From the NCBI GenBank assembly GCA_002269645.1, contig NIVC01001051.1, positions 1 to 64,000 of the forward strand: a stretch of 64,000 bases of DNA, in the 5' to 3' direction. Origin of the DNA: Macrostomum lignano. Lineage: Eukaryota. The notes under the pieces are model-generated. The model ran no database searches. It had not been told where the DNA came from and saw nothing but the letters and a program-made list of their open reading frames with translations. Position 1 is the stretch's first letter. Each line of letters begins with the position of its first letter. Shown in pieces: positions 1-64,000 of this stretch. The translations under genes and the position numbers were made by a program.

Positions 1-340
1 TTTTAGAGCATTTTTAAAGCCAAGGCTGATTTATTGCTCTTACCCCCCCCCCCAGCTTAAAACCTCCGAACGCGCCTTTCCACACTACCCTCCCCGCCCC
101 GCCACAATTTTTATTTGCCTTTCTCGAATTCCAGCCTAAAGCTGCATGTACATTTCAGTGGACTGGCTAATGTACATTGCTGCTGAACCAATTAGCAGTT
201 GATTATGCTTGCAAGCTTGGCTTCTAAACTTATCGAAGTCATTTTCTTTTTTATAAAATTAGCTTATGTATTCTTCTTTGCTACTGAACTGAAAGTAGAA
301 AGCTGTTTTACTAAGGATATATACCTAAGTGGCCATCTAG
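1..340 (+). repeat. Copy of the same ~400-bp interspersed repeat (5-prime part cut by the window edge)
   Basis: Colinear with 1900-2230 and ends CCTAAGTGGCCATCTAG. Confidence 0.8.
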
Positions 341-522
341 TAGTTTAGTTATCTGTGACCAGAATGAGAAAATGGAGTAGCCAGCTCTTCTTCCAAAACC
401 TCCATTTCAGACAGTGCAGGCTGATTGTTGCAGTTGTTCAGTTTTTTTACGTTAAAATTGTGATAGAAACAAATAAATCGCGTCTTTTGTGTACAAACAG
501 AAAAACTGCAGTCAGCAAACAC

Positions 523-3500
523 TCAGCCAACATTAGAACTCCTCTGTGAACTCCACTGCACCCTCTTTCTCCGGCTCAGCTTCCGTGAATCCGCAGGCGC
601 CCTGCCGCCGCCGCCGCCGCCACTTCCGGGCCGGATTCGACCTGCTTTGGCGTCGCTAACGCGCCCCAGAAGTCGAAGACGAGGCCATCCGGAAGGCGAA
701 CTCGCCGAGTCGCGATCCACCATCAGAGCGAATTCGTGCGGATTCCCGGCCACCTGGCCGATCTCCCAGATGCTCTGGGCGAGCTCGGCGTCCGAGATGC
801 CTAACAAGCCTTCGATTAGACGATTAATGGCCTCGATGGCCGCGGCGGCCGCCTGATCCGGGGCCTGGATACAGAGCCAGTGCGGATTAGAGACGGATTA
901 GCTTTGATTTGGCCTTTCTGGTTACTAACTATAGTATCTAGCTGGGAAATTTTCAGTAAATATGGTCTATCATGCCGTCTGTTGCTTAATTTGTTAGTCG
1001 GGTAACTTGTTGCTAATTAGTTGGCCAGGTAGCTTTTGTTTCTAATTAGTTGGCCAGGTACTTTGTTGTCTAATTAGTTGGCCAGGTAGTTTGTTGTCTA
1101 ATTAGTTGGCCAGGTAGTTTGTAGTCTAATTAGTTGGCCGGATAATTTGTTGTCTAATTAGTTTGCGAGGTAGTTTGTGGTCTAATTAGTTGGCCAGGTA
1201 GTTTGTAGTCTAATTAGTGGGCCAGATAATTTGTTGTCTAATTAGTTTGCGAGGTAGTTTGTTTGTCTAATTAGTTGGGCAGATAGTTTGTTGCCTAATT
1301 ATTGCCAGGTGTTTTATCGCCTACACGCAGTAATTATTCAAATAATGTTGCTTATTGCAGAAGCTGTGTAAGTTCAGATAGAATCAACTAATTAGTTTTT
1401 TTACTGCCAACAGCCTACATGTATACAATATAAGAAGGCTTTCAGGATTATCTATTCACACAGTCTAATTTTGGTCACTTCTCTGATTTCCATAACAAAA
1501 AATTAACCTCGCTAACATCTTCCTCGCCGCCGCCGCCGCCACCCCGCCTTCAGGCGAATAGTCTTCTTCCCGCTACCGAGTCCGCCGCCCCCGCCGCCGC
1601 CACCCGCTGGGTGACCGCGGGAGCCGGAGCGCGGATTCAAATTAGCGTATGGCGACTTCTCCGGCGAAACTAAGCGCAGCACGAATGTGGTTCCTCTGGG
1701 AATTTCTTTTAGACGCTTAGCAACGTCAAAGTGACGCTTACCTGCGATGCGGAAGAAACAGTGGACCAATGCATAAGAGGAATTTTATAAATTTACACAC
1801 GTAACCACAGCTACTAGAATAAGATAGATGGGCCACTCAGCCCATTTGCGTATAAACTACTTTCTGTTCAGTAGTAAGTTAAACAGAAGCATTTTAATGT
1901 ATTTTTATGACAAGGCTCATTTATGTGCTCTTACCCACAAGCTTAAACCTCCAACCGCGCCTTTCCACACACCCCCCCGCCCCGCCCCAGTTTTTATTGC
2001 CTTTCTCGAAACTGCAGCCTAAAGCTGCCATGTACATTTCAGTGGACTGGCTAATGTACATTACTGCTGAACCAATTAGCAAGTTGTTTGCGCCTGCAAG
2101 CTTGGCTTCTAAACTTATCAGTCATTTCAGCTACCTTTATTTTTATAAAATGTTTATGCACTCTTCTTTGCCACTGAGCTGAAAGTAGAAAGCTGTTTTC
2201 TAAGTATTTATGCCTGAGTGGCCCATCTAGTCATTCTAGTATCTGTGGGTTAAGCCCTCAAACCGCGTCTTTCCACACAAAAACCACCCCCGCCGCCACC
2301 CAATTTTATTGCCTTCTTCATTCAATGTTCCAGCCTAAAGCTAGCATGTACATTTCATTGGCGCTGGCTAATGTACATTGTCATTATGGCTGAACCAATT
2401 AGAAGGTTGTGTAAATCTACAAGCTTCGCTGGCTTCTAAATATCTAGTTATTCTAGTATCTGGCTTCTAAACTTATACAAGTCATTCCAACAGGCAGTTA
2501 GAATATTTATCTGTGATGTGTAGTAAAAAAAACCTCTTACCAACGAAATTTTCGCCGTCAATTTTCTCAATGTGATCCCCGGGCTGGATGTGGTCAATTC
2601 TGTCAATTATGGAGCCAGCCTTGATTCGCTTGATGAAAGCATAACCAGCGCCATTGTCGGTGATGGTGAGGCCGAGGGCGTCCTCCGACTTTTCTACTTC
2701 AATCTCCTTTTTCTGGCCTTTAATGTGGGCAAATAGGAAATCGTCTAGTCCAATTTGGCCACCCAGTAGGTGCTCCATCTCGATCTTGTGCGTGTTCAGA
2801 GTGCAGAAGATGATCTAGGAGAATAAAAGGGCTAAAGGCTAGAAATATTTTTCTAATTGTATCACATACTGGCACTGCTGAGTAAATTCTAAATCAATTT
2901 AAAGTAAAAGAGGAAAACTAAAAGCATAAACATTCTATTAGTTCTATATTTATAGCCACCAGGAAGGACCAAACTAGTATAACTACTAAATGTATACTAA
3001 TCATATACTTACAGTAGAAACCATATAATATATTATACCATTATAAAAAGAATATGAATAATTTCTTCAATATATAACTTAGTCAAATTACAAATATAGA
3101 AAAATTTTATATGGAAAAAAAAATACAATAAGAATACAAAGCAATGTCCTATTGATGATAGTTCTAAGGTAATGTATTATTGATAAACCCTTAGTTCTCA
3201 TATTATTTATAATATAATAAACTTGAATACTTTGTGCCTAAAAATATGACAACTTTAAAAAGCTCATGGACATTACTTTTTTAGGTTCTACATACTTCAA
3301 GTTTGAGAGAGTATAATACTATGACTACTTGTTGATTTGTTTCAATAAATATAGTCACTATGATTTTATACATAAATAGATCAATTAATATAAAGGCCAA
3401 TTTATAGAATCTTGTCACTTGGACTAATATAAATAAGACTTGCATAACAAAAATAAACACTAGCAATAAGATAAACAAATTATTCAAGATAAAAATAAAA

Positions 3501-4110
3501 TGTATCTCTGTATTTGCTTTTCATTTTATAATAATACTATATATTATATGAGATAATAGCTGTTAGTTTGTAATAAAACCAAAAACAAGCAATATGTTAT
3601 TACAGAATCGAAAATAGCTAAAATCGTTAAAGTCTAACTGAAAAATGCAATATTTTATTTAGACTTCTTTGGTTACAAGATAATAAATGAAATAAAGGCT
3701 TATAAAATATCTAAAACCATATTATTACTACAGGTCAAAATAAGATAAAACAAGTGATAGTTCTTAGAACTAGTATGAACATAGCATAATAACACTGAAA
3801 TTAAAATAATTTCATGAAGGCTTACATCTGATGACTCAATATTGTAGCACTCTGCAATCTTAGCATAAAGTTCCTTGACATTAGTGAATCCACTAATTAT
3901 TCCAGTTGGGCTGCCATGAGCCAATTGGCAATGAAAATTGTACTTTGGGCGAGGTGGATCATAGTATTCTTGATTTTTACTTTTAGATGGTGAAGTAGGA
4001 CCATGACCATGATTATGATTGCTGTTTTGGGATGTAGATTTTGTTGGAGAAGTTTGATGGCTTGGACTCTCTTGAGTAATTTCCCTCTTTTTCTTTCCAA
4101 AGAGAGGCAT
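523..4110 (-). CDS. GIPC: GIPC-family PDZ adaptor (GH1-PDZ-GH2), 4 coding exons: 4110-3826, 2814-2541, 1741-1517, 864-~523; apparent indel errors in exons 3 and 4
   Basis: Translation gives [81 protein letters not shown] and GH2 [20 protein letters not shown]...SDAKAG, matching GIPC1/kermit motifs. GT-AG boundaries have compatible phases (0,1,0). Exon 3 is off by one base near 1543, and three 1-bp deletions at ~663-710 obscure the expected [18 protein letters not shown]. Confidence 0.93.
985..1305. repeat. 28-bp minisatellite in GIPC intron 3
   Basis: Unit TAATTAGTTGGCCAGGTAGTTTGTTGTC, about 11 copies. Confidence 0.9.
1825..2230 (+). mobile_element. MITE-like interspersed repeat (~400 bp), best-preserved copy, in GIPC intron 2
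   Basis: TA-GATGGGCCACTCAG ... CTGAGTGGCCCATC-TA is a perfect 16-bp inverted match including TA. The internal sequence (TAAAGCTGCCATGTAC...AATGTACATT...GAACCAATTAGCA...GCAAGCTTGGCTTCTAAACTTATC) recurs in three other places in the window. Confidence 0.65.
2245..2480 (+). repeat. Degenerate partial tandem copy of the same interspersed repeat
   Basis: CAGCCTAAAGCTAGCATGTACATTTC...GCTAATGTACATTG...GAACCAATTAG with many indels. Confidence 0.65.
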
Positions 4111-4652
4111 TGCGTGCGTATGCTTTATTAAAATATATCAACCAAGTTGCATACAACTAGGAGCATAAACAAAAGCCAAAGCAACAAGATCAGATGAAGC
4201 TGCTGCTGATCTTCGCAAACTTCCGTCCGGTGGACGTTCGATAATAGAAATTGGCATTCAAATTGTACAATATTTTTTTCGCATTTTGAAAACAACAGCG
4301 TATGTTTTAGCAGAAAAAACTTTCTTCTACTTAAAAAACAAAAGAAACCATTAGTGACTTTACTATTTGTTCAATAACTGAGATATAGCTAAAGTAGAAT
4401 TTGCTTAAATGCTTAGTTCCAAAACAAAAAAAAAATTCAGTTTACAATACTATTCGTTAATTTTCACGTAGGACGTGAAGCGTCTACAGGCTTTAAGCTT
4501 GTCTCAGTTGTCTCACTTGTCTGCAATATATACATGTAGCTTTTCTGTTTGAAAGCTGTAAAATTAGTTATATTAAATACAATCTATATCTGCAGAGATA
4601 ACAGGTGACAGCTCGAAGCTCGTAGATTATTATAAATTTGTATACAGTTTTA

Positions 4653-5262
4653 ATGGCTTACGAAAGGAAGAAGGATGGAACAAAGTTAGATGCAAATTAT
4701 GAGTACATTCTTGTACATGAGGAGGAAGAGTGCGACAGCGACTCATCAGACACATTTTTTAATGGACCTAAATTAAAGAAAGGACAGCGTGGATTCAAAG
4801 AATTGTAAGTATTTTGTGTCTTATGATAATTTTGAGATCAGTTTTGATTGATTGTTCAAGTTTTGTTTCATGCAATACAGTACACAGAAATAATTCTTAA
4901 ATATTCACGATTATGTACCAAATCATTTCGGTTTTGCAGCAGTCCTCGTGTTCAAGTGGCTCTGTGCATCATTTTAATTTTAGCAGTGATTCTGTTTGTC
5001 TTTGTGATCTACAACTTTCTGTCCTTCATAATTTCACTTCAAAATGCAATGCATAAATTGCAAGAGAAAATCCCATTGAGTAAGTGAATATCATGATTAT
5101 TATTAAGAATATTACTTGCCCTTTTATTTCCAATCAACCTAAATTTTTACTTTTAACATTTCAGTTTGCAAGACTGCTCATGCCTTAAATAGCAAATTGG
5201 CTCATGGCTTAAAATTCTGCCCAAATTCTACAGCCACTCTTCCAGCCAACATTACTGCCTAA
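4653..5262 (+). CDS. Small predicted type II single-pass membrane protein, 129 aa, 3 exons: 4653-4804, 4940-5079, 5165-5262
   Basis: Both donors are GTAAGT, both acceptors are pyrimidine-rich CAG, and phases 2 and 1 join into one 390-nt open frame. Product has an acidic N-terminus (NYEYILVHEEEECDSDSSDTFF), a hydrophobic stretch (VALCIILILAVILFVFVIYNFLSFII) and a C-terminus with NST/NIT sequons. Only exon 2 is visible in the ORF track. Confidence 0.72.
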
Positions 5263-6706
5263 GGAAAAGCCTATTTGCAATTCAACACGACAATTGGTTC
5301 ACTCTGTCTTTTAATGACCAAACTTTGTATACTGGATTAATTCTATTTTAATTTAGCAACATTGTTTTGTAAATTATTTTTCATAAGTTTTTATACTGTT
5401 TCTATACCATTATGTATATGCCAGTGATGATCTTTAGTTTTATAGCAACGTGTGATTGTGAATGCATCCTTTAGTGTATATATCATTAATTATATCTATG
5501 AAGTATGAAGCTCGCGTGGTCACACTCATTTACATTATTGTTGATAACTTCATCTTATAGGATGAAGCCTTCTCCAATGCTAATAAACATTTAAATGATA
5601 ACAATACTGTCACTGTATAAATTAGTTAATTAATAATGCTTCGCTGTTCTATACAAAATATAATAAACAACCGACACAGATAAAGTTTCTATTTATTCAA
5701 AACATGTTTTCTTAGCTCGCACACATGAAACAAGCCCGTCAATTGAACTTTCCGATACCAAGCCAATCATTTATTTTTTATAGCTAACGTTTTTTATTTT
5801 TCTTCGATCTGATAAAAAAAGAGTCAAGCCACACAAGCAAAAGCAGAAGGCACTTGTACACCACCAAGCTGCTCAACTGCAGTCTTACAGAATTTGAAAG
5901 CAAAAATATACACCAAATAGCAATCCTCTCAGAGTGGAAAGCAAAGGTAGAAAAACACTACTAATAAGGCACAAAAACTACAAATTAAAAACTAAACTAA
6001 TGGGCAAAAATAAAATATAGTAAAAAGTATTGAGTTCGAAACAGAACGAGCATAATTTTGATTTATGATACGAATAAAAAAAACTGGTTGCTGGCAGACA
6101 GCTTGAAAACACTTTGCGATGGTTGCCAAAAGGGCATACAGAAAACAAAAGGACACAGTGACATTTTGTACAAAAACATATCGGTGCACTGAAGGCACTC
6201 GTCTATAGTGTACCATCAATTTACTATGAATGGAAAGTGTGATAAAAAATAAAAACACTCTAGCTACTCGATATTTGTACTTTTAAAAAGTATGGCACCG
6301 ATTTAAATACAATAATTATTTCGATGATTAGTTATGCCTTAATAGCAACAGCTCTAACAAGATGGAGCCTACTTAAACACTCACTTATATCATTAACTAT
6401 ATTGATGTGAGAAATATGATGAGCAGCTCTTTTTAAAGGAGAAAAGCTTTACCGACTGACAATCCACAACAAATACAGATTTGAGTTTATAGCAGTTTTT
6501 TTAAAGCAATTATCACTTTTTAAAGCAACAAGCCGTAACAGTGGCTTTCATGATAAGGTAAATCACAGAGGAAAGCCAGCAAGGCACATTCAAGTGAACT
6601 ACAGTAGTTTATGTACACATACATATGAGCGTAGGGTCAGTTTAACTTGTATATTTCACTTTTCGAAAACTGCTTTTTGCTCGCGCTGAAGTTTTGAAAG
6701 CTGTAG

Positions 6707-9700
6707 TCATTGATGACCTGCGCTGCTCACACTGCCGGTTCCGCCACTGCTTTCGGCTCTGAAACAAAGAAATGCTACGAATTTTAACTGGCTCCAGCCC
6801 AAGCACAACCTCCAAACTGGCTCCAGCCCAAGCTGCAACCCCCAAACTGGCTCCAGCCCAAGCACAACCCCCAAACTGGCTCCAGCCCAAGCTGCAACCC
6901 CCAAACTGGCTCCAGCCCAAGCACAACCCCTAAACTGGCTCCAGCCCAAGCACAACCCCCAAACTGGCTCCAGCCCAAGCACAACCCCTAAACTGGCTCC
7001 AGCCCAAGCACAACCCCCAAACTGGCTCCAGCCCAAGCTGCAACCCCCAAACTGGCTCCAGCCCAAGCACAACCCCTAAACTGGCTCCAGCCCAAGCACA
7101 ACCCCCAAACTGGCTCCAGCCCAAGCACAACCCCTAAACTGGCTCCAGCCCAAGCTGCAACCCCCAAACTGGCTCCAGCCCAAGCACAACCCCCAAACTG
7201 GCTCCAGCCCAAGCACAACCCCAAACTGGCTCCAGCCCAAGCACAACCCTCATAATGGCTCCAGTCCTAGCACAACCCCCCAAAACTGGCTCCAGCTCAA
7301 ATTGGATCCAGCCCAAGCACAACCCCCTAAACTGGCTGCAGCCCAAGCCCAAGCCCTAAACTGGCTCCAGCCCAAGCACAATTACCCCCCCCCCCAAACT
7401 GGCTCCAGCACAAGCATAACCCCCAAACTGGCTCCAGCACAAGCACAACCCGTAAACTGGCTCCAGCCCAAGCACAACCCCAAACTGGCTCCAGCACAAG
7501 CACAACCCCCTAAACTGGCTCCAGCACAAGCACAACCCCAAACTGGCTCCAGCACAAGCCCAACCCCCAAACTGGCTCCAGCACAAGCACAACCCCCAAA
7601 CTGGCTCCAGCACAAGCACAACCCCAAACTGGCTCCAGCACAAGCCCAACCCCCAAACTGGCTCCAGCACAAGCACAACCCCCTAAACTGGCTCCAGCAC
7701 AAGCACAACCCCAAACTGGCTCCAGCACAAGCCCAACCCCCAAACTGGCTCCAGCACAAGCACAACCCTCAAACTGGCTCCAGCTCAAATTGGATCCAGC
7801 CCATGCAAGTACAACTCACCGCGAGCGCGCCCTCAGGAACCGGTGCTTAGCCAGGTCCTCGGCGGCAGGCCGGAGCGCCGGGTCACGCACCAAGCAGCCG
7901 GCATAAAAGGAGTGCGCGTCGGCTGAGAATTCTTGTGGCAGAGTCGGCGGCTTCGGCTCGCCGTTGCCAATGGCGAAGATGGCTGCCATGGGCGGCATGT
8001 CGGCGAATGGAGGCCGCGTTGTCGCCATTTCCAACAGGGTGCAGCCGACGGACCAACAGTCGGACTTGGCGCCGTGGCCGGCTTCAAGGACGACCTCCGG
8101 CGCCATCCAGTATGGCGTGCCCTCTAGCGACATCTGCTGCTGGGCGCGCTTGCCAGACAGAGACATCTGCGTGGCGTGCAGCCGCTTGGCGCAGCCGAAG
8201 TCGATCAACTTGATGACCCCGGCGTCCGTCACCATGATGTTGTGGCCCTGAGTGCGGTGATTTGGTGGTGTAATAAGATAATTTTTACTAAGGTACAACT
8301 TTGTATTTTCAAGTACAAAATTAAACTCCGCCGAAACACGCGAAGCCCCACCAACCTTGATGTCGCGGTGCACAACTCCGTTGGCGTGCAGGAAGGCCAC
8401 CCCGCTGACCACCTGCCGCAGGTAGCGCCGGCAGACCCGCTCGGACAGCGAGCCGTAGCGGTCCAGGAGTCCCCGGATGCTGCCGCCCGGCACGAACTCC
8501 ATGATGATGTAGAACATGTCGCCATCGCACCGCGTGCCCAGCAGCTGGACAATGTTGCGATGCCGCAGATTGCGCAGAATCTCCACCTCTTGACGAATTC
8601 GGCGAAGTTCCGTCTCAACGGAGGAGTCCTCGCGCTCGATGCTCACCTGACAGAGTGGAGATCGGTTAGTTTGTATCACTTTTACTAAAACACTAGACGG
8701 GCCACTCAGGCATAAATACTTAGTAAAACAGCTTTCTATTTTCAGTTCAGTAGCAAAGAAGAATACATAAGCTATTTTATAAAAATAAAGGCAGCTGAAA
8801 CGACTTCGATAAGTTTAGAAGCCAAGCTTGCAGGCGTAAACAACTTGCTAATTGGTTCAGCAGTAATGTACATTAGCCAGTCCACTGGCATGTACATGGC
8901 AGCTTTAGGCTGGAATTCCGAGAAAGGCAATAAAAATTGGGGCCAGGGGGTAGTGAGGAAAGGCGCGGTTGGAGGGTTTAAGCTGGGGGGGATAAGAGCC
9001 AATAAATGTTCTGTTTAACAATTTCTACTGAACGGAAGTAGTTTCATTTTGATTAGCGGAACTGTCTGAAATATTTTGTACGAAATAGCAAAAGGAGCAA
9101 AAATCATTGAATGTTTTTAATAATTTAGGTGCTCTAATCAACGATTGTATAAGGCTATATTTAATTTATAACTTTTTTTGTTTGTTTGCTATGAAACTGC
9201 TGTGAGTTACCAGAAAAGTAAGGATTTTAAGTTGCACTTTCTAATAAATTGTTAGAGAACGTGTGGCGTACAACGGCCCTGGCTTTCTTAATGTCATTTA
9301 GTGCACTCTGTATTGGAGCCATGGGTTCGGCTCTCACGTGGTGATGCCCCAATTTCTTCTAATCAGAATTAGGGATGATGCAGCTCACCTGCTTGACCGC
9401 GATGATGCGCCCAGCCTCCGTGAGTCCCTGGCGCACCACGCCAAAGCTTCCCGACCCGATCTTCGGCCCCTGGCGCCAGTAAATCCCGTCGCTGTAGGCG
9501 GCATCGTCTCCGTCGCGTCCACTGGCGGTTGAGGACAGACTCGAGATGGTGTCGTTCAGCGGGTCGGAGCCACCGACGGCGCCGGCGGTTCCGTTCTCAG
9601 CGCCGGCGTGGCTGACGAACACAGAGTCTGGTGGCTGCTGCAGCGGCTCATCGCATTCGTCGGCGTCCGTCGGTTCAACGTCCAGCATTTCGGGAATCTC

Positions 9701-12509
9701 GGACAGCAGCGTCCGGTCGTCAGCAGCGGATAAGTTGGAGCCAATGGAGCTGAGCACCGGGTAGCGGCTCAGCCCGGCTGCGCCAGTCGGCGCCGCGGCC
9801 GCCAGCAGCTGGACGCCGCCGCCGCCATCGACCGCGGTGGCCGACACCAGCCAGCCGGGCCCCGGCTCCACGCCGGACAGCTCCACGAGTGACGGCGCCA
9901 CCGCCTCCTCGCTGGCAGCCTCGTCTGACTGAATCACCGACGGGTTTTTCGTCAGGGCGACCGACTTGGCTGCCGACGGCTTCTTGGCTCCAGAAGATTG
10001 CTGCTTCTGCTGCGGTTGTTGCTGCTTTTTTCGCTGGTTGACGGCACCACCGGCGCCGCGCTTTCGAACTGGCGCCGCGGTGAGACGCTTCGGCGCCGAG
10101 ATCGGCTGCCGCTGCTGCTGCTGCTTGCCGGGCTGACTGGCTGACTTGCCGACGGCCGACTGGCCTTCGCCGACAGCTGCCGAGCTTGCCGATGGGCTCG
10201 GCTTGGCTTTGGTTGCTTTGGCTGCGGCTTTGCTGCTGGCTGATACGGCAGGAGCTGACGGTTGCGCGTCAGCGTCTTGTGCAGAAGCTGGGGCGGAGGC
10301 TGGTGAGGCGGCTGGGGAGGCAGCTGGGGCGGAGGCTGGAGAGGCAGCTGGGGCAGAAGCTGTGGAGGCGGCTGGAGAAGTGGCCGTTGGTGCCGCGGTG
10401 ACGGCGTCATTCAATCCGACCGACTGCGGATCTTCAAGTATCTCAACGCTATTTGACAATTCAATCTGCGCTTCCGTCTTGCTTCTTGTTGTCATGGCGA
10501 CGACTGAGGAAGCACCGCCGCCGCCGCCGGATCGCTTGACCACCGTGGCTGGCGTCGACATGCGCAGCGGCGCTTTGGCGATCGGCACACGGCGGCCCAG
10601 CACGACTGACTGGCGGGGCAGCTGGCTGGCATCAGATCTCCGGGCCGAGCTCGGCGGCGAGGTCGCCTCGGCAGCCTCGTCGATCGTCTCGGCGATCGGA
10701 TTCAGCGGCCCGGCAGTCGATGCCGCCGTTGCCGCCGGAGACGTTGCCGATGCTGACAACGCTGCGGACATCAACGACGGAGCCGAAACTGACGATGACA
10801 GGGTCAGGGAGCGCGGCGTTGCGGCGGCCGAGTCCTCCATGTCCTCCAGACACGTCCGCGAGCTGTTGCGCCCTCGGGAGCTGTCCATGCTGGACGCCGC
10901 GCTGTCCTGGCGCGACGGGGCAGCCGGGCCGCCGCTCTGCCAGGGCAGCCGACGGTGATGCAGGAAATTTGACGGCGCCGGGCTGTCCGACGAGCGAGCG
11001 GACGGGTGCCGGTGAAATACAACGGCCGCCGCGGCCAGCATCGGCGGGCTGGCGCTCCGACCGCGAGCTCGAGCCGCCGCTGCCGCTTCTGCCGCGCGCT
11101 GCTGCTGGCCGCCCGACTCGCCGAAGATGCTCGGCAACCGCAGCGGCTGAGACTCCGCCGATGCAGCTGCGGCAGATGCTGGCGACACCTCCGTGCGGGA
11201 CCTACCGACTCGCCGCGGGCGGTCCGGCTGTGGCCGATCCGGAGGCGCCGGCCTGCCCTCCAGCAGGCAGCGGATGCGAGCCGAGTTCGCCAGGTCCACC
11301 GGCGTCTGGCCGCCGGCGTCAGCGGCGCCAGGATCGGCGCCGGCGTGGAGTAGCAGCGCGGCGGATTCGGCATCGCCCTGCATGGCGCTGAGGTGCAGTG
11401 GCGTGGAGCCCATCAGGCCGATGGCACGGTGGCTGGCGCCGAGGCGGAGCAGCTCCTTGACGGCGGAGGTTGCCTTGGCCAGGCAGGCGCAGTGCAGCGG
11501 CGTGTACTGCCGGGAGTCGGCGGCCTCCAGGTTCGCTCCGGCCTGCGCCAGCGCCGTCAAGAGCGGCCGGGCGTGCCGGGCGGCGCCCAACCAGCTGCCG
11601 CCGCTTCCGCCGCTGCCGCCAGCAGCCGCGGCAACGAAGTGCAACGGCGAACGGCCTGTCGGCACGTCCACCGCGGCGTTGACGTCCAGGCCGCGATCCT
11701 GCAGCAGCCGCAGAACCTCGGCCGGCCGGTAGTCGATGCGGAACTGCTCGGCCAGTCGGCCGATCCGCTCGAGGTCGCGGACTAGCAGGATGCCGGCCGG
11801 GCAGCCGTCGCGGTTGCGGGCGGAGCGGAGCTCCTCGTCCGTGAGGTGGCGCAGGTGGTGGCGCACGCCGAACAGGCAGCCCTGCCAGCAAGCCTGGGAC
11901 AGGATGAGATTCGGGTAGCACAGGATGAGATTCGGGTAGCACAGGATGAGATTCGGGTAGGACTGGATGAGATTCGGGTAGGACAGGATGAGATTCGGGT
12001 AGGACCGGATGAGCTTCGGTTTGAGATTCAGGTGAGATTCCGGGGAGACTGTGAGATTCGGGTAGCCAGAGCTGGGTTCTGGCGCCAGAGATCCTTACCT
12101 GCGCAAACTGCGCATCGGGCGTCAGCTGCCTATCCAAGACGGCCTTGCGCACGTGACTGTTGCCAATGTCCAACACTGACTCGCCGTCCCGGCTGAGCAC
12201 GGTGGCGTCGACTCCGTGCTGCAGCAGCAGCCGCACCGTAGCCAGGTGGCCTCGCCTGGCCGCCATGAGCAGCGGCGTGTCGCCAGTGGCGGGGTCGCGC
12301 GCATCCAAATCCGGCTGCTGACCGCCCGGCCGGGTCATCAGCGCCTTCAGCTTCTCCACGCTTCCGTCCGCTGTGTAGGAGAACATCATGTCCTGCAGGA
12401 CTCGGGACTGCTGCTGCTGCTGCTGCTGCTGCTCCGGTTCGCATGGCTGCTGCTGCTGCTGCGGCGGCGGTGACGGCGGCGGCCGCCATTTTTCGACAGC
12501 GCAGGCCAT
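6707..12509 (-). CDS. MAP3K19: Ankyrin-repeat MAP3K19/YSK4-like Ser/Thr kinase, ~1228 aa; exons 12509-12099, 11893-9389, 8646-8356, 8247-7820, 6758-6707 (last exon tentative; otherwise stop at 7816)
   Basis: Kinase motifs are intact: GSGSFG, GLTEAGRIIAVKQ, MEFVPGGSI, HRDIKGHN, KLIDFGCAKRL, GTPYWMAPE, closely resembling vertebrate MAP3K19. N-terminal ankyrin motifs GDTPLLMAARRGH, GRSPLHFVA, YTPLHCAC, STPLHLSA. All introns are GT-AG with matching phases. Confidence 0.88.
6786..7800. repeat. ~30-bp minisatellite filling the putative last intron of the kinase gene
   Basis: Unit AAACTGGCTCCAGCCCAAGCACAACCCCC with variants. Confidence 0.95.
8693..9050 (-). repeat. Inverted copy of the same interspersed repeat in kinase intron 2
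   Basis: Begins CTAGACGGGCCACTCAGGCATAAATACTTAG, the reverse complement of the right end of the 1825-2230 copy. The opposite TIR is missing. Confidence 0.82.
11897..12060. repeat. 21-bp minisatellite in kinase intron 1, abutting the acceptor
   Basis: Unit CAGGATGAGATTCGGGTAGCA/GGA. Confidence 0.85.
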
Positions 12510-15500
12510 GCCGTTGCTGCCCTCCTGGCGCTGCTGCGGCTGCGTGGCGGCGCGTCGCTGATCGACTTGCTTTCCGCGAAGTAGCCGATCTGCGTTTGCT
12601 GAGCTGGGGCGGGCAGGGCCGCCTTCAACCCCGCCACGCCAGCGAGCGCCCGTTTGGCTTTTGCGCTGGCTGCGGGTTTTTATTGTAGTGATACTAAAAA
12701 TAGAACAGACGTTATCTTGCTGCCCAGGGTAAGACTCAAATTCAAACAACTATTAAACAATAAACAGTGTAACTGTAACTGTTTGACAGGGTTTTGAACT
12801 GAGGTTTGTAGTCTTGATCTAAGAAAATTAAATCTGTTTTCATAAACAAATGTCGATGAAAAAATTATCTACACTAATCACATAAACCTATTCTTATGAC
12901 CATCTGTAATTAGAGTTTTAAAACAAAATGTACTCGAAAAAATGCAAAACAATTAATTTGCTTAGTATTTAAAAAAAACTAGGGTGTGATTACTAGTTTA
13001 TCTTTGTAGGTTATATAATACATATTTCTGCAATTTTTTAAGGATTTCAACTAGACAGATTAGGTAAATAAATTAAGGAATAAATTATACTTAGCTGTTT
13101 AGATGTCACACTAGAAATATACTTGTAATAGTTGGAAATCATACAACTGAATTTTGCCATGACAAAAATCTTGATCCTAGACAAAATCTTGATTCTGTAG
13201 CAGAAGTAGCTTCATCATGCAGAGGCATTAATAAAGAATAATTTAATTCATTGAATTATAGTTTAAATTTCAGTCCAATTATTTCCATTATCTATGCCGA
13301 ATTTGCCTTCCTTGAATCAGAAGCTGCCCACTTACTAAGAAGCCAGAGTGGAATGCAATTTTCAATGCACAGTATTAGATTGTCATAATATAATATACAT
13401 TTTAAGTGTGATAATTCTGTGACTTGACTTATTGAAACAACCAAAATAACAATATTTATTAGTTCAGCTGCGAAGACATGATTCATGGTCATTGCATCTT
13501 AATTTTAAAGAGTAGCTATGGATATTATGCTTGGTATTATTTCTCGTAAAAGGCTCGCATAGTGGCACTGTTGAAACAATAGCACTGTTTTGAACTTCGA
13601 ATCTTAGTTATATTTTTGTCATTTTGAATATGTTATCCAAATTATCGGATAAAATTGTTCCGTAAAGTTGGATGCAAGAATAAAATAGTGGATAAAAACC
13701 CTAAAATTTTCAATTACAGTATGCTAATATCAATAATAGGCCAAATCTTCTACGCTCGTTAATCTCTACACGTTCAGAAAAAATTAACCGAAACATTTTT
13801 AAGCTAAAAATGCGCTAAAACAAGAATAACACTCTTTATTTTTTATAAAATAAAATCAGCCGATGTTTTTACTAGTTATAAAATATTGACGAAACTATTC
13901 AGTACAGTGTATTAGAATAAAACAGACTCGTTGCTGCTGCTTTGTTTAAATTGTTGCCTTAAATAACGGATTAGCCGGCAGTAGAATAATCACCAATGCA
14001 TGTAATTGTCGCTTGCTCTGAAAGCATTAAAAATGGCTTGATCTCACATAAGCAAAATATGCTGTTAAATGTGAGAGCTTTAGTTCAAAAGCTAAATAAT
14101 TGACACATTACCCAAGAACGACTTATACTCGTAGTTAGACACGTGTACACTCGTATTTTCGTATTACAGTACGCTCATGCACATGTAAATGTAAATGTAT
14201 TTAAATGTAAGATATCATTACCAAACAGTAGTAAAGGATAATGTAAGGACGTAGTAAAAAGGACATCGCTAGATCGGACTCAATTTAAAAAAATATATAT
14301 TAACTACTAGAGACCACGTGGTAATAATTAGGGACATCATTACAACAGTATATGTATTTTTCATATATCTTGTGAATTTTAGCATTGAACAGCATTTGGA
14401 ACAAAAAGATGCTCTAGAGAACGCATATAGCTCCTAGGTTGGGTTGTGCTAACGATCGTCAGATTTTAGTGAGAAAATCCGCGCTATAAAAACGGTTTCC
14501 AGCATGAAGTCTATATAATAACATATGCATGCACATCGTAGCTCGTATGTGCATCTACACGGGGCATGCATGCATCGACGCAATCATGTACATGTATTCT
14601 CGACTCTATTCATCCACTTCTTCGGTCAAATTTATTGTCTAATTTTTGCATTTGCAGGCCGGTCGAGTACACTACACCCTACATGTACACTACGTCATGT
14701 AATCTGCAGTGTACACCGTCAATCGGGAATCATATATACACGTATTATTTGTACATGTAATTAACGCTTACTTATTACGAATTAAAACATATATGCAATC
14801 CTTGTATTTCGACTGCAATAATAATAAAAATATCACATGTACAATACATGTATAATATGTCCTTGTCTTAAATTATATGCCACAAAAATTACTCATCAGA
14901 TCGACTTACGACGAGTAACTATATGATGTCATAGCAAAGACAGAAATGTCATGTATAATAATAAGTACAGAAGATATTGAAATACAAGTAATATGTCCAT
15001 GTATGCATGTAGTACATGCACATGCATGTAATTATGTACATGCAAGCCACAAAATGTGTATTATAATTAAGTAAATTTGCATGTACAATACAGAATTACA
15101 GTAAAAGGTGTCAAAGAAAAACAGCTGTAGGCACCTAAAAGATGGCATCTCAAGAAGAATGCAGATAGAGTTGAGTTGCTATAGCTATACCCATTCTACA
15201 TTCTCATATTGTTGCTTGGCTAAGCTGCCGTTGACGAAAGGCAGACATTGAGAGAAGCCCCGCGGCCCCAGTTCAGTCCTGCATGGCTTAAAAGTGGCGC
15301 CGTGCTCTTATGGGTGAATATTAAGCTGACAGTCAATGAGCTAGTGAATAAATAGAATGGAGCGATGGAATTGTGGGCCATCTATAATAGAAGCGCATGC
15401 AGTGAGCCACCATCTCCCTGCCCCAATGGCAGTTCTAACCACCTAATTGTTGCTGTCTATAAGTGCAGCTGGGTATGGGCGACTGTTATGCATAAAAGAG

Positions 15501-15557
15501 AGAGTTTGAGAACTGTTAGGTTAGCGAAGCCTTTTTAATTCTAATATTCCACAGCAC

Positions 15558-17484
15558 ATGGTTGCTTTAATTGGTAATACGAGTAATACCTTAACCCAAA
15601 ATGAATGCAAAATTGGTAACTATCCTACTGATACTCGAAGGTAAAAAGCATCGAATATTGCTCAAATTTGCATTCTAACTAACTCAAATTCATCCTACAA
15701 TAACTATATTTTCTTCCAATCGGAATTGCATGCATCCAGTGGCAGCTCTGCAGACTGCCGTGCATGCCAATGTCCAGTGCTACACCTGTACAGCCTGTAG
15801 CGACACTTTCACACGTAGCGAGAATTCCGTGTCAACCTCCTGTATTTATTGCGGCGTGAGTTTGAGCAGTCATAATTAATTAGTTAAATAATTAACTAGT
15901 GCGAGCTCGTATTCAGCCTCAGCACAGAATGCATAAAAATATTTCCTACCTAAAAAAAAATTTTAAATCCACACAACCTACTTATGTTGTAAACATTCTT
16001 AGTAGTACATGCACAAAGTAAATCTACGAGCGTATGAATGAGAAAATTCATGAGGCTTTAGTAAGAGGAAGGTGAGACTTGGTGGGAGGAGGCTGAGACT
16101 TGATAGGAGGAGGGTGAGACTTGGTGAGAGGAGGCTGAGACTTGATAGGAGGAGGGTGAGACTTGGTGGGAGGGTGAGGCTTGGTGGGAGGAGGGTGAGG
16201 CTTGGTGGGAGGAGGGTGAGGCTTGGTGGGAGGGTGAAGGCTTGGTGGGAGGAGGGTGAGGCTTGGTGGGAGGGTGAGGCTTGGTGGGAGGGTGAAGGCT
16301 TGGTGGGAGGAGGGTGAGGCTTGGTGGGAGGGTGAGGCTTGGTGGGAGGGTGAGGCTTGGTGGGAGGGTGAGGCTTGATGGGAGGGTGAGGCTTGGTGGG
16401 AGGGTGAGGCTTGGTGGGAGGGTGAGGCTTGGTGGGAGGGTGAGGCTTGATGGGAGGGTGAGGCTTGGTGGGAGGGTGAGGCTTGGTGGGAGGGTGAGGC
16501 TTGGTGGGAGGGTGAGGCTTGGTGGGAGGGTGAAGGCTTGGTGGGAGGAGGGTGAGGCTTGGTGGGAGGGTGAGGCTTGATGGGAGGGTGAGGCTTGGTG
16601 GGAGGGTGAGGCTTGGTGGGAGGGTGAGGCTTGGTGGGAGGAGGCTGAGACTTTGTGGAGTAAGGTGAGGCTTGGTGGGAGGAGGCTGAGACTTGATAGG
16701 AGGAGGGTGAGACTTGGTGGGAGGGTGAGGCTTGGTGGGAGGGTGAGGCTTGGTGGGAGGAGGCTGAGACTTGGTGGGAGTAAGGTGAGGCTTGGTGGGA
16801 GGAGGGTGAGACTTGGTGGGAGGGTGAGGCTTGGTGGGAGGAAGAAGAGGCTTGGTGGGAGGAGGGTGAGACTTGGTGGGAGGAGGGTGAGGCTTGGTGG
16901 GAGGAGGGTGAGACTTGGTGGGAGGAGGGTGAGACTTGGTGGGAGGAAGGTGAGGCTTGGTGGGAAGAGGGTGAGACTTGGTGGGAGGAGGGTGAGACTT
17001 GGTGGGAGGAAGAAGAGGCTTGGTGGGAGGAGGGTGAGACTTGGTGGGAGGAGGGTGAGACTTGGTTGGAGGAGGGTGAGGCTTGGTGGGAGGAGGGTGA
17101 GACTTGGTGGGAGGAGGGTGAGACTTGGTGGGAAGAGGGTGAGGCTTGGTGGGAGGAGGATGAGACTGCAGTCTGCAAAAGCGGAATTCATTAGAGTTTG
17201 CACTCATTATTATCATAGCGGAACTCAACATTAAATAAATTAAGAGCCAATCAAAATCCAATTGAATCGCACAGAAAACCAAATCAGTGAACGCGGCCAG
17301 CCGGACCTGCCTGGACACCTGCACGAAATCCGTAGACTCGGACGGCAACGGGCTCTACTGTTGCAATGACAAAGACCTGTGCAACTCTGCCAGCGGGACA
17401 AAGAGTGATTACCGCGGACTCATGACAGGACTTCTAGGTGCGACGGCCACTGCAGTTGTCGGCAGGCTCATCGCCACATTTTGA
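15558..17484 (+). CDS. GPI-anchored Ly6/uPAR (three-finger) protein; exons 15558-15573 (tentative signal exon), 15740-15855, 17275-17484
   Basis: Exon 2 gives [11 protein letters not shown]...SCIYCG then a GTGAGT donor. Exon 3 gives RTCLDTC...[11 protein letters not shown], the canonical LU-domain end, followed by a hydrophobic GPI-type tail. A phase-1 intron in the signal peptide ([15 protein letters not shown]) is typical of this family. Confidence 0.85.
16060..17170. repeat. G-rich 18/21-bp minisatellite in Ly6 intron 2
   Basis: Unit GGTGAGGCTTGGTGGGA(GGA)G. Confidence 0.95.
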
Positions 17485-17669
17485 ATTACCGGCCGGTCCA
17501 GCCGCCTGTGCTTCAGCTTTGAAAATGTGCGAGCCAAGTGAATAGTGGCTACTTGCGTCAGAAGTTTTGCTTCATAAAGTGTTCTGATTTATGGAGAAAA
17601 AAATTCTTTTTTTTAAACTGTTGTTCAAATAAGTTGCTATCCTACCCGCTCTGCTAAGCCTTACACTCA

Positions 17670-18450
17670 TTCCAAGCCTCACCCTCCCTCCAAGCCTACC
17701 CTCCCTCCAAGCCTACCCTCCCTCCAAGCCTCAACCTCCCTCCAAGCCTCACCTTCCCATTAAGCCTCACCCTTCCTTCCACTAAACCTCAACCTCACAT
17801 TAAGCCTCACCCTCCCACCAAGCCCCAGCCTCTTTTCACCAAGACCCACCCTCCTTTCACCAAGCCCCACCCTCCTTTCACCAAGCCTCACCCTCCTTTC
17901 ACCAAGCCCCACCCTCCTTTCACCAAGCCTCACCCTCCTTTCACCAAGTCTCAACCTCTTCCCACCAAGCCTCATTCTCCCCTACCAAGCCTCACCCTCC
18001 TTCCACTATGCCTTATCCTCCCATTAAGCCTCACCCTCCTTCCAAGCCTCACCCTCTATCCAAGTCTCACCCTCCCTCCAAGCATCACCCTCCCATTAAG
18101 CCTCACCTTCCTTCCATCAAGCCTCACCCTCCCATCAAGCCCAACACTCCTCTCACCAAGCCTCACCCTCCTCTCACCAAGCCTCACCCTCCTCTCACCA
18201 AGCCTCACCCTCCTCCCACCAAGCCTCACCCTCCTCCCACCAAGCCTCACCCTCCTCCCATCAAGCCTCACCCTCCTCCCACCAAGCCTCACCCTCCTCC
18301 CACCAAGCCTCACCCTTCTCTCACCAAGCCTCACCCTTCTCTCACCAAGCCTCACCCTCCTCTCACCAAGCCTCACCCTCCTCCCACCAAGCCTCACCCT
18401 CCTCCCACCAAGCCTCACCCTCCTCCCACCAAGCCACACCCTCCCGCCTT
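17670..18450. repeat. C-rich minisatellite, the reverse complement of the 16060-17170 array, downstream of the Ly6 stop codon
   Basis: Unit CCAAGCCTCACCCTCCTCCCA. Confidence 0.95.
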
Positions 18451-19054
18451 ACCCGCCTTAATATGATCGAATACACAAGTGATGCCAGCGCCCAATTTGA
18501 TTAAAAAAGTCACTACTTCTGCCCGAATAAACTGAAGAACTGTTGCCATTAAAATGCCAGCTAATAAAAATTTCTGAACATTTCCGCTCCTATGTGACTA
18601 CTGAGTAGGGCTGAACTCAATATAACTGTGTTAGTGTACGGGTTTAGCTTTTGAATTTTATTCAACTATATTCTTACTGTGGTAACTACATCTAGTGAGA
18701 CAGTTCAATAAATGAAGACAATAAGCCTATATCTGCGATATCAATTCTGTCATTGAATAATGAGCGCAACCCAAACTCAATGGCGCACGACTGCTCAATT
18801 AATTGTTGGTGAAGTTGTTGTTCTACCATAATTTGAGTAGAGCTCATTCTATAAGATAGGATTCTATAGCTGCTTGAGCTCAAAGTGGGAAGAGCTGCAA
18901 GGAGATCTAAGATCTAGAATTTGGAGAAGAGCTCATTGTTCATCAAGACTTCGATTTATTAACCTTATTTGTGAGTTCTTGTTGACAAGCAAACCGAGCC
19001 TTCACTACAGGTTCCTTGGTATTTTCCGACGTTGTGACATTTCGATGTGAAGTC

Positions 19055-19960
19055 TCGAGCTTGTGAAGTTTAGAGCTTTATGAAGTTTAGAGCTTTATGA
19101 AGTTTAGAGCTTTATGAAGTTTAGAGCTTTATGAAGTTTAGAGCTTCATTAAATTTCGAGCTTTATGAAGTTTCGAGCTTTATGAAGTTTAGAGCTTCAT
19201 TAAATTTCGAGCTTTATGAAGTTTCGAGCTTTATGAAATTTCGAGCTTTATGAAGTTTAGAGCTTTATGAAGTTTAGAGCTTCATTAAATTTCGAGCTTT
19301 ATGAAGTTTCGAGCTTTATGAAGTTTAGAGCTTCATTAAATTTCGAGCTTTATGAAGTTTCGAGCTTTATGAAATTTCGAGCTTTATGAAGTTTAGAGCT
19401 TTATGAAGTTTAGAGCTTCATTAAATTTCGAGCTTTATGAAGTTTCGAGCTTTATGAAGTTTAGAGCTTCATTAAATTTCGAGCTTTATGAAGTTTCGAG
19501 CTTTATGAAATTTCGAGCTTTATGAAGTTTAGAGCTTTATGAAGTTTAGAGCTTCATTAAATTTTGAGCTTTATGAAGTTTCGAGCTTTATGAAGTTTAG
19601 AGCTTCATTAAATTTCGAGCTTTATGAAGTTTCGAGCTTTATGAAGTTTAGAGCTTCATTAAATTTCGAGCTTTATGAAGTTTCGAGCTTTATGAAATTT
19701 CGAGCTTTATGAAGTTTAGAGCTTTATGAAGTTTAGAGCTTCATTAAATTTCGAGCTTTATGAAGTTTCGAGCTTTATGAAGTTTCGAGCTTTATGAAGT
19801 TTAGAGCTTCATTAAATTTCGAGCTTTATGAAGTTTCGAGCTTTATGAAATTTCGAGCTTTATGAAGTTTCGAGCTTTATGAAATTTCGAGCTTTATGAA
19901 ATTTCGAGTTTTATGAAACTTCGAGCTTTATGAAGTCTCCAGCTGGTGAAGTTTAGAGCT
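19055..19960. repeat. 17-bp minisatellite with higher-order patterning
   Basis: GAGCTTTATGAAGTTT(A/C) interspersed regularly with GAGCTTCATTAAATTTC. Confidence 0.95.
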
Positions 19961-20914
19961 CTGAATTTGTCAGAAACAGTTTTTTAGTAAATGAGAACCC
20001 CTCTGAGATGCGGGGAGAACAACTTACAAGTTTAAGTACAAGGCATTCCAGACCCTAGCTCTACACTATCAGGCGTCCTTGGCATGAGGCGGCCCTATGC
20101 CACGGGCCGTTGGGCCAAATGAGTCAGGAGTTGACCATTGCGGGGAGCCCGGCAAGACTCGCAGAGCCATGCTAGCCGCCAACCCCCTCCCCTACACTGA
20201 GGCAGGGGAGCCGAGCGAACCAGCTGCCTCCCCAGCCTTGCAATGCTATTGTTGCAGACTCAGGATCCTCAAACTGCATGCAGTCAGGCAGCCCCCACCC
20301 CCAGTCAGATCGGGCTAGTGCTATAGCCCCTATCAGCAGGTGGTCCCGCCTCGGCACTGGCAGCATCCCCCCTCCCTATACTCCTCCATACTCGAACTGA
20401 GCAACAGGCAAACTCTACCAAGAAGTCAGCAAAACCCCCTTCCACTCCCAAACCGATACAACAAAGCAGCTTGAAGAATCAGCCTTAATTCAACCGCGAC
20501 AACCGAACAGGGGGGGGGGGTGGCCTGGGCTGGGAGAATTGCTGGGGCAGGTGAAATCTTCCCCCACAGCCCCCTGCCGGCTCTATGACTAGGGGGAAGC
20601 CTCGATTGGGATTATAAATAAGCGATATCCCAGCCGACTCAGCCAACGCAATCGCCACTCGAATCCAGTAATAATCCTCCTCTGCAAGGCTAGGTAAGTC
20701 CCTGCATCAGTGAGTCCAGCTCTCTGTCAGTGCAGCCAAGTTGCAGATGTGACCGTTTTAACAGGCAATGCCACTCATCTAAACGCATTGGCGCAGGGAA
20801 AGTCAGACTTTGACACAAACAAGCGCTGGTTATAGCACCAGCTAACTGGTGTTCTCTGGCTTTCTGCTGCCATTGCCTGTTGGCCCGGTTACAACACATA
20901 ACTGGCTATGAGCT

Positions 20915-21995
20915 TCGGGTGCCTCTCTAGTGAGTGCCTCTGCATTCCCGAATGAGTGACTCTGGATTCCCCAATGAGTGCCTCTCTAGATTCCCGAATG
21001 AGTGCCTCTGGATTCCGGACTGAGTGCCTCTGGAATGAGTGCGTCTCTAGATTCCCCAATGAGTGCCTCTCTAGATTCCCCAATGAGTGCCTCTCTAGAT
21101 TCCCCAATGAGTGACTCTCTAGATTCCCCAATGAGTGACTCTAAATTCCCCAATGAGTGACTCTAAATTCCCCAATGAGTGACTCTAAATTCCCCAATGA
21201 GTGACTCTAAATTCCACAATGAGTGACTCTCTAGATTCTCCAATGTGCGACTCTCTGGATTTCCCAATGAGTGCCTCTCTAGATTCCCCAATGAGTGACT
21301 CTCTAGATTCCCCAATGAGTGACTCTAAATTCCCCAATGAGTGACTCTAAATTCCCCAATGAGTGACTCTAAATTCCAAAATGAGTGACTCTCTAGATTC
21401 TCCAATGTGCGACTCTCTGGATTCCCCAATGAGTGACTCTCTAGATTCCCCAATGAGTGACTCTAAATTCCCCAATGAGTGACTCTCTAGATTCTCCAAT
21501 GTGCGACTCTCTGGATTCCCCAATGAGTGCCTCTCTAGATTCCCCAATGAGTGACTCTCTAGATTCCCCAATGAGTGACTCTCTAGATTCCCCAATGAGT
21601 GACTCTCTAGATTCCCGAATGAGTGACTCTCTAGATTCCCGAATGAGTGACTCTCTAGATTTTCCAATGAGTGCCTCTCTAGAATCTCCAATGAGTGACT
21701 CTCTAGATTTTCCAATGAGTGCCTCTCTAGAATCTCCAATGAGTGACTCTCTAGATTCCCCAATGAGTGACTCTCTAGATTCCCCAATGAGTGCCTCTCT
21801 AGATTCCCCAATGAGTGACTCTCTAGATTCTCCAATGTGCGACTCTCTGGATTCCCCAATGAGTGCCTCTCTAGAATCTCCAATGAGTGACTCTCTAGAT
21901 TCCCCAATGAGTGCCTCTGGATTCCCGAATGAGTGACTCTCTAGATTCCCCAATGAGTGCCTCTGGATTCCTGAATGAGTGACTCTCTAGATTCT
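20915..21995. repeat. 24-bp minisatellite
   Basis: Unit AATGAGTGACTCTCTAGATTCCCC. Confidence 0.95.
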
Positions 21996-22724
21996 TTAAT
22001 CTTTAGCTTCCACAAATGTTTAACCCGTAAATTTGAGGTCGGGAAAAGCCGGTGCACTTATCATTCAGAATAAACTTACTGAGAAGCCAATCTTAGCGAC
22101 AAAGAAGATTATGCAGCATATCGGATGTATTTTTGGAGACATAATAATAATAATATTAACTCATGCGCATCACGGCAAACACCTGGAATATATTACTAAC
22201 TGTTCAGTAGTACATCAATACATCAATTGTAATATATATTCGCATACATGCCCATATATTAGATGCTAATAAGTAAACGAATGCATATATGATAACGCTA
22301 ATTTTTACATACAATTAAAATTTTATTGATTGAAATCGCACGGGTTGCAGGCAGGCTGAGAGCTTTGTTTGACAGTGTAAATAAAATAATTGGATATAAT
22401 TGCTTAGCGAGAACTCGCGTAGCTACTAAATTAAGCATTGTGTTTGACTATCGTATCCAACTATTTAACTAAGAGTTTAGCATAGCTTCGATATATATAT
22501 TTCAATTTATAATGCAGCTCATCGCTACGCGCACCAATAGTAGTATGTTTATTACTAATACTAATTTTCACTATACAATACATGTGCTTAACGACACCGA
22601 CTGTAACTGCAAAAAGAAAGCAATCTTATCAAATACGTAACACTCAATAATATAAATGTTATAGTCGCAGCAGCAGCAAGTTAACAATTTCTAATTACAC
22701 CATCTTGAGAGATTGCTTGACGAG

Positions 22725-23265
22725 AGGGGAAAGTGAGAGGGGAGAGAGGAAATGAGAGGAGGGGAAAGTGAGAGGGGAGAGAGGAAATGGGAGGAGGGGA
22801 AAGGAAGAGGGGAGAGAGGAAAGGAAGAGGGGAGAGGGGAAAGGAAGAGGGGAGAGGGGAAAGGAAGAGGGGAGAGAGGAAATGAGAGGAGGGGAAAGGA
22901 AGAGGGGAGAGAGGAAATGGGAGGAGGGGAAAGGAAGAGGGGAGAGGGGAAAGGAAGAGGGGAGAGGGGGAAGGAAGAGGGGAGAGGGGAAAGGAAGAGG
23001 GGAGAGGGGGAAGGAAGAGGGGAGAGGGGAAAGGAAGAGGGGAGAGGGGGAAGGAAGAGGGGAGAGGGGAAGGAAGAGGGGAGAGGGGAAGGAAGAGGGG
23101 AGAGGGGGAAGGAAGAGGGGAGAGGGGAAGGAAGAGGGGAGAGGGGAAAGGAAGAGGGGAGAGGGGAAGGAAGAGGGGAGAGGGGAAGGAAGAGGGGAGA
23201 GGGGAAGGAAGAGGGGAGAGGGGGAAGGAAGAGGGGAGAGGGGGAAGGAAGAGGGGAGAGGGGGA
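22725..23265. repeat. Polypurine minisatellite
   Basis: Unit GGGGAGAGGGGAAGGAAGA (19-20 bp). Confidence 0.95.
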
Positions 23266-24209
23266 ATAGGTGCGAAGGAATGGCACACTCCATGCCAATG
23301 CAAATCAGTCGCCAAAACAGTTTTGAAAAGGTTTATAAAATTCACAGAAAATTATTCGAGAACAGAGCCAAGCTCAAAGGTTCAAACACAAGGCATCAAT
23401 GAATGAACTTTGAAACAACAGTTGAGAGCAGCTTGGAACTGAGAATGAAAAGAAATGAAATTAATCAATAGAACGCAAACATACTGCATATTTTAATTAC
23501 TATATAATAGGCAGCTTTGAGCAAACTAAAATACACTGTTAATCGCTCTAAAATAAATTCAATTCTATAGATTAAGACACAAAAAACAGAAGCGAGAGAT
23601 CAGTTTGTTTTACAGAAAGAAACTCCATTGACGCGCGCAACTAGCTACTCGAAAGTAGCTACCAGCATGTGCGCACTCTTGGATCAGATAGATTACAAAT
23701 GAAACAATTTTGCAAATATTACTGGAGTGCGCAAAAGTATTTGTATTTGAAGGGCCAGACACATTGGGAACTTAGTAGGTAAGCGGAAAAATGAAACAAA
23801 CTGTTATTTAGAAAATAATTGCACACAGAACTGGGACTTGAGGTAAACAAAAATGTGAGATAAACTTGAGACGGAAAATTATTTAGCTTTGTCTTGAAAC
23901 AAAATCAAGAAAAGCCGGTTTGCTTACGATGAATTTAGCCCGAATCACTACGCTCATACTACTCTTAGGGGAGCAGCTGTGAGTAGTATAAAAATAACAA
24001 AAATTGAAGATATAATTATTTCTTATCTTATCAGCTGAATTTTATTTGCAAATTATACTACTGACCAGAGAGTAGTCACACGCAGGGAAACTGTAAAAAG
24101 TGCTAACTGACCAATGTATCTGCCATCCAAATCTTTTTGAAAAAGCAATCTTCCGGCATTATTATTAATCATTAATGCCTTTTGGCACACCGAAAATTAA
24201 TCCCCAAGC

Positions 24210-27200
24210 TCAGGCGCTCCCATTGTCTCCCATGCCGTCCAGTTGACCGTCAGCGGGTCCGGAGAAATTATCAAACAGAGGATTCTGCATCGCCTTGCTG
24301 TTAATGGCTGCCCAGGCCTGCTCTCTCCTGGCCGCTTCCAGTGCCTCGCGCTGCCGTTCCTCTTTGTACCGATTGGTGCACTCGTCGAACAGGCGCTGGT
24401 TCATCTCCATCAGCAGCTTGAGCGCATTGTAAATCAGTCCATGAATTGTCTTGTTCCAATGCTGCTTGGTCTGGTACAGAGCCGGGAACACTATAGGCAG
24501 CACTTCGCGCACGTTCTCCGACATCAGCGACAGCACGTACTCGTTGTTCCAGAAGTACAGGGCGCGCTCGGCCACCTGGGTTTGGGATAATGCCGGATGG
24601 GATCTTGATAGATTCCATTGGGATAATGCTGAATGGAATCTTGATAAATCCCATTGGGATAATGCTGAATGGCATCTTGATAAATCCGATTGGATAATGC
24701 TGAATGGCATCTTGATAAATCCCATTGGGATAATGCTGAATGGCATCTTGATAAATCCCATTGGGATAATGCTGAATGGCATCTTGATAAATCCCATTGG
24801 ATAATGCTGAATGGGATCTTGATAACTCCCATTGGGATAATGATGAATGGGATCTTGATAAATCCCATTGGGATAATGCTGAATGGGATCTTGATAACTC
24901 CCATTGGGATAATGCTGAATGGCATCTTGATAAATCCCATTGGATAATGCTGAATGGGATCTTGATAACTCCCATTGGGATAATGCTGAATGGGATCTTG
25001 ATAAATCCCATTGGATAATGCTGAATGGGATCTTGATAAATCCCATTGGGATAATGCTGAATGGCATCTTGATAAATCCCATTGGAATAATGCTGAATGG
25101 CATCCTGATAAATCTCATTGGGATAATGCTGAATGGGATCTTGATAACTCCCATTGGGATAATGCTAAATGGGATCTTGATAAGTTCTCTAGGGATAATT
25201 CTGGAATGGGATCTTGATAATTTCCGTTGGGATAATTCTGGAATGGGATATGATTATTTCAGTTGGGATAATGCTGAATGGGATATTGATAATTCCAGTT
25301 GGGATAATGCTGAATGGCATCTTTTGGATGCCAGGAGTAGGACGGTGACTAATGGGATATTTGAGTTTCAGTAAAGGGATTTTTGGAACGGGACAATGGC
25401 ACATGGGATTTATCAGTTCAGAACAGTAAGGATGTCGAATAGGATATTCTGAATTATAGTTCAGTCGTGAGGACAATTTAACTCACCTGAAAGTGAGGCG
25501 AGCTGACGCACTTGGACAGCTGGCCGAAAAGCGGCTGGATGACTTTCTGGAACTCGGCCGGCTCGATAACGTCCAAGATCTCTTCGAGCTCGTTGAGAAA
25601 CATCACCTCCTTGGGCGAGTGAACTTTTGGCCAGAATTTGAGCAGGCCAAGCAGCACAGGCTGGGTGAGGGTGTGGTCCTTCTCTAGGAACTGCACCACG
25701 CAGTAGGCCAGCTGCGGGTGATAGACGCTCAGCGATTTCACTTTGTGCAGCGGCAGCAGGACGCGCAGCAGGAACACTTTGTGCTCCTCTTTGAGCGGCA
25801 AGGCGAAACCGTTGATGATGCTGCCCAGAATCTCCAGCAGCTCGGCGATGCCGTTGTGGCGCTCGGTTTCGTAGATGAACCTGCGATTCGGGTAGGAGAT
25901 TGAAGGGAAGAAATAAGGGGAGAATGAATGAATGGAAAAAAGGGAATGAAGGGAAGAATGGGGGGAATGAAGGGAGGGAAGAATGAAGGGAGGGAAGAAT
26001 GAAGGGAGGGAATGAAGGAAGGGAAGAATGAAGGAAGGGAATTATGAAGGGAGGGAAGAATGAAGGGAGGGAATGAAGGAAGAGAGGGAATGAAGGAAGG
26101 GAATTATGAAGGGAGGGAAGAATGAAGGGAGGGAATGAAGGAAGGGAAGAATGAAGGAAGGGAATTATGAAGGGAGGGAAGAATGAAGGGAGGGAATGAA
26201 GGAAGGGAGGGAATGAAGGAAGGGAATTATGAAGGGAGGGAAGAATGAAGGGAGGGAATGAAGGAAGGGAAGAATGAAGGAAGGGAATTATGAAGGGAGG
26301 GAAGAATGAAGGGAGGGAATGAAGGAAGGGAGGGAATGAAGGAAGGGAATTATGAAGGGAGGGAAGAATGGAGGGAATGAAGGAAGGGAAGAATGAAGGA
26401 AGGGAATTATGAAGGGAGGGAAGAATGAAGGGAGGGAAGAATGAAGGGAAGGAATGAAGGAAGGGAGGGAATGAAGGAAGGGAATTATGAAGGGAGGGAA
26501 GAATGAAGGGAGGAAATGAAGGAAGGGAAGAATGAAGGGAGGGAAGAATGAAGGGAGGGAAGAATGAAGGGAGGGGATGTAGGAGGCAATAAAGAAATAA
26601 ATTACATTGACAATATATTATATCAGTAAACTACAAGTGAGCATTAAAAATGAATTTCAAAAAGCCTTACAAGAAAATAAGCAGACCTAATTTACAAAGA
26701 ATGACTCACCTGTAGAAAATATTATTAATATGCTTGCGGATCAGGCCGCGCAAGCCCACAAACTTGCCGTAGATTCTGTGCAGAATAGTTTTAAGAAAAT
26801 CGCGCTCCCTCGGATCCTCGCTGTCGAACATGTCCAACAGCTGCAGCACGAAGGCGTGATCGATGCACCGCTTAGCCAGCGACGCTTGAAAGTCGGGCGA
26901 TTCTAAGAAACGCAGAAAAAACTCGCACACCAGGTGCAGATGCGGCCAGGCCGCCTCCAGATTGGGCTCGTCCTCTTCCGGATCGAATTCCGCGCCGAGA
27001 GGATTGGACGGCGGCGGCAGGGTGCGGAACACGTTGGCGGCAAACATGGCGACGGCGTCGGTGTACACAGGCTCGGTCAGGGCGCCCTGGGCAACCGTGA
27101 CGAATTCTACAAGCTCTTGGAGGGCCAGGCGCTTCACCTCCTTGTACTTGAGGTCGGAAGCGGGTCCTGGGCGAAGTCGAAGACCACGCAGCACTGGCGC

Positions 27201-27568
27201 AGTTTCTGCAACAGCAGAGCCTCCCGTTCCTGCTCGTTAGCGGCATCCTTCAGCGCTGGCAAAGCTAACAGCTCGCGATTCTTGCTAACTTGATGGCTGC
27301 AACTGCCGCTGCGGGCTTCCCGCGTTGCGTTGCTAGGCAACAGAGGCGGCGGCGTGGCTGCCGGGATTGGCGAACTGGCCTTGGCTTGTTCCAGCGGCTT
27401 GGCTGCAGCGGCCGCGGAGGCTGCGGCAATGGAGGCCGCCGCAGATGATGCAACCGAGGAAGACGATGTTGTTGTTATTGCTGTTGTTGACGATGGAGGA
27501 GACTGGGACTGGGCTGAGGATGGTGGCGGAGTTGGCGCCAGCTTTTGATCGCTGCCAGCTACTGGCAT
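24210..27568 (-). CDS. PPP2R5: PP2A regulatory subunit B56/B-prime, ~539 aa; exons 27568-26710, 25880-25487, 24575-24210; 1-bp deletion at ~27158
   Basis: Motifs [99 protein letters not shown]. Exon 1 is 859 nt and needs one more base to satisfy its phase-2 intron, consistent with a single missing T in CCGCT(T)TCC. Confidence 0.95.
24585..25320. repeat. 36-bp minisatellite in B56 intron 2, abutting the acceptor
   Basis: Unit CCCATTGGGATAATGCTGAATGG(C/G)ATCTTGATAAAT. Confidence 0.95.
25915..26580. repeat. Purine-rich minisatellite in B56 intron 1
   Basis: GAAGGGAGGGAAGAAT / GAAGGAAGGGAATTAT units. Confidence 0.95.
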
Positions 27569-30175
27569 AGCCGGGCTGATGGGTCCATGCAAATTTTTGG
27601 GAATTTTTTGTTGCTTCCCATGTATCTCAGTTGTAAGGTAAAAGGACATAAGAAACTGTTTTTAGCCTAAATTTCCGAAAGTTTAAAGAACCAAGTGAAA
27701 AATAAGCCAACATATTCGATGCATTACTTGCAGATTCATATTCAGACATTGTTTTGCTTATTTAAGTTTTTGGATAAGAGAAAAGAGGAGAGGGGAGAGA
27801 AGAGAGGGGAGCTAGAGTGGAGAGGGGGAGAGAGGAGGGAGAGTGGAGAGAGGAGATATATATCCTCTATATTTAGTAAAAGTGCTTCATACTAAATTCG
27901 GGAACACTTTTACTTTGGCTTGGCTTATACCAATGCCAATGAAATAATTTGTAGTATATTTATCAGTTTAAGATTATCAATATTTTAGTCCTAATTAATG
28001 AAATGTGATTGAGTCCTAACTTTCTATCCTTCAAAATGAATAAATTAAGTATGCTTACAATAAGCTACACACACATTCTCTCTATGGTCTCTAGGAGATT
28101 TTCCAATTTAAAGGTGGAATATTTTACACATATAGCCAAATAGATAGCATGGACAAACTTATTTGGAGCATTAGTCAAATGCTTGTAAGATATATATATA
28201 TATATATTGGCTATACTGGGTTGGTAGCTTTATACCTGTTTCTAGACTGATACAATATTTTTAGTGATGAAAATGATGATTTGCAAGTCATCTAAATCAT
28301 AGAAATTAAATAACATAACACATAAAGACTCAATGAAAGCCTAGGTGGTTGGTTACTTACTTGTACATGGAAGCTATAGCCTATCCTAAACTAGTTGTTA
28401 ACTACTGCCTTAACTCTTTTGAGCTAGCAGGGCTATTATTGCTAGCATCTACCAAATATTTCATTCAGGATGCAGTGTGATTACCAATTGCTACACAAAA
28501 CCAACCAGCTTAACAAAGCCAGAGGAATATATTGAGGATAATATTTAAGCCCCCAATGACAATCTTTATATATTATTCTATAATTGAATGTTTAAACAAC
28601 TAATATCTAGTCTTTTATATAGTTTAACATTATTTTAAAAGCAAAACTTCTTATTCTTTTTTATATCTTTATATTAGGCTTTGCTGGTTATAAAAGTGAT
28701 ATCAAAAGGAAAGCTTTACAAAGTGACACTATTAGGGACAATTACAAGCTTCTAGGCTTATTTGTTCCTACAATAAAGAACCTGGCAATCGTGAATATTG
28801 CTAACTATAGAGCAGCTTAATCTCATGATCTGTAGTTTGTTCTTTAGGCAAACCTTTCTATTGAGAATGTAAGATTCAATTTTGCAACAAATTCATACAT
28901 TGCAATACCTAGCCAACTTGGCTGATTTGACCAGCTAATAAGGGGCCTAGCCAAGGTCAGTCAAAAATGCCAACCCAAAAATAGAGACATAGTAACTAAT
29001 TAAATGAAGATGCATTTGGCCTTAATAATATTCATAGTTATTCTTACCATTTTTGGTCAAAAAGTAAGCAGCTAATGAACTAAAGGCATTTAATAAGGCC
29101 AATAGGGTCTTTAGATCCTAATTCACTAATGGATAGTCAACAGATGCAATGTTGGCATGGCCTGGGGAATTGGATAATATCCTACCTAGAGGGTATTGTG
29201 ATACCTGTGAAATTATGGCTATCTGGAGATAGTGTTTTGGCAACATTTTGGTCAATAATATTCACAAATAGAAATTAAAAAAATCACATAATTATACTTT
29301 AATGAGAATATTTCTAAGACCTAATAAAATATTCTGTGCTACCTATAATTTGTTCCAATATATGTTCACAGCCTGCTAACAAACTTATCATTGTTGTGAA
29401 TGTTATCAATTAATAATTAGTCATTGACATTGTTGTCACTAATGCTAAGCATGAATGTATTGCCAAAGCTATCAAAGTTGTACAATACTATATAGATCTT
29501 TGCATTTCATCAACCAAGCATTGCTAAATAATGACATCATTTTTGCTATGAGATATATAACTTTCTAGTGCCTATGAGTGTTCCATTTGTTTAGCTGATA
29601 GACCTCATTGATCTAAGGTGATTTAAATCTCATCTGGTATATAGAGGCATAGAAAAAATATTCCTTGTTGATTTTAGTGCTTTCTCATTAACATTTTGAC
29701 TATTTGATAGTAACACTTAGCTATGGTATTTCTGTATCATAGCTTGTAAAGTGGCAAGTGCAGAAATATATTTCTAAGGATTTCTATATTGACTATAGCT
29801 TTTTAACTCTTTTAACTTTTGCTAGAATGCTGTTTTTCATTAATATCATAGTAGTCTATTTAAGTAACATTCCCTATAAGGTTCAAGCCTAGCTAGAACT
29901 GATTAAGCAAAAAACATATTGAAAGTTTTATATAAGATATCCTATAGAAATTTTATATGCTAGCTGTCCTTATATATTTGCTTTGAAAGTTCAAAGCATT
30001 GAAGCTATTTAACTACAAAATATTTTAGCATATTGTGCAATATGACTATGCCAAATTATATGCAGTCTATATTATTACTCTTAGTCATGAATGTTAACTT
30101 ACTAAGGAACTAGAGAAAATAATGATAATATCAATAGCACTTATAATAATTAGTACTTGAACTAGAATAAACGAG

Positions 30176-30912
30176 TATAACTTTGGCCATCAACTTTTCC
30201 GTCAACTTTTCCGTTAACTTTTCCGTCAACTTTTCCGTCAAGTATTCCGTCAACTTTTCTGTCAAGTATTCCGTCAAATTTTCCGTCAACAATTTATTGT
30301 TCTGAAAAAGCATATGTGACTTTCTCAAATAGGATCATCATGCGAGTAGCTCTTTGATCATTTATTGTGTTTGCATGCTTATATATATCGATGAAAAAAC
30401 AAGCTTGCATTAGTAACAACGTACATCTTTTCCATTTTCCCTAGTACCAGCGCTTTATTTCACAAAGATAAATTGATGAACAAGTGCAGATGTTGTAGTG
30501 CAGGTAGTGCAGCAATACCAATTAAATTCTGGAACATGTCGCGCTGGAAATTTTTGTGTGTATTTTTTATTTCTAATTTATACATGTACATTGTGTATAG
30601 GCTATACTCAACAAATTTAAAGCATATATAAAAAATTGCTAAGGAAACTGCACTTATGCAAAAAATTAACACTTTCCATTCAAAGTACACAAAAAATTTG
30701 ATAGAATATATTTTATGGACTTGCATAAATGTTGATGAAATAGTTAACAGAAAAGTGATGTCGATGAGATATTTGGTGGAAAAGTTGACGGAAAAGTTGA
30801 CGGAATAGTTAACGGAAAAAGTTATTTATCCTACTAACAAGAAAAGTTGACGGAATAGTTGATGGAATAGTTAACAGAAAAGTTAACGGAAAAGTTGACG
30901 GCCAAAGTTATA
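30176..30912. mobile_element. Foldback-like element with inverted arms built of 12-bp tandem repeats
   Basis: Left arm TATAACTTTGGCCATCAAC(TTTTCCGTCAAC)n; right arm (AAAAGTTGACGG)n...GGCCAAAGTTATA. No TSD identified. Confidence 0.6.
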
Positions 30913-31459
30913 GGCCCCCCTATTCGTTTTATCTAATTGAATAATTTTACCAATGTTAATTGTTGATACTATAAGAAGTTTAATATTAGAAAAAGTACTT
31001 TTTATGTTGAAAAACATGCTATTTTACATTTAAAACTTGAAATGACAATTAAAATATAAAAATTAAAAACATTTAAGCCCTTCAAAACTTTTATAAATAT
31101 TAAGTTATGATTTCAATTTATTAAAAAATAATTAAGACATATTTAAACTACATTATCAACAATTTTATAGATAGGCTTAGATACCCAATTAACTATATGT
31201 CTATTACCTATAGCCTAGCCTACCTTGGAAGTTCTATGGATGGTATAGTCTTTTGTGTCTAATAAAATATATTTTTTGTTGGCAATCTTCTAGAATCGTT
31301 CGTTTAATTATTTGTCTGATAGGCCTACCTCTAGGCCTCAGCATGCCACATATTGAGTATTAAAAATTTTAAATGTTATTTGGATAATTGAAAAAAACAT
31401 ATTGATTTGGCATAATCCTAGTTTCCTACACTAAATTATTTCGCCCTCTATTCAAGGGT

Positions 31460-31523
31460 ACGTGTGTGACTTTTTCCGTCGGATATTCCGCCACATAATT
31501 CCGACGGAAAAAGTCACACACGT
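31460..31523. mobile_element. 64-bp hairpin mini-MITE with a 9-10-bp TSD (Mutator/MULE-like)
   Basis: Perfect 24-bp arms ACGTGTGTGACTTTTTCCGTCGGA / TCCGACGGAAAAAGTCACACACGT with a 16-nt loop. Direct repeat TTCAAGGGT(A) at 31451-31459 and 31524-31532. Confidence 0.85.
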
Positions 31524-32619
31524 TTCAAGGGTAGGGGGGTTGGAATATAACGAAGTAAACTAGAACTATGCCTTGAATTTTAGCCTATTTCATGACTGAC
31601 TATGGCTAGATGACCTAGGCTACTAGGCTAGGGCTAGAGAAACAACAACCATTGTTCCAAAAATCCCAAATAACCAAACTTTTCATATAAATACCTCAAT
31701 ACCAATTACCATTGAAGCTAAAGGGACTAAAGGGACTAAAGGGACTAAAGGAAGCTAGAGGGAGATACGTGCTATAAAGTTTTTATTATTGAATGACAAT
31801 CGCCAAGAAGAAAGTGAAAAATTGTGCTAAGTGAGGTTGTTAAGGCAGTCAAACATTCAACAGAATTAAATAGTTATACTGCTGTTTTTCTTGGAAGATC
31901 CGAACCGATTCTGATTCTGGAATATGAAAAGCCGCGCTATGGATAGTTTTCTCTAATTCCGTTTCAAATTCGTGCCAAAAGGAGCTAAAACCGTATACTT
32001 CTTAAACCAAGCGAAATCGGGTATATATTGAAGCTGGAATGTGATTATTTACACCCCAGTGTTGCATTTATTGGTGTCTAAAACTACTCAAAGTAATGTT
32101 AAGTGTGTCGAAACGATTATAATGTGTTTACTTTAGTGCGAATTTAAATTGTTTAGGGGGCCTAATGAACACTTTATCCCAAGATCGAGACTACTGACGC
32201 TATGGATTACTCTAGAATCATACATCCATTCAAGATTCAACACTTGAACCATTATCCACCAGTGCTAACTCAAACTTAAGAAACTCATCTGTGACTTTGC
32301 TGACTTTGCAGTTGTATGTCCCAGTGCACGAGGCCGAACTTATAGATGAAAAATAGCTTTTTTAAGGGAAGTGCTTATCTCCATGCTCCATCCTACAGTC
32401 CTGTGCTGATAATTCCAATTTTATTCACACGGATCCGTGTCGATTATTTCAAGCATATCCCCATGGCAGCTTATTGAAATAGCTGCCACCATTTAAGTTT
32501 GTAGGCCATGTCATTAATTCCTATTTTATTTTTATCCACATGGATCTGGGTCAATAATTTTTAGAATTTCAGTTTCAGCTTATCCTTATGGCAGCCTATT
32601 GTAATAGCTGCCACCATTC

Positions 32620-33303
32620 TAGAGCTATCATAAGATCTCGACGAGACAAGATTTGAGACAAGATCTCGACATTTTTTCTCGTCTTGAGAAATCTTGAATT
32701 TTGTCAAGAAATTCGAGACGAGATTCAAGAATTTTTCTGATACCTTTTTTCAAAACCTTTTAAGTGATAAGATATAAAAAAGGGAGCAAATTTTCATATA
32801 AATACAACTGTTTGTTGTAACACGCTTGATAGGGCAATTTTCAAATGGTAAAATCTAGCCAATGTCGAGCAGTTATTTAACAAACGTCGTTATATACGAG
32901 TTTGCATTGCATATGTGCTCTATTAGTTATCATTTCAGTTCTGCAGCAAGGTGTATCATAGCAGACTTGAAGACAATCTACACAGGTCTTTTGACGAATT
33001 AGTAATAGATATAGTAGGGCCAAGGGCCTATATGCTACAAGCATAAATTCTTATGAATAAATAGCAAAGAATTTAAACTAGAATTAAGAAAGTATTCTAG
33101 AAAATCTAAAAAATATATTTTAGAATTGTATCTTATCAAGAAATTTAAGACAAGATAAGGCAAGATAAGAGCAAGACAAGATGCAATTCTGAAATATATT
33201 TTTTAGATTTACTTTGTCTTGTCTTGTCTCGAAATTCTCGACTTATAAGCCTTTCTCATCTTGAATCTCGTCTCGAATAAAATCTCTAATTTTGACAGCT
33301 CTA
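32620..33303. mobile_element. Non-autonomous hAT MITE (684 bp)
   Basis: TIRs TAGAGCTATCA / TGACAGCTCTA (10/11). 8-bp TSD CACCATTC at 32612-32619 and 33304-33311. Subterminal GAGAC/GACAAG repeats. Inserted into a degenerate ~110-bp tandem repeat (32410-33400). Confidence 0.88.
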
Positions 33304-36300
33304 CACCATTCAAGTCTGTAGGTCATGTTGATAGGCCTAATTCTAATTTATCCACATGGATCTGTGTCAATAATTATCAGCTTATCCCCATGGCCTCTTG
33401 GCAATCCTTTGGTTTACGATCACTCTATTTTGCCAGTTTTGGTTTACAATCACCTATTTTTCCAGTTTCGGTTTATGATCACCTTATATTTTGCTCACTA
33501 AATGGCATATTCAAAACTAAGACATAAAAACCAATAGGCCTAGTAGTTTAGTTTCATAGAAGTTGGTCCATGGAAGATGGAAGTTGGCTGATCAACTAAC
33601 TTTGTTTATTTGAAATTGAAAAGATTTGTACATTGGTTCACTAGTAGCTTATATATATCACCTTTTGTTTACAATCATCTGAAGCTGGCTATAGGAAAGC
33701 ATGTCAACCCTAGCTCAGTATAATTAATCTTCAGTGCCACACCCCCCTCACTTTTAGTTTACAATCACTTCTACAGATAACATATGCACTCCATTAAAAT
33801 GATTGTGAACCAAAGCTGGCTGTAGGAAAGCATGTCAACCCTTAGTATACTTTCTTATGGCCAGCTTTGGTTCTCGATCATTTTAATGGGCAATATATGT
33901 TTGGGTGATTGTAAACCAAAGGTAAAATATATAGGCTACCGTAGCTCAAACTTGCGACTTGACAGTTGAAATTAGTTTGACAGGTTTTCCTACTACTAGC
34001 TTTGGTTTGCGATCATTTCAATGGGCAACATACATTTGGGTGATTGTAAACCAAAGGTGAAATAGGCCTATAAGGTGCTATGACAATCTTACCATCTTTT
34101 GAAATAAACAATGTTAATTTGCCAACATTTGATTTTGTTTCATTGGAAACTATAGATTTTATGTCTTACAACTGTTTTTTGTGGTGATCGTCACTGTTTA
34201 AGGTGATTGTCACTGTTTGGGATAATCGTAAACCAAAGGAATGCTGGCCTCTTAAATTGAAATAGTTGCCACTATTCAAGTCTAGACTCTATAGGCCTAC
34301 TAGGCCTATATTATAGGCTTAGCCATGATAAACACTAAAAAAAATACAATAAGATTTTTAAAACTACAAACATGCTATTAAACTATATATAAATAATAGA
34401 TGCAGAAGGACCTTTAGGGTCCTTAAACAGATTCATTTAAAGGCCACTTAGTAAAATATAGAATCCGCAATAGAATCAGAATGAAATAGCTCAGTAAAAT
34501 GTGGAATCTGCAATGGAATGGTAAAATGCAGAATGAGCAACAGAATCCAGTAACTTTAAATTTAACTAAAATTCAAATGCAAAGTAGCTGAAGTGCATTA
34601 TGATCTAATGACTAATATATATAATCTTATAACAATAAAGCTTTCAAAATTTTACCAAACTACTAGAAAGAAAATTATGATAATAATTTTCAACACCCAT
34701 CAGCCATATTATTTACAAGAGAACCTATATTACTACTTTGAGTAAGGTCCAATAGATGCTGCTATTTCTAGTTCAGTTTATGCAGTTATATTGCTATAAG
34801 CAAAGCTATATATATTTAAAATTTCATTTTTTGATTCTTATATTTCACATTTTACTTCAAGTTAGTGTATTCCGCAATTGATTCTACACTTTACCATTTT
34901 GCTGCAGATTCCAAACTTTACTATGTTATTCTATTCTGATTCCACTGCAGATTCCATGTTTTATTGGGTACCCATTTAAAGGTGCTTTATTCCAATCTAA
35001 AAGTTATTTATTAAAGGTTATTCTAACTATAACTTTGATTATAGGCTTAAATAAAAATTATAAGCCTAATTGTCAATAATATAGTATTGGCTATTGATTA
35101 TTTAAAAGCTAGGCCTATCCAAAACTAGATAGTTTGGTAAATAAGATATACATTTAGAGGTTGAAATAAGAGGAATTGATAAAAGAAAAAGCTTCCATTT
35201 TTATACTTTACCTTCCTCTCAGCCTTCCTTTTATTTCTTCAAAGCAATTAGAAATAGGTTTGCCTTGTGGCTATATTAGTCTATAGCCATCTTGGTCTAT
35301 TACCTAGGCATTACATATAAATTATAATATTAATATAGATAGGCCTAAATATAGTCCAGCCACTTTACTTTGATATAGCTAAGTATCTTAGCCCTATCTA
35401 GGCTTTTATATTACCTAGACTATTAATAAGTGTATATATAAGCATATATATTATGAATACATGTCTGGCTCATTCCATATAAGATAGACATATTTGGAAA
35501 ATAGAAAAAAGTCAATATTTTTGCTTGCCATTGCCTTATAAGCCTATTTTTTACCAAATGTTTTTTATGTGCAATATATACAATCTAAAAATAAATGAAT
35601 GGTAAAATGGTGGATTAGTATGTTATCAATTGCCAAAAAGTCATTTTTGTAAAAATTTGGACATTTTTCGAAGCAAAAGACATCATTAAGATTTTGTACC
35701 TTTTAAAAACAGATAGAAAGCTTTTAAAGGTTGAAACAAACTATAGATAAAAGTATAGTACTTGCATCATCAGATAAAAGCATTGGTAACCAAATAATCT
35801 ATTATATTTTTAATGTATTAGTACCTCAAAGTTACTAAATTGACAGAAAAAAATATGTTACAACCATAATGTTACGACCATAAGGCTGCCTTTTCTTTTG
35901 TATCTTTGTTGCCTTTTGAGTTTATATATTCTAATAAAAGAGTATGATTTCTAAAGATGTTCTTAGTCAAATTTTAAAAAGGTATTGCAAAATATCAAAA
36001 ATGAAAAATGTTATAAGACTTTTACCTTTTAGTTTCTATATGTCAAAAATCCTGTCATTACGACCATAAGTGTCATTTAAGGTTTAATAGCATCTATACT
36101 AATGATGATGTCTATATAAAACTCTATAAATATATTCTAGAGAAAATAATCTTTCATTTAAAATATTGGTTTAGTATATTCTATTATTAGATTTCATTTT
36201 ATAAGTAAAAATAGCCTATCATGTTACGACTGTGCTTATATGGAATGAGCCATCTATGCAATATGCAATATTTAAACATTTGTCTACAATATGCTCAGGG

Positions 36301-37955
36301 GCGTAGCCAAGAATTTCTCATGGGGGGGATGCAAGGATATAAATGAGTAAAGCTGCTGCTACTTGTACAGCTTGCTGGCCCAATGACAGTTCACAAGAAA
36401 AGTGCCGTAAATCAAATATGTAGGTGATAGGTAGCTATGAACAGCCAGTCAAGTTTCTAATTCGATGAAAATCGCACAATTTAGTGAAAAAAATAGAAAA
36501 AATTCTTTCTGAATGCTTGAGTAAATGAAAATCGTTTTTTACTTGCTGCACTAGCATGCACTATGCTTTCCAATGTATCAATTTAGCTTTTCAACAATAT
36601 TTTGCTTTCTAATCAATGTAGCACCAATATATTTTAGAGCTGTAGAGCAATATGTTAAATAAAAACAACAAACTGGCAGTCTGACACAGTAAAGAGTTCA
36701 CAATTACAATTACAACAGCCGCAGGCGAGTTTCAAAACGCCGTGAGTATTCCTCAATCACACACTTGTATGGCAGTTGAATGTCTTTGTGCACTGACAGC
36801 ATTGCAAGTCCGTTCAGCCGGCTCTCGCCCGTGGTTGACCTGGTATGGGTCTTCAAAAGACAACGCATACTAAATGATCTTTCAGCTGTGCAAGTTGTCA
36901 CTGGGATAGTGAGAAAGATCGTCAGTAGGTCATGGATGTTTGGCCAAAGACCCTTATTGCAGCGCTTGATTGTGTCGGAGATGGTCATGGTACTTCGCTC
37001 AGCTGATGGCAGGCTCTTACAGAATGCTTGCCAGCGTTCAAATTCAGCTAAGCATATTGCGACTGGCTCCAGAAAGAAGCTGTACTCGTTGAATGCCTCC
37101 GTTGCAGCCAGAGTGGCATCTGCATTGACGCAGTTGGCGGGTAAAAGCTTGGTCATTTTCATGGCAATCTTGGCTGATCTTGAAAAGCGCTCACTGAGCT
37201 TGGAAATGACGAGATCCAGTGCACATACATGCGCAACCTCCAAAATTTGGTCGGCCGTGCGACTTAGTTTTAACAAAAATGCGACGTAGTTTTCGGCCAA
37301 AAATGCGACTTACATGAAAAAAACCTGAAAGCAAAATTAACGCAACTTTGGGTAAACGGCAGGAGTAACTATGACTGTCTTTATTAAGGCAAAATGCTTC
37401 GTCAGCTACTTAATACTACTTTGGTATTTATTTGGGTGGGCATTTTTGCAACTTACCTTGGTTGGCCGCCAAATCAGTCGTCCATATCGGCCAACTATTG
37501 TGCATGTATGGTTTTGACTCTTGTCATTCCTAATCGTATTTGTACCCCATGTGGCACTAGAACAGTACACTTGACACGGAGTGTTTTAGGCATGATTGTA
37601 CAGTGTAAGGTTGCAAAAGTGGGGAGTGGCAGAGATACATATGTATATATAGCTGTATGGCACAGGATGGCACAAGCTAAGGCTAAGTCAATGCATGCAG
37701 CGATAAAAGCAGTCTGTAAAGCCAAATAGTGAAAGTTAACCTTAACTTATAGCACCTTGGCAGCCTATGCTGTCTGCCTGCATCTGATACGAGCATATAA
37801 CTAAACTACCAAGGCAATTGGTTGTATTTACACTTACTTTCTGTACATGAATTGGTAAAGGTAAGGGCTTTTAAATGTTTTATTTATATAGTAATACTCA
37901 TAAATCAATTTTATTTTATCACCAAAATCATATACTCGACTTAATCTTTCACAGA

Positions 37956-39587
37956 ATGATGTACAGCCTTAGTTGTCTTTGCCTACTGATTCTAAGTGGC
38001 ATCCTAGCTATCAATGGTATTCTAGCTGAGAGTGAGTGCTCAATTGTTATAAATGAGTTAAATACTGATGAGCCTAATATTGGATCTCAAGAATTTTCAG
38101 AGTTCATTGAGCTGAAGAAAGTTTGTTCCACAACTGCAATGCTATTAGGATCAGTGCCAGTGAGACTCCGTGATTTTCTTCTGATTGGAGTTCAAGAATA
38201 TAGCGGCGATTTTAGACGACCTGTGGTTTCATTTTCTGCTGACTTCTATCGGTCCTCGGGCTTCAAAACGGACAGCAGTTTCTTTGTTATTGCATCAAAA
38301 GAGAAGCAGGAAGCAGCAGATATGTTTTTTACCGATACATCTATTGGGTATCAGGGAAAAACTAGACATGGGCTGCCAAGTTCCGCTCCTAGTGGATCAT
38401 CGCAGTCATCCATCATTGATTTTTTCAAGTCTGCTAGTAAGACAATTCCAACAGAACCAAATGCATTAAAGAATGGGAATGGTAAAAGTGCTATGGCCAT
38501 TATTCTCTTGTATCAACGAGACTTTTCTAGATCAGAATCGGACAGTTCAAGTTCCACAACTGCCAGTAGCATTGGAAAACTGCGACTAGCTAAAATGCAT
38601 GCAACACAAAGAAGACCTGTTTATGAAGATAAAATTATCATTGATAACTCATTAGCTGAAATTATTAGGAACAATGTGCATGACATGATCATCTATGCAC
38701 GAAGTACACAAAATAACAGGTGCACATTTTTTGAGTCCATTTATCGTAGGCTAAGAGACAAGCCCAACTACATCTTAAAGCCAGCAAGAGAATGGGATGA
38801 ACTTGGTCATGAGGACTATTCAATAAACCGGTGCCCTGAATCCAGCAGTGAGTTACGAAAGCCTTTGCTTTTTACAAGGTGGAAACTTGGACAGTTGACT
38901 CCAGGTAGAGAAAATGACTGCTCAGGTGCTCATTGGATTTTAGAGGACAATATTGAAGCCATCATAAATACACCTTCAAGAGAAGCAGGTACATTGGCAG
39001 ACTCAGCATTAGCATCTGCTTCATCAGCAACAGAAAGAATCGAAATGCGACTAGCTCCTGCTCCAGCTCCATGTTCTGAAAGCTCACACCGTAGTGAATT
39101 GGCCAGGTCCTATGAATTTTCAGAGCAAATAGCAGCTAATCGAGATCATGCTGTTCAAACTGCTGCTGCAGAAACTTCTAATTTTTGCTCTGCTGCAAAT
39201 GTACAGGAAAGAAGAGAGTTGTTGGAGAATGACCAGCAAACAAGCAAACTACAAGTGGAAATTATTAGGCAAGTAAATATTCAAAGACAATCAACGAAAC
39301 GATCACTTTGCCAAAGTCCTATTGTTGATTTAGATTTGAGCGACTCAAGGGGTTCAGGTGATGTTGAAATAGTACAAGTAAATACTGCAGAAGCAGGGCC
39401 ATCGCAAAGAAAAATACCATGCATAAGCACATCTGCAGACGCATGTCTAGCCACTTCAGTATCAAAGCCCTCGTCTTCCTCTATGATGGGCGAAAATATT
39501 GAAGTTTTCCCTAAAAAGGACTGGGAGGATACATCTGGTTTTCGAGAGGAGTGGTTACATTCTTTGGAGATGCACCAGTCACAGTAA
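37956..39587 (+). CDS. Transposon-borne ORF: signal-peptide-like N-terminus, lamin-tail-domain-like module and Ser/Ala-rich linker (543 aa if unspliced)
   Basis: Starts MMYSLSCLCLLILSGILAINGILA, then SIVINELNTDEP...EFIELK and later SINRCP...TPGRENDC. Start follows a 94-nt intron (37861-37954) with an upstream in-frame stop. Ends at a GTAAGT donor (39584). Confidence 0.75.
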   Translation: MMYSLSCLCLLILSGILAINGILAESECSIVINELNTDEPNIGSQEFSEFIELKKVCSTTAMLLGSVPVRLRDFLLIGVQEYSGDFRRPVVSFSADFYRSSGFKTDSSFFVIASKEKQEAADMFFTDTSIGYQGKTRHGLPSSAPSGSSQSSIIDFFKSASKTIPTEPNALKNGNGKSAMAIILLYQRDFSRSESDSSSSTTASSIGKLRLAKMHATQRRPVYEDKIIIDNSLAEIIRNNVHDMIIYARSTQNNRCTFFESIYRRLRDKPNYILKPAREWDELGHEDYSINRCPESSSELRKPLLFTRWKLGQLTPGRENDCSGAHWILEDNIEAIINTPSREAGTLADSALASASSATERIEMRLAPAPAPCSESSHRSELARSYEFSEQIAANRDHAVQTAAAETSNFCSAANVQERRELLENDQQTSKLQVEIIRQVNIQRQSTKRSLCQSPIVDLDLSDSRGSGDVEIVQVNTAEAGPSQRKIPCISTSADACLATSVSKPSSSSMMGENIEVFPKKDWEDTSGFREEWLHSLEMHQSQ

Positions 39588-39714
39588 GTAAATGGAAACT
39601 GACGAACTGTAAATTAATGTATAGTGTACTGTGTATTGCACTTATTAGCATATTGCTTTTAGATACTCACAAATAGTCCAAATCCCAAAATATTCTCTAA
39701 TTTGACCATTGCAG

Positions 39715-42098
39715 ATCATTTTCAAGAAAATTTGTGTCACAAGAAATGAAGACATGGTTTCAATATGTTCAAAACACCGAAGATCTATCAAGATCTGGAA
39801 TACAATGTCGGATCTGCAGAAAATTTTTGAGTGCACATAAGAAAAAGGAGACAAATCTAGAGAGCCAACGTAAGTTAACTTTTGCAACAGAACAAGGCTA
39901 CATTCCCAAAGGTCATGCAAAAGATAGCGTACGAAGAAAACTACAGGAACATTCATCAAATACACTTCACAGTGACGCCATAAAGTGGATGAAGGAAAAA
40001 CATACTTCAGTTCTTGCAAAGCAACTCAAACAGATGAATGAGGCCGCTAGACTAGCTAAAACTAAACGAGATGAAATAACAGCCCGAGTTTTGACAACAG
40101 TTTATGCCGAAGTCAAATCTAATATTCCATTCAGTGCTCATCCAAATATAATTGATTTACAAGTAAAAAATGGGTTGGATATGGGGAGCCATCATAAGCA
40201 TCGCAAAAGTGCCGCAGCAATGGTGGAATCAATCAGTAATACAATGCATCGGACATTTGTGAATTACATTAAAAGTGCTGACAATCTTCCGATTTCTATT
40301 GTACTAGATACAACGTCTGATATTCATTCAAACAGCTACGTCATGATATACTTCAGAGTTCTTGAAAACAGCCAACCTTTGATGTTTTTTTATCGGTTTA
40401 AACGTCTGACTGAAGTAGAGACTGGACGAAGCATTTATGAACTTCTCATCCGTTTATTTTCGGATGACAAGCTAGAAGATGAAATCAAACGAAGGCTATG
40501 GGGGGTGACAACTGATGGTGCATCCGTAATGACAGGAAGTCGAGTGGGATTAATAAGTCAACTGAGGCCTTGGGCTAGCAAACAATTTTTTCAGCACCAT
40601 TGTGCAGCGCATAAGTTAGAACTTTCAATCTATCATGCCTTTGAAATCTTCCCATTTATGCAACATCTCGATAAGAATATAAATTCTCTACACAAATTTT
40701 ATATGAGCCACGCTGTTAAACGTAAGGCATCTTTGGCACAAACTTCGGAAGCACTCAACTTGGTTTTCTATGAATTAAAAAGAATATATCGCATCAGGTG
40801 GGTTGCATCGGAAGTGTCTGCTCTTGATGTGATTCGAAAGTCGTATTACTTGCTTCTGACAAATTTAGAAAATATCAAATCACCTTCCTCAGGCTTTGAT
40901 GACGAAAGTAAAGCAACTGCCTCTGGATTATTGAAAACATTGCAAAATGTCCGGTATTATTCATTACATCTATTTCTCATGGACATTCTAAAATTACTGG
41001 AATTTGAGTCCTTGCAGTTTCAAAGAGCCAAGGGTACATTTATTGGCTTGCAAGAACGCCACACTAACCTTATACATTCACTAGAAACCTTAAAAACGAA
41101 CAATGGTCCTCGCATTGTGGACTTTTTGGCTTCCTGCAAGTGTCGTCGAGTTTTGGGAACTGCAGATGGATATCCGCAGCTGGAATACCATTCAGGATGT
41201 CACACAAGAGACCTATCTTATTCTAACTTTGCTTGTCCTTCCGGCCCTGGAAGCAGCGATCCAACAGAGAGGTTTGAGTTGAAGCAACCAGGTTCTGCTG
41301 CAGACATCTCTAAGAAATAGATTATTTGATGCTAGTGGACGTGGCAGTGTTGTTGACATGGGAGCTTATCCAGCACTGGATGAGATTCGCAGTCGAATCA
41401 TTGATAGCATAATTGATCAGCTGCGTAATTATTTTCCTGAGGATGACTACTCAATATTTAATGTGCTCAACCCAGTGTTATTGCCTAATGCTGAAACATT
41501 ACATACTGTCTTTACATACAGTTCGAGAATCATACCTCTTGCTAGACGGTTTGGAATGGAAGATGACAGCTCTGAATCTGAAACAGAGGACCATCTTTCT
41601 GATTCAGACTGTAGAGATGCAGATGCTTCAGAACGCGCTACAGAAAGGACAATCTCTGGTCAGTTCGGTCTACTCCTAAAAAGTTTGATCACTTCGCATA
41701 GTGTTGACTTCTGTGCCTACAAAGGCAAAGGTCCGGTGAAATTTTGGAGTCACTTTCTAGAGACAAGAACTGTTGAATGGCTGCCCAGAATAAAGAATCT
41801 AATTATGGTTGTGTTAACTTTGCCAATATCATCAGCTGAGGCTGAAAGAGGGTTTTCTATCTATAAGCACATTGCCTATGACAGGAGAACACGCTTGGCA
41901 CCAAAAACATTGGAGCATCTACTACGGATTCGAATAAATGGGCCTCCGCTGATGAAATTTAAGCCGGATATTTATGTCAATGATTGGCTGAAAAAACACT
42001 GGCGTTCTGATGCTCCTGGAGGTCAACGGCAAAAAGAATCCAACGTAGACGAGGAAAATAAAGATTCTGATTCTGATTTGCTAAGTGGACTATTTTGA
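39715..42098 (+). CDS. hAT transposase (KIAA1586/C17orf113-like); ORF track pieces 39734-41320 and 41358-42098 joined by a putative 49-nt intron (41272-41320) or a frameshift
   Basis: Motifs CRIC...H..(N)..H, LQVKNGLDMG, SIVLDTTSD, GVTTDGASVMTG, HCAAHKLEL, RIRWVAS, LPISSAEAERGFS. The D, D, CxxH, RW and E catalytic elements are all present. Confidence 0.9.
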
Positions 42099-42439
42099 AA
42101 GTTTTTTATCAGTTTTAATCTGCTACAATTTTAATCAATTATTACAATGGTACATGCATAATAATTAAGACTACAGTTCTTCTAAGTTCATATATAAGAC
42201 CGTTAGAATCTTGCAGTTTTAATTTGCTAATTAAATATTATTAAAAGTATGATTTGCAATTGTAATAGGGCTGAAAAATTACTGCTTATAAGTTATTCTA
42301 TCCCTATTTCTATTCCTTAGCCATTTCTGGCTTCGTAATTCTTAATTTTTCAAATTGATGCGTTAATGCACACGTAGCCTACACCCTAGTAAGTGATACA
42401 TTAAATTCATCCTAAACTAATCCTATCCTAATAATCCTA

Positions 42440-43430
42440 AAGATGCTCTGCGACTTAACTCAGTCCTGCTGCGACTTGCCTCGGCCCTGCTGCGACTTAC
42501 TCGGTCCTGCTGCGACTTAGCTCGCCCTCGGTGCGACTTAGCTCTCGCTCGGTGCGACTTAGCTCGCCCTCGGTGCGACTTAGCTCGGTCCTGCTGCGAC
42601 TTAGTGCGACTTAGCTCTCGCTCGGTGCGACTTAGTTCGCCCTCGGTGCGACTTAGCTCGGTCCTGCTGCGACATAGCTCGCCCTCAGTGCGACTTAGCT
42701 CTCGCTCGGTGCGACTTATTTTGCCCTCGGTGCGACTTAGCTCGGTCCTGCTGCAACTTAGCTCGCCCTCGGTGCGACTTAGCTCGGTCCTGCTGCGACT
42801 TAGCTCGCCCTCAGTGCGACTTAGCTCTCGCTCGGTGCGACTTAGTTCGCCCTCGGTGTGACTTAGCTCGGTCCTGCTGCAACTTAGCTCGCCCTCGGTG
42901 CGACTTAGCTTGGTCCTGCTGCGACTTAGTGCGACTTAGCTCTCGCTCGGTGCGACTTAGTTCGCCCTCGGTGCGACTTAGCTCGGTCCTGCTGCGACTT
43001 AGTGCGACTTAGCTCTCGCTCGGTGCGACTTAGTTCGCCCTCGGTGCGACTTAGCTCGGTCCTGCTGCAACTTAGCTCGCCCTCGGTGCGACTTAGCTTG
43101 GTCCTGCTGCGACTTAGTGCGACTTAGCTCTCGCTCGGTGCGACTTAGTTCGCCCTCGGTGCGACTTAGCTCGGTCCTGCTGCGACTTAGCTCGCCCTCG
43201 GTGCGACTTAGCTCGGTCCTGCTGCGACTTAGTGCGACTTAGCTCTCGCTCGGTGCGACTTATTTTGCCCTCGGTGCGACTTAGCTCGCCCTTAGTGCGA
43301 CTTAGCTCTCGCTCGGTGCGACTTAGTTCGCCCTCGATGCGACTTAGCTCGGTCCTGCTGCGACTTAGCTTGCCCTCGGTGCGACTTAGCTCGCCCTCGG
43401 TGCGACTTACCTTGTCTTCAGTGCTGCAAC
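42440..43430. repeat. Subterminal minisatellite of the nested hAT element
   Basis: ~18-bp units built on the core GTGCGACTTAGCTC. Confidence 0.92.
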
Positions 43431-46400
43431 TTACAGCACTTACAACTCTTTTTGTGTTTTTCTCTTTCTCTTTGCTCCCTTTTTCTCGTTTTTTCCTTTT
43501 CCTTTCCCCTTTTTCGTCTTTTGTTTTTTCGTTTTTTTTGGCGGTTAATCAATTTTGCGACTTACTTGGTTGGCCGCCAAATCGGTCGGCCGGATCGGCC
43601 GACTCGGCCGACTGTTGCGCATGTATGCCAGTGCAGGATACCAGACATTCACTTTAAAGTTCTCAAAAGCACTACCACTATGTGCATTGCTGCAATGCTG
43701 GCTGCGCTGCAAAAAAAGTGCTCTGTACTTATTCAGAATTGGCTGATCGTCATTGTGTTGCTTATGAAGTCTGTCGGCAGTTTCAAACAGCTCTTTGAAT
43801 TTTGCATCCGAACTGTCACTTCGCCAAGTCCTTAGAAGTTGGAGAACTCGATCAGCCTCCTCGCTAGCAACGATGAGGTCCATGGCCTTCCCCTACGATG
43901 AAAAAAGTTGAAAATGAGATTAGCCAAATGCACATACAAAAAATCATAAATATTAATATGACATGAACTTGACATCGTGCAGGCATATCATAATGCGTAA
44001 CATTTTGCAATTTGCATGGTTCTATCTATCTAACAGACCGACAATCCAACACCCACCCTTCAGTGAAGGCAAAGTTAATTATAAAAACTAATTTTCTATT
44101 CCCTTACTTAACTAATTAAACTTAAAGCAACTTTAATATACAAAAAGTAGCTTCAGAACTAACAAAGAATCAAAGAGCAATCAGTTAATTCCAAAAGAGC
44201 AATTAAAAATCAAATTTCCATAAATCTGATAGAAGCACTTGCCTGAAATATGACTGAAAGACCACGCCTTGAACCAAGCAGTGCTTGAAGGACATGAATG
44301 CCAACAATAGTCACTGCATTGACGATGTTGTTGTACACAGACAGGTCCGCAGAATAAAAGTACTCTGCAGCCACATCAAAGACCGCCAGAAAGTCAGAGA
44401 CGCAATCTATACTGTCCACAAACCGTGTTAGGCAGAATGGCTTCAATCGCATCTTGAGGCACTCTGTCTATGTGGCATCACTCTGCTTAGCCGCGACAAG
44501 TTCAGCAAACTTTTTTGTCCTGACTGCTGAATGCGAGAAGTGCTTAGATGCAGCATCAAGTGTGGCATACACACTCTTCAGTTCCCGAATGCCTCGCTTG
44601 CTGTCTACTGTTGCCCTGGTGCAAAGATTAAGACAGTGACTGTAGCAGTGGATGTAGATAGCATTAGGGCATGTTCTTCGAATTCGACCTTGAACACCAC
44701 CTTCAGCACTCATAACCAAAGCACCGTCGTAGCCTTGCGCAACAAGAAGTGACTTGTCCAGTTGCAAGAGCTCCAGCTTTGCATCAATGGCATCAACAAT
44801 TGCAGGAGCATCTTGTTCCTTTAGTTCTACAAAGCCAACAAAGCGCTCTTGAACATCTCCATCGTTGTTGACATAGCAAATCGTGATTGAGAGTTGCTCA
44901 GAATGTGCAATATCACTTGTTCCATCAACAATAATGGCATAGAATGATTTAATTGGCTGAACAACTGTGCAAGTCATTACAGTGTTAATGCAGTCTATTA
45001 GCCTATTTTGTATGGCAGGTGAAAGGCCAGTGGAATTGAGAGGTCTACTCTCCAAGAGACTTGCTAGTTTTTTATCTTTGACAGCATCTCTTTGAAGAAG
45101 AGCTCGCAAATTTCCTTGTGTGTAATCGACACGTTCACGTCCGTCGGGAACCTTTAATCTTCCTGCATCTTCACGATGGCCACGCAGACCCTGGTTTGTG
45201 CGCCCAAGGTATTCGATTGCCTGGATGACAGCCTCAAATATATACTGGTTATCCAGTAGGGCTACACTAGTTGATGTCTTCATTTGCGCTGACACATCAG
45301 CAGCATTTGTGGCTGCTTGCAATTCTACCTGGCGGAATGTATCACATGCCTGCTGGTGGTAGTGACAATTACAATGCTTAGTGTAAATCTCCATAATCTT
45401 CTTGAAGTTGGTAGCTAGTATTGTTACAAGCTGACCAAGCTCTTGTTTGTTTCTCTCACCAATGCTAGTTGAGGGTGCAAAAAGTACACAAGGTAGACAG
45501 AAGACTCCCTGCTGCTTTGGTGAAAAGTAGAAACAGCTATTCACTCCAGTGAGATGATAATGGTGTAGCCTATACTTCTGCCTCATTCCCTCAGTGAAAG
45601 GAAGCTTGTAGCTCTCAGAAATGTTCAGTACTTCTTTCATGAAAAAGCAACAATGTTCAGCAGATAGCTTGCCTTGCATTTGAAGCTGCATAGCATCGTA
45701 GATATCTGGAACAGCAATCTCAGTGGAAGGTGGTGGCGGCTTAGGTGGAGAGACAGAATTTACACTCACAGGCAACACTTCCAAAGCAGGAGCAGCAACA
45801 GGGACAGAGTCCGGGCCTATGTACTCTGCATTTCCATCTCCATGTAAACCAGAGATAGCACAAACAGTAGCAGTAGTCGTTATTTCTATAGTTGACCTTG
45901 TAGTAGATACAGGTACAGATGAGTTCTGACTGTGTAGCAATTGTTGCGAGAAAAAAAATCGATCTATCTTTGATTGTTTTGTTGGAGGTGGAGCCATACT
46001 ACGAGCATATACTATAGTCAGTGCCTCCAGAATACTATGGTAGTTAAGCTAAAGTATATTTCACTTGGTGGGGGGTTGGGCCTTGGGCCTTGGGGTTGGG
46101 ACTCGGGAGGGTGAAGAACTGAAGATGTACATATAAGGGTCATATATAGGATGTACAATCACAATGTACATATATGAGCGTACAACCAACTACCTTGCCC
46201 TTACCCCTCAGTCCCACACTCTGACTCTCTTCCTCTCTCCTGAGCCTCACACTCTTTTCCAAGACTAAGCCAGAGGCAAAGGCAAAACTAGGAAGGAATT
46301 TTTATTGTGCTACTCGTATCTTTCAAATTCATGTTATATTATTAGACAGTTTTTGGATTAGAATTCTGTTCAGCTATAAGAATCAAATGTAGTATATATC

Positions 46401-48329
46401 GACAAAATTAATAACACTAACAGTACAGTAATCACATCAGTATCAGTATTGAATACAAACCTTAGAGATTTAGTAATTTCTTACACCCACCAACTAGGCC
46501 CACGGGGGGGGATATATCCCCATATCCCCCCTTGCCTACGCCACTGAATATGCTTAGTTAATAGTATTAGAAATCAGACAAATTTGGAATACTTAGATTT
46601 GGAATCAAATTAACCAAATCTTTAGTTTAAATCAAAATTGGAAAATTGACAATCCAAATACTAAATAATTGCTTTGATATCAGAACAAATATTTGGAAGT
46701 TGAAAGTAAAATAGTAGTATTGTGGCTTTGAAATGATTTAATGAAATAAAGAATTGGGGATAGTTATGCTCTAAGAAAGGCAGAAAGAATAGAGATATAA
46801 CAATTAAGTATATTTATATTAAGATTTAAAAAAGCTTTAGAAGTAAAAAACTTGAAAGTTTGAGTTTAAAGAGTTAAAAACGCTAGGGATTATAGGCATA
46901 TGGTTTATAAATAAAAGGAGGAAATTAAGCAAGGATAGGACAACACATGGATATGATATATCTTGAGGAAAGGCAGGGGTGCTTGAGCAGTTGCAAGCTA
47001 GTTGTGCTTAGATTCAAGGCTTTAAGACAAGTGAAGCATTAGGAATTAAGTTTATATAACATAGATTCAAGGGCATTGATTCTTACAAACTTGGAAGGGT
47101 GGGGTTAGCATTGGTCTAGGCACATTTTATTAAACAATAAGTAAAGAGGATAGCCTATTGGTCAAAGGCTACTAAAGGGATATTGTTCACTAAAATATTT
47201 GTATTTAATATTATTTGGTATTCAAATCAGAATATAATTTCAAATAGCTTGTTTAAGACTTGTTTAAGGCTATAAATAGTATTATTATATCATTTTTAAT
47301 ATTATATAATATTATATAACATTTGAACTATATAACAGTTATATAACATAACATTTAGGCTTATATATCTTTGTTAATATCTATAGATCTATGCTCATAT
47401 ATGCACAATACCTAGCTGACCTAGCCAATCTAGTCAGCTGGCAAGAGGCCTAGCTAAGGTAAATTGCAAAAATATCTATCCCATAAATAATAACATATTA
47501 CAAATTAGTTGATAATGTATTTAGCCTTAAAAATACTTTTATAATTATTTCTACCATTTACCAAAAATTATGTTAATGTTTGCTTTGGGTTCTTTCATAG
47601 GTAAATTGCATTTCTGGTAAAAAATTAAGTCACATAGCTATTGTTAATCAAGGGGTTTGCACATGTATGTCTATGCTTAAATAGTAGCTTAAGGCAAACA
47701 CTTGAATGTTTTAAGAAATAGAGGAGATACAATACCTAAGCATAGTCTAAGTTATTGAATACTCCTATTGCAGCCAAGGTCTAAACCATTTAGTTTCTAA
47801 ACTAGGTTTAAACCATATTAGCCTTAGAATTTAAATACCAAAGGTATTATTAAGGCCCAAGCATTGATAAATGGCTATTTCTAATGAGAAAAATTGTTAG
47901 GAAAGGGCAATAGTGTTTTATAGCCAAAGAAGGCCTATTCTTTATTATAAAAATATATAAATAATGATAGACAATGGCTTTGGCTATCTTCTTACCTAGA
48001 ATAAACTAATCAAGATATTTGTTATATTAGTTTGGTTAGCTATAGTTCATGGCCTCATTGCCATTAATGTAATAATATGCTTATTCCTAAACAAAGTAGT
48101 AGCTATAAATGCTAGTCTCCTCTAGGTATTCTTCCTAGCAATGATTGACTATATTTAAGGTCTAATACAATGGGCTAGTGTTTAACTAAATATGAACTTT
48201 TATTAATCAATATTATTAATCAAGAAGCCTTGCATAAGATTGATTGAGATTGAAGGCTATAAGATTGATTGCACTGTTGAAGACCATTAGCTCAGCCTAC
48301 GTAGAGCTAATGTAATAAATAGCTTGCTA

Positions 48330-48702
48330 CGAGGGATGTCCCTAAAGTTCCCAGAATGTTTGCTCTAGCTCCTTAGTACCTTGCCCAATTTTTATGTTTT
48401 GTGTCAAACTTCCAATAAGTTTTCAACAAAAAACTTGTCATTTAAATTTCCTTTTTATCTAGTTTCAGTTAGGAGTTACACTAGGAAATGTAAAGGAAGG
48501 TCAATATTAGTGTTACATAACCTCAAATGTCTGTGGTGTCCTTTTTCCATTATCAATTTTTTTGCAAAAGTTAACTTTGAGCTTATCAGAAAGATGTGGA
48601 AACATCTATGGATAAAACCATAAAATTGTTTTTTTAAACAAAAAATGGTCATGGTACTTAGGAGCTGGATCAAACATTCTGGGAACTTTGGGATACCCCT
48701 TG
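48330..48702. mobile_element. Tc1/mariner-type MITE (373 bp), 266 bp upstream of the CNNM start codon
   Basis: ~50-bp imperfect TIRs (CGAGGGATGTCCCTAAAGTTCCCAGAATGTTTG... / ...CAAACATTCTGGGAACTTTGGGATACCCCTTG) flanked by TA at 48328-48329 and 48703-48704. Confidence 0.82.
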
Positions 48703-48968
48703 TAGATTAGTGACCATTTGTGACTATTGAAGAGGAAGTAAAGTATGTAATATACTTTTTAAATAAACTATGTGTAGCTTCTAACCTCTAGGCCTTGACA
48801 TCCTAGCAATTCCCCAATGAATGTACATAATGCTTCTTTCATTTTTGAAATGATGCTTTTATGTTTGTCATGACACTTTTTTATGTTTTCCTTCTCAAAC
48901 ATGGCATGGCTCTTAGTGTATATTGGTGATACTACTTCACTTTTAATTAAACTTTCCACAGCAATTTA

Positions 48969-51900
48969 ATGGGTGCCGACGTTAGTTTAGGCATCCAACA
49001 TTGGTCTCTGCAGTCCGCCTGCTGCTTGCTAATCCCAATACTAGCTGTTCTGCTAGCGCTGCCACCAACCAATGCTCAGACTGTTGACTCGGCCAGCCTG
49101 GCCCAACCAATTGTGTTTGGCCTGACTGTCCGACCGCTGGCCGGATCCAACAAGCCGGGTTGGCAGGGGGCGAACCAGGAGATTCTGGTTGGCAAGATCT
49201 ACGAATTCCAGCTATTCGGCCGAGACCTGTTCAACTTGTCGCTGCTTGGCTTCACGGAGCGCGAGCTCAATGGCTCCCTGGCCGACTGTCAAGACAGCAA
49301 GATGGCAATAAAATTTCCTATTGTTGCAAAGGATGGCAATATTGCTGTGAGCACGGTCTCCGTGCCAGTCAGCTCGTCAGTTACCTCCCACCTGTATCTG
49401 TGCGCCAAGGCTAGACGGGGCGATAGTACCGAAGCCTGGGTGTACTACGGGCCTGAGCTGAGGGTGTACGTAACCCGGCCTATCATACCGCTCTGGGTCT
49501 CTATTCTGTTCATCATTGGCCTGTTTCTGCTGTCTGGTGAGGCTTTGCTGCCTCTGAATTTGCGTTAAATTTCAATTTTTTTAACGTTTACAGCTGCAGA
49601 ATGTGCTTAGCCATCTTGTTAGCGTGAATCCATTGAGTAGTGCTGTAATGAGCTGGAATTGAGATCAGCAGCATCAGCTGGAAGTTCACTGTATCTTCCA
49701 TTGAGATGATCTGTGATCTCACTACATATTCCCTTGAGATGAGCTGAAATCTCACTGCATCTTCCATTGAGATGAGCTGAAATTTCACTGCATCTTCCAT
49801 TGAGATGATCTGGGATCTCACTACATATTCCCTTGAGATGAGCTGAAATCTCACTGCATCTTCCATTGAGATGAGCTGAAATTTCACTGCATCTTCCATT
49901 GAGATGATCTGTGATCTCACTACATATTCCCTTGAGATGAGCTGAAATCTCACTGCATCTTCCATTGAGATGAGCTGGGATCTCACTACATATTCCCTTG
50001 AGATGAGCTGAAATCTCACTGCATCTTCCATTGAGATGAGCTGAAATTTCACTGCATCTTCCATTGAGATGATCTGTGATCTCACTACATATTCCCTTGA
50101 GATGAGCTGAAATCTCACTGCATCTTCCATTGAGATGAGCTGGGATCTCACTACATCTTCCCTTGAGATGAGCTGAAATCTCACTGCATCTTCCATTGAG
50201 ATGAGCTGAAATTTCACTGCATCTTCCATTGAGATGATCTGGGATCTCACTACATATTCCCTTGAGATGAGCTGAAATCTCACTGCATCTTCCATTGAGA
50301 TGAGCTGGGATCTCACTACATCTTCCCTTGAGATGAGCTGAAATCTCACTGCATCTTCCATTGAGATGAGCTGAAATTTCACTGCATCTTCCATTGAGAT
50401 GATCTGGGATCTCACTACATCTTCCCTTGAGATGAGCTGAAATCTCACTGCATCTTCCATTGAGATGATCTGGGATCTCACTACATCTTCCATTAAGATG
50501 AGCTGGAATCTCACTGCATTTCCCATCGATATGAGCTGGAATGCGTTAGAGTCCAATTATCATTCATTGGGTGTAAACTGGGAAACTCACATATTAATGC
50601 ATATGCTCATATCATACCCATATAGTGTCATTTTGAGCCTGCTTAAGTGTCAGAAAAGAATTTTAAAGTTTTAGTTGTTCACTCAACCATTTCTAAGTCA
50701 AGCGCTGTCAGTTCTGTCCTGAGACTCCAAATGAGAGTTTGGGAAATCGTCGGGATAGGAAATGCTCTTGAGACTGTCTTGAGTTGCGTTTCCTGTCTGT
50801 CATGATTCTGAAATATAGCTTCAGTATTGACAAATCCTAATTCAAATTGGCACCTGTCAGTTCTGCTGGATAGATGCATTCACCCTGTGAGAGAATTTTG
50901 TGTTGAATCAGGTTCTTGTTATGCATATCTTCCAGCCTAAAATGTCTTACTCCTGTCTTCACCTTTCTCAAGTCTAACATGCTGACACAATCCGTCTCTG
51001 ATCTGGTCCCTGACTCGCACTGATCTGGTCCCTGACTCACTGATCTGTTCCCTGACTCACTGATCTGGTCCCTGACTCACTGATCTGGTCCCTGACTCAC
51101 TGATCTGGTCCCTGACTCACTGATCTGGTCCCTGACTCACTGATCTGGTCCCTGACTCACTGATCTGGTCCCTGACTCACTGATCCGGTCCCTGACTTAC
51201 CATAGGCCTGTTCTCTGGCCTGAACCTGGGCCTGATGGCGCTGGACATTGCCGAGCTAAAGATCATCTGCCGGGCCGGGACGGCCTCAGAGAAGTCCTAC
51301 GCAAAGCGGATCATACCGGTGCGAAAGAAGGGCAACTGGCTACTCTGCAGCCTGTTGCTGGGCAATGTTATGGTTAATACCACCCTGTCTCTGCTGCTGG
51401 ACGCATTAATCGGTGACGGCATCTATGCTGTGATCTCGGCCACTATTGGCATTGTCATCTTTGGCGAGATTATACCTCAGGCATTGTGCTCGAGGCACGG
51501 CCTGGCTGTGGGGGCCAGCACTATGCCTATTACAATGTTCTTCATGGCGCTCACCTCTCCGCTTAGCTATCCGCTCAGCTTTGTGCTGGACAAAGTGCTG
51601 GGCGAAGAGTTTCGTCAGGTGTGTTATGGTCAATATTAACTGTTTACTAGAGTCTATTTCCATATTCGCAATGTGTTTCAGTAGGAAATATCCCATTGGG
51701 ATCACAGGTGTCTCGGTATAAAATATTCCCATTGGTATCACAGGTGTCTCGGTATAAAATATTCCCATTGGTATCACAGGTGTCTCGGTATAAAATATTC
51801 CCATTTGGATCACAGGTGCTATAATAGAAAATATCCCATTGGGATCACAGGTGCTTTAATAGAAAATATCCCATTGGGATCACAGGTGCTTTAATAGAAA

Positions 51901-54900
51901 ATATCTCATTGGTGTAGTGACTTACGCGAGAGACAAAGTTTAGATGAACCATCAGCTTACGGCCCCGACTTGGGCGTGGGGTGCAATTATATATTTGAGC
52001 TCAAAGCTCTGTAATCGATTGCTTTAGAATAAGTGTACATCTACGATACAATGTACATGGGAGTTAAAATCAACGTGCCAAGAAGTGGTGTGCAGAGTAC
52101 AACAATTGGGATCACAGGTGCTTTAATAGAAAATATCTCATGGGATCACAGGTGCTATAATAGAAAATATCCCAATGAAGATCACAGGTGCTATAATAGA
52201 AAATATCCCAATGAAGATCACAGGTGCTATAATAGAAAATATCCCAATGAAGATCACAGGTGCTATAATAGAAAATATCCCAATGAAGATCACAGGTGCC
52301 ATAGAAAATATCCCATTGGGATCACGGGTGCTTTAATAGAAAATATCCCATTGGGATCACGGGTGCTTTAATAGAAAATATCCCATTGGGATCACGGGTG
52401 CTTTAATAGAAAATATCCCATTGGGATCACGGGTGCTTTAATAGAAAGTACCTGATTGTGATCACAGGTGTTTCAAAAAATATCCTATTGGGATCACAGG
52501 TGTTTTGGCTAGAAATATCCCACACTGACCCGAACAATCTGCTTATCTCCCCAGGTGTTCGACCGAAACAAGCTCAAAGAGTTCATAGCCGCGCAGGGCC
52601 TGGAGCGCACCGAGGCCAATATAATCCTGGGCGCGCTATCGCTTCAAAATAAAACTATTGGCGAAGTTATGCGCGGCCTCAGCGACGTGTACATGCTGCC
52701 GGCTGAGACCCTCATCGACTCCTTCACTATCGACCAGATCCGCGAGACTGGCTACACCCGGATCCCCATCTATGAGAAGGAGCGCCACAACATTATTAAC
52801 ATTTTGAATTTCAAAGATCTCACTATTGTTAACCGTGACACGCCAATGCGGGCTGATCTGATCTGCGAGTATTTCAACCGCCAGCTGCAGATTGTGTACG
52901 ATACGGACACGCTGGACAATGCGCTGAAGCTGTTCCTTAGCAACAGGATTCACCTGGCTATTGTGAAGCATCACGTTGGCGAAGAGGAAGGCAACGAGAA
53001 GGATCCTTACGAGGTCACGGTCGGCCTGGTGACGCTTGAGGACATTCTTGAAGAGATTATTCAGCAGGAGATTGAGGACGAGACTGATATTCCCGGTACT
53101 CAATACCTTTCTGGCTCCTACTCATCTGCCTTTCCCTTCTCTTTTCCCCATCTGCTCTTTTCCTCCCACTCTTCCACTCTTACCCTCATCTCCCCTCTCT
53201 TCCCGGTCCTCTTCTCCCCGGTCCTCTTCTCCCCGGTCCTCTTCTCCCCCGGTCCTCTTCTCCCCGGTCCTCTTCTCCCCGATCCTCTTCTCCCCGGTCC
53301 TCTTCTCCCCGATCCTCTTCTCCCCGGTCCTCTTCTCCCCGATCCTCTTCTCCCCGGTCCTCTTCTCCCCGATCCTCTTCTCCCCGGTCATCTTCTCCCC
53401 GATCCTCTTCTCCCCGGTCCTCTTCTCCCCGATCCTCTTCTCCCCGATCCTCTTCTCCCCGATCCTCTTCTCCCCGGTCCTCTTCTCCCCGGTCCTCTTC
53501 TCCCCGATCCTCTTCTCCCCGGTCCTCTTCTCCCCGATCCTTTTCTCCCCGGTCCTCTTCTCCCCGATCCTCTTCTCCCCGGTCCTCTTCTCCCCGGTCC
53601 TCTTCTCCCCGATCCTCTTCTCCCCGGTCCTCTTCTCCCCGATCCTCTTCTCCCCGGTCCTCTTCTCCCGATCCTCTTCTCCCCGGTCCTCTTCTCCCCG
53701 GTCCTCTTCTCACCGGTCCTCTTCTCCCCGATCCTCTTCTCCCCGGTCCTCTTCTCCCCGATCCTCTTCTCCCCGGTCCTCTTCTCCCCGATCCTCTTCT
53801 CCCCGGTCCTCTTCTCCCCGGTCCTCTTCTCACCGGTCCTCTTCTCCCCGATCCTCTTCTCCCCGGTCCTCTTCTCCCCGGTCCTCTTCTCCCCGATCCT
53901 CTTCTCCCCGGTCCTCTTCTCCCCGATCCTCTTCTCCCCGGTCCTCTTCTCCCCGATCCTCTTCTCCCCGGTCCTCTTCTCCCCGATCCTCTTCTCCCCG
54001 GTCCTCTTCTCCCCGGTCCTCTTCTCCCCGATCCTCTTCTCCCCGATCCTCTTCTCCCCGATCCTCTTCTCCCCGGTCCTCTTCTCCCCGATCCTCTTCT
54101 CCCCTGTGCTCTCCTCCCCTATCTTTCCCAGTCCTCTTCCCCCGTCTTCTCTCCTTTTCGCTCTCCTACCACCTTCGCTTATTTTCCTCCCTCCGTGTCT
54201 CCATCCCCTCTGCCATCTCCTTTCTGCCTAAATTCCCGCAATTCTCGCATTCAAAATTTCAGAGAATCCCACCGCAATCACTCGACAAAATGCGCGAGCT
54301 TTGAAGGGCCTGTGGAAGGAGCTGGCCTTTGGCGGCACCTCCGGCATGCAAATCCCAGTTCAGCTGAGAATGGCCGCCACCCAGAGCCTCGCTATGCGTG
54401 AGTAGAAAGTCTTTCTACATAGATATGGAAGCAGTTAAAGTTATTAAATGGTATTGCTTTGCCCATCTGCAGTGCATAGCGACCTGTTTGGCCGCAACGT
54501 AATTATGGAACCGGTGTTGGAGAAAATGTTCGAAGAGAAAATCCTTGTGCGTCACATGTTCATGTGAGTTGGCTTTGTTCAAGTCAAAGCAAGTTCTTCT
54601 TTCTGTTCTATTTACGCTATAATTAAATAGCAAGAGATGACCAAGAGAGATGAATTACGTAGAAAGAGATTAAGGACCAAGAAGAAGATTAATGACCAAG
54701 AGAAATTAATGGACAATGAAGAGATTGTGAACAAGAGAGATTGTGAACCAGAGAGATTGTAAACAAGAGAGATTGTGAACCAGAGAGATTGTGAACAAGA
54801 GAGATTGTGAACAAGAGAGATTGTGAACAAGAGAGATTGTGAACAAGAGAGATTGTGAACAAGAGAGATTGTGAACAAGAGAGATTATGAACAAGAGAGA

Positions 54901-57900
54901 TTGTTAACAAGAGAGATTGTTAACAAGAGAGATTATGAACAAGAGAGATTGTGAACAAGAGAGATTATGAACAAGAGAGATTGTGAACAAGAGAGATTGT
55001 GAACAAGAGAGATTATGAACAAGAGAGATTGTTAACAAGAGAGATTGTTAACAAGAGAGATTATGAACAAGAGAGATTGTGAACAAGAGAGATTATGAAC
55101 AAGAGAGATTGTGAACAAGAGAGATTGTGAACAAGAGAGATTGTGAACAAGAGAGATTATGAACAAGAGAGATTGTGAACAAGAGAGATTATGAACATGA
55201 GAGATTACGACCAAGAGAGATTATATGAACAACAAAGGTCAGTCACACGTAAAGCAGCTCAATTGAGCAGGTAAATGCACAAGCTACAATGCAGTATGTT
55301 CAATATAAATATATTTCTCAGCTACGGCGACGAGGAGAGCAACACGATATTCCGGCGCAACCAGCCGTGCGACTTTGGCATCTTCCTGCTGGAGGGCCGC
55401 GCCGTACTCGGCATCGGAGTCGAGGACCTGGAATTCGAGGCCAGCGCTTTCACTTTTCTTGGCGCCAAAGCGCTTACTGGTTCGTTTAATGAATTCTCAA
55501 TTCCTATTAAGGCATTTAACCAGCTAGAGCAATTCACTGGTTCATTGATTCTTGCATTCAGAAATTTCCACAGATTCTTATTATCCAGACGAGAATTTCC
55601 CAAGCTTCTTAATATCAATCCTAGAATTCTCCTCTGGGGGAGTCTGTGAATTCCTCCAGAATCATACCCATCACATGGTTCACAAGGGTTTTAGTACCCG
55701 TAAAAGAATTCCCCAAGAATCTTAATACCCATCCAATAATTCCCCTAGAATTTTAATACCCATCCAATAATTCCCCTAGAATTTTAATGCCCATCCAATA
55801 ATTCCCCTAGAATCTTAATGCCCATCCAATAATTCTCCTAGAATCTTAAAACCCATCCAATAATTCCCCTAGAATTTTAATGCCCATCCAATAATTCCCC
55901 TAGAATCTTAATGCCCATCCAATAATTCCCCTAGAATCTTAATGCCCATCCAATAATTCCCCTAGAATTTTAATACCCATCCAATAATTCCCCTAGAATT
56001 TTAATGCCCATCCAATAATTCCCCCAGAATCTTAATGCCCATCCAATAATTCCCCTAGAATCTTAATGCCCATCCAATAATTCCCCAAGAATCTTAATGC
56101 CCATCCGATAATTCCCCTAGAATCTTAATGCCCATCCAATAATTCCCCTAGAATCTTAATTCCCATCCAATAATTCCCCTAGAATCTTAATGCCCATTCA
56201 ATAATCTCCTAGAACCTGAAACTCATGCCTCCACAAAATCTTTATATTTTTTTTTAATTTCCCAAGTCTTGCAAGCTTTAGGGGAACCTACAATTACAAT
56301 TCCCACAGAATATCCCTTTTTGCACTCGAGAGCCCCCACTAATTCCAAAACAATTCCCCTAGGAGATTTACAGTATTTCTCCACAGGCAAAAATGCTGCT
56401 CTGCTCTCCAATTTCCCTCTGTTTTCCTTTCAATCCCATTCTCCCTTCCTCTTTCACCTGCGCCCTACATTAACAATAGCCGAATAGCTTGCTTGATTGC
56501 AGCGAGAGAATGTTCATCTTCAAGGCGAGGAGAAGAAGAGCAGAGTGAATGCAATCTGAGTGTTCTCATGTGCGCATGTTTGGGCGTGGCTGATTTGCGC
56601 CTCGGTGCTGTACCTGAGTTCGCGCTGGATTCGAAAGGATTAATAGATGGGGTGGGTGGCCTGCAGGGGATACAGAAGCCTACCCCTTGCCTTGCCGCGC
56701 GTGTGAGGTGGGATTCGATTCTTTAATCCCCGACCGAGTTCCCTACTAATCGGTGTTGGATTTCACTCCAATTACCACCCGGTTGGGTCTAAATGCGATT
56801 TTCTATCAAAGGCAGAGAAAAATTGACGCAGTGTCTCTCTTGTCCAGTTGAAACCTGTGTCCACGCATGCATGGGACGCTTCAATTTGGGTATTAGCATC
56901 TAGTATAGAAAGGCTGCACCTTTTATTCAATACTGTACAGAGTTTATGTCATCTTTTTCTCTGTGCATTTCACATTCTCAGCATTGCAGCTTAGTCAGTG
57001 TCCGTGATACCTATCTGAGAATTCCCCTAGGTACTAATACCCATCTGAGAATTCCCCTAGGTACTAATACCCATCCGAGAATTCCCCTAGGTACTAATAC
57101 CCATCCGAGAATTTCCCTATTGTATTGAATTGACACTCATCCGAGAATTCCCCTTATGGTACTAATACCCATCCGATAATTCCCCTAGGATTACTAATAC
57201 CCATCCGAAAATTCCACTACGGTAATACCCATCCGAGAATTCCCCTATTAGGTTACTAACCCATCTGATAATTCCCTAGGGTACTAGTACCCATCCGAGA
57301 ATTCCCCTACGGTACTAATACCCATCCGAGAATTCCCCTACGGTACTAATACCCATCCGAGAATTCCCCTACTGTATTAATACCCATCCGAGGATTCCCC
57401 TACTGTATTAATACCCATCCGAGGATTCCCCTACTGTATTAATACCCATCCGAGGATTCCCCTACTGTATTAATACCCATCCGAGGATTCCCCTAGGGTA
57501 CTAATACCCATCCGAGGATTCCCCTACGGTACTAATACCCATCCGAGAATTCCCCTATGGTAGTAATACTAATTCAAAAGTCAGTTACCACCCAATTTTT
57601 AAGAAAGATTACCAAGTACTTTAAAAGTCCACAACGGTACAACGCCCCCCCCCCGGCATTGCAGCCGTGCTTGAACTGCACAGGCGCAGTCCCGACCGCG
57701 TCACGGATCCAACCGAGCTGCGCCGCCTCGTCCAATTCGTGCCCGACTACACCTGCAAGGCCAAGCAGAACCTGCAGTACCTGAAACTGTCGCAGGCCCA
57801 GTACGCCACCCTGCTGCGCATCTCCGACTCGCTGCGCGACATGTGCGCCACTGCAGCCGCTGCCGCCGCCGCGTCCGCCGGTGCACCTAGCGACCTCCTC

Positions 57901-58212
57901 GGACCCGGCGAGCTGGACGAACGCTTGAACGCCCTGTTCGCCGCGCACTTCCCGCGCCAGCGCGGCCAGCCAGCCGGCGTCAGGCGGCCGCACTCGCATC
58001 ATTCGCTCAGCGGCGGCGCCGCCGCTAATCGCCTGCTGTCGACGGCCAGCCTGGACAGCGGCGGCGCTGGCGTCGCTCAGCCGACAACTCCGACTAGCGT
58101 CGGTCCGGCTGGCGATGAAGCAGCTGGTGGCACCGCCGCCTCGGCCGCGGCCGCTCCGGCTGTCCAGGTCTCAAGCCCGTTGCTAAGTGTCAACGGTGAA
58201 GTCGAGACTTGA
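48969..58212 (+). CDS. CNNM: CNNM/ACDP metal transporter (signal peptide, DUF21, CBS pair, CNBH), 817 aa; exons 48969-49536, 51206-51618, 52555-53095, 54263-54397, 54473-54563, 55322-55479, 57665-58212
   Basis: Motifs [96 protein letters not shown]...[11 protein letters not shown]. The seven exons total 2454 nt (818 codons) with consistent phases. Confidence 0.93.
49680..50510. repeat. 33-bp minisatellite in CNNM intron 1
   Basis: Unit CTTCCATTGAGATGAGCTGAAATCTCACTGCAT. Confidence 0.95.
51000..51195. repeat. 20-bp minisatellite immediately upstream of the CNNM exon 2 acceptor
   Basis: Unit TGATCTGGTCCCTGACTCAC, about 10 copies. Confidence 0.93.
51685..52520. repeat. 35/36-bp minisatellite in CNNM intron 2, interrupted by a solo LTR
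   Basis: Unit ATCCCATTGGGATCACAGGTGCTTTAATAGAAAAT. Confidence 0.92.
51913..52104. mobile_element. Solo LTR-like insertion (192 bp)
   Basis: Starts TGT and ends AACA. The 5-bp TSD ATTGG (51908-51912 and 52105-52109) duplicates part of a minisatellite unit. Confidence 0.75.
53200..54110. repeat. 15-bp polypyrimidine minisatellite in CNNM intron 3
   Basis: Unit CCCCG(G/A)TCCTCTTCT. Confidence 0.95.
54620..55225. repeat. 16-bp minisatellite in CNNM intron 5
   Basis: Unit GAACAAGAGAGATT(G/A)T. Confidence 0.93.
55720..56220. repeat. 31-bp minisatellite in CNNM intron 6
   Basis: Unit CCCATCCAATAATTCCCCTAGAATCTTAATG. Confidence 0.93.
57010..57560. repeat. 30/31-bp minisatellite in CNNM intron 6, related to the 55720 array
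   Basis: Unit CCCATCCGAGAATTCCCCTAGGTACTAATA. Confidence 0.92.
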
Positions 58213-58284
58213 AACAAATTTTATTTGAAAAATAATAGAAATGTACACTTTGGACAGTTCAGTAGCTTGGGGTTTTGGCGACCG

Positions 58285-59805
58285 GTTGAACTTCTGACAC
58301 ATTTCAGTGTCATATTGATTGACACCCCTGACACATTTCAGTGTCAGATTGGTTGACACCCCTGACACATTTCAGTATCAGATTGATTGACACCCTTGAC
58401 ACATTTCAGTGTCAGATTGATTGACACCCCTGACACATTTCAGTGTCAGATTGATTGACACCCCTGACACATTTCAGTGTCAGATTGATTGACACTCTTG
58501 ACACATTTCAGTGTCAGATTGATTGACACCCTTGACACATTTCAGTGTCAGATTGATTGACACCCCTGACACATTTCAGTGTCAGATTGATTGACACCCC
58601 TGACACATTTCAGTGTCAGATTGATTGACACCCTTGACACATTTCAGTATCAGATTGATTGACACCCCTGACACATTTCAGTGTCAGATTGATTGACACC
58701 CCTGACACATTTCAGTGTCAGATTGATTGACACCCCTGACACATTTCAGTGTCAGATTGATTGACACCCCTGACACATTTCAGTGTCAGATTGATTGACA
58801 CCCCTGACACATTTCAGTATCAGATTGATTGACACTCTTGACACATTTCAGTATCAGATTGATTGACACTCTTGACACATTTCAGTGTCAGATTGATTGA
58901 CACCCCTGACACATTTCAGTGTCAGATTGATTGACACCCCTGACACATTTCAGTGTCAGATTGATTGACACCCTTGACACATTTCAGTATCAGATTGATT
59001 GACACCCCTGACACATTTCAGTGTCAGATTGATTGACACCCCTGACACATTTCAGTGTCAGATTGATTGACACCCCTGACACATTTCAGTGTCAGATTGA
59101 TTGACACCCCTGACACATTTCAGTATCAGATTGATTGACACCCCTGACACATTTCAGTATCAGATTGATTGACACTCTTGACACATTTCAGTGTCAGATT
59201 GATTGACACCCCTGACACATTTCAGTATCAGATTGATTGACACTCTTGACACATTTCAGTATCAGATTGATTGACACTCTTGACACATTTCAGTATCAGA
59301 TTGATTGACACCCCTGACACATTTCAGTATCAGATTGATTGACACTCTTGACACATTTCAGTATCAGATTGATTGACACTCTTGACACATTTCAGTATCA
59401 GATTGATTGACACTCTTGACACATTTCAGTATCAGATTGATTGACACTCTTGACACATTTCAGTATCAGATTGATTGACACCCCTGACACATTTCAGTAT
59501 CAGATTGATTGACACTCTTGACACATTTCAGTATCAGATTGATTGACACCCCTGACACATTTCAGTATCAGATTGATTGACACTCTTGACACATTTCAGT
59601 ATCAGATTGATTGACACCCCTGACACATTTCAGTATCAGATTGATTGACACTCTTGACACATTTCAGTATCAGATTGATTGACACTCCTGACACATTTCA
59701 GTATCAGATTGATTGACACCCCTGACACATTTCAGTGTCAGATTGATTGACACTCTTGACACATTTCAGTATCAGATTGATTGACACTCCTGACACATTT
59801 CAGCC
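58285..59805. repeat. 34-bp minisatellite with an internal hairpin, just downstream of the CNNM stop
   Basis: Unit GATTGATTGACACCCCTGACACATTTCAGTGTCA, about 44 copies. Confidence 0.95.
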
Positions 59806-62791
59806 CTTACAAATTATAATATCGATTTTTATTCAAAGTTTTCCGGTCTGCCTTTCGCCAACGAGGGATAAAGAAAAATTAAAAAAAACAAAGTTTTAAC
59901 TGAGAAGCCATGATTACACATTAATGTCATTATTTCCATCGCAATCACTTTTAGACTAAGTATAGCTCATGTACATTTATTCAATTTGTGTCTCATTCCG
60001 CATAAAATCAGCAAACAGCTGAAAAAAGGCCTGGCCTGCATCTGCACAATACCGATTATTTTCATTCTGCACTGCACAAGTTTGTACTCAGCAACTCGCT
60101 TATCTTTAGCCAGAACAATATCGTGTCCTCAACAGAATCTTCACTTTTTTCAGGGTTTTTATTATGCATAAAATTAGTGTGCGAATCTTCTCTGTCGTAT
60201 CTGTATTGTTTATTGCGCATTTTCGACGCTTTTTGAGACTTATTTTTTGCTAGCTTAGTCTATGCTATGCTTACTATAGCTAATCTCTCTGCTTTTTTTG
60301 TCGCACTTGCTGCATCATTCACTTTCCAGCTGCTTTGGCTTCTGTTTTTCTATGATAAATTGCCGTGAATGAAAATTCGCGGGAAGTCGAGTACTGAAGT
60401 TTCTTTAGAATTGAACTGAAAATCGAACGATGTGCAATAGTGCGTTCTTCGAAGTATTGTATAAGTTGCAATACTGCTACGCGATCCAGCGGTAGCCTAC
60501 TTGAAGTAGGCCTACTTACTTAAAACGCCTGGAATTTGATTTTAATCAAACATTCTTTTGTCCTGGCCCGTGTACAGTTGTGCATTTGCACTACTCGCTG
60601 TCTCAATAATACTGCCTATGTGGCCTAGGCTTATGTGTGCACAAGTTGTTACTTAACTGGCTTGTTAATTTGTTTTTTTTTCATTGCGCGTTCTCGCTTT
60701 TGTTGCCTTGATTTCAGCCTTAACAGTCACGGCTTATGGGTGGAACAGTCTGTTCCTATAGTTTAGATTATACATTTATCATTAAGTAAGTATTCTTATT
60801 CTTACTCTCGAATAGTTCGCCAGTTTGCAGTGTACGGTACTGCCTTTGTTCTTTAGCTCCCAACAAGTTGGTATTGTTTTGCCTATTCTTGCATCGGGCG
60901 CTTTAGTTCTAGAAGTTATTGTAAAACGTTCTATTTTAATAATCGTATATATTGCAGTACATATAGCCCTATTATTTTCTTTAATCGTTTTTGTGCTTGT
61001 TGATAGAGCATGCGAGTTTTGGATCTCTACAATAAACATAAATTCAGAAAATATCGGCAGTTAAAAAAAGCTATTATTTGTCAAATTAATTGAATGCTTG
61101 CTTCTATACTCAACCGTTGCTTTTAATTTTCCTCAATGATGAAGTTAAGGGCTTGTTTAATCACCCTATCAGTGTCGATAGGTAACGACAACCAGTTTCA
61201 CGTGCAATGTACAGGTAAGTACATGTATGTACGCTCATATACTGAGCAAGCAGATCATCCAACCGAGTACCGAGTATTGAAGTAGAAGTTGAGTCGTCAG
61301 TTTTTCTGTAGATTTTTGTGGACTAAAAAATTTGAACCTGCAGGTATATATGCAGTTACATGTATTAGTACTGCCTTGTTGACTCCTTAGCGTTTTACAT
61401 GTATGTAAATTGATTCTACCGATACACTTTCTGTCACAGATACTAGAATAAAAGTACTAATTATTATTTAACTGAACTACTGCTACTGGCACACATCGCT
61501 GGCTCTGTCGATCACTTCGTTGCTTTTAATTGAAACACGAGAGCTCTTCTCCCTTCCAATTCTGGCCAATTTTAGAACACGGGATATTACTCGCGCAGTC
61601 GCGCTTAATACATGGATTAAGTTTCAAGTTTCAAAGTTTTGCTTTAAGTCTGCTTTAACAGTTTTTCAAAAAGTTGTACAAATATTAACAGATAGAATAA
61701 AAAGTGGCTAGCGCATAAAAGGAGTTTAATAGCCCTGTAATAGCAGATTACTTACTGAAGAGTAAATGCTTCGATTTTGCAGCGTGAAACGATTTAATTT
61801 CTTCGTTTTCTTAGAAACTGAGCAACTGAATTTAGGCTTAAGCAGTTTGTTGATTTCGGCAGTTTTGGGCTTGGCAAAGACAAGTGCAATTTTTCAAAGT
61901 GATTTCTCACATTTTCAAACCAATTGAATTGAAATACTATTATCCGGTTTGTTAATTCATAATTATTTCGCTAAAAATTGATTCCAAATATTTAATGCAT
62001 CAATCTCATCAATCTCAAATTATGATATATCAATCTCATACATAGCAATTTGTAGCAAGCAAGAATCTGTACTGTAGGCCTATCTTTGTTATTTGTAGCT
62101 TGTAGTGTAGGGCTAACTATACTGTATAGTATTAATAGCACATATTCAGTTGTTAATTAATTGCCTGACCATTTGGCATTGGCCCTAGTCCTCCTTAAAA
62201 ATGGTTGAGTCGGAAATTTGGCCTTGGCCTATGGCCCCTTGGGTAAATTAGTTATTAATCAAATTTAACATGAAAAATAGACTACTCTAACAATAACATG
62301 GTAAGACTGGGAAGACATAAAGTCTTACAACTTAAGCTTTTCTTATTTTTTACCTTCAAATATAGCTAGTAGGCCACCTAGGCCTATTAGGGGCTTAGGC
62401 AGCCTAGGCCTAGGTAGGCGTAGGCCTATTAAAAAGCATTTAGTTTTTAACTTTTTTACAAAATGTATTCAATCCAAAGACTACAGAAATATATTGGCCT
62501 ATTTCAACAAATACAATTTTTTATATTTACAAAATGACACTTAAATTTGTTAGGGCCTAACTTATATAGGCCTTATTTAAGTCTATAATTCTAGCCTACC
62601 TTTGGCCTTGCTTAAGAAGGGTGCTATTGTGCTAAGCTAAGGGCACTGGATGTTAATCTTTATCTAAAATACCTAGCTTTTTATTTATGGAGTACTTATA
62701 GGCACGGCGGCTGTGTCTATAATATTTGAGCTTATAGGCATAGCAATAATCATCAATATAAAATGCATGTTCTGTAGGGCTTTCTTGCAAG

Positions 62792-62870
62792 CAATTGGTG
62801 GCTTAGTGGATATAGGCCTATCAATTTCCTTATGATTGCGTGCAGCAAGGGTTCAAATCCCAATTGGTCA
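62792..62870 (+). other. Degenerate tRNA-like Pol III head (SINE remnant or tRNA pseudogene)
   Basis: A-box-like TGGCTTAGTGG (62799-62809) and B-box-like GGTTCAAATCC (62850-62860). The cloverleaf stems do not form properly. Confidence 0.4.
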
Positions 62871-63107
62871 AAGATTTTTTTTGAAATTTTTTAGCAAACA
62901 GAAATTTTTCTACCTTGAATTTTTCAGGTTTTTAAATATTAGTTTAAAAAATTTAAATTTATTTTTAATAAGAATAAACTTAATCTTAAAGTGTGGCTGA
63001 TATGTATCGAAAAAAATATTTCTTTTTCATATAATTGTGGCCAAACTTCCAGATTTTGTGTTACTCTTAAAAATTTAATTTAATTTAATTTTTAAAAAAA
63101 TTCAAAT

Positions 63108-63803
63108 TAGAGCTCGAACAGGAGCAGAATTTTCGGGATCGGGCGGGATCGGGATTGAAAATAATTTCGGGATCGGGATTCGGGATTAGTATTCGGGATT
63201 CGGGAATCTGGGATCTGGGAATATATTACTTACTAACTAATGAATCAAGGATTCAAGGATAGTTTTATCTGACTATAAACCCATGAGGGGCTTTTCATAT
63301 TGTCAATTCTTGTTCCAGACCCTTTTTGCAAAGTATAGCCTAAAAATTATCAGAATACTTGATGGAATAGTTAATGGAAAAGTTAGCGGAATACTTAACC
63401 GAAAAGTTAATGGAAAAGTTGACGAAAAAGTTGATGGCCAAAGTTATACTCGTCTTTTTTCTTGTAAAATTCTGTTTCTGGAATCGCTTCGTGAAAAGCC
63501 TCATACTTATTAGTTCGTTATTTACAAGTACAACTCTTTACAAATCTGTTACTAAGTAAAAATCTGCTGCTTTATTTGGTGAATTCAAGGTCAGACTTTC
63601 AACATATTTATAGTTGCTGTTACAAAAATTAGCTTAGTATTGATTACTGCTCTTGATTGTTGAAAGCATCATCTTCATTATCAATCTATTGTGCTCCCGA
63701 ATCCCGAGTTCTCTAAGCCTTCGGGATCCCGATCCCGAATTCCCGAAAAATCTTCGGGATCCCAAGAATTCGAGATTGGGATCGGGATCCCGTTCGAGCT
63801 CTA
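63108..63803. mobile_element. Non-autonomous hAT MITE (696 bp)
   Basis: Perfect 12-bp TIRs TAGAGCTCGAAC / GTTCGAGCTCTA. 8-bp TSD ATTCAAAT at 63100-63107 and 63804-63811. Subterminal CGGGAT repeats at both ends. Confidence 0.9.
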
Positions 63804-64000
63804 ATTCAAATTAAAAACTCCTGAATGACTTCAATTGATTGATATTTTTCATCCAATTGATGATTATATACATAGCAGCCATGCCTATATTAAGCTCCAA
63901 TATTAGAGACACAGCCACCCACTGTGCCTCTAAGTGTGAACCCATTCAATGTTAATGACACAGCTGCTGTGCAAGTTTTATTGACATGGTGACCATGTCT

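Follow-up and report, generated by a model that had tools for sequence, protein, structure and literature searches.

How can a transposase, an enzyme that must act in the nucleus, be encoded in frame with an N-terminus that resembles the start of a secreted protein? A secretory-type head is hard to square with such an enzyme, and yet this combination is suggested by a 6,404-bp hAT element (positions 37224-43627) in the 64,000-nucleotide stretch of Macrostomum lignano DNA analyzed here (hereinafter, the window). Within the element, a 543-codon open reading frame (ORF1, 37956-39583), whose 3' end reads CA|GTAAGT, precedes an intact transposase. We consider it probable (roughly 0.8) that this is a recent cut-and-paste hAT transposon from a widespread clade, with one gene encoding one long transposase that starts with a leader and an N-terminal domain (ND) of the lamin tail domain (LTD) type. 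The product would comprise, in this order, the leader, the ND, a Ser/Ala-rich linker, a 'WEDT' module with a CxxC zinc finger, the DDE/RW core and a dimerisation domain, and would be 1320 aa long if the second of its two introns is real. Transposition would follow the ordinary hAT route, with DDE cleavage and a hairpin on the flanking DNA, and integration would proceed through an 8-bp staggered cut.

A hAT transposase with an extended N-terminus

The C-terminal part of the predicted protein is that of a hAT transposase. Exon 2 (39715-41271, forward strand, as is the entire gene) encodes a putative BED/TTF-like zinc finger and the hAT RNase-H-like catalytic core, and exon 3 (41321-42098) encodes the end of the insertion domain, the catalytic E1237, the hAT dimerisation domain and the C-terminal ...SGLF; an S.[LI]F C-terminus is common to the relatives. 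The DDE, CxxH and RW motifs of the core, as read from the sequence, are all intact (D741, D810, C839xxH842, R904-W905 and E1237, the last encoded at 41844-41846). The dimerisation domain (41778-41933) matches PF05699 (E 9.3e-8, 32.2 bits against a cutoff of 21.4), as do the C-termini of five of the eight long relatives, with two more falling just below the cutoff; direct similarity to Hermes is confined to this region. The putative zinc finger (W..Y, C580xxC583, H...H) reaches only an E of 0.71 against zf-BED; the W..Y / CRxC / H...H module is conserved family-wide. The earlier note had proposed a KIAA1586/C17orf113-type transposase; hints at the clade, precomputed on relatives only, are a PF27073 (FAM200-ZBED5 RNase-like) match on relative L005 and a weak DUF4371 match on relative L006; in the Pfam search the window protein matched neither, and by the clade hint only, the Buster-like FAM200/ZBED5 group would be the nearest hAT group. 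A search with the full fusion protein as the query returned no matches.

The element resembles Ac, hobo, Hermes and Buster in its 8-bp target site duplication (TSD), short terminal inverted repeats (TIRs), DDE, CxxH and RW motifs and PF05699, as well as in the putative zinc finger ahead of the catalytic core, the MITE derivatives and the subterminal repeats. In contrast to described hATs, it encodes ~540 extra residues (leader, LTD-like domain and linker) before the zinc finger, and no described hAT with a signal-peptide-like start is known to us or turned up in the literature searches.

The extension is widely shared. Relatives of the ND form 171 clusters in the representative library; 66 of the clusters score E<=1e-10. 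Of the 154 relatives fetched, 44 encode the ND and the same transposase in the same order within one uninterrupted ORF. In one such relative (P0014), ORF1 residue 542 corresponds to residue 427 and transposase residue 8 to residue 436, an offset of zero. Most of the ND-only ORFs break off within or just after the ND, on short contigs; ~20 run through the linker as far as the junction motif, ending at it or inside it, and ~15 stop at 'EWETTKYF', which we interpret as another site at which an intron recurs. None of the ND-only ORFs was seen in a stand-alone host-gene context. By comparison of these relatives, the ND-transposase fusion is the hallmark of a whole hAT clade, not a peculiarity of the window copy. 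The earlier note had offered a new fusion architecture as one of two readings; the Pfam and literature searches turned up neither a name nor a Pfam family nor a publication for it, and the clade is apparently undescribed.

An N-terminal domain probably related to the lamin tail

Motifs at the two ends of the ND had been associated in the earlier note with LTD modules of secreted proteins. Profile-profile comparison supports the interpretation of the ND (aa 26-330, 38031-38945; ~305 aa) as a divergent LTD-like beta-sandwich with three insertions, whereas searches with single domain models and structures yielded no match. ORF1 produced no hit to PF00932, be it at the gathering score or at E<=1, the ND of 14 members hit neither PF00932 nor any other Pfam family at E<=10, and NCBIfam and PDB sequence searches with the ND detected neither an LTD nor any other match. 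AF2 modelling of the ND (pTM 0.70) gave about nine main strands whose order resembles that of an LTD, with inserted helices. Foldseek searches with two AF2 models (pLDDT 66 and 51; model alignment of only 10 sequences) retrieved no lamin tail and nothing significant from PDB (best E 0.48 and 0.065), and BFVD contained nothing significant for the first model.

When an alignment of 78 ND sequences was compared with one of 95 LTD sequences, hhalign reported a probability of 79 % (E 1.6e-5) over the N-terminal two-thirds. With the insertions removed, the ND core matched the LTD over 128 columns (probability 95.8 %, E 7.7e-9), a comparison that is partly circular because the core segments were hand-picked from the AF2 strands; the reversed-template control for the core gave a probability of 0.3, and controls with C-terminal segments picked at random scored like the N-terminal half alone. 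Small alignments yielded a weaker match (23 %, E 8.7e-4), and comparison with the lamin A tail alone gave a probability of 0.05. The LTD template was picked via its own EWIELYN motif and, like the core segments, in knowledge of the hypothesis; 30 of the 30 bacterial EWIELYN segments checked belong to PF00932. The motifs shared with this family are VINE(I/L)N ... E(F/W)IEL ... L.GY.L ... FFVIG, followed by N.G(N/D)..(I/V).LL ... (V/I)D.V.Y ... S.NR ... W/F....TPG..N. Besides failing the Pfam model and Foldseek, the ND differs from these domains in its three insertions of ~30-45 residues, its extra conserved cysteines and its fusion with a transposase of eukaryotes.

Purifying selection acts on the head, so that the neutral evolution by which the earlier note would have been refuted is not seen: dN/dS is 0.24 overall and 0.51 in the linker, compared to 0.16 in the ND, measured between copies that are 53 % identical. 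The conserved cysteines of the ND are odd in number, namely C28/C57, C256 (95 % conserved), C293 and C322 (both 100 %). C28 and C57 are both present in 41 sequences, both absent in 18 and split in 9 (Fisher p = 2e-9, in a test that treats the sequences as independent, ignoring phylogenetic kinship). The ND is followed by a variable Ser/Ala-rich linker (aa 331-515, 38946-39500) with conserved Cys pairs, including a C-x32-C pair in the relatives. Most relatives carry an RKR-type basic patch in the linker (PKKKRV in P0002), which is degraded to a weak SQRKIP in the window copy.

The leader and the compartment of the head

The N-terminus is signal-peptide-like, as the earlier note had suggested and as supported by hydrophobicity heuristics. 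The leader (aa 1-24, 37956-38027, MMYSLSCLCLLILSGILAINGILA) is the sole hydrophobic segment of the 1320-aa protein, and the 19 full-length members examined show no second one between the ND and the transposase. A 9-mer with KD>=2.0 lies shortly before the VINE motif in 35 of the 49 members, whereas 8 % of the control windows contain one. The leader is hydrophobic across the family, yet its sequence is not conserved; relatives at ~30 % identity retain short h-regions, small residues at -1/-3 and acidic residues downstream.

Our leading reading, held tentatively and at somewhat under even odds, is that the leader and the LTD were inherited together as one secretory-type unit; bacterial secreted LTD proteins likewise place the signal peptide directly before VINE, the first strand. 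The leader would engage the ER, and the head would fold with disulfides, C28-C57 and, as a further guess, C293-C322. To our knowledge, a soluble transposase that is fully in the ER lumen has no route to chromatin; under a dual fate, only molecules escaping or exiting the ER would be imported via the basic patch and then transpose, with the head serving as a compartmental gate or providing a second binding function. The odd number of conserved cysteines, the window ND without a sequon and the degraded basic patch of the window copy count against our explanation. DNASE1L3 (DNase gamma), a nuclease, carries both a signal peptide for the ER and signals for nuclear localisation, and its access to chromatin is compartment-gated. 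The likeness, a DNA-cutting enzyme with a secretory leader and basic NLS-like motifs, is an analogy only: DNASE1L3 has an unrelated fold and is a host gene, whereas in the transposase both signals are predictions. It is unlikely, in our estimate, that the clade truly enters the secretory pathway, with a cleaved signal peptide, a disulfide-bonded LTD head and compartment-gated access to chromatin, be it that the enzyme is sequestered in the ER or around the nucleus and released under regulation, or even that it passes from cell to cell. If true, this would be a mode of DNA transposon control or spread without precedent.

Near-equal in standing to secretory-type inheritance is the possibility that the head is nuclear, with the ND acting as an accessory domain of the LTD type that binds DNA, chromatin or the lamina. 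The hydrophobic N-terminus would then not be a functional ER signal; it could be a relic of low efficiency, could plug the protein intramolecularly or could tether it peripherally to the membrane of the nuclear envelope. Transposases have to reach nuclear DNA, lamins carry the LTD fold in the nucleus, and the profile of the ND is LTD-like. The same localisation is suggested by the NLS-like basic cluster upstream of WExT and the zinc finger (72 % of the relatives compared to 25 % of the controls) and by the failure to find a conserved internal Met able to start a head-less isoform. The window ND contains no N-glycosylation sequon, and AF2 models the leader as a helix (residues 2-24) with a fairly high pLDDT of 66-80, both in line with a nuclear head. 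Against such a head stand the signal-peptide character that distant relatives have kept without conservation of the sequence, the gain and loss of C28 and C57 in pairs, as is usual for cysteines in a disulfide, and the leader placed directly before VINE, the layout of the bacterial secreted proteins.

Gene structure

Intron 1 (39584-39714, 131 nt) has a GTAAGT donor, a CTAAT branch-like motif and a TTGCAG acceptor, and its removal joins exon 1 to exon 2 in frame (acceptor ...CCATTGCAG|A at 39714/39715), as proposed in the earlier note. The phase of the GTAAGT donor is unchanged in a 53 %-identical copy (L001), and L006 has a ~200-nt intron (AAG|GTAGGC ... TTTTCAG) in nearly the same position. 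Intron 1 lies within a conserved module, WEDTSxF..W…HQ | K.WF.Y…CRxC, the first half of which is the end of exon 1 (39501-39583, KDWEDTSGFREEWLHSLEMHQSQ). In >40 relatives, many of them single-ORF, this half is contiguous with the zinc-finger half, and the spliced junction is the collinear junction of the single-ORF relatives. Because the intron splits a conserved module, cis-splicing into one protein is the conserved design, which speaks against the earlier suggestion that spliced-leader trans-splicing at 39715 releases the transposase.

The status of the putative intron 2 (41272-41320, 49 nt) is more ambiguous. The calculation that three exons (1628+1557+778 nt = 3963 nt) encode 1320 aa with no internal stops holds, but the 49 nt could instead reflect a 1-nt frameshift in the variable linker of a window copy that is dead or non-autonomous, in which case translation would end at 41320 and reach neither the catalytic E nor the dimerisation domain. 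The GTTTGA donor is weak, a pyrimidine tract is absent, the junction lies in an alignment-variable stretch, and the ORFs of L005 and L006 are continuous across this region. Moreover, the two frames overlap over 41283-41320 only, so that a 1-nt frameshift there fits the data equally well. On the other hand, the GT..AG at 41272/41320 restores exact collinearity, the other 3.9 kb lack a stop codon, and the TIRs and the TSD are perfect. We lean slightly against the frameshift, while regarding it as a serious possibility.

A dual output of the gene, with the unspliced mRNA yielding a secreted 543-aa protein of ND plus linker, because the stop TAA lies within the GTAAGT donor, and the spliced mRNA yielding the full transposase, appears improbable. 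The donor creates the stop in both the window copy and L001, an intron recurs at or near the junction in at least three lineages (the window copy, L001 and L006), and the ND-only ORFs that stop at EWETTKYF might mark a further such site. However, a stop soon after the donor is what an intron shows by default and no designed feature, many relatives are intronless, so that the fusion is their only possible product, and the last 25 residues of ORF1 are part of a module that is completed in exon 2 only.

The proposal that ORF1 is captured host cargo, a transduplicated fragment of a secreted-protein gene with the transposase freed by trans-splicing, had in its favor the position of ORF1 inside the TIRs and upstream of the transposase, with an intron between, but is rejected as effectively refuted by the 44 single-ORF relatives and the module split by intron 1, along with the selection on the ND and the ND-only ORFs lacking any stand-alone host-gene context; the head is linked to the transposase across the clade and not specific to one element lineage.

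The element and its insertion

The 5' TIR (37224-37237, CATACATGCGCAAC) is 100 % complementary to the 3' TIR (43614-43627, reverse strand), an exact reverse complement over 14/14 nt, and the same 8 bp, CCAGTGCA, flank both ends as a perfect TSD (37216-37223 and 43628-43635). A perfect 14-nt inverted pair is expected by chance ~0.1 times anywhere in 8 kb, and the chance of such a pair with identical 8-mers directly flanking it is ~1e-6. The element is nested in another hAT gene, on the minus strand, and interrupts its frame; in-silico excision of 37224-43635 makes this frame continuous again (256 aa). The hAT element was inserted recently, in agreement with the earlier note.

Known host-transposase fusions, too, have a long intact ORF that is under purifying selection and has gained an N-terminal domain, but a domesticated, immobile fusion gene is very improbable here given that the TIRs and the TSD are perfect, the insertion sits in the ORF of another transposon, excision recovers the empty site, and a MITE-like derivative and subterminal repeats are present. 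SETMAR, GTF2IRD2, ZBED-type and KRAB-transposase fusions likewise carry a non-transposase domain upstream, joined in frame through an intron. However, all these fusions are immobile host genes that no longer have TIRs, whereas the fusion described here lies inside an intact mobile element and is ancestral to a whole transposon clade.

Judging by its repeats, the first 287 bp of the element (37224-37510) is itself a miniature element. This MITE-like cap contains the 5' TIR and three TGCGAC(T/G)TA motifs, and the 3' end of the element recurs within it (37444-37510, TIR match 12/14); homology with a 92 % copy (L002) starts exactly at 37511, just past the cap. The following 5' UTR (37511-37955) presumably contains the promoter; its first part (37511-37788) is 84 % identical to L002:146-427. 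At the other end, TRF detected a 3' subterminal minisatellite (42448-43409) with ~48 copies of a 21-bp unit that carries (G/C)TGCGACTTAG. Altogether 43 of the 44 matches to this motif in the window are inside the element, compared to 0.6 expected for the window, and three related copies are found at the 5' end of the element.

Boundaries and insertion site of the element

The element spans 6,404 bp (37224-43627) and, as the earlier note had reported, is bounded by perfect 14-nt terminal inverted repeats (TIRs; CATACATGCGCAAC) and flanked by a perfect 8-bp target site duplication (CCAGTGCA). It is inserted into a minus-strand gene for another hAT transposase, of a different clade, which it splits into two parts (36710-37223 and 43636-45997); minus-strand matches to Dimer_Tnp_hAT (36710-37300, E = 5e-10) and DUF4371 (44468-45997, E = 8.5e-15) identify this host gene. 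In silico removal of 37224-43635 yielded a continuous 256-aa frame across the empty site, which indicates that the insertion is real and recent. Although the frame is restored at this site, the host gene is not one ORF but at least two, of 526 and 256 aa. No further copy or fragment of the element was detected elsewhere in the 64-kb window, and an Rfam search of the window gave no match. A minus-strand sequence beyond the element (47656-47669, CATACATGTGCAAA) matches the TIR at 12 of 14 positions, probably by chance because BLAST showed no surrounding similarity to the element. On the short contigs of two relatives, L005 and L006, no TIRs were recognizable.

Gene structure

The upstream ORF (ORF1, 37956-39583, plus strand, 543 codons) ends at CA|GTAAGT, and an acceptor at 39714/39715 places it in frame with the transposase exon. 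When a second gap of 49 nt is also removed, the three exons total 3,963 nt and encode 1,320 aa without a stop, in agreement with the spliced product proposed previously. The hAT signatures described as intact were all found in this protein (D741, D810, C839xxH842, R904-W905 and E1237), and Pfam matched the hAT dimerization domain (PF05699) at E = 9.3e-8. The two proposed introns fared differently. Intron 1 is well formed, whereas the putative intron 2 has a weak donor (GTTTGA) and lacks a pyrimidine tract, in a variable stretch that relatives read through continuously. Since the two reading frames overlap here over 41283-41320 only, a single-base frameshift would explain the data equally well, and intron 2 is not convincing.

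A clade-wide fusion of head and transposase

Word-indexed searches with ORF1 recovered two relatives only, P0001 (92% identity) and P0002 (53%), and searches of this type yielded just 2 and 10 relatives overall. An exhaustive HMMER scan of a representative library detected 171 relatives (clusters at 50% identity) of the N-terminal domain (ND, aa 26-330), including 66 with E ≤ 1e-10. The ND and a transposase of the same clade are joined in the same order within one ORF call in 44 of the 154 sequences fetched. Alignments of the best cases follow the predicted splice exactly. For P0014, residue 542 of ORF1 corresponds to residue 427 and residue 8 of the transposase to residue 436. The hAT dimerization domain scored above the Pfam cut-off at the C-terminus of five of the eight long relatives scanned and just below it in two more. 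The extreme C-terminus is conserved as well, many members ending in (R/G/N)S.(L/I/M)F-COOH (42081-42095 in the window; e.g., LLSGLF, YSRLF, RSELF and NSALF).

The junction itself lies within a single conserved module, built from the final 25 residues of ORF1 (KDWEDTSGFREEWLHSLEMHQSQ) and the start of exon 2 (K.WF.Y..N..P..S.FRCRxC), which more than 40 relatives carry unbroken. L001, a 53% identical copy, retains the GTAAGT donor in the same phase, and in L006 the approximate position of intron 1 is occupied by an intron of about 200 nt. Some 15 further ORFs contain the ND only and have their stop at EWETTKYF; judged from these ORF ends, the motif may mark a second recurrent intron site. A conserved internal Met at the junction, from which a transposase lacking the head (leader and ND) could be made, was not found across the relatives. 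A homolog search with the full 1,320-aa fusion gave no match, and a scan of metagenome contigs with query A1 produced no confirmed locus.

Collectively, these observations indicate that the fusion of head and transposase is the ancestral design of the clade. We therefore reject the suggestion that ORF1 is captured cargo co-transcribed with the transposase, given the 44 single-ORF relatives, the collinear splice and the module that spans the junction; release of the transposase by spliced-leader trans-splicing at 39715 is likewise rejected, because the conserved module runs across intron 1 and no conserved internal Met was found there.

The ND as a probable divergent lamin tail domain

Sequence searches of Pfam, NCBIfam and PDB with ORF1 and 14-18 family members gave no match for the ND, for which Pfam has no model. 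An AF2 model built from a 10-sequence alignment (pTM 0.70, pLDDT 66) shows about nine main strands, with helices inserted among them and another helix at the N-terminus. Neither this nor a second, poor model (P0027, pLDDT 51) produced a significant Foldseek match in PDB, and the first model also had none in BFVD. An hhalign comparison of the ND with the lamin A tail alone resulted in a probability of 0.05.

For profile-profile comparison, we used as a template lamin tail domains (LTDs) from bacterial segments containing EWIELYN, 30 of 30 of which, when checked, belonged to PF00932. A profile of 78 ND sequences aligned with 95 such LTDs over ND residues 28-115 with a probability of 79% (E = 1.6e-5), compared with 0.2 for the reversed template. 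With three insertions dropped and limits taken from the AF2 strands, the ND core (residues 26-135, 172-192, 236-250 and 284-330) aligned over 128 columns at 95.8% (E = 7.7e-9), core and template having been picked with the hypothesis in mind; five controls with C-terminal segments drawn at random scored only as well as the N-terminal half. A test with small alignments was weaker (23%). Furthermore, eight pairs of motifs are collinear between the ND and LTDs, respectively: VINE and VINE, EFIEL and EWIEL, L.GY.L and L.GW.L, FFVIG and Y.VI, NGN..A.ILL and N.GD.v.L, VDMVVY and iD.v.Y, S.NRC and S..R, and FKLG.pTPG.eN and W....TPG..N. The LTD-like module postulated earlier thus finds support in profile-profile matches but not in Pfam or Foldseek, and we regard the ND as a probable LTD that is divergent and contains insertions.

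Leader, cysteines, linker and selection

Among the 49 members that include the VINE motif at the start of the ND, 35 contain a strongly hydrophobic 9-mer (KD ≥ 2.0) within 45 residues upstream of it, compared with 8% of control windows. Between a Met and the start of the 9-mer there are typically 0-12 residues, and between its end and the VINE motif 5-16; many leaders look like textbook signal peptides (e.g., ...SAIVFA|QNNCK and ...LCIAAA|PIKFG), so the signal-peptide-like character that had been noted for the window copy appears to be family-wide. A scan of 19 full-length members for a transmembrane or other hydrophobic segment between the ND and the transposase detected none; the predicted protein would therefore have no stop-transfer anchor.

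Cysteines C293 and C322 of the ND are invariant and C256 is 95% conserved. C28 precedes strand 1 by two residues and C57 follows strand 2 by four; both are present in 41 sequences and both absent in 18, whereas 9 sequences have only one of the two (Fisher p = 2e-9, uncorrected for phylogeny); such joint presence and absence is the usual signature of a disulfide, which these residues may form. The linker (aa 331-515) often contains a conserved C-x32-C pair: in many members (e.g., P0036, P0039 and P0042) two cysteines lie exactly 33 residues apart after the ND (QC(S/T)SS ... D.C..L.L.P.G.N; cf. aa 373 and 411 in the window copy), which suggests a further small structured module between the ND and a basic patch. 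This basic cluster is present in 72% of members, no more than 45 residues upstream of the WExT motif, compared with 25% of controls; it typically reads N.RKR(K/R)(L/I)S, or PKKKRV in P0002, and is weak in the window copy (SQRKIP). It could be a nuclear localization signal or a furin-type site. No 2A-like NPGP skipping motif was visible when the linkers of P0001, P0002 and the window copy were inspected by eye.

Comparison of the window copy with L001 gave a dN/dS of 0.24 overall, 0.16 in the ND (aa 26-340) and 0.51 in the linker, which speaks against neutral evolution of the upstream ORF, the possibility raised in the earlier note. In the leader the ratio is 0.69 over 25 codons; its sequence diverges freely, yet its hydrophobicity is kept.

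Possible roles of the head

Transposition presumably follows the canonical hAT cut-and-paste route, as expected from family membership. For the head, we give a probability of roughly 45% to a dual-fate or compartment-gated protein. A head of secretory type would fit the signal-peptide character of the leader, the covarying cysteines and the layout of bacterial signal-peptide-plus-LTD proteins, which is identical to that of leader and ND. Transposases, however, are nuclear enzymes, and a secretory head is at odds with nuclear access because there is no transmembrane segment that would keep the transposase cytosolic. Alternatively, the ND may be a purely nuclear, LTD-type accessory domain and the leader non-functional or tethering, a reading that we rate only slightly lower.

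In a large hAT clade, the DNA-binding finger is preceded by a conserved leader that resembles a signal peptide and by an LTD-type domain with cysteines. A functional leader would imply that the transposon is regulated or transmitted at a level not known before; with a non-functional one, the head would still define an accessory domain new to hAT transposases and add a eukaryotic branch to the LTD fold. Either way, this domain family appears to be missing from Pfam/Dfam-type resources. The 20 relatives that were looked up, like the 11 distinct matches from the indexed searches, are without exception unnamed or "hypothetical" and derive from Logan, ENA, JGI, NCBI or GEM assemblies; most members of the clade come from assemblies of metagenomes or raw reads. 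The literature searched contained no relevant description of a hAT transposase with a lamin tail domain or signal peptide. By its target site duplication, TIRs, catalytic motifs and dimerization domain the element is a hAT member, with an N-terminal module for which we found no precedent in Pfam or in that literature and, being apparently young and near-intact, it is open to direct transposition assays.

Other features of the element and the window

The 287-bp 5' end of the element (37224-37510) is itself a complete, MITE-like miniature element, in which the 5' TIR and subterminal TGCGAC(T/G)TA motifs are followed by a degenerate (12/14) copy of the 3' terminus. Homology with L002, a 92% identical copy, begins exactly at 37511, so the present 5' end may be borrowed; this suggests that it was taken from a MITE or made by aberrant gap repair. 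Near the 3' end, a minisatellite of about 48 tandem 21-bp units that carry (G/C)TGCGACTTAG occupies 42448-43409 and shares its motif with the 5' unit. The motif also occurs near both termini (37257-37313 and 43556-43566), with every copy in the same orientation, unlike the inverted subterminal binding sites usual in hAT elements; the minisatellite may be an expanded transposase-binding motif or a plain minisatellite. Compared with window 37789-37799, the 5' UTR of the 92% identical copies (L002, positions 428-1085; also L003 and L004) is longer by about 660 bp; the additional DNA contains a 103-aa minus-strand ORF and thus reflects either an indel or a further nested insertion.

The GC content of the window is very uneven (28% to 70% in 2-kb bins), and its genes appear to be of an animal type. 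Long, GC-rich ankyrin-repeat ORFs of 835 and 476 aa are located on the minus strand at 9359-12749, and ORF fragments encode parts of a protein kinase (7816-8679), PP2A B56 (24210-25154), plectin repeats (49588-50556) and a CBS domain (52555-54231).
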